From contig JARRLN010000002.1 of assembly GCA_037386965.1 (NCBI GenBank), positions 11,443-75,442 on the forward strand: a stretch of 64,000 nt of DNA, written 5' to 3'. The first letter of the stretch is position 1. Each line of letters starts with the position of its first letter. Shown one piece after another: positions 1 through 64,000 of this stretch. This DNA comes from Nitrospirota bacterium. GTDB lineage: Bacteria > Nitrospirota > Thermodesulfovibrionia > Thermodesulfovibrionales > JdFR-86. The notes under the pieces were generated by a model, which was not told the DNA's origin, made no database searches, and worked only from the letters and a program-made list of their open reading frames with translations. Both the position numbers and the translations under genes were made by a program.

Positions 1-1
1 G

Positions 2-526
2 CTGAGGGAAATCCTCCTCACCATGACCCGGCTCATGGCCCCGGTCCTCTCCTTCACCGCCGAGGAGATCTGGCGGTTCACGAAGGACGCCCCCGCGGAG
101 AGCGTCTTCCTCGCGCCCTTCCCCGTGGTGGAGGAACGTTTCCTCGACCACGCCCTGGAGAGAAGATGGGAGACCCTCATGGCGGTGCGCAACGAGGTGA
201 ACAGGGCCCTCGAGCTCAAGCGGAAGGACCGGATGATAGGCAACTCCCTGGAGGCCGGGGTCGTCCTGCACGCGCAGGACCGGGAGCTCCTGGCCCTCCT
301 CGAAGGATACCGGGACTTCCTGCCCACCCTGTTCATCGTCTCGGCGGCCTCCCTGAGGGGCGAGGGCCACGGGGAATACGCGAGCGAAGAGGTCCCGGGC
401 CTGAGCGTGGGCGTGGAGCGGGCTCCCGGCCAGAAGTGCGCCCGGTGCTGGAACTGGTCCACCACGGTGGGGCAGGTGGCCGAGGCGCCGGAAATCTGCC
501 AGAGATGCTACGGAAACATTACATGA
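2..526 (+). CDS. ileS: Isoleucyl-tRNA synthetase, C-terminal fragment (5' end lies outside the window)
   Basis: Open frame from the window edge. The C-terminal Zn-binding pattern CARCWNW...CQRC is typical of type-1 IleRS. The ileS-lspA arrangement is classical and the stop overlaps the lspA start (ATGA). Confidence 0.85.
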   Translation: MREILLTMTRLMAPVLSFTAEEIWRFTKDAPAESVFLAPFPVVEERFLDHALERRWETLMAVRNEVNRALELKRKDRMIGNSLEAGVVLHAQDRELLALLEGYRDFLPTLFIVSAASLRGEGHGEYASEEVPGLSVGVERAPGQKCARCWNWSTTVGQVAEAPEICQRCYGNIT

Positions 527-1008
527 GAAAGCTCCCCCTGGCCCTCACCGTCTCCGCCGGCACCCTGGCCCTGGACCAGATAACGAAATTCCTGGCCGTG
601 CGCTTCATCTCTCCGGCCCACCCGGTGGATGTCCTGCCCTTCCTCACCCTGGTCAACGTCCGTAACACCGGGGCGGCCTTCGGTATGCTCAGCTCCCTGG
701 GCAACACCTTCTTCGTTGCGGCCACCCTTGCGGCCATGGCCCTGGTGGCCTTTCTCCTCATCCGGGGAGACGAGGACGCCGTGGGCCTTTCGCTCATCCT
801 CGGGGGCGGGCTTGCCAACCTCATCGACCGCCTGGCCCTGGGCCACGTGCGCGACTTCATAGACGTGCACGCGGGCTCCCTGCACTGGCCGGCCTTCAAC
901 GTGGCGGACAGCGCCCTCACGGTGGGCATCGCCCTTCTCATCCTTAACGCCCTCCGGAGCAGGCCCCGCCCGGACAGGCTCCTGAGGGACGAAAAAGGCA
1001 GCCCCTGA
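523..1008 (+). CDS. lspA: Lipoprotein signal peptidase II
   Basis: MRKLPLALTVSAGTLALDQITK..., NTGAAFG and FNVADS motifs, four hydrophobic segments. The start at ATG 523 overlaps the ileS stop. The longer ORF from 166 is an out-of-context upstream extension. Confidence 0.9.
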   Translation: MRKLPLALTVSAGTLALDQITKFLAVRFISPAHPVDVLPFLTLVNVRNTGAAFGMLSSLGNTFFVAATLAAMALVAFLLIRGDEDAVGLSLILGGGLANLIDRLALGHVRDFIDVHAGSLHWPAFNVADSALTVGIALLILNALRSRPRPDRLLRDEKGSP

Positions 1009-1048
1009 GGAGGGCTGCCTCGCGCGCGGGCCTTCGGTATCCTGCCGC

Positions 1049-1534
1049 CTACGTCTTTACGCCCTCGCGGGCGATGGCCACCTTGCCGGTCCTCACCAGC
1101 TCCTTGATGCCCATGGGCTTCATGAGGTTGATGAAGGCCTCTATCTTGTCCTCGTCGCCGGTTATCTCCACCGTGTAGGTGCGCTCCGAGGAGTCGACGA
1201 TCTTGCCCCTGAAGGTCTCGGCCAGCTGGAAGACCTCGAACTTTCTCTCCGGCCTGGGGGCCACCTTCAGGAGTATCATCTCCCTCTCCACGTGCTCCAG
1301 CTCCACCATGTCGGTGACCTTGATGACGTCGATGAGCTTGTTGAGCTGCTTGGTTATCTGTTCGATGATCTGGTCGTCCCCCCGGGTGACGATGGTCATC
1401 TGGGAAACCCTGGGATCGGTGGTCACGCCCACGGACAGGCTCTCGATGTTATAGCCCCTGCCGCTGAACAGGCCCGACACCCGGGAGAGCACGCCGAACT
1501 TGTTTTCCACGAGCAACGAAATGGTATGCCTCAT
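1049..1534 (-). CDS. ilvN: Acetolactate synthase small (regulatory) subunit
   Basis: 161 aa with an ACT-domain N-terminus ([29 protein letters not shown]). The start overlaps the ilvB stop (ATGA). Confidence 0.9.
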
Positions 1535-3264
1535 TTCACCGCCCTCAGTTTCTTCTTCTCGGGTTTCTCCTCCTCGGGAAACAGCATGTGGTCGATGGGC
1601 GCCCCCGCGGGCACCATGGGGTAGACCTTCTCCGTCCAGTCGACCACGAAGTCCATGACGACCGGCTTTCTGGTGGAGAAGGCCTCCTTGAGGACGGGCT
1701 CCACCTCCGAGGGCTTCTCGGCCCTAAGGCCCACGGCCCCGTACGCCTCGGCCACCTTCACGAAGTCCGGGGTGACGTCGAGGCTGGTGTGGGAGTAACG
1801 CTCCTGGAAGAACAGCTCCTGCCACTGCCTGACCATCCCCAGGTAGCGGTTGTTCAGGATGGCCACCTTCACCGGCAGGTTGTTGACCACCGCCGTGGCC
1901 AGCTCCTGGATGTTCATCTGGATGCTTCCGTCTCCGGCTATGTCGATGACCAGCTTCTCGGGCACGGCCATCTGCGCCCCGATGGCCGCCGGGAAGCCGT
2001 ATCCCATCGTCCCCAGCCCCCCGGAAGTCAGCCACTGCCGGGGCTTGTCGAACTTGTAGAACTGGGCGGCCCACATCTGGTTCTGTCCCACCTCGGTGGT
2101 GATGACGGCGTCGCCCCGGGTGAGCTCGTATATCTTCTGCACGACGAACTGGGGCTTGATGACCTTGTCGCTGGCCTCGTAGGAGAGGGGCCGCTCCTTT
2201 TTCCACGCCTCTATCTGGGCGAGCCACTTCTTCTTGACGGCCGCCCACTGCTCCTTCTTCTCGTCCTTGAGCACCTTGTTCAACTGCGTGAGCACGCGCT
2301 TGACGTCCCCCACCACCGGGATGTCCACCCGTATGTTCTTCCGTATGGAGGTGGGGTCGATGTCGATGTGGACGATCTTCGCATGGGGCGCGAAAGAGTC
2401 GGTCTTGCCCGTCACCCTGTCGTCAAACCGCATGCCGACGGCGACGAGGAGGTCCGACTCCTGGATGGCCTTGTTGGCGTAATAGGTGCCGTGCATCCCC
2501 GGCATCCCCAGGGAGAGCTTGTGGCTGCCCGGAAAACCGCCCAGGCCCATGAGGGTCATCGTCACCGGGATGCCCGTCATCTGGGCCAGCTCCCGGAGCT
2601 CCTTGTGCGCCCCCGAGAGGACCACTCCTCCTCCGGCCACGATGACCGGCCGGGTGGCCTTGGCGATGAGGGCGGCCGCCTTCTGTATCATCCATTTGTT
2701 GCCCTCGTACCGGGGCTTGTAGCTGCGTATGTCCATCGACTCGGGCCAGACGAACTCGGCCTTCCCCGCCGTAACGTCCTTGGGCAGGTCGATGAGCACC
2801 GGGCCGGGCCGCCCCGAGGAGGCGATATGGAAGGCCTCCCGGACGATGTGGGCCAAGTCCCCAACGTCCTTGACCAGGTAGTTGTACTTCGTGCACGGCC
2901 GGGTAATGCCCACGATGTCGGCCTCCTGGAAGGCGTCGTTGCCGATGAGCATGGTGGGTACCTGCCCGGAGAAGACCACCAGGGGGATGGAGTCCATGGA
3001 GGCCGTGGCGATTCCCGTCACCGTGTTGGTCGCCCCGGGGCCCGAGGTCACCAACGCCACGCCCACCTTCCCCGAGGCCCGGGCATAGCCGTCCGCTGCG
3101 TGTATGGCTCCCTGCTCGTGGCGGGTAAGGATGAGGTTGAGGTCTTTATCGTCATAGAGGAGGTCGAAGATGTTCAGCACCACGCCCCCGGGGTATCCGA
3201 AGATGTGCTTCACCCCCTCCTTCTTCAGGCTCTTAAGCAGAATCTCTGCGCCCGTTATCTTCAT
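1531..3264 (-). CDS. ilvB: Acetolactate synthase large (catalytic) subunit, ThDP-dependent
   Basis: [18 protein letters not shown]..., ThDP motif [12 protein letters not shown]...NN. ATG 3264 has a GGAG 11 nt upstream; the TTG at 3279 in the ORF track is a less likely start. Confidence 0.9.
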
Positions 3265-3430
3265 GTGCCGGAACTCCAAGCTCTTAAGTTTTGAGGTTTA
3301 TTCTACCACAAAGCCCCGGCGCGAAGGTCGCCCGGCACACGGGCGAGAGCCTCCGCAGCGACATGTTCTGAGCGAGAAAGCCGACCCGGCAACGGACCAT
3401 GAGCCCCCGGAAGCGCCGGAGGCCACCCCC

Positions 3431-4219
3431 TTACGGCCCGGCTGCCCTCACCTTGACGTACGCGGCCAGGCGCTCGAGGGCCTCCCGCACCGCCGGCCCA
3501 TCCGGCAGCACCCGGCCCAGACGGCCCAGGACGTCGCGCTTGAGCAGGATGCGGAAGCTCGTCCGGAAAGTGAGGTCATGGACCCAGGAAAGCTGCACAA
3601 GGACATAGTCCTTCCCGGTACGGCAGATGTCTATCGAAGGTATGCGTCCTTCCTTGACGGCGTCCAGCACCGCGTCCGTACAGGCGTCCTTGGGGCTGAG
3701 CCCCAGATTGGCGGCCGCCGAGCGCTCCCCGGGCGGGGTGTCGTGCCATTCGGAGAAGACGCGCCAGATGTCCAGCTTGTCCGCGTCCCGGATGAGCCTC
3801 AAGCAAAGCTCCGCCTCCGGCCGCCCGAGGTCCGGCACCCGGAAGGCGTTGTGATACCGCACCACGGCCAGGATGACATCCCTCTCGGCCTCGGGAAGCC
3901 CCGCCAGGAGCCCCTCCTCCTCGATGACCCTGGCCCCGAGGAGGCCGTGGTTCACGGAAGAGGCGTCCCGGAACGTTCCGTAGCGGGCGAGCTGGGGGAA
4001 ACGCCCCACGTCGTGAAGAAGCGCCGCGGCGGCCGCCACCCGGGCCTTCTCCCGGGAGAGGCCCTCTTCGCGAGCAATGCGCTCGGCGTTCCGAAGCACC
4101 TCCCGGGTGTGCCGCTCCTTCAGAAGGAAATTCCGCCGCTCCTCCTCGGACCGCGGGACGAAGGAGCGGACGTATCGGGAAAACCACCGGCGGAAGTCGC
4201 GCAGGTCGCTATCGAGCAT
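3431..4219 (-). CDS. HD-domain phosphohydrolase-family protein
   Basis: LLHDVGRF...DADKLD His/Asp signature of the HD superfamily. Starts 8 nt after the upstream selenoprotein gene stop. Confidence 0.7.
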   Translation of the reverse strand: MLDSDLRDFRRWFSRYVRSFVPRSEEERRNFLLKERHTREVLRNAERIAREEGLSREKARVAAAAALLHDVGRFPQLARYGTFRDASSVNHGLLGARVIEEEGLLAGLPEAERDVILAVVRYHNAFRVPDLGRPEAELCLRLIRDADKLDIWRVFSEWHDTPPGERSAAANLGLSPKDACTDAVLDAVKEGRIPSIDICRTGKDYVLVQLSWVHDLTFRTSFRILLKRDVLGRLGRVLPDGPAVREALERLAAYVKVRAAGP

Positions 4220-4227
4220 CGGGACGC

Positions 4228-5043
4228 TCAGCAGAGGTCAAGCTTCTCGTCCTCGTAGCTCTCCCGCCTCCACTTGTACGGAATGTCCCTGATCTCTCCC
4301 GGGGTCTTGATGGAATAGAGGGCCTCGAAGGCGCGAATGAGCACGGCGCGCTGCTGGTTTCTGTTGAAGGGCTCTCCGAGGGGATGGCCGAAGGGCCAGT
4401 GCAGGTATATGCTCCTGGGGGGCTTGACCTTCTCGGTATAGGCCCGCACGATGGAGATGCCCACGGTGGCGATGCCCGCCCTTTCTATCTCCCTTTGTAC
4501 CAGTGCCACGGACTGGTTGCAGATTCCTCACCCCGGCGTCAGGACGACGACGTCGACCCCCCGGGAGGCAAGCTCGCGGGCGCACCAGGGGGCGCTCTTC
4601 TCGACAAGGGTTTTGACGTGCGGCTCCTCGATGTGGCCCATGAAGCTGTAATGCAGCTCCGCCACCTTCCCCAGGGCCCCCTCCTCCTGAAACTCCCACA
4701 GCCTTTCGATGGGGAAGACAATGTTGATGTCCTTGTCGGCGTCCCTGTGGTCGTAGTAGTCGTGGGTAATCATCAGGCTCGTGAGAGGCCGCCGGACGTC
4801 GATGACCCTGACCGAGGGGTCGCCGTGGGGGTCTTGCATGTCGAAGGGTCTCTGGTCCTTGTGGTGCACGCCCGCCGTGGTGACAAGGGCCACCGTGGCC
4901 TCGCACAGGGGCTTGGGAGTGCTCCAGGGTATCTCTCCGGCGGTCTCCAGGGCCTCCCGGCCCTCGGAGACGAAGCGGGAGATGGCCGGAAAACGGCTCG
5001 TGGCCCTGGCCACCGCCTTGTTTATCGCCTTTTTTATGCTCAT
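4228..5043 (-). CDS. GrdB-family (glycine/sarcosine/betaine reductase component B-like) selenoprotein with in-frame UGA at 4530..4528
   Basis: ORFs 4528..5043 and 4228..4509 share one frame, separated only by TGA plus 6 sense codons. The read-through junction is VVVLTPG-U-GICNQSVALVQREIERAGIATVG (U-x-x-C). A hairpin follows. Confidence 0.7.
4499..4517 (-). promoter_or_regulatory. SECIS-like stem-loop 10 nt downstream of the in-frame UGA
   Basis: Minus-strand RNA ACCAGU-CCGUGGC-ACUGGU: a perfect 6-bp stem and a 7-nt G/U-containing loop, starting at nt +11 after UGA. Confidence 0.55.
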
Positions 5044-5222
5044 CTGTTTCCTTTATCCCCATTTGCCCCGGAGGCGGCGTATATCCCCATTATACGCGCA
5101 TGGGTGAGCCTTGTGCAGTACCTCGATAATGGCGGTTGCAGAGCCTTAACTTTTACTTCCCCTATGGCGAAAAAAAGTGTAAAATAGCCATGTAACACAC
5201 ACAACAACGGGGAGGGGGTTTC

Positions 5223-5498
5223 ATGAACAAAAAGAAGCTCATAAGAAAAATCTCCAATGACACAGGCCTGACCCTCAGGCAGGCGGGCTCTGCCGTGGAA
5301 GCCCTGCTGGACACCGTCACCGACAGTCTGAAGAGGGGAAAGAAGTTCCGACTGAGCGGTTTCGGCACATTCTCCATCGGCAGGAGAAGGTCACGCTGGG
5401 GACGCCACCCTCGCACGGGGGACAAAATCAAGATACTGGCTTCGAAGTTCCCGAAGTTCACCCCGGCTCGCAAGCTCAAGGACATGGTCAGAAAATAG
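5223..5498 (+). CDS. HU/IHF-family nucleoid-associated DNA-binding protein
   Basis: 91 aa; LSGFGTFSIGRRRSRWGRHPRTGDKIKI is the beta-arm signature. A G-rich RBS (GGGGAGGGGG) precedes the ATG. Confidence 0.9.
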   Translation: MNKKKLIRKISNDTGLTLRQAGSAVEALLDTVTDSLKRGKKFRLSGFGTFSIGRRRSRWGRHPRTGDKIKILASKFPKFTPARKLKDMVRK

Positions 5499-5749
5499 CG
5501 GTACTCCTCCGCCGCACCGGGAGCCGCCTTGCACCGGACGGCGGTTCCTTGGGGAGGATCGAAACGGTGGGGTTGAAAAAATCCGGCTCTGCCGCAGGAG
5601 CATTTCTTTTCCGCCGTTGCCACTGACGTCGCGACACAGCCCACTCACCTTCCGGACGGGCACCGATGCCCATCTCCTGGCGAGTGCAGGCCGCCGCCTT
5701 TTCCGGCGCCCTTCCAAGGGGCTTTTCAGCCGGGGGAAAGGTCCGGGGC

Positions 5750-7003
5750 CTACCGCTCTTCTTCCTCTTGCCGCCACAGGGAGCAGAAGGCCGCCTTCTC
5801 GTCGGGCAGGCAGGTCCGAAGCACGGACCACCTCAGGGTGAGGGGCGCCAGAAACGTGGTGGCAAAGGCCATGAGGATCAGCGCGGAGAACTGCACTTCC
5901 GTCAGCAGGGGCTCGGCGATGCTCCCCGCGGCGAGGAGCTCTTGGCTGAGCTTGATGACCACCGAGGCGATGACCAGCTCCACCGCCCCCCGGCCGTTCA
6001 AGCCGAAGCCCACCACGACGGATTCCCATACGTTGCGGCGGAAGGGGTAGAGCCCCAGGCCACAGCCCACCAGCTTGCCCAGCACGGCCACGGCGGTCAG
6101 GGCCGCGGCGAAGAGGACGAAGTGCCAGCTTGCCTCGAAATTGAGGTGAAACGAAAGGGAGGCGAAGAAAATGGGCACCAGGAAGCCATAGCTCAACCCG
6201 AAGAAGCGGTCGCTGATGGCGTCGAAAATCCCGGGGTCCATTATCTCCTTCCTGACGAACTGCCCCGCCAGGAAGGCCCCGATAATCAGGTGCAGGCCCG
6301 CCAGCTCAGCCAGGTACGCCATGGCCAGGGCGACGCTTATGGCGAAGGTGAAGGCCTTGCCCTCCTTGTCGTGGAGCTTGCGGGTAAAGCGGGGAAGGAC
6401 GTACTGTCCCGCCAGGATGGTGGCGGCAAAGAAGGCCACTACCTTGAAGACCACCCAGGCCACCCCGGCAACCTCCACGGTGCCGGTCCGGGCCAGTCCC
6501 AGAAGCACGGAGAGGGCCACCAGGGAGAAGATGTCGTCGGCGATGGCCGCCCCGATGATGATATGGCCGACGTAGGTCCGGTTTATGCGGAGGGAATGCA
6601 AGATGACGGCCTGCACAGCGATGGCGCTGATGGAAATGCCCATGCCCATGAAAAGGGCCTGGTAGACCGTGGCCCCGAAGAGCCTACCGGCCCCGTAGCC
6701 CAGGGCGAAGGGCAGGACGAACCCTCCGACGGCGGTGGCCAGGGAGGGCCAGAAGTGCTCCATGAGCTCCCTGGGGTCCATCTCCACGCCGGTATAAAAC
6801 ATCACGAAGAATATCCCCAGCTCCGCGATGAGTTCTATGGAAGGAGAGGTGGTAACGATTCCCAGAAGCGGGGGGCCGAGAATGACGCCGGCCAACAGCT
6901 CGCCCAGCATAACCGGAAGGCCGAACCGGCGGAAGATGGTCCCGAGAACCCAGGCAAGGACGAGAATAAGGAGGAGGTTGACGATGAGCTCGCCGGTAAT
7001 CAC
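5750..7003 (-). CDS. Cation:proton antiporter (CPA2/Kef-NapA-like)
   Basis: 417 aa polytopic membrane protein. The N-terminus LPVMLGELLAGVILGP is typical of the Na_H_exchanger family. GTG start. Confidence 0.75.
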   Translation of the reverse strand: MITGELIVNLLLILVLAWVLGTIFRRFGLPVMLGELLAGVILGPPLLGIVTTSPSIELIAELGIFFVMFYTGVEMDPRELMEHFWPSLATAVGGFVLPFALGYGAGRLFGATVYQALFMGMGISISAIAVQAVILHSLRINRTYVGHIIIGAAIADDIFSLVALSVLLGLARTGTVEVAGVAWVVFKVVAFFAATILAGQYVLPRFTRKLHDKEGKAFTFAISVALAMAYLAELAGLHLIIGAFLAGQFVRKEIMDPGIFDAISDRFFGLSYGFLVPIFFASLSFHLNFEASWHFVLFAAALTAVAVLGKLVGCGLGLYPFRRNVWESVVVGFGLNGRGAVELVIASVVIKLSQELLAAGSIAEPLLTEVQFSALILMAFATTFLAPLTLRWSVLRTCLPDEKAAFCSLWRQEEEER

Positions 7004-7053
7004 GCGCAGAGCCCCGCGGCCTCAGCCCTCACGCGGCTCCGGACATAACGCCA

Positions 7054-7215
7054 TCAGTATCCCACACCCGGGCCGGACCCGCCCCAGTAGGCGATAACAT
7101 AGTAAAGCGCCCAGGCCGCCACCAGCAGCGAGCCGATGACGAACCACAGGGGGGTCTTCTCCCGCATGTAGCTGCCGATGCGTATCTCCTTCTTCTCCCG
7201 GGTCTCCTCACTCAT
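7054..7215 (-). CDS. Small single-TM protein, FixP-N-terminal-helix/CcoQ-like (absent from the ORF track, 53 aa)
   Basis: MSEETREKKEIRIGSYMREKTPLWFVIGSLLVAAWALYYVIAYWGGSGPGVGY. The start overlaps the ccoS stop by 8 nt. P-L-W-F...A-L-Y-Y-V-I-A-Y-W resembles the NPLPRWW...ALGYLVLYP helix of CcoP. Confidence 0.45.
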   Translation of the reverse strand: MSEETREKKEIRIGSYMREKTPLWFVIGSLLVAAWALYYVIAYWGGSGPGVGY

Positions 7216-7363
7216 CGGAAAGCTCCCTCTGAAGCACGCGGTACTTTATCTCCTCCGCGTCCTCGTAATGGCCGCTGAGGACCGCCCATATGAACACGCA
7301 GAGCGCCCCAAGCCCCATCAGAACGGCGACGATGAATTCCAGTATCACAATCTCTTCGCCCAT
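7208..7363 (-). CDS. ccoS: cbb3 oxidase maturation protein CcoS/FixS (absent from the ORF track, 51 aa)
   Basis: MGEEIVILEFIVAVLMGLGALCVFIWAVLSGHYEDAEEIKYRVLQRELSDE: one TM followed by W-A-V-x-S-G-x-(Y/F)-(E/D)D, the CcoS family pattern. Confidence 0.65.
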   Translation of the reverse strand: MGEEIVILEFIVAVLMGLGALCVFIWAVLSGHYEDAEEIKYRVLQRELSDE

Positions 7364-7447
7364 GCCCGCTCCCCCGGGAAAGGCCTCCGCGGCGGCGCCC
7401 CGGCGGAGCAGCCACCCCTTCCCCTTTTCCTTTGGCTCACCTCAAGC

Positions 7448-8188
7448 TCACTGTTCTTCCCGCCGGACCTTCAGCTCTATCGTGCCCATGTCCGTTTTGC
7501 CGCCGGCCTTGACGGTGACGGGCTTCTCCACGGTCTCGGCCCCTTCCTGCCAAATGACCACCGTGTAGTCCCCGGGAGGGATGTCCCCGATGCTGAAGTC
7601 CCCGTCCTCCGAAGACAGGGCATAGTACGGGTTGTCGGCCACGTAAATCCAGGCCCTCATCCACTGGTGCACGTCGCATTTCACGTGCATGAGCCCGGCT
7701 GTATTTATCTTCTTTTCCACCTTGGCGCCCTTGAAGGGAAGGGCCACGTTGAAGACCGTATTGCCCCTGATGAAACCGTGCGTATTGTGTAAAATGGGAT
7801 CCGAATCCAGTATGGTCAGGGTATCCCCCACGGGCATCGCCTGGACGTGGGGTTCGAACGCGCACTTCTTGTTGTTCAGCGTATAGGTCCGCTTTGCCGG
7901 CCACCTCTTCCCGCTTTCCACGCTCTTCAGATAGACGACGGCGTCCTTCACCCCATTGTCATCGCCCACCTCGATGAGCGCCTCCTTCCGCATGCCGTCG
8001 CACACGCTCTTGTTCTTGTTGGGTATGATGGTCCGCTCGGGGGGCGACCCCTTGAAGATGACCCTCCCCACCACCGATCCACCGTCGGACACCGTCTCCT
8101 CCTTGTAGGCGTCCGCGGGTGCCGCAGAAAAAACAAGTACGGCGAGCAACATCGTCAAGGCGACACCTGCCGGTACTGTATGTCTCAC
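7448..8188 (-). CDS. Secreted cupredoxin-like protein (putative type-1 Cu site) with beta-sandwich (carboxypeptidase-regulatory-like) segments
   Basis: Signal peptide ending APADA. Candidate ligand set HNTH ... C-D-V-H-Q-W-M (C-x2-H-x2-M). C-terminal GDFSIGDIPPGDYTVVIWQEG. Confidence 0.6.
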   Translation of the reverse strand: MRHTVPAGVALTMLLAVLVFSAAPADAYKEETVSDGGSVVGRVIFKGSPPERTIIPNKNKSVCDGMRKEALIEVGDDNGVKDAVVYLKSVESGKRWPAKRTYTLNNKKCAFEPHVQAMPVGDTLTILDSDPILHNTHGFIRGNTVFNVALPFKGAKVEKKINTAGLMHVKCDVHQWMRAWIYVADNPYYALSSEDGDFSIGDIPPGDYTVVIWQEGAETVEKPVTVKAGGKTDMGTIELKVRREEQ

Positions 8189-8317
8189 TCTTCTGCCTCC
8201 TCTCGTTTCTCCATGGTCAGCCTCGCTCCGCCGGTTCGCCGCTTCCCTGGGCTCCTTTCCCCTGCTGCTTTCTCTGCCCTGCTTCCTGCGTCCCCTCGGG
8301 CGCTTTCTTCGCCGTCT

Positions 8318-9658
8318 TTACTCGGCGGCGAAGCTCAGCACATAGTACGACAGGGCCCAAGTGTCGCTCTCGGACTGAAGGAAGCTCCGATACGACGGCA
8401 TGGGGGTCCCGTTCAGCCCGGTCATCAAGGTCCGGAAGATATCCCCCGGCCGCGGGCCCACTTTCCACTGCCCGTTGGTGAAGTTCGCAGGCAGGATGGG
8501 GTTGCCCAGGTCGTCGGTCATACCCACGGCGGCGGGGCCGTCCCCCTCGCCGTCCTTGGCGTGACACTGCCAGCACTGGAATTTTTCGTACAGGTTCTTG
8601 CCGCGCGCAAGCATTGCCGGCGTGGGCTCCGGCGCCTCCGGGACGTAGACGGGCTTTCCGGGCTTCTCCTTCTTGAACGCCGGGGAGAACGTCTTTATGT
8701 ACTGGATGATGTCCCACCGCTCCGACTCCGGCAGCATGTTCCAGGGCGGCATGGCCGTCCCCCGAACACCGATGGTGATGGTCCGGTACAGGTCGGTGTC
8801 CAGGGGCAGCGAGCCCGTGGGCGTGGAGCGGAACTTGAAAACCCCCCGGGTGAAGTTCCGGGGCTTGACTTTCCGGAAGAACCTGGCCGCCGGGCCGTCG
8901 CCTTTCCCGTCCTTGCCGTGGCAGCCCGCGCAGCGGCGATTAAAGCTCTTCTTGCCCCGCGCGAGGGACGCATTGTCCGCGATGGCGTTGGACCCCTCGC
9001 CGGCCAACCGGGAGATATAGGCGTTTCTCCATTTCCCCCGGTTCATCCCCAGGAACTGGACGAAGGCGATGACGGCCTCCCCGTCCTCGTTGGGAACAAA
9101 CTCGGACTCCACGGGAAGGACGCGCTGGCGCTCCCCCTCGGTAAGCTTCCGCCCGGCCTCCTCCTGCTCCTCTTCCGCGGGCTTCTCATACTTCTTGTAA
9201 AACCACGGGAAGCCGGGCATGATGGAGTCGGGCACCACGAGGCGGGGGTTGAAAAAGTGGGCCCGGTGCCAGTCGTCCCCGTACTTGCCGCCCTCGCGGA
9301 TGATGTCGGGCCCTATGCGGCGGGTGCTCATGGTGTGGGGAATGTCGTACGCATACTCTCCCGCCTGAGAGACCGGCCCCCACCTGCGGTCCTCCCCGGC
9401 CACCGGACGGACATACATGGAATGGCAGTACCAGCAGCCCTCCCTGATGAATATCTCCCGGCCACGCTTGACCTTCCCCTGGTAGGGCCGGGCCTCGCCG
9501 TCCACCTCCTGAAGCAGCCCCAGGTCGGTGCGCACCCATGTGGACACCTTGGTCGTGTGCGTGTCCCTGGTGAAGTACGGGATGAGCGCCTGCACCCCGA
9601 TGGCCGCCATGATGAACACGAACCCCGCCGTGAGCGCTATTACTTTCGCCCGCTTCAC
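8318..9658 (-). CDS. ccoO: Fused CcoO-CcoP: cbb3 oxidase monohaem subunit II joined to a dihaem cytochrome c domain (3 CxxCH)
   Basis: N-terminal TM plus CWYCHS and ...GPDIIREGGKYGDDWHRAHFFNPR (the FixO signature). The C-terminal half carries CAGCHGKDGKGDG and CWQCHAKDGEGDG. Confidence 0.8.
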   Translation of the reverse strand: MKRAKVIALTAGFVFIMAAIGVQALIPYFTRDTHTTKVSTWVRTDLGLLQEVDGEARPYQGKVKRGREIFIREGCWYCHSMYVRPVAGEDRRWGPVSQAGEYAYDIPHTMSTRRIGPDIIREGGKYGDDWHRAHFFNPRLVVPDSIMPGFPWFYKKYEKPAEEEQEEAGRKLTEGERQRVLPVESEFVPNEDGEAVIAFVQFLGMNRGKWRNAYISRLAGEGSNAIADNASLARGKKSFNRRCAGCHGKDGKGDGPAARFFRKVKPRNFTRGVFKFRSTPTGSLPLDTDLYRTITIGVRGTAMPPWNMLPESERWDIIQYIKTFSPAFKKEKPGKPVYVPEAPEPTPAMLARGKNLYEKFQCWQCHAKDGEGDGPAAVGMTDDLGNPILPANFTNGQWKVGPRPGDIFRTLMTGLNGTPMPSYRSFLQSESDTWALSYYVLSFAAE

Positions 9659-10983
9659 TTCTTCCCCCTCAGAAGGTTAATGGCAACGAGCGCGATGCCC
9701 GTATCCATCGTTACGCCGGCAAGGGTCCTCATGAGCCAGTAGGGTTTCATGGAGTCCAGGCTGTGCACGAAGAAGACCCCCTGCTTGAGCATGGTCCCCT
9801 GTGCGAGGCCCTGAACGATGAGCCCGAAACCCATGGCCGTGATGCCGACGATAATGAGCCAGGTGCTCCACCGGGCCATGGTGGCGCTGAAGGGCTTGTC
9901 GCTGACGCGCGGCCAGACGTGGTAGCAGGCGGCAAGGGCGAAGACCACGTAGCCGCCGAAGACCGTGAGATGCGAATGGGCGATGACGAAGTCCGTAAAG
10001 TGGGTGGGCGTTTGAATGCTCCTCAGTGCTTCGAAGGAGCCCATCACGCTGCCGAAAAAATAGAAGAACGTGCCCACGACGAGAAGCTTCACGGTAAAGT
10101 TGTCTATGAAGGTGTGCCACCTGCCCTTCAAGGTGCCGTAAAAGTTCACCAGCACCGCCGCCACCGGGATGATGAGCATCAGGCTCGCCGCGATGGCGAC
10201 GGTCTCTGTCCAGTCCAGCACCGGGCTGAAGATGTAGTGGTGTATTCCCACGAAGGGGTAGAAAAGGGCCAGGGACCAGAACCCCAGAAGCCCCAGCCGG
10301 TGGCTGTACAGAGGGTTTCTGGAGGCGGCGGGCAAGAAGAAATAGACGACGGCCAGCCCTGTGGGCGTTATCCAGAGGCCCACCGTGTAATGGATGTACA
10401 GGCCGTGAAGCGAGACGTTGTTGATGCCGGCGACGTGATAGGGAAGAATAAAGTTTCCCACGAAGAGGCTCACGGTGGTCCATACCAGGGCCGCGATGAT
10501 GTACCAGGCCGAGACATAGAGCTTCTCCTCCTTGCGCACGGCCAGGGTCGCCAGAATCTGCACCATGAGGACCGCCACGGCCAGCCACAGGACCAGAGCA
10601 ACGGGCCAGGGGAACTCCGCCACCTCCACCCCGTCGTTGTACCCCAGGGCCAGGGTGACGAACCCCGCGGCCAGACCCAGGTTCCAGAGCCACATGAGGG
10701 GCCGGCCCACGCGCTCCCATTTCATCCGCACCCCTGTTATCTGGGGCACCATGTAGTAGGCCAACCCGATGAACAGGGTGGAGTACAGGGCGAAGATGAC
10801 CCCGTTTATATGCACCGGCCTCAAACGGCCGAATACCGTGTATTCGGTATTCAGGAAGTTCGGATAGTTGAATTTCAGGGAGACCAGGATGCCCACCACG
10901 GGGGCAAAGAAGGACCAGCCGAGACCCCAGAGAAGCCATCCCCTTACCAGAGGCTTATTGACCAGTGTACCTTCCCCGTCCAT
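9655..10983 (-). CDS. ccoN: cbb3-type (C-family) haem-copper oxidase catalytic subunit I
   Basis: 442 aa, 12 TM-like segments. His ligand patterns: RPVHINGV, HGLYIHYTVGLW, GIHHY, AHSHLTVFGG. The stop overlaps the ccoO start. Confidence 0.85.
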   Translation of the reverse strand: MDGEGTLVNKPLVRGWLLWGLGWSFFAPVVGILVSLKFNYPNFLNTEYTVFGRLRPVHINGVIFALYSTLFIGLAYYMVPQITGVRMKWERVGRPLMWLWNLGLAAGFVTLALGYNDGVEVAEFPWPVALVLWLAVAVLMVQILATLAVRKEEKLYVSAWYIIAALVWTTVSLFVGNFILPYHVAGINNVSLHGLYIHYTVGLWITPTGLAVVYFFLPAASRNPLYSHRLGLLGFWSLALFYPFVGIHHYIFSPVLDWTETVAIAASLMLIIPVAAVLVNFYGTLKGRWHTFIDNFTVKLLVVGTFFYFFGSVMGSFEALRSIQTPTHFTDFVIAHSHLTVFGGYVVFALAACYHVWPRVSDKPFSATMARWSTWLIIVGITAMGFGLIVQGLAQGTMLKQGVFFVHSLDSMKPYWLMRTLAGVTMDTGIALVAINLLRGKK

Positions 10984-11082
10984 GTCCCTCCTTTGGATAT
11001 GTGGTCCCCGGGCGCCCGGCTGCGCCCTCTCACGAAGGCACTCACCTTTGTTGCCACGCTTCGTCGGGAGCGGCTTGCTCCC

Positions 11083-11110
11083 ACTTTAACACTCCGAGGG
11101 CAAATGTCAA
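11083..11110 (-). promoter_or_regulatory. Candidate sigma70-type promoter for ccoN (TTGACA-N16-TAAAGT with TGn extended -10)
   Basis: Minus strand reads TTGACAtttgccctcggagTGtTAAAGT, about 100 nt upstream of the ccoN ATG. The -35 overlaps the ccoI stop codon. Confidence 0.35.
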
Positions 11111-13599
11111 GAGGCAAGGGACACCGCCCTCTCGCCCACTCTTTCTCCGCTTGCGGGAGCGCGGCGCCTCTCCACTCCGAGCCTCAGGGAGTTGGCGGCC
11201 ACCACCAGGGAACTGCCCGCCATCAGTGCGGCCGATGCGATGGGATGGATGAGCCCCGTCACCGCCAGGGGTAAAGCGACCAGATTATAGGAGAAGGCCC
11301 AGAAGAGGTTCTGCCTGACGGCCCCAAGCGTGTGGGAGGCTATCTTGAGGAGAGAAGGGAGAAGCCGAAGGTCCTCTCTCAGGAAGACCACGTCGGCGCT
11401 CTTTCGGGCGACGTCGGTCGCCTTACCCACCGCAACCCCCACATGGGCCTCGGCCAGCGCGGCAGCGTCGTTTATGCCGTCGCCCACCATCATCACCCTC
11501 CTGCCCGATTCCCGCAAAGCGCGGACGTATTGCGCCTTCTCGATGGGGGAGGCCCCGCCCCTGATAACGTCCGCCTCCCCGGCGCGTTCTTCCTCGCCCA
11601 GGAGGCCGGCCTCCACAGCCATTGTCCTTACGGCCTCCGGGATATCCCCGCTCCGCACTCGCACGTCCAGGCCCCTCGCCGCGAGGGCCCTCATGACCTC
11701 GCCCGCCTCGGGCCTCGGGGGGTCGGCCAGGGCGAACCACCCGGCAAGCCCGCCATCCTGGGCCAGGCCCACCACGGTCTTCCCCGCCCGGCTCAGGCCG
11801 GCCCGCATGTCTTCCTCCGCGGGCCTCCACGTGACGCCCCGCTCCCTGAGGAAACGCCCGCTCCCCAGCACGACGTTCCGCCCGCCGACCCTGCCCTCTA
11901 CGCCGCCTCCGGGGTGGGCCCTGAAATCCTCCACCGGAAGGAGGCCGCCCTCGGCGGCCCCTGCCAGGGCCCGTCCCAGGGCGTGCTCCGAACGGCTCTC
12001 CAGGGAGGCGGCCAGTAGACGGAGCTCCTCCTCGCCCATGCCCGTGGCCGCCACATCGGTGAGAGCGGGCCGCCCCATGCTCAGGGTGCCGGTCTTGTCG
12101 AAGACGACGACGTCCACCCCGCCCAGGGCCTCCAGCACGTCGCCCCCTCTGAGTAAAATCCCCTCCGAGGAGGCCCGCGAGGAGCCCCTCAGCATGGCCA
12201 TGGGAGTGGCCAGCCCCAGGGCGCAGGGGCAGGCGATGACCAGCACCGAGACGGCGTTCATGAGGGCGGCCGAGGTCCCCACGCCCCGCGAGAGCCAGTA
12301 AAGGAACGTCCCCGCCGCCACAGCGCAGACGGCGGGCACCGCCCATCCCACTACCTTGTCAGCCGCCCTCTGAACGGGGGCCTCCCGTCCCTGGGCCTCC
12401 TCGACCGCGCGGATGACCCGGGCCAGCACGGTGTCTCCGGTTCCCCCGCTGGCCCTGAGCGTGATGCTCCCCGTAAGGTTCGCGGTCCCGGCAAAGACCC
12501 GTTCCCCCGGGGCCTTTCCCACGGGCATGGGCTCGCCCGTAAGCATGGACTCGTCCACCTCGCCGCCGCCGGCCACCACCATGCCATCAAGGGGAACGGC
12601 CTCCCCCGGGATAACCTCGAGGAGGTCGCCCTCCCTGAGGGCAGACAGGGGAACGACCTGCCGCTCTCCGCCGCTCAGGACGGCCCGGGCCTGACAGGGC
12701 TGGAGGGACAGGAGGGCGCCCAGGGCCTCCTGTCCCTTGCCCCTGGCCCCCGCCTCAAGGAGCCGCCCGAAGAGGATGAGGGTGACGATCATCACCGCGG
12801 TGTCGAAGTAGACCTCCCCTCCCCTGAGCACCTGCACGGCACTGAAGGCGTACGCGCTCATGGAGCCCAGAAAGACCAAGGTGTCCATGGTGGCCGCGCG
12901 ATTGCGGATGCCCCGGAGAGTGTGGACGATGAAGGGATACCCGGAGTAAAAGAGCACCGGGGTCGCCAGGGCCCACATGACGGCCTGGATGAGCCTCTTG
13001 GCCCAGGGGTCCATGCCGTCGAAGTAGCCAATGTACAGGGCCAGAGAGAAAAGCATGACCTGAAGCGAGAAAAACCCCGCCGTCCCCAGGCGTATGAGGA
13101 GGCTCTTCCTTTCCCGGGCGATGGCCTCCGCAAAGCCGGAGGAGAAGGCGGGGCGGGGCGAATACCCCAGCGAGCTTATCCTTTCCAGAACGGCCCCGAG
13201 GTCCGTCCTCTCCGGGTCCCAGCGTACCCTTGCCCGGTGGGTCGCGTAGTTGACCCTGGCGGAGGTCACCCCCGCCTGCCTGCCCAGCACACGCTCGATG
13301 AGCCAGACGCAGGCCGCGCACCTTAGGCCCGAAAGCGAGAGGTCCAGTTGTCTTTCGCCCCCTGCGCTCAGGACCTGGTCCTCGAAGAGCGCCGGCGAGG
13401 CGGCCTCGAAGACCGGACGCCCGGGCCTCCATCCCTCCCGAAGGCCGTAGAAAGACGCGAGGCCCTGCCCGCAAAGAAGCTGGTAAACCCCACGGCAGCC
13501 CGTGCAGCAGAACGTCTTGTCGCCTTCCCGGACGGCCCCCGCCCCCGCGGCCTCCCCCAGGCAATGGGCACACGTCGGCGTATGCTCCGGCCTTTCCAT
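11107..13599 (-). CDS. ccoI: Copper-translocating P1B-type ATPase, CcoI/FixI-like
   Basis: N-terminal CAHC...FCCTGC metal-binding domain, HMA domain with CAAC, CPC (VIACPCALGLATP), DKTGTLS, GDGINDAAALA. Sits in the cco cluster. Confidence 0.85.
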   Translation of the reverse strand: MERPEHTPTCAHCLGEAAGAGAVREGDKTFCCTGCRGVYQLLCGQGLASFYGLREGWRPGRPVFEAASPALFEDQVLSAGGERQLDLSLSGLRCAACVWLIERVLGRQAGVTSARVNYATHRARVRWDPERTDLGAVLERISSLGYSPRPAFSSGFAEAIARERKSLLIRLGTAGFFSLQVMLFSLALYIGYFDGMDPWAKRLIQAVMWALATPVLFYSGYPFIVHTLRGIRNRAATMDTLVFLGSMSAYAFSAVQVLRGGEVYFDTAVMIVTLILFGRLLEAGARGKGQEALGALLSLQPCQARAVLSGGERQVVPLSALREGDLLEVIPGEAVPLDGMVVAGGGEVDESMLTGEPMPVGKAPGERVFAGTANLTGSITLRASGGTGDTVLARVIRAVEEAQGREAPVQRAADKVVGWAVPAVCAVAAGTFLYWLSRGVGTSAALMNAVSVLVIACPCALGLATPMAMLRGSSRASSEGILLRGGDVLEALGGVDVVVFDKTGTLSMGRPALTDVAATGMGEEELRLLAASLESRSEHALGRALAGAAEGGLLPVEDFRAHPGGGVEGRVGGRNVVLGSGRFLRERGVTWRPAEEDMRAGLSRAGKTVVGLAQDGGLAGWFALADPPRPEAGEVMRALAARGLDVRVRSGDIPEAVRTMAVEAGLLGEEERAGEADVIRGGASPIEKAQYVRALRESGRRVMMVGDGINDAAALAEAHVGVAVGKATDVARKSADVVFLREDLRLLPSLLKIASHTLGAVRQNLFWAFSYNLVALPLAVTGLIHPIASAALMAGSSLVVAANSLRLGVERRRAPASGERVGERAVSLAS

Positions 13600-14366
13600 C
13601 AGCCCAGCGCCCTCACGAGGATGAGCACCCCCATGAGAACGACGATACCCCCCGAGACCGCGGACAGCCTCTTCCTTGCCCGCTCACCCAGGAGCCCGGC
13701 CACCTTGCCGAAGGCCGCCAGGGGGGCCACCGTCCCCAGGCCGAAAAGAAACATCAGGGCCATGCCGCTTAAGAGGGCCGCTCCGTGAGTTTGGGCCTCC
13801 ACGCCCATCCCCAGGGCGGTCATCAGGACCGAATAGACCAAGCCGCAGGGCAGAAAACCCAGGGCCACACCCATGGGATAGAACGTCCCCACCGACGCCT
13901 CGCCCGCGAAAAGGCCCACGAGCCGCCCAAGTACGGGGAGACGCCCCACCCCTCTTTCGAGGTAGCCGGCCAGAGGCAGCCATCCCGCCGTGCTCGCCCC
14001 CATGAGGACGACGAACACCCCCGCCAGGGCCATGGGCATCTTCCCGAGCCAGTGCAGATGCTCCGCCGGGAGAACCCCGGCGGCCGTCACCGAGAAAGAG
14101 CCCGCGAGTGCCACGCCAGCCCCGAGGAGCACGTAGGTGGTTATTCTGCCGGCGTTATAAAGCGCGTGGGGAAGAAAGCTCCTGGCCGGCAGGACCAGCG
14201 AATAGGACGCCACGATGGGGCCGCACATGCCGATGCAATGGCCCAGGCCTCCGGTGAGTCCGGCAGCCAGGGTCAGGAGATAGATTTCCGGCATGCCCCA
14301 AGCGTACCGGAAAAAGAAATGACGGGCAAGCGCACCGGAAGAGCCTTCGCCGGGCTGTGTTACCAT
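13599..14366 (-). CDS. DsbD_2/TauE-like membrane protein with HCxxMCGP motif (cco-cluster accessory)
   Basis: GLGHCIGMCGPIV motif, about 6 TM. The stop overlaps the ccoI start by 1 nt (TGATG). An alternative start at 14294 (MPEIYLL) is equally plausible. Confidence 0.65.
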   Translation of the reverse strand: MVTQPGEGSSGALARHFFFRYAWGMPEIYLLTLAAGLTGGLGHCIGMCGPIVASYSLVLPARSFLPHALYNAGRITTYVLLGAGVALAGSFSVTAAGVLPAEHLHWLGKMPMALAGVFVVLMGASTAGWLPLAGYLERGVGRLPVLGRLVGLFAGEASVGTFYPMGVALGFLPCGLVYSVLMTALGMGVEAQTHGAALLSGMALMFLFGLGTVAPLAAFGKVAGLLGERARKRLSAVSGGIVVLMGVLILVRALG

Positions 14367-14391
14367 AAGGCATCTCTAAAAAAGGGGTCAC

Positions 14392-14946
14392 GTGGCGGAG
14401 ACATCATACAAGAAGTGGATATTGGGCCTAGTCCTTCTTCTCCTGGTGGGCGGGGCCGTCCTCGTGCTCACCGGCCTGCCTCGCCGGGGAGGGGAGCGGG
14501 AGCCCCTCGTCCCGGCGGCACCGGCAGAGGGATTTGCGGCGAAGGAGCGGAACCTGCGGGAGCAGATCCGGAACAGCCCGGAGCGGGCGGAGCTTTACGC
14601 GAGCCTGGGCGACCTGTACTTTGAGCAGCAGGATTTCGCCCGCGCGGCGGACGAATACGAAGAGGCCCTCAAGCGAAATCCGCAGGACGCGGACACCTAC
14701 AACGACCTGGGGCTGGCCCTCCACTACCTGGGGCAGGAGGACAAGGCCGTCGAAACATTGAGAAAAGGAACGGACGCGGACCCCTCCTACCAGCGTATCT
14801 GGCTCTCCCTGGGGTACGTCCTTCTCTCAAGCGGCAAAACCAGGGAGGCCCGGGATGCCCTAGAGAGAGCCGTCGAGCTGGGCCCTGAGACCACGATGGG
14901 CAGGGAGGCCCGGAAGTTCCTGCAGGGGCTGCCCCCGGCCCAATAA
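14392..14946 (+). CDS. Membrane-anchored TPR-repeat protein
   Basis: N-terminal TM WILGLVLLLLVGGAVLVLTG, then TPR-like repeats (AELYASLGDLYFEQQDFARAADEYEEALKRNPQDADTYNDLGLAL...). GTG start. Confidence 0.65.
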   Translation: MAETSYKKWILGLVLLLLVGGAVLVLTGLPRRGGEREPLVPAAPAEGFAAKERNLREQIRNSPERAELYASLGDLYFEQQDFARAADEYEEALKRNPQDADTYNDLGLALHYLGQEDKAVETLRKGTDADPSYQRIWLSLGYVLLSSGKTREARDALERAVELGPETTMGREARKFLQGLPPAQ

Positions 14947-14968
14947 GGCTTGCTTCGAAGAACCGGCC

Positions 14969-15967
14969 TCACCTTTTCCGTGGCGGCGCTTTCAGCCTCT
15001 GCACCGCCGTCTTTACCCTCTGGCGGGAGAAATCCCTCTCCTCGCAGAGAAAGCGGTAAACCCCTTCCTCGTCGGGCTCTTCGAAGGAGATGCCGTAGTC
15101 GTCCGTCACCTCGGGGCGCAGAAAGACGTCCCTTATTTCTTCGTAGCGCTCCGTCACCTTCCTCCCGACCTCGGCGGGAAGGTCCTCCAGGCGCCCGTGT
15201 TTCTTTAACAGGTTAAGGGCCGTCTTGGGACCGATGCCCCTGATGCCGGGGTTGAAGTCCGTCCCCATGAGGATGGCCAGGTCCACGAGCTGCTCCCTGC
15301 TTATGCCCAGCTTGTCCAGCATTCTCCCGGCATGGATTATCTCGGGGACGAGGGGGCGGGAGATTCCCTTGCTGGGGAGGCGCTCCCTGCCGGTGAAGGT
15401 GACGAACCTGACCAGGCGCGGCGCCCCGAAAAGAAGGGAGTCGAAGTCCTTGCTTCCCACGGCCCAGGCGTCCCCCCACGAGGCCATGTGGGCGGCCTGC
15501 GCTTCGCCCTCCCCCGGCGCCTGAACGAAGGGAATTCCCAGAAGGGCCAGGAGGCGTTTGGCATCCTCGGTCATCGAGGGGGTAAGCCGCGAGGTCATCA
15601 CGGCCTTGGAATAGGCCTCCGCGAGGTCTCCCCGCGCCCGTGCCTCCCGATACTCCCGCTCGTACCGCTCCCTCAGCCGCCGCCTCCCGGCCAGGACCTC
15701 CCGTTTGAGCCGCGGGGGCTTCCCGTCGAACACGAAGACCAGCCGGGCCCCGTGCTCGCTCACGAGCCGGGTAGAGCGGTACAGAAGGCCCACCAGGTGG
15801 GAGGTAACGTTGCCGCGGGAGTCCCGAAGCGGGGTGCCGTCGGGCTGGCGAATCAGGGCCAGAAACTGATACAGCTCCGCGTTTCCGTCCACGGCCAGGA
15901 CCCTGTCGCGGAGGGCCTCAAGAGTGCTCTCCTCCCTGAGGGCGATGGGTGCGAGGTTCACTCCCAT
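14969..15967 (-). CDS. fen: Flap endonuclease FEN1 (archaeal/eukaryotic XPG/Rad2 type), lacking a C-terminal PIP box
   Basis: MGVNLAPI..., LAVDGNAELYQFLALIRQPDGTPLRDSRGNVTSHL, FVFDGKPP, QAPGEGEAQAAHM, GSKDFDSLLFGAP, ILMGTDFNPGIRGIGPKTA. Collinear with archaeal FEN-1. ATG 15967 is preferred over the ORF-track start at 16000. Confidence 0.85.
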   Translation of the reverse strand: MGVNLAPIALREESTLEALRDRVLAVDGNAELYQFLALIRQPDGTPLRDSRGNVTSHLVGLLYRSTRLVSEHGARLVFVFDGKPPRLKREVLAGRRRLRERYEREYREARARGDLAEAYSKAVMTSRLTPSMTEDAKRLLALLGIPFVQAPGEGEAQAAHMASWGDAWAVGSKDFDSLLFGAPRLVRFVTFTGRERLPSKGISRPLVPEIIHAGRMLDKLGISREQLVDLAILMGTDFNPGIRGIGPKTALNLLKKHGRLEDLPAEVGRKVTERYEEIRDVFLRPEVTDDYGISFEEPDEEGVYRFLCEERDFSRQRVKTAVQRLKAPPRKR

Positions 15968-15974
15968 ACCGGCC

Positions 15975-17645
15975 TTACGCCTCCGCGGGCCGGGGCGCAA
16001 GCTGTCCCCTGTAAATTTTCCCGATGCTCTGGATGGTATCGGCCTCGCGGGGGGTCTTGTCCTCCCTCAGGCGGGCGATGCGGGCAAACCGGAGGGCATA
16101 GCCTCCCCGGTAACGGGGGCTTCTCTGGATGTCGGAGAAAAGCACCTCCACCACCACCCGGGGCTCCACGAAGACGGTGCCTCCGCGCTCGCCCCTCTTC
16201 AGGGCCAGAAGCCGCCTGGTCATCTCCTGAAACTCCCCATCCGTAAGGCCCTTGTACGTCTTTCCCACCATGACGAGCCCACCGCTTTCCTCGTCGCGCG
16301 CCGAAAGGTGGTAATTGCTCAGCCAGCCCCGTCTCCGCCCGTAGCCCCACTCCGCAGCCGTGATGACCAGGTCCAGGGAGATGGCTTTCTTCACTTTGAG
16401 CCAGAGCCCGCCCCGCATCCCCGGCCTATAGGGCGAACCGAGGGCCTTGGCCAGAAGCCCCTCGAAGCCTTCGTCCACGGCCCTCCTGAAGAAGGCTTCG
16501 CCCTCGGCCAGGCTCCGGGGCACGATGCGGGGGGCGAGGGACAGGCCCGTCCGGCGCAGGGCCTCCCAGCGCTCGGCGTAGGGGAGGTCTACGAGGAGTG
16601 AGCCGTCCTTGTAAAGGATGTCAAAGAAGAAAACCCGCACGGGAAGCTCCTCAATCATCCGCTTGAGGTCCCTTTTCCGCCCGAGCCTCCGGCTCAGGAC
16701 CTGAAAAGGCAGGGGACGGCCGTCCCTGTCCAGGGCCGCGACCTCGCCGTCCAGGACCGCGCTTTCCAGAGCGAGCGCGCTCCGCACGTCGCGCACAACC
16801 TCGGGGAAGACCGGCGTCAGGTCGCTCAGGCTCCGGGAGTAAAGGCGGCAATTCCCCGCATCGCAGTGCGCCTGGATGCGGGCGCCGTCTATCTTGTACT
16901 CCAGGGAAAAGGGAGCCTCCATGGCCCCGAAGACCTCCGCCACGTCCGTTGCCATCTCGGCCAGCATGGGCTTGACCGGCCGGAAAAGGCGGATGCTCTC
17001 TTCCCCGAGCCCTTCGGCGCCCCGGGCAATGGCCACCCCGGCCACGCGGCCCACGTCACCCGTGAGCATGTTGGCCCGGCGGAGAAGCTCGCCCTCGATG
17101 CCCAGGGTGCGGCCCAGCGACTCCAGGACCATGCCCTCCTCCACGCCGTGGCGCATCTCGCCCACCACGGCCTTGGCCAGGCACTTGGCCTCCAGGGGAC
17201 TGGCGCGGGCGAGGAGCCCCCTCAAGAGGTCGAGCTTTCGCGCCCGGGAGCCCGGCCCCGCAGCCCCGGCTATCTCCTCCAGGGCGCGGTAGACGCCGGA
17301 AATGGTAAGCCCGCCGCCCTCAGGGCGGTGCCCGCCCTCCTTGAGGAGGATGCGGACCGCCTCGCCGAAATCGGCCGCCCTGCGGAAGGCGTCCTCCACC
17401 CGGTCCCGGGTGAGAACGAGGAGGCCCGACAGGGCCTCGAAAAACGACGAGCCGCTTATGTTCAGGGTGCGGTGGTCGGCTTTGGGAAAGACGTCGCCCA
17501 GGACGAGGTGGACGGCGACGGGGACCTCCTCCGAAGGAAGCTCCATAAGAAATTCTCCCAGGAGCCGGGAAAGCTCCGTACGCTTCTTCGTCCTCTCCAG
17601 CTCCCGGCACAGGCCGGCGAGCCGGGCAAAAGGGGTCTCATCCAT
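15975..17645 (-). CDS. lig: ATP-dependent DNA ligase, three-domain Lig1/archaeal type
   Basis: 556 aa. Motif I EYKIDGARIQAH (KxDG), N-terminal DNA-binding domain, OB-fold C-terminus (LRFARIARLREDK). The stop lies 7 nt before the fen start. Confidence 0.85.
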   Translation of the reverse strand: MDETPFARLAGLCRELERTKKRTELSRLLGEFLMELPSEEVPVAVHLVLGDVFPKADHRTLNISGSSFFEALSGLLVLTRDRVEDAFRRAADFGEAVRILLKEGGHRPEGGGLTISGVYRALEEIAGAAGPGSRARKLDLLRGLLARASPLEAKCLAKAVVGEMRHGVEEGMVLESLGRTLGIEGELLRRANMLTGDVGRVAGVAIARGAEGLGEESIRLFRPVKPMLAEMATDVAEVFGAMEAPFSLEYKIDGARIQAHCDAGNCRLYSRSLSDLTPVFPEVVRDVRSALALESAVLDGEVAALDRDGRPLPFQVLSRRLGRKRDLKRMIEELPVRVFFFDILYKDGSLLVDLPYAERWEALRRTGLSLAPRIVPRSLAEGEAFFRRAVDEGFEGLLAKALGSPYRPGMRGGLWLKVKKAISLDLVITAAEWGYGRRRGWLSNYHLSARDEESGGLVMVGKTYKGLTDGEFQEMTRRLLALKRGERGGTVFVEPRVVVEVLFSDIQRSPRYRGGYALRFARIARLREDKTPREADTIQSIGKIYRGQLAPRPAEA

Positions 17646-17737
17646 CGCATGAAAAGTTTTTTTCTTTCACTCTACCACCCCGGCCGGATGAAAGAAAGAA
17701 ATGCCGGGGCAGGCGGAAGACGGGGATGCTCCGCTTC

Positions 17738-17763
17738 TTGACAGCCACACCCCGTTTTGATAG
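17738..17763 (+). promoter_or_regulatory. Promoter-like element TTGACAGCC-N9-TTTGATAG, ending 9 nt before the GAF-protein ATG
   Basis: Perfect -35 hexamer. 17 of 26 positions are identical at identical spacing to a second copy at 59650..59625 (minus strand). Confidence 0.4.
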
Positions 17764-17772
17764 CTTTCGGCT

Positions 17773-18837
17773 ATGGAAGCAGGCAAGTTCTGCACGCCCG
17801 ACATGTGCTCCCTCTGCGAAGAGATTGCCTCGGCGTACGGACTGGACGAGACCCTGAACGTGCTGGCCCGGAACATGGCAAACGCCCTGAACGCCAGGGC
17901 CTGCGCCATCTATCTCTTCGAGCGGGAGAAGCTTTCCCTCGTGCCCGCCGCCTCCCACGGCCTCCCAATTGGCCTCCTCCCGAGCGGTCCCCGCCCTGTG
18001 AAGGAGGGCTCGATTGAGCTCAGGGTGCTCGGGGGAGAGGTGGTGGACGTCCCGGACATCGCGGGAAGGTCCGACGTCCTGGACGGCGAAGCCCTGGCGT
18101 CGGCCGGCGTGCGGTCCGCCTCTTTCCACTGCCTCCGGGTGCGAGGCAGGGCCCTGGGCCTTGTGGCGGTGTACAGCGACGCACCCCGGGAGCTTTCGGA
18201 GGTGGAGAGGAGGACGGCCCGGACCCTGACCTCCCTGGGCGGGGTCCTTGCAGACAGGGCGACCATCTGGGAGAGGATGGAAACCCTCATCGAGACGGCG
18301 CGCTCCCTGAGCTCCACGCTCTCCCTGGACGAGGTCCTGGGCAGGCTCGTGGAGCGGGCGGCGGAGTCCCTGGACCTCAAGGCCGCTTCCATCAGGCTCC
18401 TGGGCCCCGAGAGGGAGAGGCTTGACATCAGGGCCACCTACGGGCTGAGCGACGCCTATCTGGCCAAGGGACCCGTGGAGGTGGCCAGAAGCCCCCTGGA
18501 CAGGGAATGCATCGCGGGCAACGTCGTCGAGATATCCGACGTCGAGCGCGACGGGAGGCTCCAGTATCAGGAGGCCATCCGGGAAGAAGGCATAGGGGCG
18601 CTGCTTTCCGTCCCCCTCACCTCGCGGGGCACGGTGCTCGGCGTCCTCAGGGTCTATACGGCTCATCCCTACAAGTTCTCCCGGTCCGAGGTCGATTACA
18701 TCTCCGCCCTGGCAAGCCACGGGGCGGCTGCCATCGAGAACGCGCGCCTCTTCGAGCACATCCAGAAAGAGTACGAGGAGCTGACCAGGGATGTCTGGAA
18801 ATGGTACGACTGGGGTGCGCGCTTCCCCCGGATGTAA
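17773..18837 (+). CDS. Tandem GAF-domain protein with no recognisable output domain
   Basis: 354 aa with two GAF-like halves (ALGLVAVYSD... and VLGVLRVYTAHPYKFS...). N-terminal Cys triad C-x4-C-x2-C. Confidence 0.65.
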   Translation: MEAGKFCTPDMCSLCEEIASAYGLDETLNVLARNMANALNARACAIYLFEREKLSLVPAASHGLPIGLLPSGPRPVKEGSIELRVLGGEVVDVPDIAGRSDVLDGEALASAGVRSASFHCLRVRGRALGLVAVYSDAPRELSEVERRTARTLTSLGGVLADRATIWERMETLIETARSLSSTLSLDEVLGRLVERAAESLDLKAASIRLLGPERERLDIRATYGLSDAYLAKGPVEVARSPLDRECIAGNVVEISDVERDGRLQYQEAIREEGIGALLSVPLTSRGTVLGVLRVYTAHPYKFSRSEVDYISALASHGAAAIENARLFEHIQKEYEELTRDVWKWYDWGARFPRM

Positions 18838-19876
18838 GGCCGTCCTCACGCCCAAGGAATCATTGCCGGGGCTCCTGGACTCCCTGCGCCCCGCATACGG
18901 GCTTGCCGGCCCGGTCCCCTTGGGAGAACAGACCGTCTTCAGCCGCGTGGACTCCGCCGGGCAATTGAAGATGGACTATTCCTCCACCATGGCTCCTCCG
19001 GGGAAGCTCTTCCTTTATCCGTCCAGGGAGAACATTCTCCGGTTCCGCACCGAAGGGGAAAGCGCGGAGGTGGAGAGTTTTCCGGCGGAGACGGCCAAGA
19101 CGCTGCTCCTCGGCGTGCACGCCTGCGACGTACACGCCGTCGTTTACCTGGACAAGGTCTTTCACAACGACCCCTTCTACCGCGCCAGAAGGGAAAATAC
19201 TCTTCTGGTGGCCATCAATTGCACGGAGCCCACCCCCTTCTGCTTTTGCTCCTCCGTGGGGACGGGCCCTTTCCTCAGGGCCGGGGAAGGCTATGACGCG
19301 GTGCTTACGGACCTCGGCGAGCACTACCTGGTGGAGCTCGTAAGCGACAGGGCCGGGGACCTTCTGCGCATCGAGGGCGAGGCCGTGGGAGAGAACGTCT
19401 GGCGGCGGAAGGCCGCGCGGGAAGAAGAGGTGCGCGGGAAAATCACCAAGAGGATGGATGTGGAGGGCCTGGACGAGCTTCTTCTTCGGAACACGGAGCA
19501 TCCCGTCTGGTCGGAGACGGCGGACAGCCGTTGCCTCTCCTGCGCCAACTGCGTGATGGTCTGCCCCACCTGCTTCTGCCACGACATCGTGGACCGCGTG
19601 GACATGGCGCTTACCGAGACCGTGCGCTTCAGGCACTGGGACGCCTGCCAGGACCAGAAGTTCGCCGCCGTGCACGGGGGCAACTTCAGGCGCACGCGGG
19701 CCGCACGGCTCAGGCAGTTCGTCATGCACAAGCTCGACTACACGGCCCAGTTCGACACCATGGGCACGGTGGGCTGCGGGCGGTGCATCCAGTGGTGCCC
19801 CACGCGCATCGACTTGACGGAGATGGCCAAGGAGATACAAAGGAGCCCCGGTGAAAAACCTTCTCTTGCCCGATAA
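18791..19876 (+). CDS. hyhB: Group 3b [NiFe]-hydrogenase beta subunit (AsrA-like 4Fe-4S protein)
   Basis: CLSCANCVMVCPTCFCHD and CGRCIQWCP clusters. First gene of a four-gene sulfhydrogenase-type set. Start uncertain (ATG 18791 overlaps the GAF gene by 47 nt; GTG 18815 is possible). Confidence 0.7.
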   Translation: MSGNGTTGVRASPGCKAVLTPKESLPGLLDSLRPAYGLAGPVPLGEQTVFSRVDSAGQLKMDYSSTMAPPGKLFLYPSRENILRFRTEGESAEVESFPAETAKTLLLGVHACDVHAVVYLDKVFHNDPFYRARRENTLLVAINCTEPTPFCFCSSVGTGPFLRAGEGYDAVLTDLGEHYLVELVSDRAGDLLRIEGEAVGENVWRRKAAREEEVRGKITKRMDVEGLDELLLRNTEHPVWSETADSRCLSCANCVMVCPTCFCHDIVDRVDMALTETVRFRHWDACQDQKFAAVHGGNFRRTRAARLRQFVMHKLDYTAQFDTMGTVGCGRCIQWCPTRIDLTEMAKEIQRSPGEKPSLAR

Positions 19877-20666
19877 GGCGGTCATAAGGGACATCAGGCG
19901 GGAGACCGGGGACGTCCGCACGTATACCCTCTCTTTGGAAGGAGACAGCCTTCATGCCCTGCCGGGGCAGTTCAACATGCTCGGATGGCCCGGCGTGGGC
20001 GAAGCACCCATCTCCGTGAGCTCGCTGCACGGCCCGGAGGGCATCCAGCACACCATACGGGCCGTGGGAAGGGTGACCAACTTCCTCGCCTCCATGGCCG
20101 AGGGTGACGAAATCTTCATCCGGGGCGCCTACGGGAGCCCCTGGCCCCTGAGGAACGCCGAGGACATGGAGCTTGTCCTGGTGGCCGGCGGCCTGGGGAT
20201 GGCGCCCCTGAGGCCCGTGGTGCAGTCCATCGTGCGAGGCGAACACCGGCCCGGAGACGTCACCCTCGTCTACGGGGCCCGCGACCCCCTGAGCATGCTT
20301 TTCAGGGACGAGCTGGACGGCTGGCGGAGACACTTTCGCCTGCACCTTACCGTGGACGAGGTCCCCGAGGGCGTCCCCTGGGACGGGGGGGTGGGCCTGG
20401 TCACCGAGTACATGGAGGACGTGGCGCAAAGGCCGTCGCAGGCCGTCGCCTTTCTCTGCGGGCCCGAGATCATGATGCGCTTTGCCGCCCGAAAGCTCCT
20501 CATGAAGGGCATGCCCCCGGGGCAGATATACGTCTCCATGGAGCGGCGGCTCAAGTGCGGCATCGCACAGTGCGGCCACTGCCAGCACGGAAGCGCCTTC
20601 GTCTGCAAGGACGGGCCCGTCTTCCGCTACGGCGACGTCGGCAGGTTCCCCGACGGCCTGCTTTAA
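19851..20666 (+). CDS. hyhG: Group 3b [NiFe]-hydrogenase gamma subunit (FAD/NAD(P)-binding, 2Fe-2S; AsrB-like)
   Basis: Ferredoxin-reductase-type fold (LVLVAGGLGMAPL) and C-terminal CGIAQCGHCQHG...C cluster. GTG start. Confidence 0.75.
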   Translation: MKNLLLPDKAVIRDIRRETGDVRTYTLSLEGDSLHALPGQFNMLGWPGVGEAPISVSSLHGPEGIQHTIRAVGRVTNFLASMAEGDEIFIRGAYGSPWPLRNAEDMELVLVAGGLGMAPLRPVVQSIVRGEHRPGDVTLVYGARDPLSMLFRDELDGWRRHFRLHLTVDEVPEGVPWDGGVGLVTEYMEDVAQRPSQAVAFLCGPEIMMRFAARKLLMKGMPPGQIYVSMERRLKCGIAQCGHCQHGSAFVCKDGPVFRYGDVGRFPDGLL

Positions 20667-20686
20667 AGGGCGCGCCAACCAACGCA

Positions 20687-21484
20687 ATGGAGAAGACACC
20701 GAACATGCAGCCGCGGAGAAAGCCCCGCCTGGGGTTCTTCAAGTACTCCTGCTGTGCGGGATGCGAGTTCACGCTCATCTTCTTCCAGAGGCGCATCGTG
20801 GAGACCCTCCGGGGCTTCGACTTCGCCTATTGCCGCATGGTCTCAAGCGCGGGCACGCCCGAAGGGCCCTTCGACCTCGCCCTGGTGGAAGGCACCATCA
20901 CCGAGGCCTGGCAGGCCGACGAGCTCAAGAAGATACGCCGGAGGAGCCGCCTTTTGCTGGCCATCGGCTCCTGTGCGGTAAACGGCGGCATACCCGCCAT
21001 CAAGGCCACGCATCCCGAGGACGACGTCCAGCGGCGGGTCTACCGGGACCTCGAAAACATCCATTCCATCCGGCCCCACGCCCTTGACGCCTATGTGCGC
21101 GTGGACGGCGAGATAAAGGGCTGCCCTCCCGGGGAGCGGGACCTGGAGGAGGCCCTCACTTCGGTGCTCATGCAAAAGAAGCCCGATTTCCTCGAGTACA
21201 GCGTCTGCATCGAGTGCAAGGCCAGAAACAACATCTGCATCCTGGTGGCCCACGGGATGCCCTGCATGGGGCCGGTGACCAACGCCGGCTGCGGCGCCCT
21301 CTGCCCCTCGAACCAGAGGGCGTGCTACTCCTGCTGGGGACCGATGAAGCAGGCCAACGGGCTGGCCCTGGCCAGGACGTTCGAGGCCCTGGGCCTTTCG
21401 CCGGAGGACATCGTGGGAAAGTTTACCCTGTTCGGCGCCGACACCGTACAGTACCGGCAGGTGCGGGAGCACTATGAAGCATAA
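20687..21484 (+). CDS. hyhS: Group 3b [NiFe]-hydrogenase small (delta) subunit
   Basis: MEKTPNMQPRRKPRLGFFKYSCCAGCEF... NuoB-like proximal-cluster cysteines and distal CIECKARNNIC ... C clusters. ATG 20687 chosen inside ORF 20555..21484. Confidence 0.8.
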   Translation: MEKTPNMQPRRKPRLGFFKYSCCAGCEFTLIFFQRRIVETLRGFDFAYCRMVSSAGTPEGPFDLALVEGTITEAWQADELKKIRRRSRLLLAIGSCAVNGGIPAIKATHPEDDVQRRVYRDLENIHSIRPHALDAYVRVDGEIKGCPPGERDLEEALTSVLMQKKPDFLEYSVCIECKARNNICILVAHGMPCMGPVTNAGCGALCPSNQRACYSCWGPMKQANGLALARTFEALGLSPEDIVGKFTLFGADTVQYRQVREHYEA

Positions 21485-22724
21485 GATAGCCTATCTGGCC
21501 CGCGTGGAGGGCGAGGCCGCCGTCACTTTCGAGATTAAGGACGGCAAGCTCTCCGAGCTGGTCCTGAACATCTGGGAGCCCCCCCGGTTTTTCGAGGGGT
21601 TTCTCGCCGGGCGCACGTTCGACGAGGTCCCGGACATCGTGGCCCGCATCTGCGGGATATGTCCCATATCGCACATGACGACGGCCATCCGCGCCCTTGA
21701 GAGGGCCTTGGGGCTCGAGCCGCCTCCCCAGACGGTGGCCCTCCAGGAGGTGATGGCCCTGAGCCAGATAGCGGCCAGCCACCTGGTGCACCTTTACATG
21801 CTTGCCCTCCCGGACTTCCACGGCATGGCCTCGGCCGCGGAGCTCCTGCCCCGTTTCGAGGGCGAAGTCGGAAGGTTCCTCAGGATGAAGGAAGTCCTGA
21901 ACGATGCAAGCGCGCTTTACGGCGGCAGGGCGCTGCATCCCGTATCCATGGTGGTGGCCGGTTTTACGAATCCCCCGTCGCAAGACCGGGTGGGGGACAT
22001 CGTAAGGAGACTCGAAGGCATAAAGGCCGACGCCCTGGAGACGGTGAAAATGGTGGCGGGGCTCCCGGTGCCGGACCTCACGAACGAAGCCGAGTACGCC
22101 GCCCTCAAAAGCGCGAACCGTTACGCCGTCAACGCCGGGAGGCTGGCCTCAAGCGGAGGCATCGACGCGCCCGAGGAGGACTACCCGGAGTACATCGAGG
22201 AAACACAGGTGCCCCACGCCAACGCCAAGCGGAACATGGTCAAGGGACGGGGGGCCCTGATGGTGGGGGCCTTGGCCAGGACGAACCTGAAATTCGCACA
22301 GCTCCATGACGACGCCAAGGCAGCCGCAGCCGGTGTGGGCTTCGGTCCGCCGGCGGACAACCCCTTTTTGAACAACCTGGCCCAGGCGGTGGAGGTGGTG
22401 CATGTCCTGAGCCGCATGATAGAGATACTCGCGACCCTTCCGGGCGGGCGGCCCTGGGTGGAGGTCCGTCCCCGGGAGGGCGAGGGCTCCGCCCTGACCG
22501 AAGCTCCCCGGGGCCTTCTCTTCCATTCCTACACCCTCGACCGGAGGGGCCACGTGGTCAGGGCCAACATCGTGACGCCCACGGCCCACAATTTCATGGG
22601 GCTGGAGGAAAACCTGAGAAAGCTCATCGAGAAACACGCCGGGGAGGAAAAGGACGAGATTGCCCTCCTCTCAGAGATGCTCGTCCGGGCCTACGACCCC
22701 TGCTTTTCCTGCTCCGTACACTGA
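21474..22724 (+). CDS. hyhL: Group 3b [NiFe]-hydrogenase large (alpha) subunit
   Basis: N-terminal RICGICPISH and C-terminal DPCFSCSVH Ni-Fe ligand motifs (both Cys, no Sec). 416 aa. Confidence 0.9.
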   Translation: MKHKIAYLARVEGEAAVTFEIKDGKLSELVLNIWEPPRFFEGFLAGRTFDEVPDIVARICGICPISHMTTAIRALERALGLEPPPQTVALQEVMALSQIAASHLVHLYMLALPDFHGMASAAELLPRFEGEVGRFLRMKEVLNDASALYGGRALHPVSMVVAGFTNPPSQDRVGDIVRRLEGIKADALETVKMVAGLPVPDLTNEAEYAALKSANRYAVNAGRLASSGGIDAPEEDYPEYIEETQVPHANAKRNMVKGRGALMVGALARTNLKFAQLHDDAKAAAAGVGFGPPADNPFLNNLAQAVEVVHVLSRMIEILATLPGGRPWVEVRPREGEGSALTEAPRGLLFHSYTLDRRGHVVRANIVTPTAHNFMGLEENLRKLIEKHAGEEKDEIALLSEMLVRAYDPCFSCSVH

Positions 22725-22769
22725 CGCCACCCACCGGCGGACGGACAAGCCGCTCAGGCGGTGCGGATT

Positions 22770-23206
22770 CCCTAGAGCAATTTAATAAATTATGTAGCCG
22801 AAGGCCTCCTTGTCGTAGCCGTTTGACCTGAGGCGGCTCGGCAGTGACTTCTTTGGAGGAACTGCCTATGGAGGGCGGCCGCCGTTGCATAAAGAAAGAG
22901 GTCTGCGAACGTTCCGGCCCGATAGGGCCGGTGCAGGGCGTTTCAAGAGGCTGTTCCACCCATTCGTCACTCACATAAGGCCGCCCGGACAGTAATAAGA
23001 CTCCTTGCCGCAGAATAATCCTCTCTTCCCCACTTTTGAACTAAGAGGGGAAGAGAGGATGGGTGAGTTGGGGAGATAGATAATTAAAAAAACCGGGGCC
23101 GGGGGCGGAGCGCCCCGTAATAACAATGCAACTCTTCTGACTCCCTAACCCACCTCTTCTCCCTCTCCCTTAAATCGGCCACAGGTCAAGTTAGATTGCT
23201 CTAGGG
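22770..23206. repeat. 437-bp AT-enriched segment bounded by perfect 12-bp inverted repeats CCCTAGAGCAAT / ATTGCTCTAGGG (MITE-like or structured-RNA locus)
   Basis: IR copies at 22770..22781 and 23195..23206. Internal hairpins at 22914..22931 (7 bp) and 23018..23060 (14 bp). No convincing ORF. Lies between convergent genes. Confidence 0.5.
23086..23117 (-). terminator. Intrinsic terminator downstream of the SRPBCC gene
   Basis: Minus strand reads CGGGGCGCTCCGCCCCCGGCCCCGG followed by TTTTTTT: a GC-rich hairpin plus U-tract, about 85 nt after the stop at 23201. Confidence 0.6.
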
Positions 23207-23641
23207 TGTTCCGGACTCCATCATCCGCTTGAGGTTTTTCAGGTCCTCTTTCATCTGCTCGCCGGTTACGACGTCAAGCACCGTGTCCTCCAGAAAAGAG
23301 TTGTACTTCCCCGGGGGTTTGTAGGAGAGCTCCACGGTCACTTCGGTGGCGCCCCCTTCCTTCTCCGCGAGGCTCAGCGCCCCCCTGTTTTGCACGCGGG
23401 AGCCCGGCAGCGAGCGCCACTCGATGACCTCGTTCTCCTCGTCCCGGACGATTTCCGACTCCCAGCCGAGGTCCCCCACGGGTGTCTTGATGGTCCAGCG
23501 GCTGCGCCCGCCCCCCAGGTCCTCGACGGAGTCCAGATGGTCGATAAAGCGGGGGAGGTTCTCGAAGTGCCGCCAGAACCCGTATATGTCGCCGGCCTTG
23601 CGTTTTATGGTGATGCTTTCCTTGACGTGTACTTCCGGCAT
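23201..23641 (-). CDS. SRPBCC-superfamily (polyketide cyclase/dehydrase-like) protein
   Basis: 146 aa. The pattern ...IYGFWRHFENLPRFIDHLDSVE...SRWTIKTPVG...WESEIV...IEWRS is typical of SRPBCC/CoxG-like ligand-binding proteins. Confidence 0.65.
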   Translation of the reverse strand: MPEVHVKESITIKRKAGDIYGFWRHFENLPRFIDHLDSVEDLGGGRSRWTIKTPVGDLGWESEIVRDEENEVIEWRSLPGSRVQNRGALSLAEKEGGATEVTVELSYKPPGKYNSFLEDTVLDVVTGEQMKEDLKNLKRMMESGTP

Positions 23642-23691
23642 GTCACCTTCCTCCTCGTCTCCAGCCGCGCATCAAGTGCCTGCCGCCTCCT

Positions 23692-25110
23692 CTAGGGGCC
23701 TCCCAGGCTCAACGCCTGGATAACCGCGATGAGGGAGCCAGGATAGACCCCGAACCACAGGAGGGCGAGGGCCAGGACGCCGAGGACCAGGCTCTCTCCC
23801 GCTCCGGCCAAAACCCGCTCCCCGGGGGCTGCCGGGGCATAGAGGGCAGCCACGATGCGCAGATAGTAGTACAGGCCGATGCCGCTGTTTACAAGGAGCG
23901 TCACTACCAGGGCCCAGTGGGCCGCGCCGACTCCGGCGGCAATGACATAGAACTTTCCGATGAATCCCGCCGTCAGGGGGATGCCCGCGAGGGAGAAAAG
24001 GACGAAGGTAAAAACACCGCCCAGCCACGGGCTCCGGCGGAAGAGCCCCCGGTACTCGTCGAGATGGCCCGTGCGCCGCTGTGCTTCGGAGAGGACCGTC
24101 ACCACGCCGAAGGCCCCGAGCATGGTCACCACGTAGGCGGTGATGTAAAACGTGACGGCCGTCGTCCGCATCTGGCCGCTTGCCAGGAAGGCCACCAGGA
24201 TATAGCCCATGTGGGCGATGGACGAGTACCCGAGAATGCGCCTGACGTTCTGCTGCCTGAGGGCCAGCAGATTGCCCACGAACATCGAAAGCACGGCGAT
24301 AACCGCCAGGACCGCAAAGAGGGGACCCGTCTCCGCAAAGCTCAGGCCCGAGAAATAGCGCACAAGAAGGGCGAACATCGCTCCCTTGGATATGGTGGCC
24401 ACGTAGCCCGCCACCGGGGCGGGGGCCCCCTCGAAGATGTCCGGCGTCCACATGTGAAAGGGGGCCACGCCCAGCTTGAACCCCACCCCGACGACCACCA
24501 TCCCCATGCCCGTCAGGGCCAGGGCCGACCCGGGGTGGGAGAGCCTCGAGGCCAGGGCGGCAAACTCCATGGTGCCCGCCTCCAGGTAAAGAAGGGCCAT
24601 CCCGAAAAGCAGAAAGGCCGACGAAACTCCCGCCAGGACGAGATACTTTACGCCGGCCTCTATGCCGGGCTCGTGCGCGCGCCGGTACCCGATGAGGGCG
24701 TAGAGCGAGACGCTCAGTATCTCCAGCCCGAGGAAGAAGGAGGCCAGGTGGGCCGCGGCCACCAGGACCATGGAGCCCAGGGAGGCCAAGAGAAGCAGTA
24801 TGTAGTACTCCTCGCGGATGCCGCCCCCCCTCTGGATGACGCCGTAGGACATTATGGCCACGGCCAGCGCGGAGACCAGGATGAGGGCGAGGTAGAAGAC
24901 CGCGTACGTGTCCAGGACAAGCAGGCTCGTCACCGGGTGCGGCAGGCCCGATAGTGAGCTCAGGGAGGCCGCGGAGAAGAAAAGCGCCGCCGCCGTGAGG
25001 CCGAAGGTCAGGTCGTAATGCCGCTTGACCGCCAGGGCGAGCATGACCAGGACCGGGGCGGCCCCCATGATGAGAAAGGGGATGAGGGGCAGAAGGTCAT
25101 TTGCTCTCAT
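23692..25110 (-). CDS. nuoN: NADH-quinone oxidoreductase subunit N
   Basis: 472 aa antiporter-like subunit and last gene of the nuo array. The start overlaps the nuoM stop. Confidence 0.9.
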   Translation of the reverse strand: MRANDLLPLIPFLIMGAAPVLVMLALAVKRHYDLTFGLTAAALFFSAASLSSLSGLPHPVTSLLVLDTYAVFYLALILVSALAVAIMSYGVIQRGGGIREEYYILLLLASLGSMVLVAAAHLASFFLGLEILSVSLYALIGYRRAHEPGIEAGVKYLVLAGVSSAFLLFGMALLYLEAGTMEFAALASRLSHPGSALALTGMGMVVVGVGFKLGVAPFHMWTPDIFEGAPAPVAGYVATISKGAMFALLVRYFSGLSFAETGPLFAVLAVIAVLSMFVGNLLALRQQNVRRILGYSSIAHMGYILVAFLASGQMRTTAVTFYITAYVVTMLGAFGVVTVLSEAQRRTGHLDEYRGLFRRSPWLGGVFTFVLFSLAGIPLTAGFIGKFYVIAAGVGAAHWALVVTLLVNSGIGLYYYLRIVAALYAPAAPGERVLAGAGESLVLGVLALALLWFGVYPGSLIAVIQALSLGGP

Positions 25111-26626
25111 GCATGCCCTCCATGGGCTCCGTCAGTGCCGCCTCCACCTGGGCGGCCTGCGACAGGCGGCTCAGGTTCTGGATGCCGTGCCGGGCGGTCC
25201 TGAGCACGGGCCCGGGATAGATGCCGATGGCGATGATGAGGGCAGCCATGACCGAGAGGGTGAGGACTTCCCGCACCCGGAGGTCGGGGAACTCAAGCCC
25301 CTCTCTCTTCCCGCCGAAAAAGGCCTGCTGCATGAACCAGAGGCCGTAGATGGCCGAGGCCACCAGCACTATGGCCGCGATGCCCGCCGCCCAGGGGTTC
25401 ACCTTGTATGCTCCCAGCAGAACCAGGAACTCCCCGACGAAATTCCCCATCCCGGGCAGCCCCACGGAGGCCAGGGCGAAGATCATGGCCATGCCCCCCA
25501 TGCGGGGTGCCGCCGACCAGAGGCCGCCCACGGCCGCCATCTCGCGGGAGCCCACCCGCTCCTGAAGCTCTCCGACCAGGACGAACAGCGCCCCGGTGCT
25601 TATGCCGTGGCTCACTATCTGCACCACCGCTCCCTCCAGGGCCCAGTTGTTCCAGATGCTGACGGCCAAGAGGACGAAGCCCATGTGGCTCACGCTCGTA
25701 TAGGCGACCAGCCGCTTGAGGTCGGTCTGGGAGAAGGCCATCACCGCCCCGTAGAGGATGCCCGCCACGGCCAGCACGACGCCCCCCCAGGCAAGGGCCG
25801 CCGCGGCTTCGGGGAAGAGGGGCACGGCGAAACGCAAAAGCCCGTACGCCCCGGTCTTCAACAGGAGCCCCGCCAAGATGACGCTCCCGGCCGTGGGGGC
25901 CTCGGTATGGGCGTCGGGCAGCCAGGTGTGGAAGAAGAACGCGGGCAGCTTTACGAGGAAGGCCGCCAGGAAACCGCCCATCAGCCAGAGCGAGGCCGTC
26001 CGGCCCAGGGAGGCCCGCAGAAGCTCCACGTAGTCGAAGGTATGTTCTCCCGTGGCCCGCCAATGGATGAAGTACAGCCCCAGGATGGCCGCGAGCATGA
26101 AAAGCCCGCTGAGCTGCGTGAAGATGAAGAACTTGACGGCGGCGTACTGGCGGTTCTCGTGTCCCCATATGGAGATGACGAAATACAGAGGCACCAGCAT
26201 GAGCTCCCAGAAGAAATAGAAAAGGAACAGGTCCAGGGCCAGGAAAACCCCGACAATCCCGGCCAGGCACCAGAGCAGGTTGAAGTAGAAAAACCCCACC
26301 CTCTCGGTTATCTCCGTCCACGAGGAGGCCACCGCCACCAGGCCCAGAAAAGCGGTCAGCGCGACGAGGATGACGCTCAGCCCGTCGGCGGCAAGGTGAA
26401 AGCCGATGCCCAGCTGGGGAATCCACCGCACCTGAAGCGAGGCCAGCCAGCCCCCTGCCTGGGCACCCTGTGCCGCGGCGGCCCCGAAAAGGGGCAGCAC
26501 CAGGGCGAAGTCGGCAAGAAGGGCGAAAAGCGCGACGTACCGGGGCGTGCCCTTCCAGAAACGGCCCGCCAGGGCCGCCCCGACGCCCCCCAAAAGAGGG
26601 ATGACCACGAGCAGGACGAGTATCAT
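25097..26626 (-). CDS. nuoM: NADH-quinone oxidoreductase subunit M
   Basis: 509 aa antiporter-like subunit (WLPDAHTEAPTAGSVILAG). The start overlaps the nuoL stop (ATGA). Confidence 0.9.
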   Translation of the reverse strand: MILVLLVVIPLLGGVGAALAGRFWKGTPRYVALFALLADFALVLPLFGAAAAQGAQAGGWLASLQVRWIPQLGIGFHLAADGLSVILVALTAFLGLVAVASSWTEITERVGFFYFNLLWCLAGIVGVFLALDLFLFYFFWELMLVPLYFVISIWGHENRQYAAVKFFIFTQLSGLFMLAAILGLYFIHWRATGEHTFDYVELLRASLGRTASLWLMGGFLAAFLVKLPAFFFHTWLPDAHTEAPTAGSVILAGLLLKTGAYGLLRFAVPLFPEAAAALAWGGVVLAVAGILYGAVMAFSQTDLKRLVAYTSVSHMGFVLLAVSIWNNWALEGAVVQIVSHGISTGALFVLVGELQERVGSREMAAVGGLWSAAPRMGGMAMIFALASVGLPGMGNFVGEFLVLLGAYKVNPWAAGIAAIVLVASAIYGLWFMQQAFFGGKREGLEFPDLRVREVLTLSVMAALIIAIGIYPGPVLRTARHGIQNLSRLSQAAQVEAALTEPMEGMHESK

Positions 26627-28491
26627 GCGAACACCATCATCATTCCCAGGACGAGGATGGCCCCGAAGGCCATCCCGGTGACGTACCAGCGCACCTTGCC
26701 AGACTGGGTGGCGCTGAGCCAGCCGTGCACGACGCCGTTGTACCAGGCCGCCCCCGTATAGAAGAGGTCCACGAAATCGTCCTTGTTGACGCGGGCCACA
26801 AAGAGAAACGGCCGCACGAGGAGCGCATCATAGAGGCGGTCGAAGCCCCATCCCCCGTGCAGGAGCGCCCGGAGCCCCCCGCCCGGCCCCGTCCGGGCCA
26901 GCGAGCGCACGGAGTCCGGCCTGAGCACGTAGAAATAAAAGGCAAGGTATATCCCCAGGAGCGAGGTGGCTGAGGTGACGAACTCTATCAGGATACGGGG
27001 GACCGGGAGGGTCCGCTCCTGGAGGGCCGGGAGGACACCGGCCGCTCCGGTCAGGGCGTGGGGCACGTTTATCCATCCTCCCGCGATGGACAATGTCGCC
27101 AGCGCCAGAAGGGGGACGCTCATGCGGAGGCCGGGCCGGTACACCACCCTGCCCCTGGCCTGGCCGAAGAAGACCAGAAAAACCATCCGGAAAGAATAAA
27201 CGGACGTTATCAGGGCCCCGGCGAGACCCGCCCCCCAGAGCCAAGGTCCGCCGTCCGTGGAAAAGAGGGCATCGCTTATGATGAGGTCCTTGCTGTAAAA
27301 CCCGGCGGTAATCAGGGGGAGCGCCGAGAGCGAGGACGCCCCTACGAGAAACGTCCAGAAGGCCAGGGGCAGTTTTCTCCTGAGCCCTCCCATGCGGAAC
27401 ATGTCCCTTTCGTGCTTCAGGGCATGGATGACCACGCCCGCGCTCAGGAACAGGAGGGCCTTGAAGAACGCATGGGTCATGAAATGGAATATGGCTGCGG
27501 CCCACGCTCCCACGCCGAGGGCCAGGAACATATAGCCTATCTGGCTCATCGTGGAGTAGGCCAGGGCACGCTTGATGTCGCGCTGGGCCAGGGCGCTCAT
27601 GCCCGCAAGCAACAGGGTCAGGGCTCCGATGACCGCAACGGCCAGCTGCACGGAGGGGGCCAGGGTGAAGATGACGTGGGTGCGGGCTATCAGGTAGACG
27701 CCGGCCGTCACCATGGTGGCGGCGTGGATGAGGGCGCTCACCGGCGTGGGGCCCGCCATGGCGTCGGGAAGCCAAGTCTGAAGGGGCAGCTGGGCCGACT
27801 TCCCCAGGGCGCCGAGCAGGAGGAGCCAGGCCGCCAGCGAGGCCGCGCCGGAGCCCGTCGCCCATTGTTTCTGGGCGACACCCATCAGTTCCTGTATCGT
27901 CGTGGTGCCCAGCGCGTGAAAGATGAGGAAAATCCCCACCGCCAGTGCGGCGTCCCCGACGCGCGTCACGATGAAGGCCTTCTGGGCGGCCCACCCGTTG
28001 GCGGGGTCCTTGTACCAATAGCCTATGAGCAGGTAGCTGCAAAGCCCCACGCCCTCCCAGCCCAGGTAAAGGAAGGTGAGGTTGTCGGCCAGGACCAGGA
28101 TGAGCATGGAAGCCACGAAGAGGTCCATGTAGGCGAAGAAGCGGCTGTAATCCTCCTCCTCCATGTACTCCGCCGAATAGACGAGGATGAGGAAGCCCAC
28201 CCAGGAGACCACCAGGGTCATGACCACGGAGAGGCCATCCAGGTAGAGCGCCACCCGGGGGGAGAAGCCCCCCACGTCAATCCACTGCCAGAGGACCAGG
28301 GTGAAACCCTTCGCCCCGGGGCCCAGGCCGGCGAACCCGAGGCCGCACGCCGCGGCGGCAATGGCGGCAAGGCCGACCGAACCCGCGCCCACCGCCGAGA
28401 CCGCCCGGCGGGGCATCAGGGGGCCCCAGACGGCCAGAAGGGCAAAGCCCGCCAGGGGAAGCGCCGGCACTATCCAGAGAAAGTCGAGCAC
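26623..28491 (-). CDS. nuoL: NADH-quinone oxidoreductase subunit L
   Basis: 622 aa (WLPDAMAGPTPVSALIHAATMVTAG) with a C-terminal lateral-helix region. GTG start. Confidence 0.9.
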   Translation of the reverse strand: MLDFLWIVPALPLAGFALLAVWGPLMPRRAVSAVGAGSVGLAAIAAAACGLGFAGLGPGAKGFTLVLWQWIDVGGFSPRVALYLDGLSVVMTLVVSWVGFLILVYSAEYMEEEDYSRFFAYMDLFVASMLILVLADNLTFLYLGWEGVGLCSYLLIGYWYKDPANGWAAQKAFIVTRVGDAALAVGIFLIFHALGTTTIQELMGVAQKQWATGSGAASLAAWLLLLGALGKSAQLPLQTWLPDAMAGPTPVSALIHAATMVTAGVYLIARTHVIFTLAPSVQLAVAVIGALTLLLAGMSALAQRDIKRALAYSTMSQIGYMFLALGVGAWAAAIFHFMTHAFFKALLFLSAGVVIHALKHERDMFRMGGLRRKLPLAFWTFLVGASSLSALPLITAGFYSKDLIISDALFSTDGGPWLWGAGLAGALITSVYSFRMVFLVFFGQARGRVVYRPGLRMSVPLLALATLSIAGGWINVPHALTGAAGVLPALQERTLPVPRILIEFVTSATSLLGIYLAFYFYVLRPDSVRSLARTGPGGGLRALLHGGWGFDRLYDALLVRPFLFVARVNKDDFVDLFYTGAAWYNGVVHGWLSATQSGKVRWYVTGMAFGAILVLGMMMVFA

Positions 28492-28495
28492 GCCG

Positions 28496-28804
28496 TCACC
28501 CTTTCATCCTGTTGACCTGGTCCATGTCCAGCGTCCTGTACCGGTGCGAGATGCCCAGGACGAAGGCCAGGCCCACCGACACTTCCGCCGCCGCCAAGGC
28601 CAGGATAAAGATGTACATGACCTGCCCGTCGGGCTGGCCCCAGCGAAACCCCGCCGCCACGAAGGCCAGGCCCGAGGCGTTGAGCATGACCTCTATGGAA
28701 AGGAGGATGAAGATGACCTCCCTTCTGAGGAGCACGCCGAAGAGGCCGATGATAAAGAGGACGCCGGCCAGGACCATCGCATGCTCGAACAATACGGCGG
28801 TCAT
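28496..28804 (-). CDS. nuoK: NADH-quinone oxidoreductase subunit K
   Basis: 102 aa, 3 TM, LSIEVMLNASGLAF and AAAEVSVGLA motifs. ATG 28804 inside the longer ORF 28496..29044. Confidence 0.9.
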   Translation of the reverse strand: MTAVLFEHAMVLAGVLFIIGLFGVLLRREVIFILLSIEVMLNASGLAFVAAGFRWGQPDGQVMYIFILALAAAEVSVGLAFVLGISHRYRTLDMDQVNRMKG

Positions 28805-29319
28805 CCCGGCCCTCCCCTCTTCTCCGGGACGTCCTCCCTCCGTCCCAGGTGATAGGCCCCGACAAGCCCGGCCAGAAGAAGCATCGAGCCCAGCTCCACG
28901 CCCAGCACGTACGGCCCGTAAAGGGCTATGCCTACCGCCTTGGGGAGGACTTCTTCCGCCCCGCCGGCAAGCCCGGTGGGGTGAAAAAGGATATACAGAA
29001 GCTCCCCGCCCAGAACGAGGGAAAGAAACGCCGGCCCTGCCCACATCTCCGGGACCATCCAGCGGGCGCCCCTCCGGGGAGGGACCTCGCCCAGGTTCAG
29101 AAGCATGATGACAAAGACGAAAAAGACCATGATGGCCCCGGCATAGATGATGACCTCCAAGGCGGCCACGAAGGGAGCGCCCAGTATGAAGAAAATGACG
29201 GCCACCGCAAGAAGCGAGACGATGAGGTACAAAAGCGCGTGGATGGGGTTTCGCCGGGTCACGGCAAGCATGGTGGCAAGGACGGCCACCACCGAGGTTA
29301 TGTAAAAAACGACTTCCAT
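28801..29319 (-). CDS. nuoJ: NADH-quinone oxidoreductase subunit J
   Basis: MEVVFYITSVVAVLATMLAVTRRNPIHALLYLI... ATG 29319 inside ORF 28801..29415. The stop overlaps the nuoK start. Confidence 0.85.
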   Translation of the reverse strand: MEVVFYITSVVAVLATMLAVTRRNPIHALLYLIVSLLAVAVIFFILGAPFVAALEVIIYAGAIMVFFVFVIMLLNLGEVPPRRGARWMVPEMWAGPAFLSLVLGGELLYILFHPTGLAGGAEEVLPKAVGIALYGPYVLGVELGSMLLLAGLVGAYHLGRREDVPEKRGGPG

Positions 29320-29338
29320 GCCTGCCCCTTTCGCTCCC

Positions 29339-29854
29339 TCAGGGCATGAGGTCCCTGACGTCCACGGGAGGCCGCTCGTCCACGGCCTCTCCCTTGTCTT
29401 TGCCCTTGACGGCAAGCCCCGCCACCTTGTAAAAGTTATAGCCGTGGTACTTGCCCTCGCCGTCTATGAGGAGGTCTTCCTTTTCGTAGACCAGGTTCTC
29501 CCGCCTGTACTCGCCGAACTCGGCGTCGGGGGTGAGCTGTATCGCGTAGGTCGGACAGGCCTCCTCGCAGAAACCGCAGAGGATGCAGCGGGAGAAGTTG
29601 ATGCGGAAAAAGGCGGGGTAGCGCCGGCCGTACTCGTCCTCGGCGGCCTGAAGCGCGATGCAGTCCACCGGGCAGGCCACGGCGCAGAGGTAGCAGGCCA
29701 CGCAGCGCTCCTCGCCCTCTGGGTCCCGCGAGAGGATGATGCGGCCCCGCCACCGCGGAGGCATATAGAGCTTCTGTTCCGGATACTGGACGGTCACCCG
29801 CCTCCGGGCGAGGTGGCGAAAAACGTTCCAGAGGGTTTTCAGTATGCTCAGCAC
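29339..29854 (-). CDS. nuoI: NADH-quinone oxidoreductase subunit I (2x[4Fe-4S])
   Basis: [12 protein letters not shown] and [15 protein letters not shown] 29854 lies 7 nt after the nuoH stop. The ORF-track ATG at 29902 would overlap nuoH by 41 nt. Confidence 0.85.
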
Positions 29855-29861
29855 GAATCTT

Positions 29862-30815
29862 TCACCCCATCGCGGCAAGCAGTATGCCGCCGGTGACCAC
29901 AAGGTTCAGAAGCGACAGGGGAAGCAACACCTTCCACCCGTATGCCATGAGCTGGTCGTATCGCGGCCGCGGCAGCGACGCCCTGAGCAGGATGATGAAG
30001 CAGACGACCGCGAACGTCTTCAGGGCGAACCACACCAGGGGCGGCAGATACGGCCCCAACCAGCCGCCGAAGAAAAGGGTGACCGTGAGCGCCGAGACGA
30101 GGGTCACCCCGATGTACTCGCCCACGAAGAAAAGGCCGAACTTCATCCCGGAGTACTCGGCGTGAAAACCCGCCACCAGCTCGCTCTCGGCCTCCGGCAG
30201 GTCGAAGGGCAGGCGGCGGGTCTCGGCCGTCCCGGCTATCAGGAAGACCACCAGCCCCAGAAACTGGGGGATGCAGAACCACAGGTCCTTCTGCGCTTCG
30301 ACGATGTCCGAGAGCCTGAAAGAGCCCGCCAGCATGACCACCCCCATGAGGGAGATGCCCATGAAGACTTCGTAGCTCACCATCTGCGCCGAGGCCCTCA
30401 ACCCTCCCAGGAGGGAGTACTTGCTGTTGGAGGACCATCCGGCGAAGGCTATGCTGTAGACCGCCAGGGAGGACAGGCCGAGGAAATAGAGGAGCCCCAC
30501 ATTGAGGTCGATGACCTCCAGCCCCGGGGCGAAGGGGATGACGGCAAAGGACAGAAGAGCGCCCAGCACGACGATGGTGGGCGCGAAGACGAAGAGGGCC
30601 TTATCCGCGAAGGGCGGTATCCAGTCCTCCTTGGCCAGGACCTTCAGCATGTCGGCCAGGACCTGCAGGATGCCGAAAGGCCCCACGCGGTTGGGACCGT
30701 ACCTGTCCTGCCAGAGCCCCAGAAGCCTGCGCTCAAGCCAGATGAGTCCCGGGGCCACGACCATCACCGCGACGAAGACAAAAAGGACCTTCAAGACGGG
30801 TATCAGAATTTCCAT
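29862..30815 (-). CDS. nuoH: NADH-quinone oxidoreductase subunit H
   Basis: [10 protein letters not shown]...[24 protein letters not shown] (NuoH signature). ATG 30815 inside ORF 29862..31265. Confidence 0.9.
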
Positions 30816-30817
30816 GG

Positions 30818-33523
30818 TCACCCCTTCCGGACCTCCCCCCAGAGGGGGCTTCTCATCCACCGGAGCCCCGGAAGGCCCGACGGCAGGCCGGCCACCCCGC
30901 GGGGAAGCTCGGGCTTGAGCACGAGGGGAAGCCTGAGGGTCGCCTCTCCCAAAACGACGAGAAGCTCCTCGCCTCCGGAGGCGCCGAGCCCCTGGGCGTC
31001 CTCCTCTCCCAGGGCTACGTAAGGCTTGGGCGCAAGCGCGGCGATGCCCGGAGCCCGCGCGCTCAGCTCCTCGGAGCCAAACACGTGATGAAGCGGACAG
31101 AGGAGCCACCGCCCCTCCCGCCGGGCGAAGGGCTCGGGGATGTCCCCATAGTAGGCGCCCTCCGCCGCCTCCGCGGCACGGAGAAGAGGGACGCCCGGGC
31201 TTCCGCCCCTGAGGACGCCCCCGACCTGTTTTTGATACTTGTCCACGGCCTGCACGGAGTTCCATCCGGGCGCCCAGAGGCGCGGGATGAGGGAAGGGGG
31301 CGGCGTCCCCGGGTATCCCTCCATGGAGAAGTCCAGCGGAGAGTCCGGGTCCTCGGGGGGCCTGGGCTCATGGAGGGTCCTGTCGGCGTGCATCGCCGTC
31401 CGGCCGCTGTAGCGGTGGGGCTGGCGGGGAACCCTGAGCCCCCGCACCCTGAAGCCCGCGGAAGGGGCGGCCCGGGCGACGCCCCGCATCCGGGGCAGCT
31501 TCTCCTCGATGCTCCTGAGGAGGGCATCCAGGGTCTCCCACCGCGCGGCCTCGGGCCAGCGGGCGGCCAGCATCATCTGCCGGAGCCACCGCCAGCTCTC
31601 CCGCACCCCCTCCGGGGGCGGGAAGACCTCGAAGAACCTCTGGGCCCGGCCCTCGCTGTTTACCAGCGTGCCGCTCCCTTCGGCGAACGTGGCGGCGGGG
31701 AGCACCAGGTCGGCCTTCTCCGCGGTGGGGCTTGCCAGGGAGTCAAGGACCACGATGCGGCAGGCATCCAGAAACTCCTCGGCCCGCGCGGCTTCCATCC
31801 TGGCGTAAAGGTCGGCCTCCAGGATGACGGCCGCCTCCACCCCTCCGCCCCTTACCGTCTCATACGCCTTCCCGAGCCCTTTTTCGCTCATCAGGGCGAG
31901 GCCGATGCTGTTACAGTCGAAAGCCGAGAGGTAAAGCCTGCACTCCTTTCCGGCCTCCGCCAAGGCGCGGGCCACGTTGGCCGCAGCGTGGACCGCCGCC
32001 GTCCCCGCGCCCGCGCCCGATATCACAAGGGGCCTTTTGGCCCGCTTGAGGTCGCCCGCTATGTCCTCGGCCAGGCTCCTCACGCCCTTCTGGAGGGCGG
32101 AGACCCCGGGGGCGCCGCCGGCCAGCGCATGGGCCACGGCGAAGCCCAGCCTGGCGATGTCCCCGGGCGAGGCCCGGTAGGTGCGGCTGGCGATGTCCTC
32201 TATCCGCGTGGCTGCGGGCGTGGCGATACTGAGGGGGTTTTGCTCCTCCCTCTGGGCGAAGGTCCGCAAGGCCGTGTCTTCCCAGCGGGGAATGCCGTAG
32301 GAAAGGGCCAGCTCGATGGGCCCCTGGCGAACGGACTGCCTCAGGGCAAGGGCCATCCGGGGGGCGGTGGCCGAGATGTCCTCGCCCAGGACGAAAACGG
32401 CATCCGAGGACTCCGCTTCCTGGAGCGTAGGCGCCGGGGCCGGGCAGGTGCGGCGTACGGCGAGGATGGCCAAGAGGGCCTGAAGCTCGCTCTCCGGGAC
32501 CCCGGCATAAAAGTTCTCCGGGCCCACCAGCTCCCGAAGGAGGAAGTTCGCCTCCACCGAAGCCCTCGGCGAGCCCACCCCCACCACCCGGGCCCCAAAG
32601 TGCAGGACGTCGGCCATCTGCCTCAGCGCCGTCTCCGGGTCCACCGGCACGCGCCCCCATCCGCTCTCCCTGAGCAGGGGGCGGCCGATGCGCTCCGGGC
32701 TGTTTACGAACTCGTAGCCGAAGCGGCCCCGGTCGCAGAGGAAATAGCCGTTGACGACGCTGTTGTAGCGGTTGCGTATCACCCGCAGGGATTCGTAGCG
32801 CTCCCCGGCGATGGTGTTGCACCCGTGGGCGCAGTGCACGCAGACGGACGGGGCGCTCTGAAGGTCCCATTTCCGCGTGTAGTGCCCCTTGAGGGTCTTG
32901 TCGGTGAAAACCCCCGTGGGGCAGACCTCGGCCAGGTTGCCGCTGAATTCGCTCTCCAGGACGCCGTCCTCGTACCGCCCGAAGTACACGTGGTCGTGGG
33001 AGCCCAGGACGTCCAGGTCCCGCCCCCCCGCGTATCCCTTGTAGAAGCGCACGCAGCGGTAACACTGAATGCAGCGGTTCATCTCGTGGTTGACGAGGGG
33101 GCCCAGGTACTGGTTGCGATACGTCCGCTTCGTGAACCTGTACCGCCTGTACACGTGCCCCGTCATCTCGGTCATGTCCTGCAGGTGGCACTCCCCGCCT
33201 TCGTCGCAGACAGGGCAGTCGTGGGGATGGTTTATCATCAGCCATTCGATGACCTTGGCGCGGAAAGCCCGGGCCTCAAGGTCGTCCACGGAAAGCCGCG
33301 TGCCGTCCTCCGCCAGGGTCATGCAGGACATGGCGAGCTCTCCCTTCGCGTCCTCCTCGTCCTTGAAGACCTTGACCGCGCAGAGCCTGCACGCGCCCAC
33401 GGAGTCAAGGGCGGGGTGCCAGCAGAAGTACGGGATGTCGAACCCCAGCGTGAGGCAGGCCTCAAGCAGGTTCTGCCCGTCTTCCACCTCGTACGGCACG
33501 TTATCCACGTAAATGGTGGCCAT
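30818..33523 (-). CDS. nuoG: NADH-quinone oxidoreductase subunit G (long, about 900-aa form)
   Basis: N-terminal 2Fe-2S/4Fe-4S Cys patterns ([34 protein letters not shown]) followed by a molybdopterin-like domain. Confidence 0.9.
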
Positions 33524-33524
33524 C

Positions 33525-34826
33525 CTAGAGCCCCGCCCTTCCGTACGTGCAGCGTTTCTCCCGGATGTGCCTCATGAAATCGTCCTCGAAGTACCTGAGC
33601 GCGCTTCTCAGGGGCTCCATGGCCCCCGGGGCCAGAAAACAGAACGTGCGGCCCGACCCCAGGTCGCGGCAGTGCTCCCTCAGGATGTCCATGTCGCCGG
33701 GCTCCCCCTCGCCCCTCTCGATGGCCTCCAGGATGCGGGCTATCCACGGGAGGCCCTCCCGGCAGGGGGTGCACCAGCCGCAGGACTCCCGGCTGAAGAA
33801 GTCCATGAGGCTCCACGTGGTACCTATTGGGCACGTCCTGTCGTCCAGGACGACCACCGTCCCGGTCCCCAGCCTGCTTCCGCTTTCCGGCATGCTGTCG
33901 AAATCCATCTTCGTATCCAGATGCCCCTTGAGGACGAACTCCGTGGAGGCCCCACCCGGGATGGCCGCCCTGAACCGGTATCCCTCGCGCATGCCTCCGG
34001 CGTGCTCCTCCAGAAGCTCCCGCATCGTGGTGCCCATGGGAAGCTCCCAGGCACCCGGCCTTTGCACCCGGCCGGCCATCGTGTAGAGCTTGGTCCCTCC
34101 CTCCTTGGTCCGGCTCAGGCCCTTGTACCACGCGGCTCCGTTCTTTACGATGTGGGGGACGTTGCATATCGTCTCGACGTTGTTGTTCACGGTGGACTTT
34201 CCCCAAAGGCCGCAGACGGAGAGGTGCGGAGGTTTGGCCCGGGGGAAGGGGCGCCTGCCCTCCAGGGCCGTCATCATCGTGGCCTCCTCCCCGCACATGT
34301 AGCGTCCGGCGCTTGAGTGCACGTGCAGGCGGAGGCTGAAGTCCGTGCCCATGATGTTTTCGCCCAGGAAATTGCCGTCGTAAGCCTCCGCTATGGCCCG
34401 TTCCAGGCGCTTCCGCGCGGCGTGATACGCCCACCGGAGAAAAATGACCGCAGTGCTGGCCTCCAGGGCGTAGGAGGCTATGGCCATGCCCTCTATCAGC
34501 AGGTGGGGGTTGCCCTCCATCAAGACCCTGTCCTTGAAGGAGCCGGGCTCCATCTCGTCGGCGTTACAGGTGTAGTACTTGGGATGGCGGGCCTTCTCAC
34601 CCATGGGCATGAAGCTCCATTTCTTCCCGGTGGGGAATCCCGCCCCTCCCCGCCCCCGGAGGCCGGAGGCCAGGACTTCCTTGGTGACCTCCCCGGGCTT
34701 CATCTCCTTGAGGGCCCTCCTCAGGCCCTCGTAGCCTCCGGCTTTCCGGTACTCCCCGAGGGTCGGCGCGGCGCCGTCGGCCCTGAAGGCCCCGGTCAAC
34801 GGTTTTCTCTCCGTGCCCGCCGTCAC
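33525..34826 (-). CDS. nuoF: NADH-quinone oxidoreductase subunit F (NADH/FMN-binding)
   Basis: GLRGRGGAGFPTGKKW and ESCGWCTPCREG motifs. GTG 34826 overlaps the nuoE stop (GTGA). The ORF-track extension to 35051 is unsupported. Confidence 0.9.
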   Translation of the reverse strand: MTAGTERKPLTGAFRADGAAPTLGEYRKAGGYEGLRRALKEMKPGEVTKEVLASGLRGRGGAGFPTGKKWSFMPMGEKARHPKYYTCNADEMEPGSFKDRVLMEGNPHLLIEGMAIASYALEASTAVIFLRWAYHAARKRLERAIAEAYDGNFLGENIMGTDFSLRLHVHSSAGRYMCGEEATMMTALEGRRPFPRAKPPHLSVCGLWGKSTVNNNVETICNVPHIVKNGAAWYKGLSRTKEGGTKLYTMAGRVQRPGAWELPMGTTMRELLEEHAGGMREGYRFRAAIPGGASTEFVLKGHLDTKMDFDSMPESGSRLGTGTVVVLDDRTCPIGTTWSLMDFFSRESCGWCTPCREGLPWIARILEAIERGEGEPGDMDILREHCRDLGSGRTFCFLAPGAMEPLRSALRYFEDDFMRHIREKRCTYGRAGL

Positions 34827-35284
34827 TTGTAGTCCTCCAGGATGCTGTCTATCTTCTCCGGGGTCAGGTCTCCGTAAAGCTCCTCGTCCACCATCATGGC
34901 GGGGGCCACGCCGCAGGCCCCTATGCAGCAGACGGGAAGCAGGGTAAACTGCCCGTCCTCCGTCGTCTCCCCGAAGCCCACGCCCAGCCGCGTGCTCAGG
35001 TGCTCGAAAACCTCCCTGTAGCCCATTATCCAGCAGCAGAAGGAGTCGCACAGCAGAATGACGTGCTTGCCCACCGGCCTTCTGAAGATGAGGCTGTAGA
35101 AGGTGGCGATGCTGTCCACCTCGGCGGGCGACATCCCCAACATCTCGGCCACCTCGGGGAGCTCGCCGGAGATCCAGCCCCGGTGTCTCTGGACGACCTT
35201 CAGGGCGTCGGAGACGGCCTCTCTCTTGTGCACGACGTCCTTGAGGCTCTTTCTTATCTCTTCCTTTTCTTCTTCCGTGAGCAT
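34823..35284 (-). CDS. nuoE: NADH-quinone oxidoreductase subunit E (2Fe-2S)
   Basis: 153 aa; CDSFCCW...CIGACGVAPAMMV thioredoxin-like 2Fe-2S pattern. Confidence 0.9.
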   Translation of the reverse strand: MLTEEEKEEIRKSLKDVVHKREAVSDALKVVQRHRGWISGELPEVAEMLGMSPAEVDSIATFYSLIFRRPVGKHVILLCDSFCCWIMGYREVFEHLSTRLGVGFGETTEDGQFTLLPVCCIGACGVAPAMMVDEELYGDLTPEKIDSILEDYK

Positions 35285-35309
35285 CCCGTCTTCTCCCGCA
35301 AACGACGGT

Positions 35310-37082
35310 TCATTTGTCTATGTCGGCCAGGATGAAGTCCACGCTTCCCAGGATGGCCAGGAGGTCCTGTATCATGAGCCCCCGGCTTATCGCCGGGACC
35401 ATCTGCATATGGGCAAAGGACGGGGTGCGGATGTGCACCCGGTACGGCATGGTGTCTCCGTCGCTTATGAGGTAGTAGCCGTTGGAGCCCTTGCTGGCCT
35501 CGACCGCCTGGAAGGCCTCCCCCGCCGGCACCACGGGCCCCCAGCTGACGTTCAGAAAGTGGTCGATGAGGGTCTCGATATGAACCATGGTCTTTTCCTT
35601 GAGGGGCGGCGTCGAGGCGGGATGCTCCGCCTTGTACGGGCCGGAGGGCATGTTCATGAGGCACTGCTGCACGATTCTCAGGCTCTGGCGCATCTCCTGC
35701 ACCCGGACCACGGCGCGGTCGTAACTGTCCCCTCCCTCGGCCGTGGGGATATCGAACTCGAACCAGTCGTAGCCGGAGTACGGCCTCTTCTTCCTGAAGT
35801 CCCACTCCACGCCCGTCGCCCGGAGGCCCGGACCCGTCACGCCCCACTGGACCGCCTCCTCGGCGGCATAGCGGCCGATGCCCTTGGTACGGGCCTTCAG
35901 GATGCTGTTCTGCATGACGATGCGGTCGTACTCCCTGAGCCGCCGGGGCAGGTAGCGGATAAGGTCCCTGACCAGCTTCTCCCACCCCCGGGGAAGGTCC
36001 TCGGCGACCCCGCCGATGCGGAACCAGCCCGGATGCATCCGCCCCCCGGTGACCGCCTCGACGATACGGAAGATGACCTCCCTGTCGTTGAAGGTATAAA
36101 AGACCGGGGACATGGCCCCCAGGTCCTGGGCGAAGGTGCCGTACCAGACCAGGTGGCTTGCCAGGCGGAAAAGCTCCGAGACGAGGACGCGGATGACCTT
36201 GGCCCTCTCGGGCACCTCGATACCGGCGAGCTTCTCCACGGCAAGGACGTAGGGCAGGTTGTTGAGCACGCCGCCCAGGTAGTCGATGCGGTCGGTATAG
36301 GGGATGTAGGTATGCCAGGACTGCCTCTCCCCCATCTTCTCGGCCCCCCGGTGGTGAAATCCGATATCCGGCACGGCGTTGACGATGAACTCCCCGTCAA
36401 GCTCCAGAATGATGCGCAGGAGGCCGTGGGTGCCGGGGTGCTGGGGACCGAGGTTCAGGAAAAGATACTCCGTGTCCTCCCGCCTCCTCCTGAGCCCCCA
36501 GTCCTCGGGCCGGAACTCAAGCTTCCGGAACTCCATGGCCTCCTTCTCCTCCGGAAGCTCGTAGGGCTCCATCTCGGTGGCGCGGGCGGGGTGGTCCTTC
36601 CTGAGGGGATGGCCCTTCCACCCCGCCGGCATGAGGATGCGCCTCAAATCGGGGTGGCCGTCGAAGGATATGCCGAACATGTCCCACACTTCGCGCTCGT
36701 ACCAGTCGGCGTTGGGCCAGAGGCCGACGGCGGTCCCGACGGAGAGGCGGTCCTCGCCGAGGGGCACCTTTACCCTGATGTCCTCGTTCCTCTCCAGGGA
36801 CAGGAGGTGGTAAAGAACGGTGAAATCATCCCGGGGGAGGCCGTGCGCCTCCGAGCGCACCCGCTCGTCCACCGCCGTTATGTCGTAGAGCATCCGATAG
36901 GGCTCCTTTGCCTCGCTCTTGAGGAAGCGCAGGACGTCGAGCGCCTTGTGCCGGGACACCCAGACGGTGGGCACGCCGTCGGCGGCCTGCTCGGCCGTTA
37001 TGGCCTCCGGCCCGAAGGACGCCGTGAGCTCCCGGACGACCCTTTTCTCCTCTTTGACTGCCTGCGCTCTTTCCTGTCCCAT
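35310..37082 (-). CDS. nuoCD: Fused NADH-quinone oxidoreductase subunits C and D
   Basis: 590 aa. The N-terminal 30-kDa (NuoC) region is followed by the NuoD region ([15 protein letters not shown] ... ILADIDK C-terminus). Confidence 0.9.
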
Positions 37083-37097
37083 GCGTTCAGGCGCTCG

Positions 37098-37739
37098 CTA
37101 CACGTGCTCCGGCGGGCGGAGCCTGCCGGTCTTCCGCCGCTCCGCCCTCTTGAGGTCCCGCATGGAGGGCATCTCGGGCCTGTGCACCCCTTGGGAGCCC
37201 AGGGCCCAGGTGAGGGGCCTGCCCTCCTTTCGCACGAGCTTCTGAAGCAGGAGAAGCCCCTCCATGAAGGCCACCGGGCTGGGCGGGCAGCCCGGCACAT
37301 AGACGTCCACGGGAAGGAACTGGTCCACCCCCTGCACCACGCTGTAGATGTCGTACATGCCCCCGGAGTTCGCACAGGAGCCCATGGAGATGACCCAGCG
37401 GGGCTCCATCATCTCCTCATGGAGCCTCTTGATGACGGGGGCCACCTTCTTGAAGACCGTGCCCGCCACTACCATCACGTCGGCCTCCCTCGGGGTTCCC
37501 CGGATGACCTCGGCCCCGAAGCGCGCGATGTCGTACACGCTGGTGATGCTGGTGGCCATTTCCACATAGCAGCAGGAGAGGCCGAAGTTGAAGGGCCACA
37601 GGGAATTGCTCCGGCCCCAGGCGATGAGGTCCTTGAGCCTGGCCAGAAGGATGCTCCGGCTTACCGCCTCCGCAAGGGACGCCCGGGGCTGCCAGGGCCG
37701 GCTTATCTTCCAGGAGCCGTATTCACGCTCTTCCTTCAT
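37098..37739 (-). CDS. nuoB: NADH-quinone oxidoreductase subunit B (N2 cluster)
   Basis: [17 protein letters not shown] and VPGCPP motifs. Confidence 0.9.
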
Positions 37740-38124
37740 CCTGCCTCCCCGTGACCTGCGGGCGCGGCCAGTCCAGCGCCCCCACCCGCCAGAGGTACGC
37801 CAGCGCGGCCAGAAGGACCGCTATGAATATCACCATCTCGATGTAGCCGGCCCAGCCCGCCTCCCGCACGGCCACGGACCACGAAAAGATGAAGACCGAC
37901 TCCAGGTCGAAGACGACGAAGAACATGGCCACCAGATAGTACTGGATGTCGAAGCGGAGCCTGCTGGTCCCTATGGGGGCCATGCCCGACTCGTAGGGCT
38001 CCTCGGTGGCCCTCTCCGCCCGCCGCTGCCCCAGAAGGTACGACACGACGAGCATCACGGCCACCGTGACCACGACAAGCCCCAGATAAACCGCCAGCGG
38101 CCAGTAGATGGTGTCCCCCTTCAT
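37723..38124 (-). CDS. nuoA: NADH-quinone oxidoreductase subunit A
   Basis: [16 protein letters not shown]..., [19 protein letters not shown] 38124 lies 1 nt after the cytochrome b-c stop. Confidence 0.85.
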
Positions 38125-38125
38125 C

Positions 38126-40360
38126 TCAGGACCCCTCCTCCGTCTTTCCCCCGGGGCTTCCCGCCAGCCGCCTCTTGCTCCAGAGGCCACCCAGGCCGAG
38201 GAGCATGAGGGCATAGAGCGCCGCCACCACCGCGAAGAACGTGCGGGGGGAGACCCCCGGGTCTATGAGCTTGCCCCTGTCCACCCCGTTGAGCTTCAAA
38301 ACGTAGGTTATGATGTTTGCTATCTCCTGCTGGGTCAGGGACTTGCTGTCCCCGAAATTAGGCATGTGCAGGGCAGGGCCCGGACCCGGGGGGACCGAGC
38401 CGTGCTGGATGAACCTGTCGATGTTCTTGGCGAAGGTCAGCGGGTCGTCGCTGTACAAGGCCCGGTCGATGGGATTGAGAGTCGGCACGTGGCCGCTTTG
38501 CGAGCCGGGGTTGAACGCTCCCTTCGTCCCCTCGGGGCCGTGGCAGCGCTGGCACTGCTCCTTGAAGAGAACCCCTCCGTGCCCGGCGCTTCCCACGACG
38601 TAGGCGGCCGGGCCCACCTCCCGGGGGTTGGCCTTCCCCTTGGGGCTGGGCAGGGGAGGACCCTCTTCTGCCGGTGCGGGCGCGGCCTCCGTCTTTTCCG
38701 GCGCCTTGGGCCTCGATCTTTCCTCTTTGGGCGAAGTTTTGGCCTGGGCTTTCGGTTGCTCCTTGGACGAGGCCTCGGCCTGGGCCTTGGCTACGGGTGG
38801 CCCGGCCGCGGTGACGCCGTTTAGCTTCATGACGTAGGCGATGACGTCGGCTATCTGCCGGGCTTTGAGGGTCTCGCTGAACGAGGGCATGGATATCTCG
38901 GGGTTCGGCCCCTTGGGGACGGAGCCGTGCTCGACGAAACGGTCCACGTTCCTGGCGAACTCGGCGGGGTCGCTGCTGTACAGGCTGCGGGCAATGGGGT
39001 TGAGGTCAGGGACATGCCCCATGCTGGAGCCCGGGTCTGGATGTCCGTGCTTTCCCTCCGCGCCATGGCAGGCTGCGCATATCTCTGCGAAGAGGCTCTT
39101 GCCCCGTTCCGGGTCTCCCGTGAGGGTCACGGCCTTGCCCACCGCCCTCGGATTTACATTACCCTCGGGCGCCGGCAGCTTGGGGTCTCCCCCCGCAGGC
39201 GCCTGGGCGGCCTCGCCCAGGCCGGCAAGGAGCAGGCCCGCGAGGTGCTCTCCCACGGGGTCGCCGCCGCCCTGCCGGGCCTGTGTCTGCCCTCCCGCTG
39301 GCGCCCTGCCGTACCCCTTGCTCAGGTAACCCTTTATGCTCAGGGCCAGGATGACGGCCCCGACGATAATGGCAAACGATATGGCCACCGGCCGCCTGAA
39401 AGGGTTTTTCTCGGGGCTGCGGTCGACGAAGGGCAACAGGACGAGAATGGCCACCAGGGCCCCGGGCACGGCCACCGCGCCCACAGGCTCCCAGGGGCCC
39501 TGGAAGTACTTCAGGGCCTCGTAGAGAAAGAGAAAGTTCCATTCCGGCTTGGGCACGTAGGAGGTGTCCAGCCTGTCGGCGGGGCCGCTGTAGTCCGGAG
39601 GGAGGAATACCACGAGAGCAATCAGAATAAAGAATATGAAGGAAGCGAAAAGCGCGTCCTTCAAGGCCTGGTCCGGCCAGAACGGGCCGGTGGTCCTTCT
39701 TTTCTCTTCCTTCCAGGGCCCCACGCTCCCCCCGCGGCGCATGGCCACGATGTGAAAGCCGAAAAGGAGCGTGAGCAGAAGGGGAAACACGGCCACGTGC
39801 AGGCCGAAGAGGCGGCTCAGGGCGAGCTGCCCCATGGTCTCCCCTCCCCGGAGAAAAACCCTGAGGTAATTGCCCACCACCGGCACCACGCCGGCGATGT
39901 TCGTGCCCACCTGGCCCGCCCAGTAGCCCGCCTGGTCCCAGTGCAGGGGAGCACCGGTAAAACTGAGGGCCATGAGCGTAAGGAACAGCGCTACGCCGAA
40001 AAGCCAGGTAAGCTCTCGCGGCCTCTTGTACGCCCCCCAGAGAAAGGCCCTGGCCATGTGCAGGCCGACCACCATGATGATGAGCTGGGCTCCCCAGTAG
40101 TGCAGGCCGTGGATGAGCCAGCCGAAGGGCACCTCTCGCCTGAGGTAGGTGAGGCTGTTGTATGCCTCGTGCTCCGTGGGAACGTAGTAGAAAAGCTGCA
40201 TGACCCCCGTAAGGGCCTGAAGCGAAAAGAGGACCAGGACCGCGCTGCCGAAGCTGTAAGAGAAACTGGCGCCGCCGGGTATCTCCTCGTCCAGAACAAT
40301 GTGGGCCACGCTCGAGAAAGGCCATCTCTGAGCCAGCCAATTCTTTATCGACGTCCGCAT
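38126..40360 (-). CDS. Cytochrome b (b6 plus subunit-IV-type, full length) fused to a tandem dihaem cytochrome c domain and a C-terminal TM anchor
   Basis: Helix B has His...13 residues...His; helix D has LH-x14-H (b6-type spacing). Qo-loop motif PEWNF. A low-complexity A/P/K/E linker follows. CAACH and CQRCH sit in two clearly duplicated about 100-aa domains. ATG 40360 inside ORF 38126..40624. Confidence 0.8.
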   Translation of the reverse strand: MRTSIKNWLAQRWPFSSVAHIVLDEEIPGGASFSYSFGSAVLVLFSLQALTGVMQLFYYVPTEHEAYNSLTYLRREVPFGWLIHGLHYWGAQLIIMVVGLHMARAFLWGAYKRPRELTWLFGVALFLTLMALSFTGAPLHWDQAGYWAGQVGTNIAGVVPVVGNYLRVFLRGGETMGQLALSRLFGLHVAVFPLLLTLLFGFHIVAMRRGGSVGPWKEEKRRTTGPFWPDQALKDALFASFIFFILIALVVFLPPDYSGPADRLDTSYVPKPEWNFLFLYEALKYFQGPWEPVGAVAVPGALVAILVLLPFVDRSPEKNPFRRPVAISFAIIVGAVILALSIKGYLSKGYGRAPAGGQTQARQGGGDPVGEHLAGLLLAGLGEAAQAPAGGDPKLPAPEGNVNPRAVGKAVTLTGDPERGKSLFAEICAACHGAEGKHGHPDPGSSMGHVPDLNPIARSLYSSDPAEFARNVDRFVEHGSVPKGPNPEISMPSFSETLKARQIADVIAYVMKLNGVTAAGPPVAKAQAEASSKEQPKAQAKTSPKEERSRPKAPEKTEAAPAPAEEGPPLPSPKGKANPREVGPAAYVVGSAGHGGVLFKEQCQRCHGPEGTKGAFNPGSQSGHVPTLNPIDRALYSDDPLTFAKNIDRFIQHGSVPPGPGPALHMPNFGDSKSLTQQEIANIITYVLKLNGVDRGKLIDPGVSPRTFFAVVAALYALMLLGLGGLWSKRRLAGSPGGKTEEGS

Positions 40361-40365
40361 AATTC

Positions 40366-40890
40366 CTATACGGGCACCTTCTTCGAAATGCCTACCTTGT
40401 AGCGGACCCACTCGACCAGGAGAGTATGATTCTCGACCTTGTGGGGCATGGTGTCCAGGGGTCGCGGCGCCGGGCCGGCCAGCACGCGGCCGTCCTTGGC
40501 ATAAACGCTGCCGTGGCAGGGGCACTCGAAGTGTCCGGTCTTGGGGTCCCACTTGTAGTAGCACCCCATGTGGGGACAGATGGGCGAGAACGTGGTCACG
40601 CCCTCGGGATGCTTTATCACCCACACCCTGTGCTCGACCACCTCATGGTAGTACGCTTTCTTCTCCCGCACGTCGAAGTGCAGGTCCATTGGCTGGCCCA
40701 CGGGCAGGTTTTGAAGGTCGGTCACCTTCTCGAAGGGGTTCTTCTCGGCGGGCGGAGAGGTAAAAAGGTTCTTGACGAAAGGGACCCCCAGGAGAAGGCC
40801 GTTCAGGGCCCCCAGGGCTCCGAGGGTCCACTTGAGAAACCGCCTCCGCCCTTTCGGCACGTCCCGTTCTTCCGTCCTTGCAGGCTCCAT
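40366..40890 (-). CDS. Rieske 2Fe-2S subunit of a cytochrome bc-type complex (Tat signal)
   Basis: RRRFLKWTLGALGAL twin-arginine signal; CPHMGC ... CPCHGS Rieske boxes. ATG 40890 inside ORF 40366..40980. Confidence 0.85.
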   Translation of the reverse strand: MEPARTEERDVPKGRRRFLKWTLGALGALNGLLLGVPFVKNLFTSPPAEKNPFEKVTDLQNLPVGQPMDLHFDVREKKAYYHEVVEHRVWVIKHPEGVTTFSPICPHMGCYYKWDPKTGHFECPCHGSVYAKDGRVLAGPAPRPLDTMPHKVENHTLLVEWVRYKVGISKKVPV

Positions 40891-41031
40891 TTTCTCCGTT
40901 CCTCTTTGATATCTGCGAAAAGCCGCTTTTCGAAGGTAACGCTTGATTAGGATGGTAGAGCATTTTCCCCTACCCGTCAACGGGAAAAGAAGAAAAAAGA
41001 ACGGGACGGCCCGAAACCGTTGAAAGGGAAA

Positions 41032-41883
41032 CTACGTTCGGTCCATCTCGATTTTCCTCACGGCGTTTCCCTTCTCGTCGAAGGTGCAGGCGGCAAGGAA
41101 AGGGTCGTGGTAGAAGGTAAACCAGGCGCCTTCCTCCACGCCCTTTCTCTCCAGCTCCTCCTTCCGGGCGATGGCATCCAGGGGGAAGTTGTCATAGGCC
41201 ATCACCCAGAGGGGATTGAAGTGCAGGTGGGTGGGAAGGAGGTCGGCCAGGTGAAGAGCCGTCTGTCCTCCGGAGGCCACCCTTACGACCTGATGCCCCC
41301 GGGTGTGCCCGCCCGTAGGGTGCACCGTGACGCCCTCGCAAACGGTGTGCTCGCCGTCGACGAGACGGAGGTTGACGCCCTGCACGAGGCCCTCGAAGTT
41401 CGCGGCCCAGTAGGAGCCGGCAGCGCGCCTGTTCGGGCTCGCGGCGTCTTCCCATTCGGCCCGCTGCACGATGTGCCGGGCACGGGGAAAGGCGAGCTCC
41501 CGCCTGCCGTCCCTCTTGAGCACGACCCCGCCGGCATGGTCGAAATCCAGGTGGGTGAGGACGACGTGGGTGACGTCCCCGGGGGCAAGCCCCAGGGCCG
41601 CGAGCGACCCGGGGACGTCCCATTCCTTTGTCACCCGGTATATCCTCTTCTGTTTCTCCGTGAGCTTGTTGCCAAGCCCCGTGTCCACCAGGACGAGGGC
41701 CGAGGGGGTCTTGACGAGGACCGGCGCGTTCGGAAGCCGGATGTAGTTGTCCTCCACGGGCGGGAGTTTCTTCGCCCAGAGCACCTTGGGCACCACGCCG
41801 AACATGGTTCCGCCGTCAAGCTCGAACACCCCGCCCTCAAGCCAGCGAAGCTCGAAGTCCCCTATCCGCAAAGCCTCCGCCAT
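41032..41883 (-). CDS. MBL-fold metallo-hydrolase
   Basis: 283 aa; THLDFDHAGG (HxHxDH variant) and later His/Asp ligands. Confidence 0.75.
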   Translation of the reverse strand: MAEALRIGDFELRWLEGGVFELDGGTMFGVVPKVLWAKKLPPVEDNYIRLPNAPVLVKTPSALVLVDTGLGNKLTEKQKRIYRVTKEWDVPGSLAALGLAPGDVTHVVLTHLDFDHAGGVVLKRDGRRELAFPRARHIVQRAEWEDAASPNRRAAGSYWAANFEGLVQGVNLRLVDGEHTVCEGVTVHPTGGHTRGHQVVRVASGGQTALHLADLLPTHLHFNPLWVMAYDNFPLDAIARKEELERKGVEEGAWFTFYHDPFLAACTFDEKGNAVRKIEMDRT

Positions 41884-42163
41884 GTCCTATCCCCGGGGGC
41901 GTGAACCGTCGCCCCCGGAATTCCCCGCCCTTCCCGGTTAATGCCCGGCACCTCCAGCGCCGTTACCGCGTACTATAAGAACCCGTCATGCCCGAAATCA
42001 AGAAGGCGGGACGAAGACCCTGTGCCCCGTGCGGAAGGGCGCCGGCATCCCTCACCCGGCAGACACCGCACCGAAGCCCCCCTCTGACCAAGATAATCAT
42101 CCATCTATTCAAGCACTTTGGGCTTTGCCCATGAAACGAGAGAGCACCGGAGGCACCTGGATG

Positions 42164-42193
42164 TTGCCCTCGCACAAGCCTTCGATTTATAAT
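42164..42193 (+). promoter_or_regulatory. Candidate sigma70 promoter (TTGCCC-N18-TATAAT)
   Basis: Perfect TATAAT at 42188..42193, followed by GGAGGG (42205) and GTG 42217. Supports the shorter start for the downstream gene. Confidence 0.4.
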
Positions 42194-42201
42194 AATTTTA
42201 G

Positions 42202-43215
42202 ATGGAGGGTTCAGGCGTGCTTACCAATCGCGGCCGACGTGCCTTGAAGGGCGCATTCTTCGCCTTGCTCCTTGCCATCCCGCTCCTGGCTCCGGCCCTC
42301 CCGACCTCCGAGGCGCACGCTGCCCGGAAAGGCGACAGGGCAGAGGAGCGCGTCCTTTATACGAAGAACAGCCTCTACCAATACCTTGTCGTTGCCGATG
42401 ACCTCCAGAAACAGGAGCGGTACATCTATAACTCCAAACGTGATTACATGCAGGGAGGCACGTCCCTCAAACACCCCGACGCCCTGCTCTTTGAGTACAC
42501 CCGCCTGTCCTTCATCGCCCTTGCCTTCCTCGACAGGACCCCCAAGAAGGTCCTCTTTGTCGGGCTCGGTGCGGGGTCCATGCCCCGCTGGTTTCACCGG
42601 TACTATCCCCAGGCGAAGGTGGACGTCGTGGAGATAGACCCGGAGATTTTCAAGATAGCCAAGAAGTATTTTTCCTTCCGCGAGGACGAGCGGATGAAGG
42701 TGCACATAATGGACGGCCGCCGCTTCATCAAGCGCTCCCGGGAAAAGTACGACATGGTCTTCCTCGACGCCTACCAGACGGACTACATCCCCTTCCACCT
42801 GACCACGGTGGAATTTCTCAAGGAGGTCAGGCGCATCCTGGCCGACGACGGGGTGGTGGCCTCCAACATCGTCTCGGAGCGGAGGAACAAGTACTTCTAC
42901 GCCATGATAAAGACCTACGTCGAGGTCTTCCCCCACCTTTACATTTATAAGGCCCTGCATTCGGAAAACAACATTTTTATCGCCCCGGCCTACGGCAGGA
43001 AGAAGAAAGCCGAGGACATACGGGCGAGGGCCCGCCAGCTTGAGGGGGAGAAGAGCTTCGACTTCGACCTGCCCTCCCTCAACGACTACTACGGATATTA
43101 CACGTTTTTCAAGATGCCGCCGGACACTCCGCTTCTCACCGACGACTTCGCCCCGGTGAACCTTTACAGATACATGGGAGTGGAGGAAAATAAGGGCGGG
43201 AGAAAAGCACGGTGA
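42202..43215 (+). CDS. Spermidine-synthase-like (class I SAM-dependent aminopropyl/methyl-transferase fold) protein with N-terminal signal/anchor
   Basis: VLFVGLGAGSMPR, VDVVEIDPEI, MDGRRFI and YDMVFLDAY motifs. The likely true start is GTG 42217 (RBS GGAGGG 7 nt upstream). Confidence 0.7.
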   Translation: MEGSGVLTNRGRRALKGAFFALLLAIPLLAPALPTSEAHAARKGDRAEERVLYTKNSLYQYLVVADDLQKQERYIYNSKRDYMQGGTSLKHPDALLFEYTRLSFIALAFLDRTPKKVLFVGLGAGSMPRWFHRYYPQAKVDVVEIDPEIFKIAKKYFSFREDERMKVHIMDGRRFIKRSREKYDMVFLDAYQTDYIPFHLTTVEFLKEVRRILADDGVVASNIVSERRNKYFYAMIKTYVEVFPHLYIYKALHSENNIFIAPAYGRKKKAEDIRARARQLEGEKSFDFDLPSLNDYYGYYTFFKMPPDTPLLTDDFAPVNLYRYMGVEENKGGRKAR

Positions 43216-43835
43216 TAAAATTCGTGGTCTTCGTCTGCGGGGCGCTGGTCATGTCCTACGAGATACTGGGAAGCCGGGTGCTCGCGCCGGACTTCGGAAG
43301 CTCGGTGTTCGTCTGGGGGAGCCTGATAAGCGTCTTTCTGGGCGGGCTGTCCTGCGGGTACTATCTCGGAGGCAAGGTGGCCGACGTCCGGCCCTCGACG
43401 AAGAAGCTGGGGGTCATCATCCTCGTTCCGGCAGGCATGTTCCTGGCCTTCCCCCTGTACGGGACGGCCGTTGCGGACTGGATATTCGTGAAGGACCTGG
43501 GCATCCGGCTGAGCCCCCTTCTGGCCTCCCTCATCCTGTTCTTCCCCCCCGCCGTGCTCCTGGGCATGGTGAGCCCCTATACGGCCAAGCTCATGCTCTG
43601 CAGCCTCCACACCTCGGGCAGCACCGTGGGAACCCTCTACGCCCTTTCTACCTTCGGGAGCATCGTGGGCACGCTGTTTACGTCGTTTTATCTCATCACC
43701 GTGGCCGGGGTGACCAGGCTCATCATGGGACAGGGAGTGGTCCTGCTGGCCATCACCATTCCCCTTATTTTCATGAAGCTGAGCTGCCCGGTCGCCGAGC
43801 CCGACAGTCCGCCTCCCCAAGGCGAACGCCCGTAA
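43212..43835 (+). CDS. Polytopic membrane protein resembling the membrane module of fused MFS/spermidine-synthase proteins
   Basis: 207 aa, 5-6 TM, YEILGSRVLAPDFGSSVFVWGSLISVFLGGLS. The start overlaps the upstream stop (GTGA). Confidence 0.55.
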   Translation: MIKFVVFVCGALVMSYEILGSRVLAPDFGSSVFVWGSLISVFLGGLSCGYYLGGKVADVRPSTKKLGVIILVPAGMFLAFPLYGTAVADWIFVKDLGIRLSPLLASLILFFPPAVLLGMVSPYTAKLMLCSLHTSGSTVGTLYALSTFGSIVGTLFTSFYLITVAGVTRLIMGQGVVLLAITIPLIFMKLSCPVAEPDSPPPQGERP

Positions 43836-43858
43836 GCCCAAACTCCCCGGAGCACGCG

Positions 43859-45739
43859 TCAGAGGACGCTCAGCGCCTGGTCCGCGGCGCGCCGCCCCTC
43901 CTGCGTGGCGGCCACCCAGTGCTGGTGGCCGTTCAAATCGGCGTGGCCGAAGGAGATGCGCCCGAAGGGCTCCCGGATGACCTCCGGGGGCGCGGGACGG
44001 TCCCCCGTCCCGAAGTAGAAACCCGGCTGAGGGACTACGTACCCATAGAGCCAGCGGTTCAGGATGATGCCGGCAACGTCGGTCTCCGGGTTGAACCCCG
44101 CGGGGCCGAAGAGCCGGCTGAGGTGCGAGAGGATGCGCTCCTCGTACCGGGCGTAGCTCGTCTCCAGGAGCTCCTTTCTTCCCCGCTCCACCTGCTCCGC
44201 GACGGGGAGCCCGGGCCGCTGGAAGGAAACATAGAAGGTGAGCACGATGGGCTTGTCGGGGTGAAGCGGGGGACTGTACTCGCCCACCACCATGGGCCGC
44301 CTGATATTGCAGGAGAAGCCGAACCCCTCGAACCAGCGGCAGGCGGTGTAGCCCAAGTGGTAGAGAAATCGCCAGTTGGTCAGCGCCACGTTGACGATGA
44401 GCATGGGGGCGAAGGTCATCTGCGCGAAGGCGTCCCGATGCCCCGCGGGAAGCCCCTGCACTATCCTCCTGGCGCTGTAGCTTCCCGTGGCCGCCACCAC
44501 CGCCCCGGCCTTCAGGCGGAAGGCCTTCCCGTCCCTGAGATAGGTGACCAGGACATGCTCGGACTTCGCCGGGTCCCCCTCGTGCTGCACGCGGAGCACC
44601 GAGGCCCCGGCCCGGAAGCGCACGCGGTTGTCCGGCTTGTCAAGGGCCGCCCAGCGCACGGGGCGGTTCTGTATGTCCTCAAACTTTTTCTTCCCTTCGA
44701 TGGCCTCGGGGATGAGGGCCTTGATGAAGAAACGGGAGAACCCGTCGTTGCCCCCGGGGAAGGAGTCCCAGTGGTTCGTCTTGAGGCTCCTGTGCCCCCT
44801 GAAATTGGGGAAACCGGGCATGTAAACCTGGTGGGCGGCGTATGCCGATATGACGTCGCACCCCAGCCCCACGGTGCTGGCCAGTATGGGATGGGCGAAG
44901 CGGGGAACCTCCGGGGAAAGGCCCATGACCTTTTGCAGGTACTGCTCATAGGTCATGCCGTCGAGCCACCGCTCGTAGTGCTCTCCCGTGTAGAAGCGCT
45001 CCTTGGAGTTTCTCCACCTGAGGAAGTCCCGGCGGACCGCCTCGGGATAGGGAGTGCCCTTGAAGGCGTTCTCCCAGATGCCGCCCACCCAGTGCCCGGT
45101 CCCCCGGCCCTGGCCGCCGAAGAAATACCCGATGCTCTTCGAGGTAAACCATATCCTGTAGCCGAAGTTGGTCCTGTCGAAATCCAGGTCCTTTCCCCGC
45201 ACCTGCAGGTCCTGGTACGTGAAGTGCCGCGGGACGCCTAGCTCGTCGTATATCTCGTAGCCGGGGATTCCCGGCGTAAGGACGCCAAAGGAGTTCGACC
45301 CCTGGGGGGCAATGAGGCGCACGCCGTTTACGACGAACTCGTTGCGCTTGGCCACCCCTCCGAAGATGGGGTGGTTCTCCAGGATGAGGCACCGCGCCCC
45401 CCGGGGCGCCTTTTTCTTGAACTCATGGGCGGCGGAAAGTCCCGAGAGCCCTCCGCCGGCAATCACGAGGTCGAAGGCCTCGCCGGTGTCCACCAGGTCG
45501 GCGGAGGAGGAAGGGGCCGCACCCTTGGTGATGGCCTCCAGCACCTGCATCACCTGCCGCGTGTTGCCGTGAGAGGTGGCATAATCCCCGAGGCCCCCAC
45601 ACCCCGTCCGGGGAAGCACGGCCGCCAGGAGCCTCCCCGGGGCCGGCAGGCGCAGAAGCGAGGCCCCCGTGCCCAGGAGGACCGCGTTCAGGAAATCCCG
45701 CCGGGTGATGCCCGCTTTCGCCTTGCGCGTCCGCTTCAT
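43859..45739 (-). CDS. Tat-exported NAD(P)/FAD-dependent oxidoreductase (amine/spermidine-dehydrogenase-like)
   Basis: MKRTRKAKAGITRRDFLNAVLLGTGA Tat signal; FDLVIAGGGLSGLSAA dinucleotide fold. ATG 45739 has RBS GGGAGGAG. The ORF-track start at 45856 is unsupported. Confidence 0.65.
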   Translation of the reverse strand: MKRTRKAKAGITRRDFLNAVLLGTGASLLRLPAPGRLLAAVLPRTGCGGLGDYATSHGNTRQVMQVLEAITKGAAPSSSADLVDTGEAFDLVIAGGGLSGLSAAHEFKKKAPRGARCLILENHPIFGGVAKRNEFVVNGVRLIAPQGSNSFGVLTPGIPGYEIYDELGVPRHFTYQDLQVRGKDLDFDRTNFGYRIWFTSKSIGYFFGGQGRGTGHWVGGIWENAFKGTPYPEAVRRDFLRWRNSKERFYTGEHYERWLDGMTYEQYLQKVMGLSPEVPRFAHPILASTVGLGCDVISAYAAHQVYMPGFPNFRGHRSLKTNHWDSFPGGNDGFSRFFIKALIPEAIEGKKKFEDIQNRPVRWAALDKPDNRVRFRAGASVLRVQHEGDPAKSEHVLVTYLRDGKAFRLKAGAVVAATGSYSARRIVQGLPAGHRDAFAQMTFAPMLIVNVALTNWRFLYHLGYTACRWFEGFGFSCNIRRPMVVGEYSPPLHPDKPIVLTFYVSFQRPGLPVAEQVERGRKELLETSYARYEERILSHLSRLFGPAGFNPETDVAGIILNRWLYGYVVPQPGFYFGTGDRPAPPEVIREPFGRISFGHADLNGHQHWVAATQEGRRAADQALSVL

Positions 45740-45852
45740 CGCTCCTCCCATGATAGTACAAGGTTCGCTCTTTGTGAAGAGCCGAGGCGGGACGGGTTCG
45801 GGTGTCCGAGCGGCGGGTGTGAGAGGCCGGTCCGCGCAGTGCCCGAGGGGCC

Positions 45853-46521
45853 TCAATTGTCGGGCGAGTCCAGCCTTATGATGCCCTTCTGGATGGCGAA
45901 CTTGATGAGCTCGGCGCGCGAGTGGGTGTTCAACTTCTCGGCGATGTGCGTGTGATGGGTGACCACGGTCTTCACGCTGATGTCCAGGAAGCTCGCTATC
46001 TCCTTGTAGCTCTTCCCCTCGGCGATGAGCTTGATGATCTCCCGCTCCCTCAGGGTTATCTTCTCCAGGGGGTCTTCCACCTTCGGAGGCCCCTTGCCCA
46101 GGTAGCCGTCCACCACCGCGGAGGCGATGGAAGGCGAAAGATAGAACCCGCCGTCCCTGACCCCGCGGATGGCGTTGATGAGCTCCCCGCCCACGGCCTT
46201 CTTCAGGATGTACCCCGAAACGCCGGCCTTGAGGAACCGCGAGACGTACTCCTTGTCGTCGTACTGGCTCAGGACCAGCACCCGCACCCCGGGGTGCTTC
46301 TTGAGTATCTCGGCCGTGGCCTCCAGGCCCCCGATGCCGGGCATGGCGATGTCCATGACCACCACGTCGGGGAAAAGCTCGTTGACCTTCTCGATGGCCT
46401 CCTTGCCGTCGGCGGCCTCGCCCACGACCTCCACGTCCTCGTACATGCTCAGGATGAGGGCGATGCCCTCCCGCACCATGGCATGGTCGTCAACGATGAC
46501 TATCCGGGTCCGTCTGTCCAT
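45853..46521 (-). CDS. Response regulator, NarL/FixJ (LuxR-type HTH) family
   Basis: Receiver domain (IVIVDDH...VVVMDIAMPG) plus a C-terminal LuxR HTH (LTLREREIIKLIAEGKSYKEIA). Confidence 0.9.
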   Translation of the reverse strand: MDRRTRIVIVDDHAMVREGIALILSMYEDVEVVGEAADGKEAIEKVNELFPDVVVMDIAMPGIGGLEATAEILKKHPGVRVLVLSQYDDKEYVSRFLKAGVSGYILKKAVGGELINAIRGVRDGGFYLSPSIASAVVDGYLGKGPPKVEDPLEKITLREREIIKLIAEGKSYKEIASFLDISVKTVVTHHTHIAEKLNTHSRAELIKFAIQKGIIRLDSPDN

Positions 46522-48361
46522 TGCCTCCCCGCAGAAACTCCAGCGGAATGTTCACCCGTATGCGCGTGCCCCGCCCTCCCTCGAGGTACCGGGAGCGCAG
46601 GCACATCCTGCCTCCCAGAAGCAGCACCCGCTCCTTCATGCCCAGAAGGCCGTAGCCCTCCGAACCGCCGGACCTGTAGACGAGCTCCTCGTCAAAGCCC
46701 ACCCCGTCGTCCTCGACGTTGATGACCAGGTCGGCGTCCTCCCTGAAAAGGTCGACCTCCACCCGGGTGGCCCCGGCGTGCCTGTCTATGTTGATGATGG
46801 CCTCCTGCACGATGCGGAAGACCATGAGCTGGCTCCTCTCGTCCATGTCGAAGGCCCCGCTTTCGGCAAAGTCGCCGGAGGAGCGCAAGGTATAGGGAAT
46901 GCCCTTTGTCCCGAGGCTCCTGTCCAGCATCCAGCGGATGGCGGACTCAAGCCCCAGGTCGTCCAGCACCGGCGGCCTCAGGTCCTTTATCACGCGCTTG
47001 ATGCCGTCCAGGAGCTGCTCCACCCGGGTAATCTGGTGGCGGAGCATATCCGGGGTGAGCTTGCCTTCCTCCAGGGACAGCAGGGCCATCTCCAGAGACA
47101 TCCCCAGGGCGGTGACCGTCTGGCTGGTCTCGTCGTGCAGCTCCCGGGCGATGCGCTTCCTCTCCTCCTCCTGTGTCACCATGGACTGCCTGAGGAGGCT
47201 GGCGAGCTGCTTCCTCCTCTTCATGAGCTCCCGGGTGCGCTCCTCCACGCGCCTTTCCAGCTCGTCGCTGTGTTGCCGGAGCCTGTCCAGGGAGTCCTTC
47301 AGCCGGAGCCGCATGCGCTCCACGCTGCCGGCCAGGGCGCCTATCTCGTCATCGCTTCTCACCTCAACCGGCTCATCCAGGTTGCCCCGTCCTATCCTGC
47401 GGGCCGCCCCGGTCAGCGCCTGGACCGGCCGCACGATGCTCCGGCTCAGGCCCACCGCCAGGAGCACGCCCGTAAACAGATAGACCACGCTCAGGATTCC
47501 CAGTATCCTGTGAAGCCTGCTCAGGTTGGCGTAGACCACCGACTGGGGCTCCCTGACCGATATGCCCCAGGGGGCCAGCCCCAGCGAGGCGAAGGCAAGG
47601 ACGTCCTCGGTGCGCCCCTCGCTTTGGCCCTGGGCTCCCTCGTGGCAGCGGTGGCAGCGGGTCACCGTGGAGGCGCCTTTCTCGATGAGGTTTCTCAGGT
47701 AGAGGTTATGGTCCACGCCGGTCAGTATGCGCGTGGGGTCGTTGCTCGAGATGATCATGCCGTGGCTGTCTATGAGCTCGATGCAGGTGCCCTCGGTGGA
47801 GGGCGTGGAGCCGATGATACGGGTAAACATGTAGCTTGCGGGGTTTATCTCCCCGCCGGCCAGCCCGATGAGACTGCCGGAGTGGTCCTTGAGGGGGACC
47901 AGGCCGAAAATGACCTTCTTGCCCGTGGTCTGGAGGGTGTAGACGTCGGATATGAGCGGCCTCTGCTCCGCCATGGCCCTGTTGACGTACGGGATGCTCA
48001 GAAGGTTGGTGCCGGAAGCGAACCTGTGGGGGTAGGACAGGACGATGTTTCCCTGCAGGTCCAGGAGGAACACGCCGTCGGTGAAGATGGAGTACTCGTA
48101 GGCGCGCCTGAGGGCCCTTCTCTCGGGCGCCCAGTCGCCGTCGTCCAGGTCGACGCTCCCGCTCAGGGAAATGTCCTGAAGCCTCGTGAGGTTGCGCTCC
48201 AGGACGTACTCCACGTCCTTGCCCAGGATGGTGGTCAGCATGAGGCGGCTTTGCATGAAGGAGTGGATGATATTGTTCGCTATGAGGTGGCTTATGACCC
48301 CGAGGCTCACCTGTATGACGGCCAAGCTGACAAGGATGAAAAAAAGTATCCTCTTCTGCAT
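46490..48361 (-). CDS. Sensor histidine kinase (Cache-like periplasmic domain containing CxxCH, HAMP, HisKA_3, HATPase)
   Basis: Two TM segments flank a roughly 250-aa periplasmic domain. CHRCH at codons 236-240. H-box ELHDETSQ. C-terminal GYGLLGMKERV. Confidence 0.85.
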   Translation of the reverse strand: MQKRILFFILVSLAVIQVSLGVISHLIANNIIHSFMQSRLMLTTILGKDVEYVLERNLTRLQDISLSGSVDLDDGDWAPERRALRRAYEYSIFTDGVFLLDLQGNIVLSYPHRFASGTNLLSIPYVNRAMAEQRPLISDVYTLQTTGKKVIFGLVPLKDHSGSLIGLAGGEINPASYMFTRIIGSTPSTEGTCIELIDSHGMIISSNDPTRILTGVDHNLYLRNLIEKGASTVTRCHRCHEGAQGQSEGRTEDVLAFASLGLAPWGISVREPQSVVYANLSRLHRILGILSVVYLFTGVLLAVGLSRSIVRPVQALTGAARRIGRGNLDEPVEVRSDDEIGALAGSVERMRLRLKDSLDRLRQHSDELERRVEERTRELMKRRKQLASLLRQSMVTQEEERKRIARELHDETSQTVTALGMSLEMALLSLEEGKLTPDMLRHQITRVEQLLDGIKRVIKDLRPPVLDDLGLESAIRWMLDRSLGTKGIPYTLRSSGDFAESGAFDMDERSQLMVFRIVQEAIINIDRHAGATRVEVDLFREDADLVINVEDDGVGFDEELVYRSGGSEGYGLLGMKERVLLLGGRMCLRSRYLEGGRGTRIRVNIPLEFLRGGNGQTDPDSHR

Positions 48362-48415
48362 CCCATGGCCGCCGGCCCTGATCGGCCGCCGGCCTGCACC
48401 TCCTGGATACTTTTA

Positions 48416-48437
48416 TTATAAACCTATGTGTTTATAA
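48416..48437. promoter_or_regulatory. Operator-like palindrome TTATAAAC-N6-GTTTATAA overlapping a perfect minus-strand TATAAT (48420..48415)
   Basis: 8-bp perfect inverted repeat in the only AT-rich stretch between the cytochrome b gene and the histidine kinase gene. Confidence 0.35.
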
Positions 48438-48463
48438 AATCTATAAATTCCCGCTTGAGAGGA

Positions 48464-49180
48464 TTATACGAACCCCTCCCCTTCCCCGGCCGGGACGTCC
48501 TCCTCCCGCCCTTGAAGGGCGTCGAGCTCCAGGGGATGCTCCCGCCGCATGCGCTCCCTTGAAATGTAGCCCGTAAAGATGCTCTTGTCCAGGGGGAAGA
48601 CGTCGGGGCTGAAAATGGAGTTGTATCCGTGCCAGACCGCAACGAGGATGAAAATGAGCATGGCCGCGTTGCTGTGCAGGGCCTTGGCCACGGGTATGCC
48701 CTCTCCGGGCAGATAGTGGGTTGCCTGGATGGGGAACCAGAGCACAAATCCCGTCGCTATCATGACCACCGCCATGGTGACGATACCCCAGTACTCCAGC
48801 TTCTGCTGGTAGGTGTAGCGCCCGCAGCGGGCGGGCCTGTCCTCGGCGCCCACATAATATTTTATGTTCTGCACCGCGTCGCGGAAGTCCTTCCTGCTGA
48901 TGAGCATGGTGGGCTCCCACCTGAAGAGCGAAAGCCCCAGGGCTGCCGCCAGCACATGCACCGCCATCAGGGCGGCGTAGGAGGCCCCCACGTACCTGTG
49001 GATGAGCCTCACGTAATCTATGCCTCCCAGGGATTCGACGACCCACCGCGAGGCCTCCACGTAGTAAAACCTCTGCGCAAGCCCTGTCACCACGAGCACG
49101 ATGATGGCCACCATGTGCACCCAGTGCTCGCCCACCCGGTAGGGGCTGAACCTCCGCACCTTGTCTCCCCTGGTCTGCAT
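48464..49180 (-). CDS. Membrane dihaem cytochrome b, FdnI/HydC (PF01292-like) family
   Basis: MQTRGDKVRRFSPYRVGEHWVHMVAI..., four TM with conserved His (HWVH, LIHRY, ALHSN, VWHGY). ATG 49180 has RBS AAGGAGG. Confidence 0.75.
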   Translation of the reverse strand: MQTRGDKVRRFSPYRVGEHWVHMVAIIVLVVTGLAQRFYYVEASRWVVESLGGIDYVRLIHRYVGASYAALMAVHVLAAALGLSLFRWEPTMLISRKDFRDAVQNIKYYVGAEDRPARCGRYTYQQKLEYWGIVTMAVVMIATGFVLWFPIQATHYLPGEGIPVAKALHSNAAMLIFILVAVWHGYNSIFSPDVFPLDKSIFTGYISRERMRREHPLELDALQGREEDVPAGEGEGFV

Positions 49181-49190
49181 GGGCACCTCC

Positions 49191-50609
49191 TTATCGGTTC
49201 GAGACCACCCGCCACAGGTGAAGCAGTATCTGCAAGACAAGGCCGACCACCAGGACGGGAAGGAATATCTTGAAGGCCAGGTTCACGAGATAGACCCCGG
49301 GCGCATGGGAGAGGCTCGGCACGTAATGCGAGAGCCAGGCATCGGGGAAATCGCTGGTCGCTCCGGAGTGGCACTGCCGGCAGCTTTTCACCAGCCGCTC
49401 CTTCAGGACATTGGCGTCCGGCCCCGTGGTGCTGGTTATGTCGTGGTAGCCATGGCAGTCGGTGCAGACGGCCACCGGCCGCGAGGGCCCCTTCTGCTCC
49501 CTGTAAAAGGACAGCGTGACCCCGTGGAAGTCCGAGAGATAGGTCTTCAGGACCTCCGTGGAAAGGCCGTATTTCTTCACCACCGCGGGGTCGGCGTGGC
49601 AGTTGCTGCACATGTCGGGGACCTTCTCGTGCTCGGGCTTGTTGACGCTGTGTATCTGGTGGCAGTCCATGCAGACCGGCACGTCGGTGTTCTGCTCGTT
49701 GAAAAGCGCCGCGCCGTGCACGCTCCGGGCATAGGTCTTAAAGGTCTTCGGGTGGCAGCCCCGGCATTTCCAGGCGCTGGACACCCTGTCCCGTGCCGCA
49801 TGCCGCACCGCGTGGGAGCCGTGGCAGTCCACGCACACCGGGGACCCCAGCTTCCCTTCGCAGAGAGTGACGTAATGTATGCTCTTCAGGGTCTTCGCGT
49901 ATTTGTCGAAGTGGCACCTCCGGCAGGTCTCGGAGTTCGCTATGGTGAAATCCCTCCCGGAGGTGAAGCTTCGCTCCGGGTGGCTTTCGGCCGAGAAGCC
50001 GAAATGGCAGTCCGAGCACGAGAGGTTGCCGTGCACGGAGCCGTGGATGTCCTCAAGGCTCACCTCGAGGGAGACCGTCTGGGCGCCCACGGCCAGGGAC
50101 ATGTCCTTGTCGTGGCAGCCCATGCAGTACTGCTCCTCGCTTTCGAATTTCCTCCCCTGGGCCACCACCGTGATGCCATGGGCCCCGTGGCAGTCGGAGC
50201 AGAGGACCGGCTCGCCCGCCTCCTTTTCCCGGGCGATGAGGAGAGCGTGGGCGGGACTCTTCCGCAGCTCTTCTGCGGGATGGCACCGCCGGCAGACGCG
50301 GAGCGTCCGCGTCCTGAAGAGCCGCTCGCTCCTGAAGCTCCTGCGAGGGTGCACGCCCGGCCCGAAACCCTCGTGGCAGCCGCTGCAGCCCAGCTCGCGG
50401 TGCACCGATTTCCGGAAATCCTCGGCGCTGACGTGGGCCTCGCGCCTCCCGCCGTCGCCGAAGGTCATGACTATGCCCCGTTTCCCGTGGCACTGGAGGC
50501 AGCCCGTGACTTCCCTGGAGAGGTCGGCTGCCCGGGCCTCCGGGGCGAGAAACCCCAGAAGGGCCCCCTCTAAGAAAAGAAAAAACCCTATCCATGCGAA
50601 TGGCCCCAT
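49191..50609 (-). CDS. Multihaem cytochrome c, 13 CxxCH motifs, signal peptide and C-terminal TM anchor
   Basis: CxxCH motifs, in order: CLQCH, CSGCH, CRRCH, CSDCH, CMGCH, CSDCH, CRRCH, CVDCH, CRGCH, CMDCH, CSNCH, CTDCH, CRQCH. ATG 50609 inside ORF 49191..51443. Confidence 0.85.
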   Translation of the reverse strand: MGPFAWIGFFLFLEGALLGFLAPEARAADLSREVTGCLQCHGKRGIVMTFGDGGRREAHVSAEDFRKSVHRELGCSGCHEGFGPGVHPRRSFRSERLFRTRTLRVCRRCHPAEELRKSPAHALLIAREKEAGEPVLCSDCHGAHGITVVAQGRKFESEEQYCMGCHDKDMSLAVGAQTVSLEVSLEDIHGSVHGNLSCSDCHFGFSAESHPERSFTSGRDFTIANSETCRRCHFDKYAKTLKSIHYVTLCEGKLGSPVCVDCHGSHAVRHAARDRVSSAWKCRGCHPKTFKTYARSVHGAALFNEQNTDVPVCMDCHQIHSVNKPEHEKVPDMCSNCHADPAVVKKYGLSTEVLKTYLSDFHGVTLSFYREQKGPSRPVAVCTDCHGYHDITSTTGPDANVLKERLVKSCRQCHSGATSDFPDAWLSHYVPSLSHAPGVYLVNLAFKIFLPVLVVGLVLQILLHLWRVVSNR

Positions 50610-50728
50610 GGTCACCTTCCCCGGAATAACCCCCGGGGCCTCGGCGAGGCCCCGGGGGGCTTTCTCGTGGAGCCAGCAGGCCTCCCCCGGAGAAGCTTCG
50701 CGTGTCCTATCCTCCGGAGGAGCGGCAT

Positions 50729-51973
50729 TCAGTGGGCCTCCTTGTACTCCGGCTCTTCCCGGACGACGGGCATCCGGTTGACTATCCAGCGGAATATCAG
50801 TATGTGCAGCGTCAGCAGCGCACCCACGATGGCGACCTCCGTCCAGGGGGGCACGATGTGCTCGATATGGTGGGGCAGGTTCCAGTTGAAGGCAACGATG
50901 GAGACATTCAGCCGGTTGACGAGGATGCCCATGACGGCCCAGAAGGCCCCGAACCGCACCGCCAGGGCGCTTGCGGCCTTTACGCCGTAGGTCAGCACCA
51001 GGGCCGGTGCGAGGACGAACCCCAGTATCTCCAGGAGATACCAGTAGCCGTACGGCGTCAAAAGCGCGCCCCAGAGGTCCGCATGGGCCACGGCCACCAG
51101 CTTCATGGCGAAGTAGACATACATGGCCGCGACGGCGCCCTTGCCGAGCCCCAGGGTCAGCCTGTCCAGGTTGCCCCGGTAGGTCTCGTCCGTCGCACCC
51201 CTCAGATACCTGGCCACCAGGGTGCTGACCGCGATGACCATCGCGAGGGCGGCGTAGACACTGGATATCAGGAACAGTTGCGGGATGTAGGAGCTGTACC
51301 ACAGCGGGTGCAGCTTGCCCGGCGCAAGCAGGAACATCGCCCCCAGAGCCGACTGGTGCAGCGTGGAGAGGATGATGCCCGCGATGGTCATGGCTATGGT
51401 AATCCTGACCGCCCAGAGGCGGACCCTCCTGGCCCTGAGCCACTCAAGGATGGTGGTGCTGAACTCAAGGAACTGCACGGTCAGGTAGGTGGCGACATGC
51501 CAGGCCACCAGGAAAAGGACCGAGGCGGTGCCGAACTGCACCACCATGGGATAGTAGATGCGCCACGGCCTTCCCAGGTCCACCAGGAGGTACAGGACGG
51601 CGAACAGGTATCCCATGAACCCCGTCAGCACCCCCAGCCGCACCAGAGGCTTGTAGGCCTTGAACCCGAAAATGTAATACATGGTGGCCATGACGAAGCC
51701 CGTGGCCGAGAGGGGCACCCCTCCGAAGAGGCCCCATCCCAGCAGCAGCCCCCACGGGTACTCGTACGATGCGTGGGTCACGCTCTCCAGGCCGAAGAGG
51801 AACCGCACGGCGATGACCGGGAGGCCCACGGCCAGGACAGCGCCGGCCACGACGTTGAACGGCGTCACCAGGGAGCGCATGTACTCCGGCCAGGACATCC
51901 CCATGAGGAGCTTGCCCATGAACCAGGAGCGAAAGTCAGTCTTCTTCAGGGCGTATTCGGCCTCACCGTTCAT
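50729..51973 (-). CDS. NrfD/PsrC/HmcC-family integral membrane quinone-interacting subunit
   Basis: 414 aa, about 10 TM. The start overlaps the FeS-subunit stop (ATGA). Confidence 0.8.
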   Translation of the reverse strand: MNGEAEYALKKTDFRSWFMGKLLMGMSWPEYMRSLVTPFNVVAGAVLAVGLPVIAVRFLFGLESVTHASYEYPWGLLLGWGLFGGVPLSATGFVMATMYYIFGFKAYKPLVRLGVLTGFMGYLFAVLYLLVDLGRPWRIYYPMVVQFGTASVLFLVAWHVATYLTVQFLEFSTTILEWLRARRVRLWAVRITIAMTIAGIILSTLHQSALGAMFLLAPGKLHPLWYSSYIPQLFLISSVYAALAMVIAVSTLVARYLRGATDETYRGNLDRLTLGLGKGAVAAMYVYFAMKLVAVAHADLWGALLTPYGYWYLLEILGFVLAPALVLTYGVKAASALAVRFGAFWAVMGILVNRLNVSIVAFNWNLPHHIEHIVPPWTEVAIVGALLTLHILIFRWIVNRMPVVREEPEYKEAH

Positions 51974-52944
51974 TTTCTCACCTCCTCGCTGCCGGCCCCT
52001 TCCTTCTCCGTCTCGTGGTTCTCACGGTGGCGGACGGCGGCATACAGCATCCCGAAGAAGGCCGGCCATATCACGAAGACCGAGGGCACGGCCGCGAGGA
52101 ACCCCTTGGCGTAGGAAATGGGAGGTTGCATCGGGACGTCCTTCGGAAATCCGACCTGTTCGAAGGGAACGGGGGACAGGTACAGCCAGTTCAGGCCGCC
52201 GGCCTCTTTTTCTCCGTATATGTGGTCGACGTACGTATCCGGGCTCCGGAGAATTCTCTGCCGGGCCAGCTTCAGAAGGTCGTCGCGCCTGCCGAAGGTC
52301 ACCGCCCCCATGGGGCAGGCCGCCGCGCAGGCGGGCTTGAGCCCGTCCCTTATCCGGCCCAGGCACATTATGCACTTTTCCACCTTCGGCTCTAGGGCGC
52401 TCTCGTAATCATATGTGGGCACGTAGAAGGGGCAGGCGATCATGCAGTAGCGGCAGCCGAAGCAGAGGTCCTCGTTGTAGTGGACCGGACCCTCCGGGGT
52501 TTTGGTGTACGCATGAATGGGGCAGGCCGAGGCGCAGGCCGGCTCCATGCAGTGGTTGCACTGTATCTTTCTGTAAACAACCTTTCCCCCGGGCGTCTCG
52601 TAGCGGTTGACCACGGTATAGACCCCGGGGGTGGTCCTCCTCTCCTCGTCGAACACCGACGAGTCGGTGAAGGGCGTCTCGGGCTCCGGCAGGTCGTTGG
52701 CCTCGTTGCAGGCCTTCTCGCAGCTCCGGCAGCCCACGCAGAGGCTCAGGTCGGTGAGCATGCCGTAGCTTCCGGGGTAGCCGGTGAAGTTCTCCGAGCC
52801 CCCGGCCTTCTTCGGGTGTCCCAGAACGGCCGTTCCTCCGGCCAGGGCCATGGAGCCCAGGAAGGCCCGCCTGCTGAGGCCCCGGGAGCGGCCCTTTCCC
52901 TTGTCTTTCTTCATCCTTTTCTTTTCATCTGGTGTTTTTCCCAT
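51970..52944 (-). CDS. Tat-exported 4x[4Fe-4S] ferredoxin-like subunit (HybA/HmcB/PsrB-like) with C-terminal TM
   Basis: RSRGLSRRAFLGSMALAGG Tat signal. Clusters CVGCRSCEKAC, CNHCMEPACASACP, CFGCRYCMIACP and CIMC...CAAACP. Confidence 0.85.
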   Translation of the reverse strand: MGKTPDEKKRMKKDKGKGRSRGLSRRAFLGSMALAGGTAVLGHPKKAGGSENFTGYPGSYGMLTDLSLCVGCRSCEKACNEANDLPEPETPFTDSSVFDEERRTTPGVYTVVNRYETPGGKVVYRKIQCNHCMEPACASACPIHAYTKTPEGPVHYNEDLCFGCRYCMIACPFYVPTYDYESALEPKVEKCIMCLGRIRDGLKPACAAACPMGAVTFGRRDDLLKLARQRILRSPDTYVDHIYGEKEAGGLNWLYLSPVPFEQVGFPKDVPMQPPISYAKGFLAAVPSVFVIWPAFFGMLYAAVRHRENHETEKEGAGSEEVRK

Positions 52945-52963
52945 GAAACACCTCCGGCCTCCT

Positions 52964-53404
52964 CTACCGATGGGTACGGTTGTGGCACGTAAGGGCGCAG
53001 TTCTCGGGGGCTCCCAGCACGCCCATGTCCCGGTGACACGAGAAGCAAGCCCGGTGGTAGGCCACCTTCAGGGAAGGGACCTCCACCGACGCGCCCCCGG
53101 CCTTCCCGTGGCAGCTTCCACAGGGGAGGAAGGCCGCCTTGGCCGTCTGCCTGAACTGCTCCGGGGCAACGTCATGGCAGCCGTTGCAGGTGGATGCGGC
53201 CGTGGGGTGCGTGTGGTGGCACTTTGCGCACTCGCCGGCCAACATGACGTGCATGGGGTGGTCGAACCGCACCGCCTGATACCTGTCCACCAGGCTGTCC
53301 AGCACGATGGCCCCGGGGGGAGGTCCCCCCTGCCCGGCCCGGGCGAGCCAGGCGGGCAGGAGAACAACAGCCGCCAGAAACACTGTAGCCGTCATCTTCG
53401 CCAT
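52964..53404 (-). CDS. Small periplasmic multihaem cytochrome c (c3/c7-like; 4 CxxCH plus 1 CxxxCH)
   Basis: CAKCH, CNGCH, CGSCH, CFSCH and CALTCH. ATG 53404 with RBS AAGGAGG, inside ORF 52964..53449. Confidence 0.8.
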   Translation of the reverse strand: MAKMTATVFLAAVVLLPAWLARAGQGGPPPGAIVLDSLVDRYQAVRFDHPMHVMLAGECAKCHHTHPTAASTCNGCHDVAPEQFRQTAKAAFLPCGSCHGKAGGASVEVPSLKVAYHRACFSCHRDMGVLGAPENCALTCHNRTHR

Positions 53405-53414
53405 GGGACCCTCC

Positions 53415-53813
53415 TTAGCTCTCCCGTCCGCCCTTGCCCTCGCGGGCATTCTTCTTGCGGCCGGTGAAGTACGCCTCCACGGGGCTCCACCCGTAGGACG
53501 AGCCCGCGCCCAGGAGCCTGCCCAGGCCGTTGACGACCGCGATGGCGATGGCGGCGACGAAGGTCAGGGGCAGAAGGGTCACGTACAAAAGACCGATGAA
53601 GGGTGCGGACACCATCCGTCCGACGCTCCTCATGGTCTCCCGGTACCCGGTGGACCTGATGTACTGCGCATCCTCCCGGGTGGCCTGGGCCAGGCCCTGG
53701 AACGGACGCGGCTTGAGGAGTTCCCAGAGGAGAATAAACCCGGCTATTGCGCTGATGGCCAGGATATACTCCACCGCCTTGACGTGGGTGAGGAAATCAA
53801 ACAGGGTGTTCAT
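53415..53813 (-). CDS. Small 2-TM membrane protein, uncharacterised family (paralogue A)
   Basis: 132 aa with a GGAGG RBS. The C-terminal motif P-F-I-G-L-L-Y-V-x-L-L-P ... W-x3-EAY-F-T-GRKK is shared with 53904..54269. Confidence 0.6.
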   Translation of the reverse strand: MNTLFDFLTHVKAVEYILAISAIAGFILLWELLKPRPFQGLAQATREDAQYIRSTGYRETMRSVGRMVSAPFIGLLYVTLLPLTFVAAIAIAVVNGLGRLLGAGSSYGWSPVEAYFTGRKKNAREGKGGRES

Positions 53814-53903
53814 CGCTTCCTCCTTTCCCTTTGCTGGGGGACAGGACCTCCGGTAAGCACTCCCGCCTCGGCCGGAGCCCTGTCCCGGGTTTTTTCCCGC
53901 TGT

Positions 53904-54269
53904 TTATTCATCCTTCTTCGACTCCTTCTTCCTTTTCTTTTTCTTCCTGCCCGAAAGGTACGCCTCCGAGGTCCTCCAGTCGAAAGAGAAGCTCCTTCCC
54001 GCGAGGCCGGCCAAGCCCTTGACCGCATGCGCAGCGGCCAGGGATGCCACCGTTGCGATGGCCAGGAAGGGAAGGACAATCACGTACGCAAGCCCCACAA
54101 TCGGCCCCACCAGAAGCAGCAGGACCGTGGGGACCCTGTAGTACGTGGTATCCTCGCCGCCGGGAAGCATGCCGTCCTCACGCAGGTCCTGCCAGCGGCC
54201 GTTGGAGAAATCCCAGTACGTGCCTTTCTTCACCTTATGGCCTCCTTTGTACCGGAGCATCGTCATCAC
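53904..54269 (-). CDS. Small membrane protein, uncharacterised family (paralogue B) with a poly-Lys tail
   Basis: 121 aa; P-I-V-G-L-A-Y-V-I-V-L-P ... W-x3-EAY-L-S-GRKKKKRKKESKKDE. Confidence 0.55.
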   Translation of the reverse strand: MMTMLRYKGGHKVKKGTYWDFSNGRWQDLREDGMLPGGEDTTYYRVPTVLLLLVGPIVGLAYVIVLPFLAIATVASLAAAHAVKGLAGLAGRSFSFDWRTSEAYLSGRKKKKRKKESKKDE

Positions 54270-54402
54270 CTCCTTTCCCTGATTCCATTTTCACCAATGC
54301 GGAGGGGCGATGTATATCGGAAGAAGTTCGTACAACGGAGGGAAAAAAATCCGAGAGAACAAGGAAAAAATCAGTAAATTCGAGGCAATGGAAGGAAAGG
54401 GC

Positions 54403-54933
54403 TCAGTCCACCATGCTCGAGGCCATCCGGATGAGCTCGAAGGGGGGTCCGGCCATGACCAGCCGAAAGGTGTAGCCCCCCTCCTTCCAGGAAAGGCTGC
54501 TGCAGGTGCCGCCGGAGGCGCAATCGCCCACCCTGAGCGTGGCCCTCCGGCCCTTGAGGTCGTAGGGGACCTCCTCGCGCACCCTCTGGAGCCTGATGGC
54601 CTCGACATCCAGGGGATGCCCGCCCTCGGCCACCTGGGTGAGGAGCAGGCCTATCTTGCCGGTGTCCGCCTCGGCGAACTCCATGGCCACCGCCACGAAG
54701 GGCTCGCCCTGGGCCAGGATGCGGGCGGGCGGCCAGCGGAAGCTCTCCGGGAAGTAGGAAGGCACGTGAAGGTCCTCCAGGTGAAGCGAGGTGCGCACGG
54801 CCTCCAGGCTCTCGTACCGCCGCAGGCTCTCCTCGTGCAGGAGCACGGGCAGCCAGTTCATGAGCCTCAGGAGCGCAACGACCAGGGCGACCAGCACGAG
54901 GAAGGCGAAAAACCCTGTCACGGCCTTTTTCAT
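54403..54933 (-). CDS. Membrane-anchored hypothetical protein
   Basis: MKKAVTGFFAFLVLVALVVALL anchor; RBS GGAGGG before ATG 54933. Begins 11 nt after the M56 peptidase gene stop. Confidence 0.55.
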   Translation of the reverse strand: MKKAVTGFFAFLVLVALVVALLRLMNWLPVLLHEESLRRYESLEAVRTSLHLEDLHVPSYFPESFRWPPARILAQGEPFVAVAMEFAEADTGKIGLLLTQVAEGGHPLDVEAIRLQRVREEVPYDLKGRRATLRVGDCASGGTCSSLSWKEGGYTFRLVMAGPPFELIRMASSMVD

Positions 54934-54944
54934 CGACCCTCCGC

Positions 54945-55943
54945 TTAAACGATAAAGTAGCACACGGCGCCCGCCGCCGCCAGCGTGAGCACCACCTGCG
55001 CCCAACTCCCTTCCCCGCGAGGATTGCCGGCCGCCTCCTCCCCCCGCAGGCGGGCAATCCGTTCCCTGAGGACCGCAGCGTGCGTCATGTGGCTCACGTT
55101 GGCCCCGATTGTGCCATCCTCGGACAGGGGCGTTTCCTCCTCCCGGAGGAACGCCTCCAGCGTGGAGGCCAGGGCGCCGGGGTTCCCGGTCATCCGGACG
55201 GCCTCGTCGTCGCAGACCTTCTCCTCGTCCTCCACCATTTTCCGGAACTCCAGGAGCACAACGGGATTGAAGAACATGAGGACCCGGAAAACGAAGGCCA
55301 CAAGAAGCAGGGGCCGCCTGCTCCTTGCTATGTGGGCCGTCTCATGGGCGACGGCGGCCTGCAGCTCCTCCCTGGAGAGGCTCTCCACGAGGCCGGTGGA
55401 TACAAAGACGGCGGGCTTTCTCCCCGTGGACGAGAAAAGCACGAGGTCCTCGTCATCGATGACTTCCATCTCCGGGGCCGGGAAGGGAAGACCCGCCAGG
55501 GCCGCCTCCAGGCCGGCGTCGTCCCCGGCCTCCTCGCCCGCCTCCCCTTCCCCGCCGCCCCGGCCCGTCTTGAGGGCGCCCCTCAGGACGGGCACAAGCT
55601 CCTGGAAGGCGAAGAGGGCGACGGTGCCCAAAAGAAGGAGGACGAAGAGGACGCCGAGGGGAAAAAGCCCCCAGGGCTCAAGGTCCAGCCACCGCCGGGT
55701 GTCCAGGAGCGCCCCCAGCCTGAACGAAAGGGAGCCCCGCGCCGGGTTCAGGAGCTGGTAAAGCGGGTAGGAGAAGACCGGAAACAGGATGGCCACCAGG
55801 CGCAGCCTCAGCTGCCAGGCCGGGCTCCTCGTCCCCCACGCCCCGATGGAGCTTTCCACCAGAAGCGCGGCCACAAGCGAGTGCACGAAAGCCTGCACAA
55901 TGTAGGAGCCTATGGCGGTATCGAAAAAATAGGAAATATCCAT
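54945..55943 (-). CDS. M56 (BlaR1-like) family membrane metallopeptidase, no adjacent BlaI-type repressor
   Basis: Polytopic N-terminus, HExxH as AVAHETAHIARSRR, C-terminal TM. Confidence 0.65.
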   Translation of the reverse strand: MDISYFFDTAIGSYIVQAFVHSLVAALLVESSIGAWGTRSPAWQLRLRLVAILFPVFSYPLYQLLNPARGSLSFRLGALLDTRRWLDLEPWGLFPLGVLFVLLLLGTVALFAFQELVPVLRGALKTGRGGGEGEAGEEAGDDAGLEAALAGLPFPAPEMEVIDDEDLVLFSSTGRKPAVFVSTGLVESLSREELQAAVAHETAHIARSRRPLLLVAFVFRVLMFFNPVVLLEFRKMVEDEEKVCDDEAVRMTGNPGALASTLEAFLREEETPLSEDGTIGANVSHMTHAAVLRERIARLRGEEAAGNPRGEGSWAQVVLTLAAAGAVCYFIV

Positions 55944-56143
55944 TCCACGGGTCTCAACTGCGAGGGACGGGACCGCGCACCCCCCGGCCGGGACCGTTTA
56001 ATAATAGCAGATAACCGGCGCGGGGAAGAAGAAAGGACGGCCGCGGGAAAGCGCAAAGCCCGATGCCGGCGTTATGGAGAAGCCCCCGGAACACCCCGGC
56101 CCGGGATGATACAATAAGACAAAGGGGGCCTTGAGAGTACCCG

Positions 56144-56578
56144 ATGGCATATCGAGTGGCGAGGGAGAGGTTCGAAGCCCTGGTGGAGGAGGCCCTCCGG
56201 AGCCTCCCCGAAGAGTTCAAGCGGCATTTCGAAAACATCATCGTGGAGGTCAGCGATTACCCCACCCGGGAAGAAGCGCGGCGTGCGGGTGTCCCGCGGG
56301 AGGGGCTTCTGGGGCTTTTCGAGGGCGTTCCCCATCCCCACCGGGGAGGCTTCTTCGACCTGCCTCCCGTCCTCCCCGCCAGAGTGGTCCTCTATCAGAA
56401 GAACATCGAGGCGTTCTCCCAGAGCGAGGAGGAGCTTGTGCAGGAGGTCCGCTGGACCCTCATGCACGAGGTGGGACATTACTTCGGTCTCACCGAGGAG
56501 GAGGCTCATTGCGCGGTGCGCTTCTCGCTCGGCGTGGACAACGACGAGGGCAGGGGCTCGAGAGGGGGCACGCGGTGA
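56144..56578 (+). CDS. Small zincin-like metallopeptidase-family protein (PF06262/DUF1025-like)
   Basis: ENIIVEVSDYP ... VVLYQKNIE ... TLMHEVGHYFGLTEEE. Confidence 0.65.
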   Translation: MAYRVARERFEALVEEALRSLPEEFKRHFENIIVEVSDYPTREEARRAGVPREGLLGLFEGVPHPHRGGFFDLPPVLPARVVLYQKNIEAFSQSEEELVQEVRWTLMHEVGHYFGLTEEEAHCAVRFSLGVDNDEGRGSRGGTR

Positions 56579-57114
56579 CCGCGTTCGTGCGGAATCCGGC
56601 CAGGCTCCGAATCGCGCACGACAACCTCTCCGTGGTCCAGGGAGATGTCCTCCATCCCGCCGAGGTCGAGGCGGCGGTGAAGGGCCGGGACGCGGTCCTC
56701 TCGGCACTGGGTTTAAGCAAGGGCTCTCCCAAGACCATCTGTGCCGACGGGACCGGGAACATAATCTCCGCCATGAAGAGGCACGGCGTGAAACGTCTCG
56801 TCGTTCAGTCCGCGTTCGGCGCCGGAGAGACGAGAAAGCGGGGGCTTTATGCGCGGCTCCTGTGGATTTTAATCGCCCCGAGGATGAAGGACAAGGAGGC
56901 GATGGAAGCAGCGGTAAGGGAGAGCGGACTGCAGTGGGTAATCGTTCGCCCGGTCAGGCTGACGGACGGTCCCGAAACGGGGTCGTACAGGACGGGAACG
57001 CGCCTGAAACCCGGCCCGTTTCCGAAGGTCTCCCGGGCCGATGTCGCCGATTTCATGCTGCGGCAGATGCAAAGCGACGAGTTTCTGCGCCAGGCGCCCA
57101 CCATAACTGGTTAA
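56575..57114 (+). pseudogene. NAD(P)H-binding (NmrA/atypical-SDR-like) protein lacking the N-terminal Rossmann glycine motif; truncated gene or remnant
   Basis: The homologous region begins at ...GHAVTAFVRNPARL. No GxxGxxG-encoding sequence lies in frame upstream. The only start is GTG 56575, overlapping the upstream stop (GTGA). Confidence 0.45.
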
Positions 57115-57212
57115 ACGCATCGTGCGGAACGGGGGCCACAATACAGACGAGCCTCGGACGCATGAGGCGGGGCGGGCGCCTGGCCCTGTTTGGAGAGTCG
57201 CGGGTTTCCCGC

Positions 57213-58031
57213 TCAGGGGCGCCGCTCCTGAGAGAGGGACAGGATGTAGTTGACGAGGTCCCAGAGGTCCCTCTCGTTTCCCTCGAAGAAGGCTTCATAC
57301 GAAGGCATCGGGGAGCCGTTCATGCCCGTCACCAGGGTCCTGTAGATATCCTCCGGGCGGTCGCCGTTTTTGAACGAAGCCGGCCTGGTCAGGTCCGCCG
57401 GGGCTATGAGGAATCCCCAGTCGTCCCTGAGCGTGGGCGCCGAACCGCCGTCTCCCCGCCCCCCGCCGCCGTGGCACGCGAAGCACTGCAATTTCTGGTA
57501 GACCTGGTATCCCCTCTGGGCGCTGGCGGGCGTCATGGGCTTGGGATATCCCACAATCGGGACAGGTTGTGGATTCGCGTTTTCAAAGCCCGGGAAGAAA
57601 CCTTTGACAAAGTAAATGATTTTCCAGCGGTCGGCCACGCCGAGCCCCGTGAAGGGAGGCATGAATCCCCGCACGCCAGCCGTCACCGTCCGAAACAGGT
57701 CTTCGTCCGTCGGGAGCTCTCCGCTCGGCGTGGACCGGAACTTGAACACCCCGTCGGCAAAGACGCGCGGGCGAGGGGCGAAATCCCGCGCGAGGTAGAC
57801 CGCAGCCGGGCCGTCGCCCTCTCCCTTGACCCCGTGGCACAGGGCGCAGGACCTGTCATACATGGCCTTGCCTTGGGCGCGCGTGGTTTCGTTTACGGGC
57901 GGCCTCTTCGAATACTGCGCCACCGGAATCGGCAGCTCCTGGGCTGCCTCCGTGCGGCCCGGAACCGCCAACAGGACGGAAAGCCCCGCCAAGGCTGCCG
58001 TAAGAATGGAAATGAGCTTTGTCCGTATCAT
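57213..58031 (-). CDS. Periplasmic dihaem cytochrome c, paralogous to the CcoP-like half of the fused CcoO-CcoP
   Basis: Signal peptide. CALCHGVKGEGDG and CFACHGGGGRGDG. FKFRSTPSGELPTDEDLFRTVTAGVRG matches FKFRSTPTGSLPLDTDLYRTITIGVRG at 8318..9658. Confidence 0.85.
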   Translation of the reverse strand: MIRTKLISILTAALAGLSVLLAVPGRTEAAQELPIPVAQYSKRPPVNETTRAQGKAMYDRSCALCHGVKGEGDGPAAVYLARDFAPRPRVFADGVFKFRSTPSGELPTDEDLFRTVTAGVRGFMPPFTGLGVADRWKIIYFVKGFFPGFENANPQPVPIVGYPKPMTPASAQRGYQVYQKLQCFACHGGGGRGDGGSAPTLRDDWGFLIAPADLTRPASFKNGDRPEDIYRTLVTGMNGSPMPSYEAFFEGNERDLWDLVNYILSLSQERRP

Positions 58032-58044
58032 GGCCTGTCCTCCG

Positions 58045-59535
58045 TTAAAACGCCATGTCGACGCCGACGGACGCGATGTATTGGAGGTTCCTCGCCGGGC
58101 TCTCCGCACTCCCGAGCCCGGGCGGCAGCTTCTTGGAGCCCGCAAGGTTGAAATGAGACCGCGCGTAAAGTCCGATGTTGGGCACCGGGTAGAACTTGGC
58201 CAGCACGCCCAGGAACGAGGCGTCTTGGTTCACCTTCGGCCCCCCCTGCTGAAGCGCGGGCGGCAGCTCCGCGAGGCCGCCGGGGTCCATGAAATCGTAC
58301 CGGGCGCCCAGGAGCCACTGGCGGTTCACCAGCCAGTCGGCCTCCACGCTGAGGCCGAAGGCGTCCTCGTCCCATTTGGAAAGGCTGCCCGGCGCGCCTG
58401 CAAACCGGACGTCGCCTATCCAGTCCCAGATGCCGGTGCCGTAGATGTCCAGGTACTTGTAGTGCCATCTTGCCGCGACGCCGAAGCGGTCCCAGTCCAC
58501 GGGCTCCGCATAGACGAAAGGCCCCGTCGCACTACCCGATGGATTAAGGGTGGGCCGGGCCGCGTCCTGGGCGTGGTAGTAGAACCCGGAGACCTGCACG
58601 TCGGAGAAAGGGCCCACGATGTCGTACCGGAGCATGCCGTAGATATCCCACCGGGTGTCCTGCGAGTCCTCGGCGGTGTCCCCCTGCGCCACGCCCACCT
58701 GGTAGAGGAAGGACGGGCCGAAGGGCCTCCCGTAGACCGTCGCCCCTTTGCTTGCGGGCACGTCGAACAGGAAGGGCTCGAAGGGGAGTATGGCGAACCC
58801 CTCGACCCCCTCCCTTGCCGGTCCGGTGGTCAGCCCGTACATCTTGCTTGAAAACGCGAAGGGAAGCATGGGGATGCGCTTTATTTCCGGGGGAAAAACA
58901 TCGGTCTCCGCATCGGGCGGTATGGGGTCCAGCTGCTGGCGGTGCGTGGGGAACGAGTAAAACGCCGACGGGTCGAAGTTTCCTATCTTGAAATTCGCAA
59001 GCTGGTAGCCGCCCAGGTTGTCGAATACGAGGAATACCCGCTCGAAGCCCAGGCCGCTTCCTTCCTCCTCGGCGTTGAACTCCCCCTCGATGAAGAAGCT
59101 GATGTTCCTGGCCGCCGTGCCGGCAAAGAAGAGGTTTATAATCTTGGGAAACACGACGTCGAAGTCCTCCTGCTTGTCGTCCTCGGTCTCCCTGAACCCG
59201 GCCTTTCTGACCTCGGCGCGCAGCCTCACGGCGGTAAAGTTGGTGACCTGGCCGAGGGTGGCGCCGCCCACGGGGCCGCCCAAAAGCTCCTTGAGCGTTC
59301 TGCCGCCCTCCTCGGTAGCGGGCATCTGGTAGCCGTTTTCCTGGAACCTCTGGCCGAAGGGGTTCAACCTGGGCTCCCGCGTATGGCAGGCGTTGCACGT
59401 CAGGTTGTACTTCCGGCCAAAGGCCGGTATGGCGTCGGCATCCCTCACGTCCAGCAGGCACAGGGACAACGAAAAGGCAGCCAGCAGAGAGGCAAACGCC
59501 ACCCACCCGCAAACCCCGGTGCGTGTCTTTTCCAT
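58045..59535 (-). CDS. Fused monohaem cytochrome c / outer-membrane beta-barrel protein (Cyc2-like architecture)
   Basis: Signal peptide, then FGRKYNLTCNACHTREPRLNPFGQRFQENGY (single CxxCH). About 430 aa of alternating, Gly/aromatic-rich sequence follows, ending ...ASVGVDMAF (terminal Phe). ATG 59535 with RBS GGGAGG. Confidence 0.7.
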   Translation of the reverse strand: MEKTRTGVCGWVAFASLLAAFSLSLCLLDVRDADAIPAFGRKYNLTCNACHTREPRLNPFGQRFQENGYQMPATEEGGRTLKELLGGPVGGATLGQVTNFTAVRLRAEVRKAGFRETEDDKQEDFDVVFPKIINLFFAGTAARNISFFIEGEFNAEEEGSGLGFERVFLVFDNLGGYQLANFKIGNFDPSAFYSFPTHRQQLDPIPPDAETDVFPPEIKRIPMLPFAFSSKMYGLTTGPAREGVEGFAILPFEPFLFDVPASKGATVYGRPFGPSFLYQVGVAQGDTAEDSQDTRWDIYGMLRYDIVGPFSDVQVSGFYYHAQDAARPTLNPSGSATGPFVYAEPVDWDRFGVAARWHYKYLDIYGTGIWDWIGDVRFAGAPGSLSKWDEDAFGLSVEADWLVNRQWLLGARYDFMDPGGLAELPPALQQGGPKVNQDASFLGVLAKFYPVPNIGLYARSHFNLAGSKKLPPGLGSAESPARNLQYIASVGVDMAF

Positions 59536-59624
59536 CGGCAAAACCTCCCGTTATCGGCGGACCAGAGTCCGTTTTCCGTGAAACCCGGGAAAATTCAAGC
59601 ACAGTCCGGCTGCATTTCATTTAC

Positions 59625-59650
59625 CTATCAAAGAACATGCAGGCTGTCAA
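59625..59650 (-). promoter_or_regulatory. Promoter-like element TTGACAGCC-N9-TTTGATAG, about 90 nt upstream of the porin-cytochrome gene
   Basis: Second copy of the element at 17738..17763, with identical fixed positions and spacing. Confidence 0.4.
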
Positions 59651-59755
59651 TAGAAAATTCCTTAACCCCGCATTGTTAAGCCCTGATTATCACACCCTTG
59701 GAAGCCCGACCGGAAGGCGGGGCGGCACGGCCGCCGGTCCCGGCTTGCCGGAAAC

Positions 59756-60247
59756 CTACTCGATTTTTCTGAACGACCTCTTCCGCGAGCCGCACACCGG
59801 ACACTTCCCGGGCGGGTCGCCCTCCACGGTTAATCCGCACACCTTGCAGATATGGTAGTCCGCTTCTTCGAGGGCCCCGATGTTCTCACGCGCCCTTTCA
59901 AGGAGGCGGGCAAAGACCTTTCCCGCCTCAAACGCGTAACAGAAGGATTTCGTGGCCCAGGTGTCAGCCGCCGCTATGGCGTCGTCCATCATGGGGAGAT
60001 ACATCTTCTGAAACTCCTCAATTTCAGCGAGTGCGGTCTTGAGGTTTTCCTCCGTGTCCCTTACGGCACCCCGTGCCCGCAGATGGTTCCTGGCGTGGAT
60101 GGCCTGGCTCTCTGCGGCGGCCCTGAAGAGCCTGGCCGCCTGCCTCCGGCCCTCCTTTTCCGCTTTCCATGCAAAGGCGAGGTATTTCCCGTTTGCCAGC
60201 GACTCTGCGGCAAGGGCATTATCGATGTCTTTTTCGAGCGCGGTCAT
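59756..60247 (-). CDS. Rubrerythrin-family protein (ferritin-like helical bundle plus C-terminal rubredoxin-like CxxC...CxxC)
   Basis: AAESLANGKY, AEIEEF, and C-terminal CKVCG...CPVCG. Some canonical di-iron E/H ligand positions appear substituted. Confidence 0.7.
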   Translation of the reverse strand: MTALEKDIDNALAAESLANGKYLAFAWKAEKEGRRQAARLFRAAAESQAIHARNHLRARGAVRDTEENLKTALAEIEEFQKMYLPMMDDAIAAADTWATKSFCYAFEAGKVFARLLERARENIGALEEADYHICKVCGLTVEGDPPGKCPVCGSRKRSFRKIE

Positions 60248-61287
60248 TATTCCTCCTCCGGCTTCTCCGTCCTATTCACGGCATCGCGCACCGCCCACAC
60301 GTGGAAATGAGCGCCCCGTTTCTGGCCCACGCCCACGGCCCCCTTTGTAAGGTACAGGGCCCAGGCCCAGTCCGGCTCGAACATGCTCGTCGTGGACGAC
60401 CAGTATGCCTCCCGCACGTCTTGGAAGGGATGTCCGGCAGGCAGGGCCGGGCTGTGGGTGCTGGCGTCCACAAGGGATTCCAGCTCGTTTATGTTGGGCA
60501 GCCGCCAGCCCGTCCCTTCTTTTCCGCTCCGGTTGAGCTCCTCCACGGCCCCGAGGGCCTCTTTCCAGGTGGCCTTGCCCCCCGAAAGGTCCGCCTCCTT
60601 GCGCCAGAAGAGGTGTGTGAGACGGTCATGCACCACGCCGCCCGAGACGGCAAACCGGGGCTCCGGCCATGCATGCCCCGTACGGAACTCTCCGTCCTGC
60701 CCGGAGCCCGCGCAGGCAATGACATCTCCACCCGCGTCATGGCATTCCCTCTGCCCGGTGGCGGGCAGGACGCCCCGGCCTTCGCCGCGCACCGGCCAGA
60801 GCAGAAAGAACTGCTCCTTTTGCCCGTAGAACATGCGGGCGCCCTCCATGTGTACGTACCACGCATAGGCAGTATTGATGGCAGCCGTCGTGGACGTCCA
60901 GTACCAGCCCAGGAAGACGTTTTCAAAAGGATGGCCCTCGGGAAGCGCGGGGTTCTTCGTCTTGTGGCTCATCAGGCTTCTCAGCTCGCGCCGGTTGGGG
61001 AGCCTCCAGTCGCCGCATCCGAAGGCCTTCTCGCGGTTCATCCTTGCGACGAAATCAAGCGCCTCCCTCCACGTGAGGGGGAACTCCGCAAGGTTGGCGT
61101 CCCGGGTCCAGACGAGGCCCGTCAGGCGGTCAAAGACCGCCTCCTCCCCGGGCTCGAACCTGGGCACGGGCCACGAAACGCCCCTTCTGAGCTCCGCATC
61201 CTGCCCGCTTCCCCGGCAGGGGACCTCCTGGCCCTGCGTATCGTGACACGTCTCCTGGCCCGTCCACAGGTAGCATCGGCCCTTCAT
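60247..61287 (-). CDS. Tandem DUF1566 (Lcl C-terminal-like) domain protein
   Basis: Two internal repeats, each C-x-D...C-x-GSGQD(A/G)E...W...PRF...WRLPN..EL.SL. No obvious signal peptide. Confidence 0.6.
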   Translation of the reverse strand: MKGRCYLWTGQETCHDTQGQEVPCRGSGQDAELRRGVSWPVPRFEPGEEAVFDRLTGLVWTRDANLAEFPLTWREALDFVARMNREKAFGCGDWRLPNRRELRSLMSHKTKNPALPEGHPFENVFLGWYWTSTTAAINTAYAWYVHMEGARMFYGQKEQFFLLWPVRGEGRGVLPATGQRECHDAGGDVIACAGSGQDGEFRTGHAWPEPRFAVSGGVVHDRLTHLFWRKEADLSGGKATWKEALGAVEELNRSGKEGTGWRLPNINELESLVDASTHSPALPAGHPFQDVREAYWSSTTSMFEPDWAWALYLTKGAVGVGQKRGAHFHVWAVRDAVNRTEKPEEE

Positions 61288-61352
61288 TACCCATCACCCC
61301 GACTAATTAACCGCCCCCTTGCGCCGATGGCTCCGGTCGCCGGCGTACCGCG

Positions 61353-63776
61353 TCAAGAAAGTCCACGGTGCGGCGAGAATGCCTTTCTGAGCTCAAGCCA
61401 GCCGATGGCCGCAAGCGCTATCGCGAAAATGATGCCGAACTGGCTTACCGAAAGCGCGGCAAGCTTGAAATATGAGGCAAGCACCGGAACACTGGTCCCG
61501 GCAAACAGGAATATGAAGGCGGAAACGGCCCATGCGCCCATTACCCTGTTGGAAAGCAGGCCCAGTCTCCAGAGCGGCTCCTTTTCCGAACGGGAAACAA
61601 AAGCAAGAAGGACGTGGCCGATGATCCATCCGGAAAAGGCAAAAGTCTGCGTTTGGGCGAAGCTGAGATGCCGGGACAGCGCGTAGAGATAACAGACCGA
61701 TACCGCGGCAAAAAGCCCCAGCCCGGAGAGGCCGATTTTCTTGAGCAGCGCAGAGTCGAGGAACCTTTCCCGGGGGTTTCGCGGAGGACGGCTGTAAATC
61801 GTCCCTTCGGCCAGCTCGGCGACAAAGGCCGCCGAAGCCCCCAGGTCCATGAACAGCTCGAGCACGATAATCTGAATGGGGGCAAAGGGAAAAGGGACAC
61901 CCATGAGAACCGGCAGGAGGAAGGAAAGGACGAGAGCGAGCTTCGCCGAGAGATAGTAGGCCGTCCCCTTGCGCACGTTGTCGAAGAATTTGCGGCCCTC
62001 GAAAATGCCCCGCGCGATGGTGGTAAAGTTGTCGTCCGCCAAAACCGCGTCGGCCGCTTCCCTGGCGGCGTCCGTCCCCCGCTCTCCCATCGCGATGCCC
62101 ACGTCCGCAGCCTTGAGCGCGAGGGTGTCGTTGACACCGTCTCCCGTGACCTCGACGATTTCGCCGTTTCTCTGGAGGGCTTGCGCCAAGCGGTATTTGT
62201 GCTGCGGGCTGGTCCTTGCGAAAACGGAGGTTTCCTTCACCGCCTCGGACAATGCTTCATCCGAGAGCGCGTCCAGTTCGGCCCCGGTAAGGGCTTTCTC
62301 CCCGGGAATCCCCACGCTTCTAGCGATGAAGGAAGCGGTCGCGGGGTGGTCGCCCGTTACCATGACGATCCGTATGCCCGCCCGTTTTGCCGCCGCCACC
62401 GCCTCCCGTACGCCCGGCCGCGGCGGGTCTTCCAGGGAAACCAGGCCGACGAAGTCCATGTCGTGCTCCAATTGCAGGAGCGGCTCTCCGGATTCCGCCG
62501 GGGAGATAATTTTTCGAGCGACGGCGATTACTCTTCTTCCCTTCGCCGTTTCTTCCTTGAGCGCGGCCTCCGCCTTGCCATCAGGCACTTCTGTAAAGCG
62601 CAGGACCTCCTCCGGCGCGCCGCTCATGAACAGAATATGCTCTCCGTCCACTTCGCGGACAACCGCCCGCGTTTTCCTGCCGTCACCGAAGGCGCGCTCG
62701 CGGACTATGGCGCCTTCGGGCTGCGCTATCGCCAGCGCGGCGGCCCTCTTGCCCACCGCCCTATCGGTCGGCGAGAGGGAAAACTCGGTGAGGGCGAGCA
62801 GTGCCGCTTTCACGACGTCCTGCTCTCGGTCGCCCGGGGATACCGAGGCAACCTGCATTTCGTTTTCGGTAATCGTTCCCGTCTTGTCGGTGAGGATGAC
62901 CGTGGCGTTTCCCAGCACCTCCGCCGCCCGTATCTTTTTGACCAGGAACCCTCTTTGAGAGAGCTCATAGCTCCCCAGCCCCAGCACCATCGTAATGATG
63001 ATGGGCAACTCCTCGGGAATGGTCGCGAAGGCGAGCGCAAGGCCGGTCAAAACGCTCTGTCGAAAATCCGCGCCGCGCAAGAATCCCAGCACGGCTATCG
63101 CGACGCTTATAAAAAGAGCGATGACGAGCAGCCGTTTCGACAAAGCCTTCATCGCTACCTGAAGAGGCGTTTTGGGCTCCTTGATTTCTTCGGCAAGCAC
63201 CGCGATGTTGCCGAATCTGCTACGGGCCCCCGTGGCAAAGACTTCCGCCTTTCCTTCCCCGGAGACGACGAGCGTCCCGGCGTATACCTCGTCGCCCGCG
63301 TTCTTCTCACGGGAGAACGATTCGCCGGTGAGCACCGACTCGTCAACCTGAAGGCTGACCGCCGCGAAGAGCTTGCTGTCGGCTGCGATGCGCGCGCCGG
63401 GCGTCAAGACCAGAATATCGCCCGGCACTATGGCTTCAGTTTTTACCTCCGTGACGCTTCCGTCCCGGAATACCTTCGTCCGGGGTGCGGCGAGCTTCGC
63501 GAGCGATTCTATCGCCTTTTTCGCCCGGTACTCGTTCCAGACCTCGACGAAAACCAGCGCGACGATGATAATGAAGATGGTGAGCGCGTCCCCCAGGCTC
63601 CCCCAGATTGCGTAAAAAAAGCCAACGACCAGCAGGAGCAGGATGAGCGGCTCGGTTATTTCTTCTGCGGCAATGGAGAAAAAACTCAACCGCGCCGGCT
63701 TGCTTAACCGGTTCGGGCCGAACTCCTTGACTCTTCTCTGTGCTTCTGCAAAGGAAAGGCCGGTTTTTTCTTTCAT
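61353..63776 (-). CDS. Cation-transporting P-type ATPase (P2-like)
   Basis: 807 aa; TGES, DKTGTITENEM, IPEELP (TM4), VTGDGVNDTLALKAADVGIAMG, about 10 TM. Confidence 0.85.
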   Translation of the reverse strand: MKEKTGLSFAEAQRRVKEFGPNRLSKPARLSFFSIAAEEITEPLILLLLVVGFFYAIWGSLGDALTIFIIIVALVFVEVWNEYRAKKAIESLAKLAAPRTKVFRDGSVTEVKTEAIVPGDILVLTPGARIAADSKLFAAVSLQVDESVLTGESFSREKNAGDEVYAGTLVVSGEGKAEVFATGARSRFGNIAVLAEEIKEPKTPLQVAMKALSKRLLVIALFISVAIAVLGFLRGADFRQSVLTGLALAFATIPEELPIIITMVLGLGSYELSQRGFLVKKIRAAEVLGNATVILTDKTGTITENEMQVASVSPGDREQDVVKAALLALTEFSLSPTDRAVGKRAAALAIAQPEGAIVRERAFGDGRKTRAVVREVDGEHILFMSGAPEEVLRFTEVPDGKAEAALKEETAKGRRVIAVARKIISPAESGEPLLQLEHDMDFVGLVSLEDPPRPGVREAVAAAKRAGIRIVMVTGDHPATASFIARSVGIPGEKALTGAELDALSDEALSEAVKETSVFARTSPQHKYRLAQALQRNGEIVEVTGDGVNDTLALKAADVGIAMGERGTDAAREAADAVLADDNFTTIARGIFEGRKFFDNVRKGTAYYLSAKLALVLSFLLPVLMGVPFPFAPIQIIVLELFMDLGASAAFVAELAEGTIYSRPPRNPRERFLDSALLKKIGLSGLGLFAAVSVCYLYALSRHLSFAQTQTFAFSGWIIGHVLLAFVSRSEKEPLWRLGLLSNRVMGAWAVSAFIFLFAGTSVPVLASYFKLAALSVSQFGIIFAIALAAIGWLELRKAFSPHRGLS

Positions 63777-64000
63777 ATCAAGAGATGGCGTCCGGTAAGA
63801 AATCGATACAGCATCAATAATATACTAAAAACCGTTCCTTGAACAGGCCGGACGAAATCAGGGCATCCTTCCCGTCGATGAAAGCTGTTCCACGCTCGTC
63901 GTCCCCTTATGAAATACCCGATACAGGTTTGTGTCAAAGCCCTTCATTCGGTTATCTCCTCGTGAACCCTCCTTGACGGCCTTCGTTCTTTGGTGGAAGC

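Follow-up and report, generated by a model that had tools for sequence, protein, structure and literature searches.

Probable side-by-side Nhc/Hmc-like and split CbcL-like redox modules in a conserved gene locus of uncultivated Nitrospirota and Deferrimicrobia

Introduction

The window analysed here, the whole 64,000-nucleotide stretch of DNA from a Nitrospirota MAG, carries five redox genes on its minus strand (c5, FeS, NrfD, c13 and cytb). A first-pass annotation presented them as one five-gene membrane complex of unrecognised type. Do these genes encode a single complex, or do they belong to separable units?

Results

Gene content and conservation of the locus

The five genes lie where they had originally been placed. 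Open reading frames and profile searches bore out the haem counts, the assignment of two subunits to the NrfD and FdnI types, the Tat signal and a palindrome with 13-bp arms, and Pfam and NCBIfam supported the family assignment of each of the five genes. The gaps c5/FeS, FeS/NrfD, NrfD/c13 and c13/cytb are 19, -4, 119 and 10 nt; therefore, of the tight linkage described earlier, the ATGA overlap holds at the FeS/NrfD junction only. Each of the five genes has an AGGAGG-like ribosome-binding site ahead of its start.

Relatives of c13 were found in 173 species-level genomes, from which 80 loci were fetched for the neighbourhood counts. The cytb gene was immediately 3' of c13 in 79/80 loci (median gap 16 nt), and in the remaining one the contig ends before the cytb position. 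The c5–FeS–NrfD genes were present in 67/80 loci, so that both modules occur together in 84% of them, and absent from 13/80. The same gene order was seen repeatedly among the 80 loci and is conserved far beyond chance. The conserved unit is larger than the five genes first taken as a set and includes an HmcD-like small subunit that had been missed. It comprises eleven genes, which were intact in order in 35 loci, most others being interrupted by contig ends:

54945..55943, minus strand: M56, M56/M48-type membrane metallopeptidase-like protein (HETAH motif; Pfam Peptidase_M56, E 2.6e-14)
54403..54933, minus strand: p200, 176 aa, N-terminally anchored, beta-rich, periplasmic protein with two invariant Cys
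53904..54269, minus strand: up121, small membrane protein (TM segment GPIVGLAYVIVLPF; C-terminal tail F.W...EAYL.G+KKK)
53415..53813, minus strand: up132, small membrane protein (HmcD-like N-terminal TM; C-terminal half paralogous to up121)
52964..53404, minus strand: c5, 146 aa, periplasmic c3-family pentahaem cytochrome (signal peptide; 4 CxxCH and 1 CxxxCH)
51970..52944, minus strand: FeS, 324 aa, HmcB-like 4x[4Fe-4S] protein (SRRAFL Tat motif; 16 Cys; Fer4_11; C-terminal TM 281-304)
50729..51973, minus strand: NrfD, 414 aa, HmcC/NhcC-like NrfD-family membrane subunit (PF03916, E 7.8e-16; no Cys)
49191..50609, minus strand: c13, 472 aa, 13-haem cytochrome c (13 CxxCH; N-terminal signal peptide; C-terminal TM 436-471)
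48464..49180, minus strand: cytb, 238 aa, FdnI/HydC-type dihaem cytochrome b (PF01292; 4 TM)
46490..48361, minus strand: HK, dCache-HAMP-HisKA_3 sensor kinase (CHRCH, a c-haem motif, in the periplasmic Cache domain)
45853..46521, minus strand: RR, NarL/LuxR-type response regulator (Response_reg and GerE)

The hosts, all uncultivated, are Nitrospirota (Thermodesulfovibrionales-type) and Deferrimicrobia/MBNT15 bacteria.

The up132–c5–FeS–NrfD cassette

The Hmc/Nhc-like character first ascribed to c5, FeS and NrfD was confirmed. The c5 protein matches the C-terminus of HmcA (E 5.7e-12); it has five conserved distal His, and its 4+1 haem-motif pattern is kept in 45/45 family members. FeS, with 16 Cys conserved across the family, scored 401.5 bits with HmcB (cutoff 420) and 221 bits with HybA. 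The best profile match of NrfD was HmcC (400.9 bits; HybB 172 bits), and its sequence marks it as a predicted haem-free, quinone-interacting subunit. A gap of 10 nt separates up132 from c5. The up132 protein matches NCBIfam HmcD NF045712 (E 2.6e-5), as do 24/30 members of its family (best E 4.5e-8), and its homologue in locus L085 matches PF28260 (DVU_0533) weakly. As its N-terminus is HmcD-like, up132 is the fourth gene of what, together with c5, FeS and NrfD, is therefore an Nhc-type cassette.

Like NhcABCD and HmcABCDEF of Desulfovibrio, the cassette combines a c3-family cytochrome, a Tat-exported HmcB-type FeS protein with a C-terminal anchor, an HmcC-type NrfD and an HmcD-like small TM element. 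It differs in that c5 has 5 haems, versus 9 or 16, in the gene order D-A-B-C, in the HmcD-like helix of up132, which is fused to an additional domain that up121 has too, and in scores below the equivalog cutoffs. HmcE (NarI-type b) and HmcF (HdrD-like) are missing here, and the b cytochrome here, unlike that of Hmc, is FdnI-type with a periplasmic partner. Geobacter Cbc4 (CbcSTU) and E. coli NrfBCD likewise join a small multihaem c to a 4x[4Fe-4S] protein and a haem-free NrfD-type subunit, and NrfB is pentahaem, as is c5. However, CbcS is a NapC/NirT-type membrane-anchored tetrahaem cytochrome while c5 is c3-type with a signal peptide, and the NrfC profile gave 86 bits, its cutoff being 378.

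The c13–cytb pair

All haems of c13 are bis-His, and an invariant His464 lies in its C-terminal TM helix. Cytb aligns to FdnI over its full length (PDB 1kqf_C, E 3.5e-12), its His19, 61, 169 and 184 aligning with the four haem ligands; across 79 sequences each of these four shows conservation of 95% or more. A fused c13::cytb protein (P0125; 717 aa, 13 CxxCH) is 46% identical to c13 and 42% to cytb, has 24 cluster members and is found in the same locus type, indicating that c13 and cytb are a physical unit. Cytb shares 44% identity with nine-haem c::b fusions, and the fused relatives of the pair carry 9, 13 and 15 haems. The His pattern (one in the anchor helix, one each in b-TM1 and b-TM2, two in b-TM4) is that published for CbcL. 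These findings uphold the earlier view of the pair as a split CbcL-type unit.

The small up121 protein (probable start 54260, MLRYKGG...) is a paralogue of up132 (33% identity, E 1e-8). It lies directly 5' of c13 in most loci without the cassette, and in L083 a 64-aa protein with an up121-type TM motif sits 5' of a 9-haem c/b pair; up121 is the partner of the c13–cytb module.

In CbcL of Geobacter sulfurreducens (Cbc1, GSU0274) and the CbcL/MtoC/MtrH family, too, a multihaem c domain with bis-His haems throughout precedes a dihaem b of the HydC/FdnI type, and FeS, flavin and Mo subunits are lacking; domain order and five-histidine pattern are the same, the likeness being to the published description rather than to an alignment with GSU0274. 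By contrast, the window's pair is two genes with 13 haems, against 9 in CbcL, has a small TM protein as companion, adjoins a haem-Cache kinase and NarL-type regulator and is usually linked to an Nhc-type cassette. CbcBA (part of Geobacter Cbc5) resembles the pair in its periplasmic multihaem c with a His-bearing C-terminal anchor helix, its 4-TM dihaem b and an operon that also encodes a response regulator alongside small hypothetical proteins. However, CbcA has 7 haems and c13 has 13, CbcB reportedly has three haem-ligand His only while cytb has all four of the FdnI type, and CbcBA regulation is sigma-54/BccR dependent. CbcB has been reported to lack sequence homology to CbcL. The similarity to formate dehydrogenase-N extends to FdnH (PDB 1KQF), a periplasmic electron-transfer subunit on one C-terminal helix, as is c13. 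Yet FdnG and FdnH are both lacking, the place of the FeS subunit is taken by a 13-haem cytochrome, and the NCBIfam scores fall far below cutoffs.

The NrfD–c13 junction

The palindrome reported between NrfD and c13 proved exact:

50631..50657, minus strand: perfect hairpin, 13-nt arms around a single central base

Its folding energy is about -38 kcal/mol, and the 119-nt gap has z = -3.2 relative to shuffles. Strong hairpins recur at this junction in 21/59 loci, compared with 0-11 at other junctions. They differ in sequence from locus to locus, and the window's hairpin had no match in Rfam. Standing at the module boundary, it probably tunes the relative mRNA levels of the two modules.

Two-component system and candidate operator

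CxxCH or CxxCK occupies the HK Cache position in about 60/66 homologues, and nearly every locus that could be evaluated has RR 3' of HK. A candidate control element precedes up121:

54317..54354, minus strand: candidate promoter/operator with two degenerate copies (TCGGATTTTTTTCC, TACGAACTTCTTCC) of TAGGAA-N4-TTCCTA, 22 nt apart, then TATACA

The pattern TA[AG]G-N7-TCC is enriched 44-fold in the 220 nt 5' of the first small gene and was found in 30/60 loci, with at least two copies in 14. The window's copies diverge from the family consensus TAGGAA-N4-TTCCTA, and the loose pattern showed no enrichment within the window itself. The haem-Cache kinase and NarL-type regulator probably set expression through this palindromic operator.

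One complex or two modules

The 13 loci devoid of c5–FeS–NrfD still hold M56, p200, a small protein, c13, cytb, HK and RR, and in L083 a small TM protein, HK and RR accompany the 9-haem c/b pair while the cassette is absent. The modules are therefore separable, which speaks against the five genes encoding one complex. From the genes observed, their conservation and modular arrangement, the cofactor motifs and the c13::cytb fusion, we favour, with reasonable though limited confidence, two adjacent, co-regulated, separable modules that join the menaquinone pool to periplasmic cytochromes. Both look like known kinds, Nhc/Hmc-type and split CbcL-type, placed side by side. A named complex with this five-gene set was not found in the literature searched, so the proposed novelty of the set stands in this respect; the pairing of an NrfD-type subunit with a b-cytochrome, however, has a precedent in DsrMKJOP. 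That locus also unites an NrfD-type DsrP, an FeS DsrO, a small c DsrJ and a dihaem b DsrM, but DsrM is NarI-type and serves a cytoplasmic DsrK, unlike cytb with its periplasmic partner, and the DsrO profile reached only 99 bits (cutoff 200). Hmc makes the same pairing, with a NarI-type b and a cytoplasmic partner.

In module 1 (up132, c5, FeS and NrfD), an Nhc/Hmc-type unit, c5 would pass its electrons on via four [4Fe-4S] clusters of an FeS protein docked on haem-free NrfD, whose quinone site would lie at the periplasmic face. In module 2 (up121, c13 and cytb), a putative split, 13-haem form of the CbcL/MtoC/MtrH type, the membrane-anchored haem wire of c13 would sit on cytb, which would move electrons through the membrane, a quinone site on the cytoplasmic side being their destination or their source. 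The quinone sites are on the P side in the NrfD family and on the cytoplasmic side in the FdnI/CbcL type; homology to PsrC/ActC and FdnI thus places the two sites, by prediction, on opposite membrane faces. By analogy with CbcL, we infer menaquinol oxidation towards periplasmic or extracellular acceptors; the direction of flow and the physiological partner are both presumptive.

Two features run against the two-module reading: the NrfD–c13 gap is only 0-25 nt in several lineages, and the cassette does not flank the c/b operon but is nested in it, with up121 on one side and c13 on the other. On these points a single complex fits equally well. The paralogous up121 and up132, one in each module, could moreover tether the modules to each other. 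All seven proteins might form a supercomplex in which the cytoplasmic cytb site and the periplasmic NrfD site exchange quinone internally, a self-contained redox loop or quinone cycle joining two periplasmic cytochrome ends, with up121 and up132 bridging the halves. The single strand and short gaps, the joint presence of both modules in most loci and the paralogy of the small subunits, one in each module, agree with this, and quinone cycling between NrfD-type and b-type halves has been proposed for DsrMKJOP. Nevertheless we consider it unlikely: the 13 loci, like more distant c/b pairs, dispense with the cassette, a long gap with a hairpin often separates the modules, and no cross-module gene fusions were found among the relatives examined. 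Moreover, the all-bis-His c5 and c13 are probably both low-potential, and hence a loop linking the two would be expected to have little driving force. A single apparent NrfD::c13 fusion was rejected as an artefact of ORF extension.

Reverse flow, with c13–cytb acting in the manner of MtoC from Fe(II) oxidisers and reducing menaquinone from extracellular or periplasmic donors and the Nhc-type module feeding or draining the same pool, appears similarly unlikely. CbcL/MtoC/MtrH relatives are known from Fe(III) reducers and Fe(II) oxidisers alike, Desulfovibrio Nhc is a cytochrome c3:quinone oxidoreductase, i.e. a quinone reductase, and the window has, 2-4 kb upstream, a dihaem c and a candidate monohaem porin of Cyc2-like type; those relatives and the Cyc2-like gene, 2 kb from the locus, also make the direction given above less certain. 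These two genes are not conserved beside the locus in other genomes, however, the MBNT15/Deferrimicrobia hosts are predicted iron reducers, and no sequence feature distinguishes direction. Much less probable still is that the c13–cytb pair is mainly a sensory relay that signals quinone-pool or periplasmic redox state to the HK haem, outside bulk respiratory flux. The link of the c/b pair with a HisKA_3 kinase and a NarL-type regulator, which extends to distant relatives with 9 haems, a cytb::HK fusion (P0129; 6 cluster members) and the haem motif in the kinase's periplasmic domain would suit such a role, but 13 haems and a full dihaem b far exceed signalling needs, autoregulation accounts more simply for the adjacent two-component system, and loci L066 and L085 have neither kinase nor regulator.

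Upstream genes

Profile searches of Pfam and NCBIfam gave no match for p200, and Foldseek found no significant match to its AF2 model (pLDDT 69). The protein is conserved in 57/80 loci; 40 sequences entered its alignment. The M56-like gene is the first of the conserved locus, with a homologue at the same position and strand in 55/80 loci.

Organisation of the five redox genes

Open reading frame calls placed five minus-strand redox genes exactly where the first-pass annotation had put them, and Pfam profile searches returned for all five the families named there (NrfD, Fer4_11, Cytochrom_c3_2 and Ni_hydr_CYTB).

The five redox genes (window positions)
52964-53404, minus strand: c5, pentahaem c3-type cytochrome, 146 aa; signal peptide; four CxxCH and one CxxxCH; Pfam Cytochrom_c3_2
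51970-52944, minus strand: FeS, 4x[4Fe-4S] protein, 324 aa; SRRAFL twin-arginine motif; 16 Cys; C-terminal hydrophobic helix; Pfam Fer4_11
50729-51973, minus strand: NrfD, NrfD-type subunit, 414 aa; zero Cys; Pfam NrfD
49191-50609, minus strand: c13, 13-haem cytochrome, 472 aa; 13 CxxCH; N-terminal signal peptide; C-terminal helix; Pfam Cytochrome_C7/Paired_CXXCH/Cytochrom_c3_2
48464-49180, minus strand: cytb, FdnI-type dihaem b, 238 aa; four hydrophobic helices; Pfam Ni_hydr_CYTB (PF01292)

The intergenic distances c5/FeS, FeS/NrfD, NrfD/c13 and c13/cytb were 19, -4, 119 and 10 nt respectively. An AGGAGG-like ribosome-binding site preceded every start, in line with the strong RBSs of the first-pass annotation, but the ATGA overlaps that it described were limited to the FeS/NrfD junction. 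The haem motifs of c13 (49191-50609) form an internal 4+4+5 repeat: the pattern 'CS.CH..F....HP.R.F' at residues 75-92 recurs at 198-215, and CRRCH is present at 106 and 229. This repeat points to a 9-haem core that grew when a unit of four haems was duplicated in tandem.

Conservation of an eleven-gene locus

The window's proteins were used as tblastn queries to survey 80 loci fetched from other genomes. These were mostly Nitrospirota, Thermodesulfovibrionales or Dissulfurispiraceae MAGs, approximately 14 of the 80 were labelled Deltaproteobacteria or Deferrimicrobia (MBNT15), and none came from a cultured organism. The conserved unit exceeds five genes. The recurrent order was an M56 peptidase-like gene, p200 (encoding a 176-aa anchored protein), up121 and up132 (encoding paralogous small membrane proteins), c5, FeS, NrfD, c13, cytb, a histidine kinase and a response regulator. 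This full 11-gene order was intact in 35 of the 80 loci, most of the rest being cut off by contig ends; cytb lay immediately 3' of c13 in 79, and the contig ended first in the other one. The c13 family is large, with more than 3000 relatives in the protein collection (exactly 13 CxxCH in 120/120 of the best of these), and relatives were present in 173 genomes in a scan of one genome per species.

Some variation was observed around this order. The small paralogues were swapped (up132 before up121) in L002, L038, L068 and two other loci, while kinase and regulator were inverted in L009 and L043 and absent from L066 and L085. Complete loci were found in three MAGs labelled Actinomycetota or Candidatus Limnocylindria (L027, L055, L036), with identities typical of the Deferrimicrobia-type clade, which suggests mis-binning or horizontal transfer. 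Searching for p200 homologues returned 3 proteins only, and the p200 structure predicted from this shallow alignment (pLDDT 69) had no significant fold match.

The genes upstream of the M56 gene and the Tat-exported FAD oxidoreductase gene (43859-45856) were excluded as members, as neither was conserved with the locus among the 80 loci. The latter gene, on the minus strand directly downstream of the response regulator, encodes a FAD/NAD-binding oxidoreductase of ~625-665 aa with the Tat motif TRRDFL, and has its own promoter-like site at 45778-45750.

An Nhc/Hmc-like cassette

The genes up132, c5, FeS and NrfD (module 1) resemble an Nhc/Hmc-type unit, as had been proposed for the first three redox genes. 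HmcB and HmcC were the best-matching models for FeS and NrfD, both over the full length: FeS scored 401.5 bits against the HmcB model NF045715 (cutoff 420; HybA next best) and NrfD 400.9 bits against the HmcC model NF045714 (cutoff 550; HybB next best). FeS also has the HmcB-type structural features (Tat signal, 4 clusters, C-terminal anchor). The c5 cytochrome matched HmcA (E 5.7e-12) and the nine-haem cytochrome NhcA (E 1.9e-8) in their C-terminal regions only and far below the cutoffs, and it also matched TmcA. The N-terminal helix of up132 (residues 2-33) matched the HmcD model (E 2.6e-5, 24 bits; cutoff 34); this model matched 24 of 30 up132 family members (best E 4.5e-8), and an up132 homologue gave a weak match to PF28260 (DVU_0533). 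A sequence search of the PDB with NrfD returned zero matches at E < 0.01.

The cytochrome of Nhc or Hmc carries 9 or 16 haems respectively, whereas c5 carries five. All five are probably bis-His ligated, because the 4+1 haem motifs and five further His were kept in 45/45 c5 homologues. Hmc also has HmcE (a NarI-type b) and HmcF (HdrD-like, cytoplasmic), but the b of this locus is FdnI-type and genes for HmcE and HmcF are absent; module 1 is therefore closer to Nhc, which has been described as a cytochrome c3:quinone oxidoreductase, than to Hmc. Geobacter Cbc4 (CbcSTU) differs too, as CbcS is a NapC/NirT-type membrane-anchored tetrahaem cytochrome, while c5 belongs to the c3 family and has a cleavable-type signal peptide and five haems.

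A split CbcL-like unit

The genes up121, c13 and cytb (module 2) form a split CbcL-like unit, the comparison with Geobacter CbcL (GSU0274) being made by its published description: an N-terminal half that binds nine c haems, followed by a C-terminal half with a HydC/FdnI-like b domain of six helices. The first-pass annotation had likened the pair to a split CbcL, and c::b fusions, domain order and His pattern support that claim. A dihaem HydC/FdnI-like b (PF01292) follows the c domain, in the gene order c then b. E. coli FdnI (1kqf_C) aligned with the whole of cytb (E 3.5e-12), and cytb His19, 61, 169 and 184 lined up with the four FdnI haem ligands, being at least 95% conserved in 79 sequences. 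Besides its 13 proximal His, the periplasmic part of c13 has another 13 that are invariant, as in the bis-His multihaem c of the CbcL family, and the anchor helix carries the invariant His464. The published transmembrane His pattern of CbcL corresponds to H464 of the c13 anchor plus H19 (TM1), H61 (TM2) and H169/H184 (TM4) of cytb, all of them conserved. In the CbcL family the c and b domains share a single polypeptide, whereas c13 and cytb are two separate genes, 10 nt apart.

Fused, orthologue-like relatives exist. At E < 1e-30 an exhaustive cytb search gave 149 representative clusters, and fusions were numerous among these. One representative (P0125) is a 717-aa c13::cytb fusion with 13 CxxCH, 46% identical to c13 and 42% to cytb; it has 24 cluster members on many contigs and lies in the context M56-p200-small proteins-c5-FeS-NrfD. 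In two others (P0126 and P0127) a 9-haem c is fused to a b; they share 44% identity with cytb and 36% with the last ~300 residues of c13, have relatives in Planctomycetota and other phyla, and are built like Geobacter CbcL. Only MAG proteins with generic names appeared among the homologues and cluster names, and no Geobacter or Dechloromonas sequences.

By description the locus is unlike CbcBA, which has a 7-haem CbcA, a CbcB with three ligand His and sigma-54/BccR control, whereas this locus has 13 haems, a b with four His of the FdnI type and a two-component system of HisKA_3/NarL type; CbcBA has been reported to lack homology to CbcL. Geobacter Cbc5 (cbcEDCBA) consists of the 7-haem c CbcA, the b CbcB, the 12-haem c CbcC, CbcD with HAMP and 2 haems, and the membrane protein CbcE. 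It was ruled out, as it has neither an FeS nor an NrfD subunit.

Core and cassette

The survey of co-occurrence suggested in the first-pass annotation bore out a recurrent gene order. In 13 of 80 cases c5-FeS-NrfD was missing from it, and M56 and p200, a small membrane protein, c13 with cytb, and the kinase and regulator were retained. A more distant locus (L083) also lacks the cassette and combines a 9-haem c/b pair with kinase, regulator and a 64-aa membrane protein that has the same 'GLLYVIFLPF' helix as up121. Because these loci keep them without the cassette, the core of the system consists of c13-cytb, a small partner and the two-component system, and up132-c5-FeS-NrfD is an inserted cassette, with up121 on one side and c13 on the other. 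An apparent NrfD::c13 fusion in L020 (893-aa ORF) was rejected, as a TGA stop lies between the two genes.

The nesting of the cassette within the locus and the paralogy of up121 and up132 are arguments for a single supercomplex of all seven products (up121, up132, c5, FeS, NrfD, c13 and cytb). Pairing of up121 with up132 would join the Nhc-type half, whose quinone site would face the periplasm, to the CbcL-type half, whose site would face the cytoplasm, and quinone would shuttle inside, a model for which is the internal quinone cycling proposed for DsrMKJOP. Electron transfer between two periplasmic cytochrome pools would then be coupled to transmembrane proton movement, as a self-contained periplasm-to-periplasm redox loop, reversible with potential and reported to the haem-bearing kinase. 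We consider this unlikely, and the cassette-less loci argue against its necessity. A core with an inserted cassette is the reading followed below.

Sensor kinase, candidate operator and hairpin

The kinase (dCache-HAMP-HisKA_3-HATPase) carries CHRCH in its periplasmic part, which is flanked by the two membrane helices. CxxCH, or CxxCK in the Deferrimicrobia-type clade, was present at this position in approximately 60 of 66 homologues. CHRCK was observed in the Deferrimicrobia/'Deltaproteobacteria' clade (L017, L019, L035, L036, L041, L042, L046, L047, L049, L055, L060 and L075), and the haem motif was absent from seven loci, including L040, L054, L059, L071, L080 and L081. CxxCK is a Lys-ligated haem motif otherwise known from NrfA. 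A 910-aa cytb::kinase fusion was also found (6 cluster members). L086 (2212-8476) has two successive c/b pairs (330-aa c, 258-aa b, 377-aa c); the b of the second pair is fused in frame with the Cache-HAMP-HisKA_3 kinase to give the 910-aa protein.

The palindrome TAGGAA-N4-TTCCTA, scored as TA[AG]G-N7-TCC, was 44-fold enriched 5' of the first small gene in the cross-species comparison; 30 of 60 loci contained it, many of them twice at a distance of ~21 nt. Its degenerate copies in the window are:

54354-54341, minus strand: degenerate palindrome copy
54332-54319, minus strand: degenerate palindrome copy

In the window itself the loose pattern was not enriched; it is supported only by the comparison across species. 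We infer that the palindrome is a candidate operator of the NarL-type regulator and that the redox operon starts at up121. The cytb-kinase gap (48362-48463), unusually AT-rich for a window of 64% G+C, contains TTTATAAT; it may be a separate promoter for kinase and regulator, although the consensus scan did not call one.

The palindrome that had been reported at 50631-50657, between NrfD and c13, is perfect apart from its central base and folds at ~-38 kcal/mol. The 119-nt gap folded better than 200/200 shuffles (z = -3.2). At this junction 21 of 59 loci had a strong stem-loop, defined by a dG of -20 kcal/mol or below and at least 9 consecutive paired bases, compared to 11 of 65 at cytb-kinase, 6 of 41 at up132-c5 and 0-3 at other junctions. 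Their sequences vary among species, and NrfD and c13 are only 0-25 nt apart in other species. The window hairpin has no U tract on the gene strand, and an Rfam search of 45500-56500 returned no RNA family at E < 1. At the boundary between the modules the hairpin is likeliest to act as a partial terminator or to stabilise the mRNA; the differential mRNA stability proposed at first pass remains among the likeliest roles, but the hairpin is not universal among the loci.

Proposed function and genomic context

In the PsrC and ActC structures, NrfD-family subunits bind quinone at the periplasmic face beside the FeS subunit and contain proton pathways. By contrast, in FdnI-type b cytochromes electrons are carried through the membrane, and the quinone site is on the cytoplasmic side; for CbcL, quinol oxidation with proton release to the cytoplasm has been implied, giving a low energy yield and function at low acceptor potential. 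The locus would thus link the menaquinone pool to periplasmic cytochromes in two ways that differ in coupling and share one redox sensor, because the NrfD-type site would lie at the periplasmic face and the FdnI-type site at the cytoplasmic face. An equivalent choice exists in Geobacter among ImcH, CbcL and CbcBA; there, separate loci match energy yield to acceptor potential, whereas here both classic solutions stand together in one locus. Electrons might flow in either direction: CbcL relatives have been found in iron reducers and iron oxidisers alike, iron reduction has been predicted for MBNT15 members, and the window has a Cyc2-like candidate close to the locus.

All redox subunits fall into known families, and complexes of this sort commonly shuffle modules. 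The first-pass annotation had recognised no named complex, and in the literature searched we likewise found no description of a conserved combination of Nhc-type cassette and split CbcL-type unit with 13 haems, of the constant companions (M56-like protein, p200, up121/up132) or of a haem-Cache two-component system at such a locus. The MBNT15 genome paper mentions FeS/membrane-anchor/multihaem clusters generically only, and a survey of CbcL homologues counted a single Nitrospirae homologue.

The locus occurs in at least 173 species-level genomes, and c13 has thousands of metagenome relatives. Groundwater, sediments and wetlands harbour abundant Thermodesulfovibrionales-type Nitrospirota and Deferrimicrobia (MBNT15), of which, to our knowledge, almost none has been cultured. 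In these bacteria the locus is a good candidate link of the quinone pool to periplasmic or extracellular redox partners and is usable as a genomic marker. The constant association of the M56-like protein, p200 and up121/up132 with a respiratory module gives a concrete handle for studying these four conserved proteins.

The window is a region rich in respiratory genes. Consecutive nuo genes for NADH dehydrogenase, among them those for a fused NuoC/D and a NuoG-like subunit, span ~23000-37100, and 38126-40624 (minus strand) encodes an 832-aa cytochrome b/b6 fused to a dihaem cytochrome c. The 498-aa product of 58045-59541 (minus strand) has a signal peptide, a single N-terminal CNACH and the C-terminal end '...GVDMAF', an ending of the kind typical of outer-membrane barrels; judged by these motifs it looks like a candidate Cyc2-type fused monohaem cytochrome-porin. 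A dihaem c4/cbb3-type cytochrome gene (57213-58145, minus strand) follows it, and neither gene is conserved beside the locus in other genomes.

What the first reader, a model, noticed from the sequence alone, without database searches (positions are those of the whole stretch)
57213..59535. Monohaem cytochrome c fused to an outer-membrane beta-barrel (Cyc2-like), co-transcribed with a dihaem cytochrome paralogous to the oxidase's own CcoP-like domain
Gene 58045..59535 encodes a signal peptide and a single CxxCH within 30 residues of the mature N-terminus (FGRKYNLTCNACHTREPRLNPFGQRFQENGY). About 430 residues of Gly/aromatic-rich alternating sequence follow, ending in ...VGVDMAF; a terminal Phe is the usual outer-membrane beta-barrel signature. 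This is the architecture of Cyc2-type fused porin-cytochromes implicated in Fe(II) oxidation. Thirteen nt downstream is a periplasmic dihaem cytochrome c. Its sequence is strikingly similar to the C-terminal dihaem half of the fused CcoO-CcoP at 8318..9658, including the shared FKFRSTP.G.LP.D.DL.RT.T.GVRG block. This suggests a dedicated shuttle whose fold is matched to the oxidase's electron-entry domain.
Basis: partly seen in the sequence, partly recalled or inferred. Interest (0 to 1): 0.7.

Follow-up and report, generated by a model that had tools for sequence, protein, structure and literature searches.

The report
Cyc2-type porin-cytochrome with dedicated partners
This Nitrospirota genome encodes a member of the known Cyc2 family of outer-membrane "iron-oxidase" porin-cytochromes, and its partner proteins (a two-haem cytochrome, a blue-copper protein, a cbb3-type oxidase) are kept next to it in many other bacteria, which outlines a testable route for electrons from outside the cell to oxygen.

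Summary
Gene 58045..59535 (-) encodes a signal peptide, one invariant CxxCH inside the published Cyc2-specific motif, and a confidently predicted 16-strand porin ending in Phe. It is 48% identical to Tel_03480, the published Cyc2 homologue of Ca. Tenderia electrophaga. It is 34-40% identical to Nitrospira proteins of the kind a preprint assigns to Cyc2 Cluster 3. The porin-cytochrome is therefore a new member of a known family, not a new architecture.

A dihaem cytochrome c starts 13 nt downstream, after a GGAGGA ribosome-binding site. It is 48% identical (E 2e-66) to the dihaem tail of the fused CcoO at 8318..9658.

New here:
- The dihaem gene follows the cyc2 gene in 52 of 71 informative loci from several phyla, and it forms its own clade, separate from the oxidase-fused domains.
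- A third partner follows in 39 of 48 loci. It is a cupredoxin with invariant His/Cys/His/Met. In this window it sits behind ccoN-ccoO (7448..8188).
- In Ca. Kutchimonas all five genes form one same-strand cluster.

The likely function is uptake of electrons from Fe(II), or Mn(II) or minerals, and delivery to a divergent cbb3-type oxidase. That function is inferred, not shown. Interest is moderate.

The parts
58045..59535 (-). cyc2-like gene: fused monohaem cytochrome c and 16-strand outer-membrane porin (496 aa, stop codon included)
   Evidence: ORF. No Pfam or NCBIfam hit. More than 160 homologues, including Tel_03480 at 48% identity. AlphaFold2 model and porin fold matches.
59431..59535 (-). 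Signal peptide (residues 1-35, likely cleavage after ADA)
   Evidence: Read from the sequence. AlphaFold2 models a helix at residues 5-28. No dedicated signal-peptide predictor was available.
59320..59439 (-). Conserved Cyc2 haem-binding region, residues 33-72: ADAIPAFGRKYNLTCNACHTREPRLNPFGQRFQENGYQMP, with CxxCH at 59383..59397
   Evidence: Invariant C47, C50, H51, P55, L57, G61 and G68. Matches the published Cyc2 motif.
58048..59238 (-). Beta-barrel, residues 100-496: 16 strands, a long loop between strands 5 and 6 (residues 188-261, with FPTHRQQ invariant in the close subfamily), and a C-terminal Phe
   Evidence: DSSP on the AlphaFold2 model. Foldseek matches to 16-strand porins. Invariant columns.
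58032..58044 (-). 13-nt intergenic spacer CGGAGGACAGGCC with a GGAGGA ribosome-binding site for the dihaem gene
   Evidence: Sequence.
57213..58031 (-). Periplasmic dihaem cytochrome c (272 aa): signal peptide at residues 1-29, CxxCH at 57834..57848 and 57471..57485
   Evidence: Pfam PF13442 and PF00034, two domains each. Best solved relative is 6h5l_B (E 2e-51). Lies directly downstream of cyc2 in 52 of 71 loci.
59536..59755 (-). 220-nt upstream intergenic region between the rubrerythrin gene and cyc2; the presumed promoter region
   Evidence: ORF map. No sigma-70-like site was detected, so this is an inference only.
8318..9658 (-). Fused CcoO (FixO, monohaem) plus a C-terminal dihaem cytochrome c domain (residues 228-446, 8321..8977) that is paralogous to the cyc2-linked dihaem protein
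   Evidence: Pfam FixO plus two cytochrome c domains. NCBIfam PRK14486 at 181 bits, below its cut-off of 447. BLASTP 48% identity.
9655..10983 (-). CcoN-like catalytic subunit of a divergent C-family (cbb3-type) haem-copper oxidase
   Evidence: Pfam COX1. TIGR00780 ccoN at 216 bits, below its cut-off of 583.
7448..8188 (-). Protein X: secreted cupredoxin-like protein (putative type-1 Cu ligands H134, C171, H174, M177 at 7658..7789) with a C-terminal Ig-like CarboxypepD_reg domain. In other genomes it is the third gene of the cyc2 module.
   Evidence: Invariant ligands in 51 and 43 homologues. AlphaFold2 pLDDT 93. Foldseek matches to amicyanin, plastocyanin, pseudoazurin and AcoP. Follows cyc2-dihaem in 39 of 48 loci.

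Best explanation
Genes 58045..59535 and 57213..58031 form a two-gene operon. It encodes a Cyc2-family (Cluster 3-like) outer-membrane fused cytochrome-porin and its dedicated periplasmic dihaem cytochrome c.

Proposed mechanism:
1. A reduced extracellular donor gives one electron at a time to the single haem c, which is held at or inside the 16-strand barrel. The most likely donor is dissolved Fe(II); Mn(II), metal-sulfide surfaces or electrodes are possible.
2. The haem passes the electron to the soluble dihaem cytochrome in the periplasm.
3. That cytochrome delivers it to the divergent cbb3-type oxidase at 8318..10983. The blue-copper protein X (7448..8188) may act as an intermediate or a branch point. 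The CcoO subunit of the oxidase carries a homologous dihaem domain as its electron-entry module.
4. The oxidase reduces O2.

Shown here: the gene structure, family membership by motif and homology, the barrel fold, conservation of the haem site, the paralogy, and the conserved gene neighbourhood. Inferred: localisation, the direction of electron flow, the identity of the donor, and the order of the carriers.
For: Family identity:
- The Cyc2-specific motif and the PXL motif are present.
- CxxCH is invariant.
- The protein is 48% identical to Tel_03480. That gene is called the cyc2 homologue of an electrode-oxidising bacterium and is more highly expressed at the less favourable potential.
- A profile built from the family retrieves 3324 cluster representatives. 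Of the top hits examined (at least 365 aa long), all but one have a single N-terminal CxxCH, nearly all in the same motif context.

Fold:
- 16 strands, with best matches to 16-strand porins. This agrees with the published prediction for Cyc2.

Partnership:
- A 13-nt gap with an SD sequence separates the two genes.
- The dihaem homologue lies directly downstream on the same strand in 52 of 71 loci, spanning Nitrospira, other Nitrospirota, Gammaproteobacteria, Ca. Kutchimonas (named Gemmatimonadetes) and KSB1.
- The cyc2-linked dihaems form their own clade, which includes gene B.

Link to the oxidase:
- 48% identity to the CcoO-fused dihaem domain.
- Protein X sits behind ccoN-ccoO here but directly behind cyc2-dihaem in 39 of 48 other loci.
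- In Ca. Kutchimonas (L005) the order cyc2, dihaem, X, ccoN (55% identity), ccoO-dihaem (44% identity) lies on one strand within 6.2 kb.
- X is a cupredoxin with invariant His/Cys/His/Met.

Literature:
- Fe(II) oxidation has been measured for one Cyc2 from each of the three clusters.
- A Cluster 3 Cyc2 from a Nitrospirota (Thermodesulfovibrionia) oxidised Fe(II) when expressed in E. coli.
- cyc2 genes occur in Nitrospirae and Gammaproteobacteria of inactive sulfide chimneys.
Against: - No experiment bears on this protein itself.
- The literature calls Cluster 3 the least certain cluster functionally. Homologues with the same three-gene module occur in nitrite-oxidising Nitrospira, which are not known to oxidise iron.
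- Cluster assignment was not tested with the FeGenie HMMs or the reference tree.
- The haem region (residues 31-97) is modelled with pLDDT below 50, so the position of the haem relative to the barrel is unknown.
- No distal haem ligand is conserved across the superfamily. H198 and M416 are invariant only in the close subfamily.
- In this genome the oxidase and X lie about 48 kb from cyc2, so coupling is inferred from other genomes.
- The Tenderia-like subclade lacks the adjacent dihaem gene.
- The oxidase subunits score below the NCBIfam equivalog cut-offs.
Confidence: 0.6

Rival explanations
1. The proteins are the same but the purpose differs. The conduit would not conserve energy. It would dispose of electrons or detoxify: oxidising Fe(II) or Cu(I) at the cell surface to protect the periplasm, or running outward to an extracellular acceptor.
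For: - In several Tenderia-like loci (L020, L022, L029) cyc2 sits next to a two-component response regulator and sensor-kinase pair and a 586-aa protein with a Tat-like signal. I read these as cusRS-like and multicopper-oxidase-like from their N-terminal sequences only; no family search was run.
- In the window cyc2 is flanked by a rubrerythrin, a P-type cation ATPase and an outer-membrane efflux protein.
- Nitrite-oxidising Nitrospira carry the module without any known iron-based energy metabolism.
- A monohaem conduit has no built-in direction.
Against: - The module is physically joined to a terminal oxidase operon in Ca. Kutchimonas and to CcoN-like genes in gammaproteobacterial loci. That fits respiration better than detoxification.
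- In Tenderia, expression responds to electrode potential as expected for electron uptake.
- Measured activities of Cyc2 proteins are Fe(II) oxidation.
Confidence: 0.15
2. The conduit is an Mn(II) oxidase, as proposed for Cyc2 of the Nitrospirota Ca. Manganitrophus noduliformans.
For: Cyc2 is one of the conserved candidates for Mn(II) lithotrophy in Ca. Manganitrophaceae, and that Cyc2 also falls in Cluster 3. The window's organism belongs to the same phylum.
Against: - Mn(II) oxidation by any Cyc2 has not been demonstrated; it is only hypothesised.
- Per the cited preprint, the Nitrospira Cyc2s do not cluster with the Manganitrophus sequence.
- No Manganitrophus locus appeared among the 80 closest genome loci.
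- The PCC_1 and TO_2 complexes thought to be specific to Mn lithotrophy were not looked for here.
Confidence: 0.1
3. The adjacency means little. The dihaem protein would be a general soluble electron donor for the cbb3-type oxidase (a free CcoP-like module), and the porin-cytochrome would work independently.
For: The dihaem protein is 48% identical to the oxidase's own dihaem domain. The Tenderia-like Cyc2 genes stand alone.
Against: - Same-strand adjacency holds in 52 of 71 loci across phyla, including Nitrospira loci where no CcoN-like gene was found within 5 kb.
- The cyc2-linked dihaems form a clade separate from the oxidase-fused domains, with gene B grouping beside the dihaems of its closest cyc2 relatives.
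- The 13-nt spacing with an SD sequence suggests co-translation.
Confidence: 0.05

Closest known systems
Cyc2 fused cytochrome-porins (McAllister 2020 and Keffer 2021, three clusters), in particular Cluster 3 and the Ca. Tenderia electrophaga homologue Tel_03480
   Same: - Signal peptide, a single N-terminal CxxCH within AXPXFAR[Q/K][T/Y]...CXXCH...PXL, a 16-strand porin, a length above 365 aa and a C-terminal Phe.
- 48% identity to Tel_03480 over 95% of the length.
- 34-40% identity to Nitrospira proteins of the kind a preprint assigns to Cluster 3.
   Different: - One motif substitution (FGRKY instead of FARKY).
- Longer than typical Cluster 1 proteins; the distant profile hits are mostly about 400-440 aa.
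- A subfamily-specific invariant FPTHRQQ loop.
- Cluster assignment was not tested directly, and function is unverified for this branch.
rus operon of Acidithiobacillus ferrooxidans (cyc2-cyc1-cup-coxBACD-rus)
   Same: The logic of the gene set is the same: an outer-membrane Cyc2, a periplasmic dihaem cytochrome c, a cupredoxin and a haem-copper oxidase, encoded together. This holds fully in Ca. Kutchimonas L005 and is split over two loci here. AcoP, the cup product, is among the structural matches of protein X.
   Different: - The carriers are not orthologues. The dihaem protein shows no detectable c4/Cyc1 relationship; its best solved relative is 6h5l_B.
- The cupredoxin is amicyanin-like with an added Ig-like domain, not rusticyanin.
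- The oxidase is C-family (cbb3-type) with a CcoO-dihaem fusion, not aa3.
Leptospirillum Cyt572 to Cyt579 to cbb3 chain (Nitrospirota)
   Same: Same phylum. A Cluster 3 outer-membrane cytochrome passes electrons through a periplasmic c-type cytochrome to a cbb3 oxidase. The haem domains of gene B and of the CcoO fusion give weak hits to the NCBIfam cytochrome 579 model (E 1.9e-9 and 4.2e-13).
   Different: The Cyt579 hits are far below the model cut-off (37 and 49 bits against 280) and may reflect only the generic class I fold. Here the carrier is dihaem and the setting is not that of the acidophilic Leptospirillum.
Dihaem cytochrome c in PDB 6H5L chain B. To my knowledge this is Kustc0457, the partner of the HAO-like Kustc0458 of Kuenenia stuttgartiensis.
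   Same: Closest solved homologue of gene B (E 2.2e-51, aligned over residues 51-269). It includes the FKFR(S/T)TPSG.LPTDED block and both haem sites. It serves as an electron-transfer subunit docked on a redox enzyme.
   Different: Its partner is an octahaem nitrite reductase in an anammox bacterium, not a porin-cytochrome or an oxidase. The mapping of 6H5L chain B to Kustc0457 rests on my memory; the database title reads only 'Conserved hypothetical cytochrome protein'.

Membership tests
Cyc2 fused cytochrome-porin (criteria of Keffer 2021 and FeGenie) | N-terminal signal peptide | tested here: met
   Residues 1-35 have a charged n-region, a hydrophobic core and an ADA|I site. AlphaFold2 models a helix at residues 5-28. 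Judged by inspection; SignalP was not available.
Cyc2 fused cytochrome-porin (criteria of Keffer 2021 and FeGenie) | Exactly one CXXCH, close to the N-terminus | tested here: met
   A single CNACH at residues 47-51. It is invariant in 63 close and 96 distant homologues.
Cyc2 fused cytochrome-porin (criteria of Keffer 2021 and FeGenie) | Cyc2-unique AXPXFAR[Q/K][T/Y] motif upstream of CXXCH, and PXL four residues downstream | tested here: met
   AIPAFGRKY-NLT-CNACH-TRE-PRL. There is one conservative deviation (A to G). The family consensus is AVPAFARKY.
Cyc2 fused cytochrome-porin (criteria of Keffer 2021 and FeGenie) | Length of at least 365 aa with a fused 16-strand porin | tested here: met
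   496 aa. There are 16 long strands at residues 100-496 (pLDDT mostly 80-96). Foldseek top hits are 16-strand porins at E about 1e-11.
Cyc2 fused cytochrome-porin (criteria of Keffer 2021 and FeGenie) | Sequence homology to accepted members | tested here: met
   48% identity to Tel_03480 (P0100, E 5e-134). Eddie 2017 name it the cyc2 homologue, and McAllister 2020 label Tenderia electrophaga in their Cyc2 tree.
Cyc2 fused cytochrome-porin (criteria of Keffer 2021 and FeGenie) | Score above the FeGenie Cyc2 HMM cut-off, and placement in Cluster 1, 2 or 3 of the reference tree | not testable with these tools
   The HMMs and the 1,593-sequence alignment are not available here. Cluster 3 is inferred from similarity to Nitrospira homologues.
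Cyc2 fused cytochrome-porin (criteria of Keffer 2021 and FeGenie) | Outer-membrane location, covalently bound haem and Fe(II)-oxidising activity | not testable with these tools
   Requires fractionation, haem staining and kinetic assays.
Cyc1 / cytochrome c4 (the periplasmic partner in the A. ferrooxidans and Mariprofundus models) | Detectable homology of the dihaem protein to c4-type cytochromes | tested here: not met
   No c4 model or c4 structure appeared among the NCBIfam or PDB hits. The best PDB hit is 6h5l_B. Gene B works like Cyc1 but is not a member of that family.
CcoP (cbb3 oxidase subunit III) | Score above the TIGR00782 cut-off | tested here: not met
   TIGR00782 scores 43.6 bits against a cut-off of 179.95. 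Gene B has a cleavable-looking signal peptide and no further hydrophobic segment.
C-family (cbb3-type) haem-copper oxidase, for 8318..10983 | CcoN and CcoO (FixO) subunits | tested here: inconclusive
   Pfam COX1 and FixO match clearly. The NCBIfam equivalog scores are below their cut-offs (216 against 583, and 126 against 201). This is a divergent member. The catalytic ligands were not inspected.
Type-1 (blue) copper cupredoxin, for protein X at 7448..8188 | Cupredoxin fold with the His...Cys-x2-His-x2-Met ligand set | tested here: met
   H134, C171, H174 and M177 are invariant. AlphaFold2 pLDDT is 93. Top fold matches are a purple cupredoxin, amicyanin, pseudoazurin and plastocyanin. Copper binding itself is not testable here.

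The most novel reading that the evidence does not exclude
cyc2-dihaem-cupredoxin would be a self-contained, horizontally shared cassette for taking up extracellular electrons. Its dihaem carrier would be structurally matched to a dihaem docking domain fused to CcoO of a divergent cbb3-type oxidase. Because the same cassette is present, often in two or three copies, in canonical nitrite-oxidising Nitrospira, those organisms and marine sediment Gammaproteobacteria, Ca. Kutchimonas and KSB1 could draw on Fe(II), Mn(II) or mineral electrons. That would be a widespread, unrecognised lithotrophic capacity.
Probability: 0.25. Interest if true: 0.75.

Novelty: new variant of a known kind. Interest (0 to 1): 0.45.

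Why it matters
Cyc2 is the most widely used marker gene for microbial iron oxidation. Two things about it are poorly known: how electrons travel from it to the respiratory chain at neutral pH, and what Cluster 3 proteins do. The literature read here calls Cluster 3 the most uncertain cluster.

This locus, read together with about 50 related loci, gives a concrete and conserved candidate set of periplasmic carriers for one Cluster 3-like branch. These are a Kustc0457-like dihaem cytochrome and an amicyanin-like cupredoxin. A physical link to a fused-CcoO oxidase appears in at least one genome.

That turns a vague pathway model into pairwise electron-transfer experiments that can be done with recombinant proteins. 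It also sharpens the question of why nitrite-oxidising Nitrospira keep this module.

The porin-cytochrome itself is not new. It would be recognised by existing tools, and its relatives in marine Nitrospirota and Gammaproteobacteria have been reported.

Tried and rejected
- Pfam and NCBIfam gave no hit for the porin-cytochrome. A profile search against PDB sequences also found nothing meaningful. Family assignment therefore rests on the motif, on homology and on the literature.
- Two look-ups of cluster members failed to name the distant profile hits, for example as Mariprofundus, Gallionella or Leptospirillum Cyc2. No direct comparison with a biochemically characterised Cyc2 sequence was possible.
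- I looked for a conserved distal haem ligand. H198 and M416 are invariant in the close subfamily but not in the superfamily, so no ligand is proposed.
- The idea that gene B is a recent in-genome duplicate of the CcoO-fused domain was rejected. In the neighbour-joining tree it groups with cyc2-linked dihaems of other phyla, and the window's fused domain groups with the Kutchimonas fused domain. That tree had no bootstrap support.
- Promoter and terminator scans of 57000..59900 found nothing, which is uninformative for this GC-rich organism.
Barrel closure, pore size and haem placement could not be measured.
Full report
**1. Observation**

The minus strand of the window carries a 496-aa ORF at 58045..59535 with GC3 of 0.85. 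Its product starts with a typical signal peptide, MEKTRTGVCGWVAFASLLAAFSLSLCLLDVRDADA|IP. It has one CxxCH (CNACH, residues 47-51), about 11 residues after the likely cleavage site, and it ends in VGVDMAF. The stop codon is followed by CGGAGGACAGGCC, 13 nt that contain a GGAGGA ribosome-binding site, and then by the ATG of a 272-aa protein at 57213..58031. That protein has a signal peptide and two CxxCH motifs, and it matches two class I cytochrome c domains.

This dihaem protein is 48% identical over 225 residues (E 2e-66) to residues 228-446 of the protein at 8318..9658. The latter has an N-terminal FixO/CcoO domain and three CxxCH motifs in all. Every factual statement in the finding is therefore correct. 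Only co-transcription remains an inference, since the scans for sigma-70-like promoters and intrinsic terminators found nothing.

**2. What the porin-cytochrome is**

Neither Pfam nor NCBIfam recognises the protein. The large protein collection does: it holds an identical protein from a Nitrospirota MAG (P8Y39_00730) and more than 160 full-length relatives at 45-72% identity. Nearly all are annotated 'hypothetical'. They come from Gammaproteobacteria (including Woeseia), a MAG named Gemmatimonadetes, and other sources. One of them, at 48% identity, is Tel_03480 of Ca. Tenderia electrophaga. Eddie et al. 2017 call this gene the cyc2 homologue of that electrode-oxidising bacterium and report higher expression at the less favourable potential. 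McAllister et al. 2020 label Tenderia electrophaga in their Cyc2 tree.

Keffer et al. 2021 define Cyc2 by these features:
- a signal peptide;
- a single CXXCH;
- a motif they call unique to Cyc2, AXPXFAR[Q/K][T/Y], upstream of the haem site;
- a PXL motif four residues downstream;
- a length of at least 365 aa;
- a 16-strand porin.

The window protein reads AIPAFGRKY-NLT-CNACH-TRE-PRL, a match with one A-to-G change. The consensus of its 63 closest relatives is AVPAFARKY. C47, C50, H51 and F496 are invariant in that set. C47, C50 and H51 are also invariant in a 96-sequence alignment that includes distant relatives.

AlphaFold2 with the 63-sequence alignment gives pLDDT 77.7 and pTM 0.77. It places sixteen long strands between residues 100 and 496, with a long loop (188-261) between strands 5 and 6. 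The haem region (31-97) is modelled with pLDDT below 50. Foldseek against the PDB returns 16-strand general porins as best matches: OmpM1, OmpF/OmpC/PhoE-type porins and Omp32. E-values are about 1e-11, and TM-scores are 0.6-0.68 when normalised to the target.

A profile of the family retrieves 3324 cluster representatives at E of 0.001 or better from 1.8 billion proteins. I examined the top hits of at least 365 aa. All but one have one CxxCH near the N-terminus, nearly all in the same motif context, and most end in Phe. The protein is therefore a member of the Cyc2 family.

The cluster was not tested directly, because the FeGenie HMMs and the reference alignment are not available here. However, the protein is 34-40% identical over its full length to many Nitrospira proteins. 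A 2024 preprint assigns all Nitrospira Cyc2s to Cluster 3, both by tree and by FeGenie.

**3. The partner proteins**

A scan of one genome per species returned 80 loci. In 71 of them at least 800 bp follow the cyc2 homologue. In 52 of those a homologue of the dihaem protein lies directly downstream on the same strand. These loci come from many Nitrospira genomes including Ca. N. defluvii, other Nitrospirota, Woeseia and other Gammaproteobacteria, Ca. Kutchimonas denitrificans, and KSB1. The 19 exceptions are mostly Tenderia-like Gammaproteobacteria, where cyc2 stands alone.

In a neighbour-joining tree of the dihaem domains, the cyc2-linked proteins form one group that includes the window's gene B. 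The window's CcoO-fused domain instead groups with the CcoO-fused domain of Ca. Kutchimonas and with second paralogues found further downstream in some gammaproteobacterial loci (no bootstrap was done). Gene B is the orthologue of a lineage that travels with cyc2.

Gene B is not a c4/Cyc1-type cytochrome by sequence. Its closest solved relative is chain B of 6H5L (E 2e-51). To my knowledge this is the dihaem partner Kustc0457 of an HAO-like enzyme of Kuenenia stuttgartiensis; describes that complex, but the link to the PDB code is from memory.

**4. A third partner and the link to the oxidase**

The 246-aa protein at 7448..8188 lies 129 nt downstream of the CcoO fusion on the same strand. It has homologues directly behind cyc2-dihaem in 39 of 48 informative loci, and within 5 kb upstream of cyc2 in six more. 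Pfam sees only its C-terminal Ig-like CarboxypepD_reg domain.

Two independent alignments, of 51 and 43 homologues, keep H134, C171, H174 and M177 invariant, in a Cys-x2-His-x2-Met arrangement. The AlphaFold2 model has pLDDT 93. Its best structural matches are the Nitrosopumilus purple cupredoxin, amicyanin, pseudoazurin, plastocyanin and, lower in the list, AcoP of A. ferrooxidans. Some JGI records already name homologues 'plastocyanin'. The protein is therefore very probably a type-1 copper protein.

In Ca. Kutchimonas (L005) five genes lie on one strand within 6.2 kb:

| Gene | Position in L005 | Identity to window protein |
|---|---|---|
| cyc2 | 5001-6383 | 61% |
| dihaem | 6486-7208 | 59% |
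| cupredoxin X | 7457-8113 | 32% |
| ccoN | 8318-9625 | 55% |
| ccoO-dihaem fusion | 9701-11197 | 44% |

. In L007, L009 and L031 the order is cyc2, dihaem, cupredoxin, a second dihaem, then a CcoN-like gene.

In the window the same parts are split between two loci: cyc2-dihaem at 57-59.5 kb and ccoN-ccoO/dihaem-cupredoxin at 7.4-11 kb. The latter lies next to a copper-type P1B ATPase. The oxidase subunits match the cbb3 models clearly but below the equivalog cut-offs, so this is a divergent C-family enzyme.

**5. Mechanism**

The best-supported reading is a short electron-uptake chain:
1. An extracellular reductant reduces the single haem of the porin-cytochrome.
2. The periplasmic dihaem cytochrome accepts the electron.
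3. The cupredoxin may take part.
4. The dihaem domain fused to CcoO receives the electron.
5. CcoN reduces O2.

This parallels two published models. One is the rus operon of A. ferrooxidans, cyc2-cyc1-cup-coxBACD-rus. The other is the Leptospirillum chain from Cyt572 through Cyt579 to cbb3. The carriers here are not orthologous to those.

The donor is unknown. Fe(II) is favoured because Fe(II) oxidation has been measured for one Cyc2 of each cluster. It has also been reported recently for a Cluster 3 Cyc2 of a Nitrospirota expressed in E. coli. In addition, relatives occur in Nitrospirae and Gammaproteobacteria of inactive sulfide chimneys, where one is abundant in the metaproteome. Mn(II) remains possible, as proposed for Ca. 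Manganitrophus, as do solid donors, as in Tenderia.

Localisation, direction of flow, donor and carrier order are all inferences. The presence of the module in nitrite-oxidising Nitrospira, and the literature's caution about Cluster 3, limit confidence in the functional claim to about 0.6. Family membership itself is close to certain.

**6. Novelty and verdict**

The porin-cytochrome is a new member of a known family, and existing tools would flag it. In the papers I could search I did not find a description of three things: the conserved cyc2-dihaem-cupredoxin module of this branch, its distinct non-c4 dihaem carrier, and its linkage to an oxidase whose CcoO carries the paralogous dihaem domain. 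That search was limited, so this is a cautious claim.

I rate the whole as a new variant of a known kind of system, with moderate interest (0.45). It would not greatly surprise a specialist. It does make the periplasmic leg of the Cyc2 pathway, and the puzzle of Cyc2 in Nitrospira, directly testable.

Noticed in passing
window 48464..53449 (-): A respiratory-looking cluster about 4 kb from the cyc2 operon. In order it encodes a tetrahaem c7/c3-like cytochrome (52964..53449), a Tat-signal 4Fe-4S protein (51970..52944), an NrfD-like membrane protein (50729..51973), a multihaem cytochrome ORF with 13 CxxCH (49191..51443) and a cytochrome b561-like protein (48464..49240). The long multihaem ORF overlaps the NrfD gene, so its true start is probably near 50720. 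The cluster could connect periplasmic cytochromes to the quinone pool.
   Followed up: partly
window 38126..40624 (-): An 832-aa fusion of cytochrome b (N- and C-terminal domains) with a dihaem cytochrome c, as in a bc-type complex. A weak hit of the CcoO-fusion's dihaem domain falls here (23% identity, E 0.001).
   Followed up: no
L002 8143..8300 (NCBI GCA_037386885.1), compared with L001 and window 57241..57392: The NCBI MAG assembly lacks about 150 bp near the 3' end of the dihaem gene and has a 40-bp inverted piece there, so its called product is 218 aa instead of 272 aa. The JGI and Logan contigs agree with the window. This is probably an assembly artefact.
   Followed up: partly
L020, L022, L029 (Tenderia-like gammaproteobacterial loci), about 6600..10800: Here cyc2 stands alone. 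It is followed on the opposite strand by a response regulator and sensor-kinase pair, and then by a 586-aa protein with a Tat-like signal. I read these as cusRS-like and multicopper-oxidase-like from their N-terminal sequences only. This hints at a metal-homeostasis context for that subclade.
   Followed up: no
L067 and L078 (same contig CBDFIV010000015.1); L052 and L082 (OZ244988.1); L047, L049 and L065 (MAG OFTM76): Several Nitrospirales genomes carry two or three copies of the cyc2-dihaem(-cupredoxin) module. In two genomes the copies lie only about 8 kb apart and in opposite orientation.
   Followed up: no
window 57213..58031 and 8318..9658: Single haem domains of both dihaem sequences give weak hits to the NCBIfam model for Leptospirillum cytochrome 579 (E 1.9e-9 and 4.2e-13, far below the cut-off). 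Cytochrome 579 is the periplasmic acceptor of the Cluster 3 protein Cyt572.
   Followed up: no
window 59756..61287 (-) and 61353..63776 (-): Directly upstream of cyc2, on the same strand, lie a rubrerythrin (163 aa), a protein with two Lcl_C domains (346 aa) and a P-type cation ATPase (807 aa). The rubrerythrin suggests exposure to oxygen or peroxide.
   Followed up: no
window 58753..58974 (residues 188-261 of the porin-cytochrome): The long loop between strands 5 and 6 is the best-conserved part of the barrel in the close subfamily: FPTHRQQ is invariant, along with several Pro residues. The motif is not conserved in the wider Cyc2 superfamily. It may line the pore or contact the haem peptide.
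   Followed up: partly
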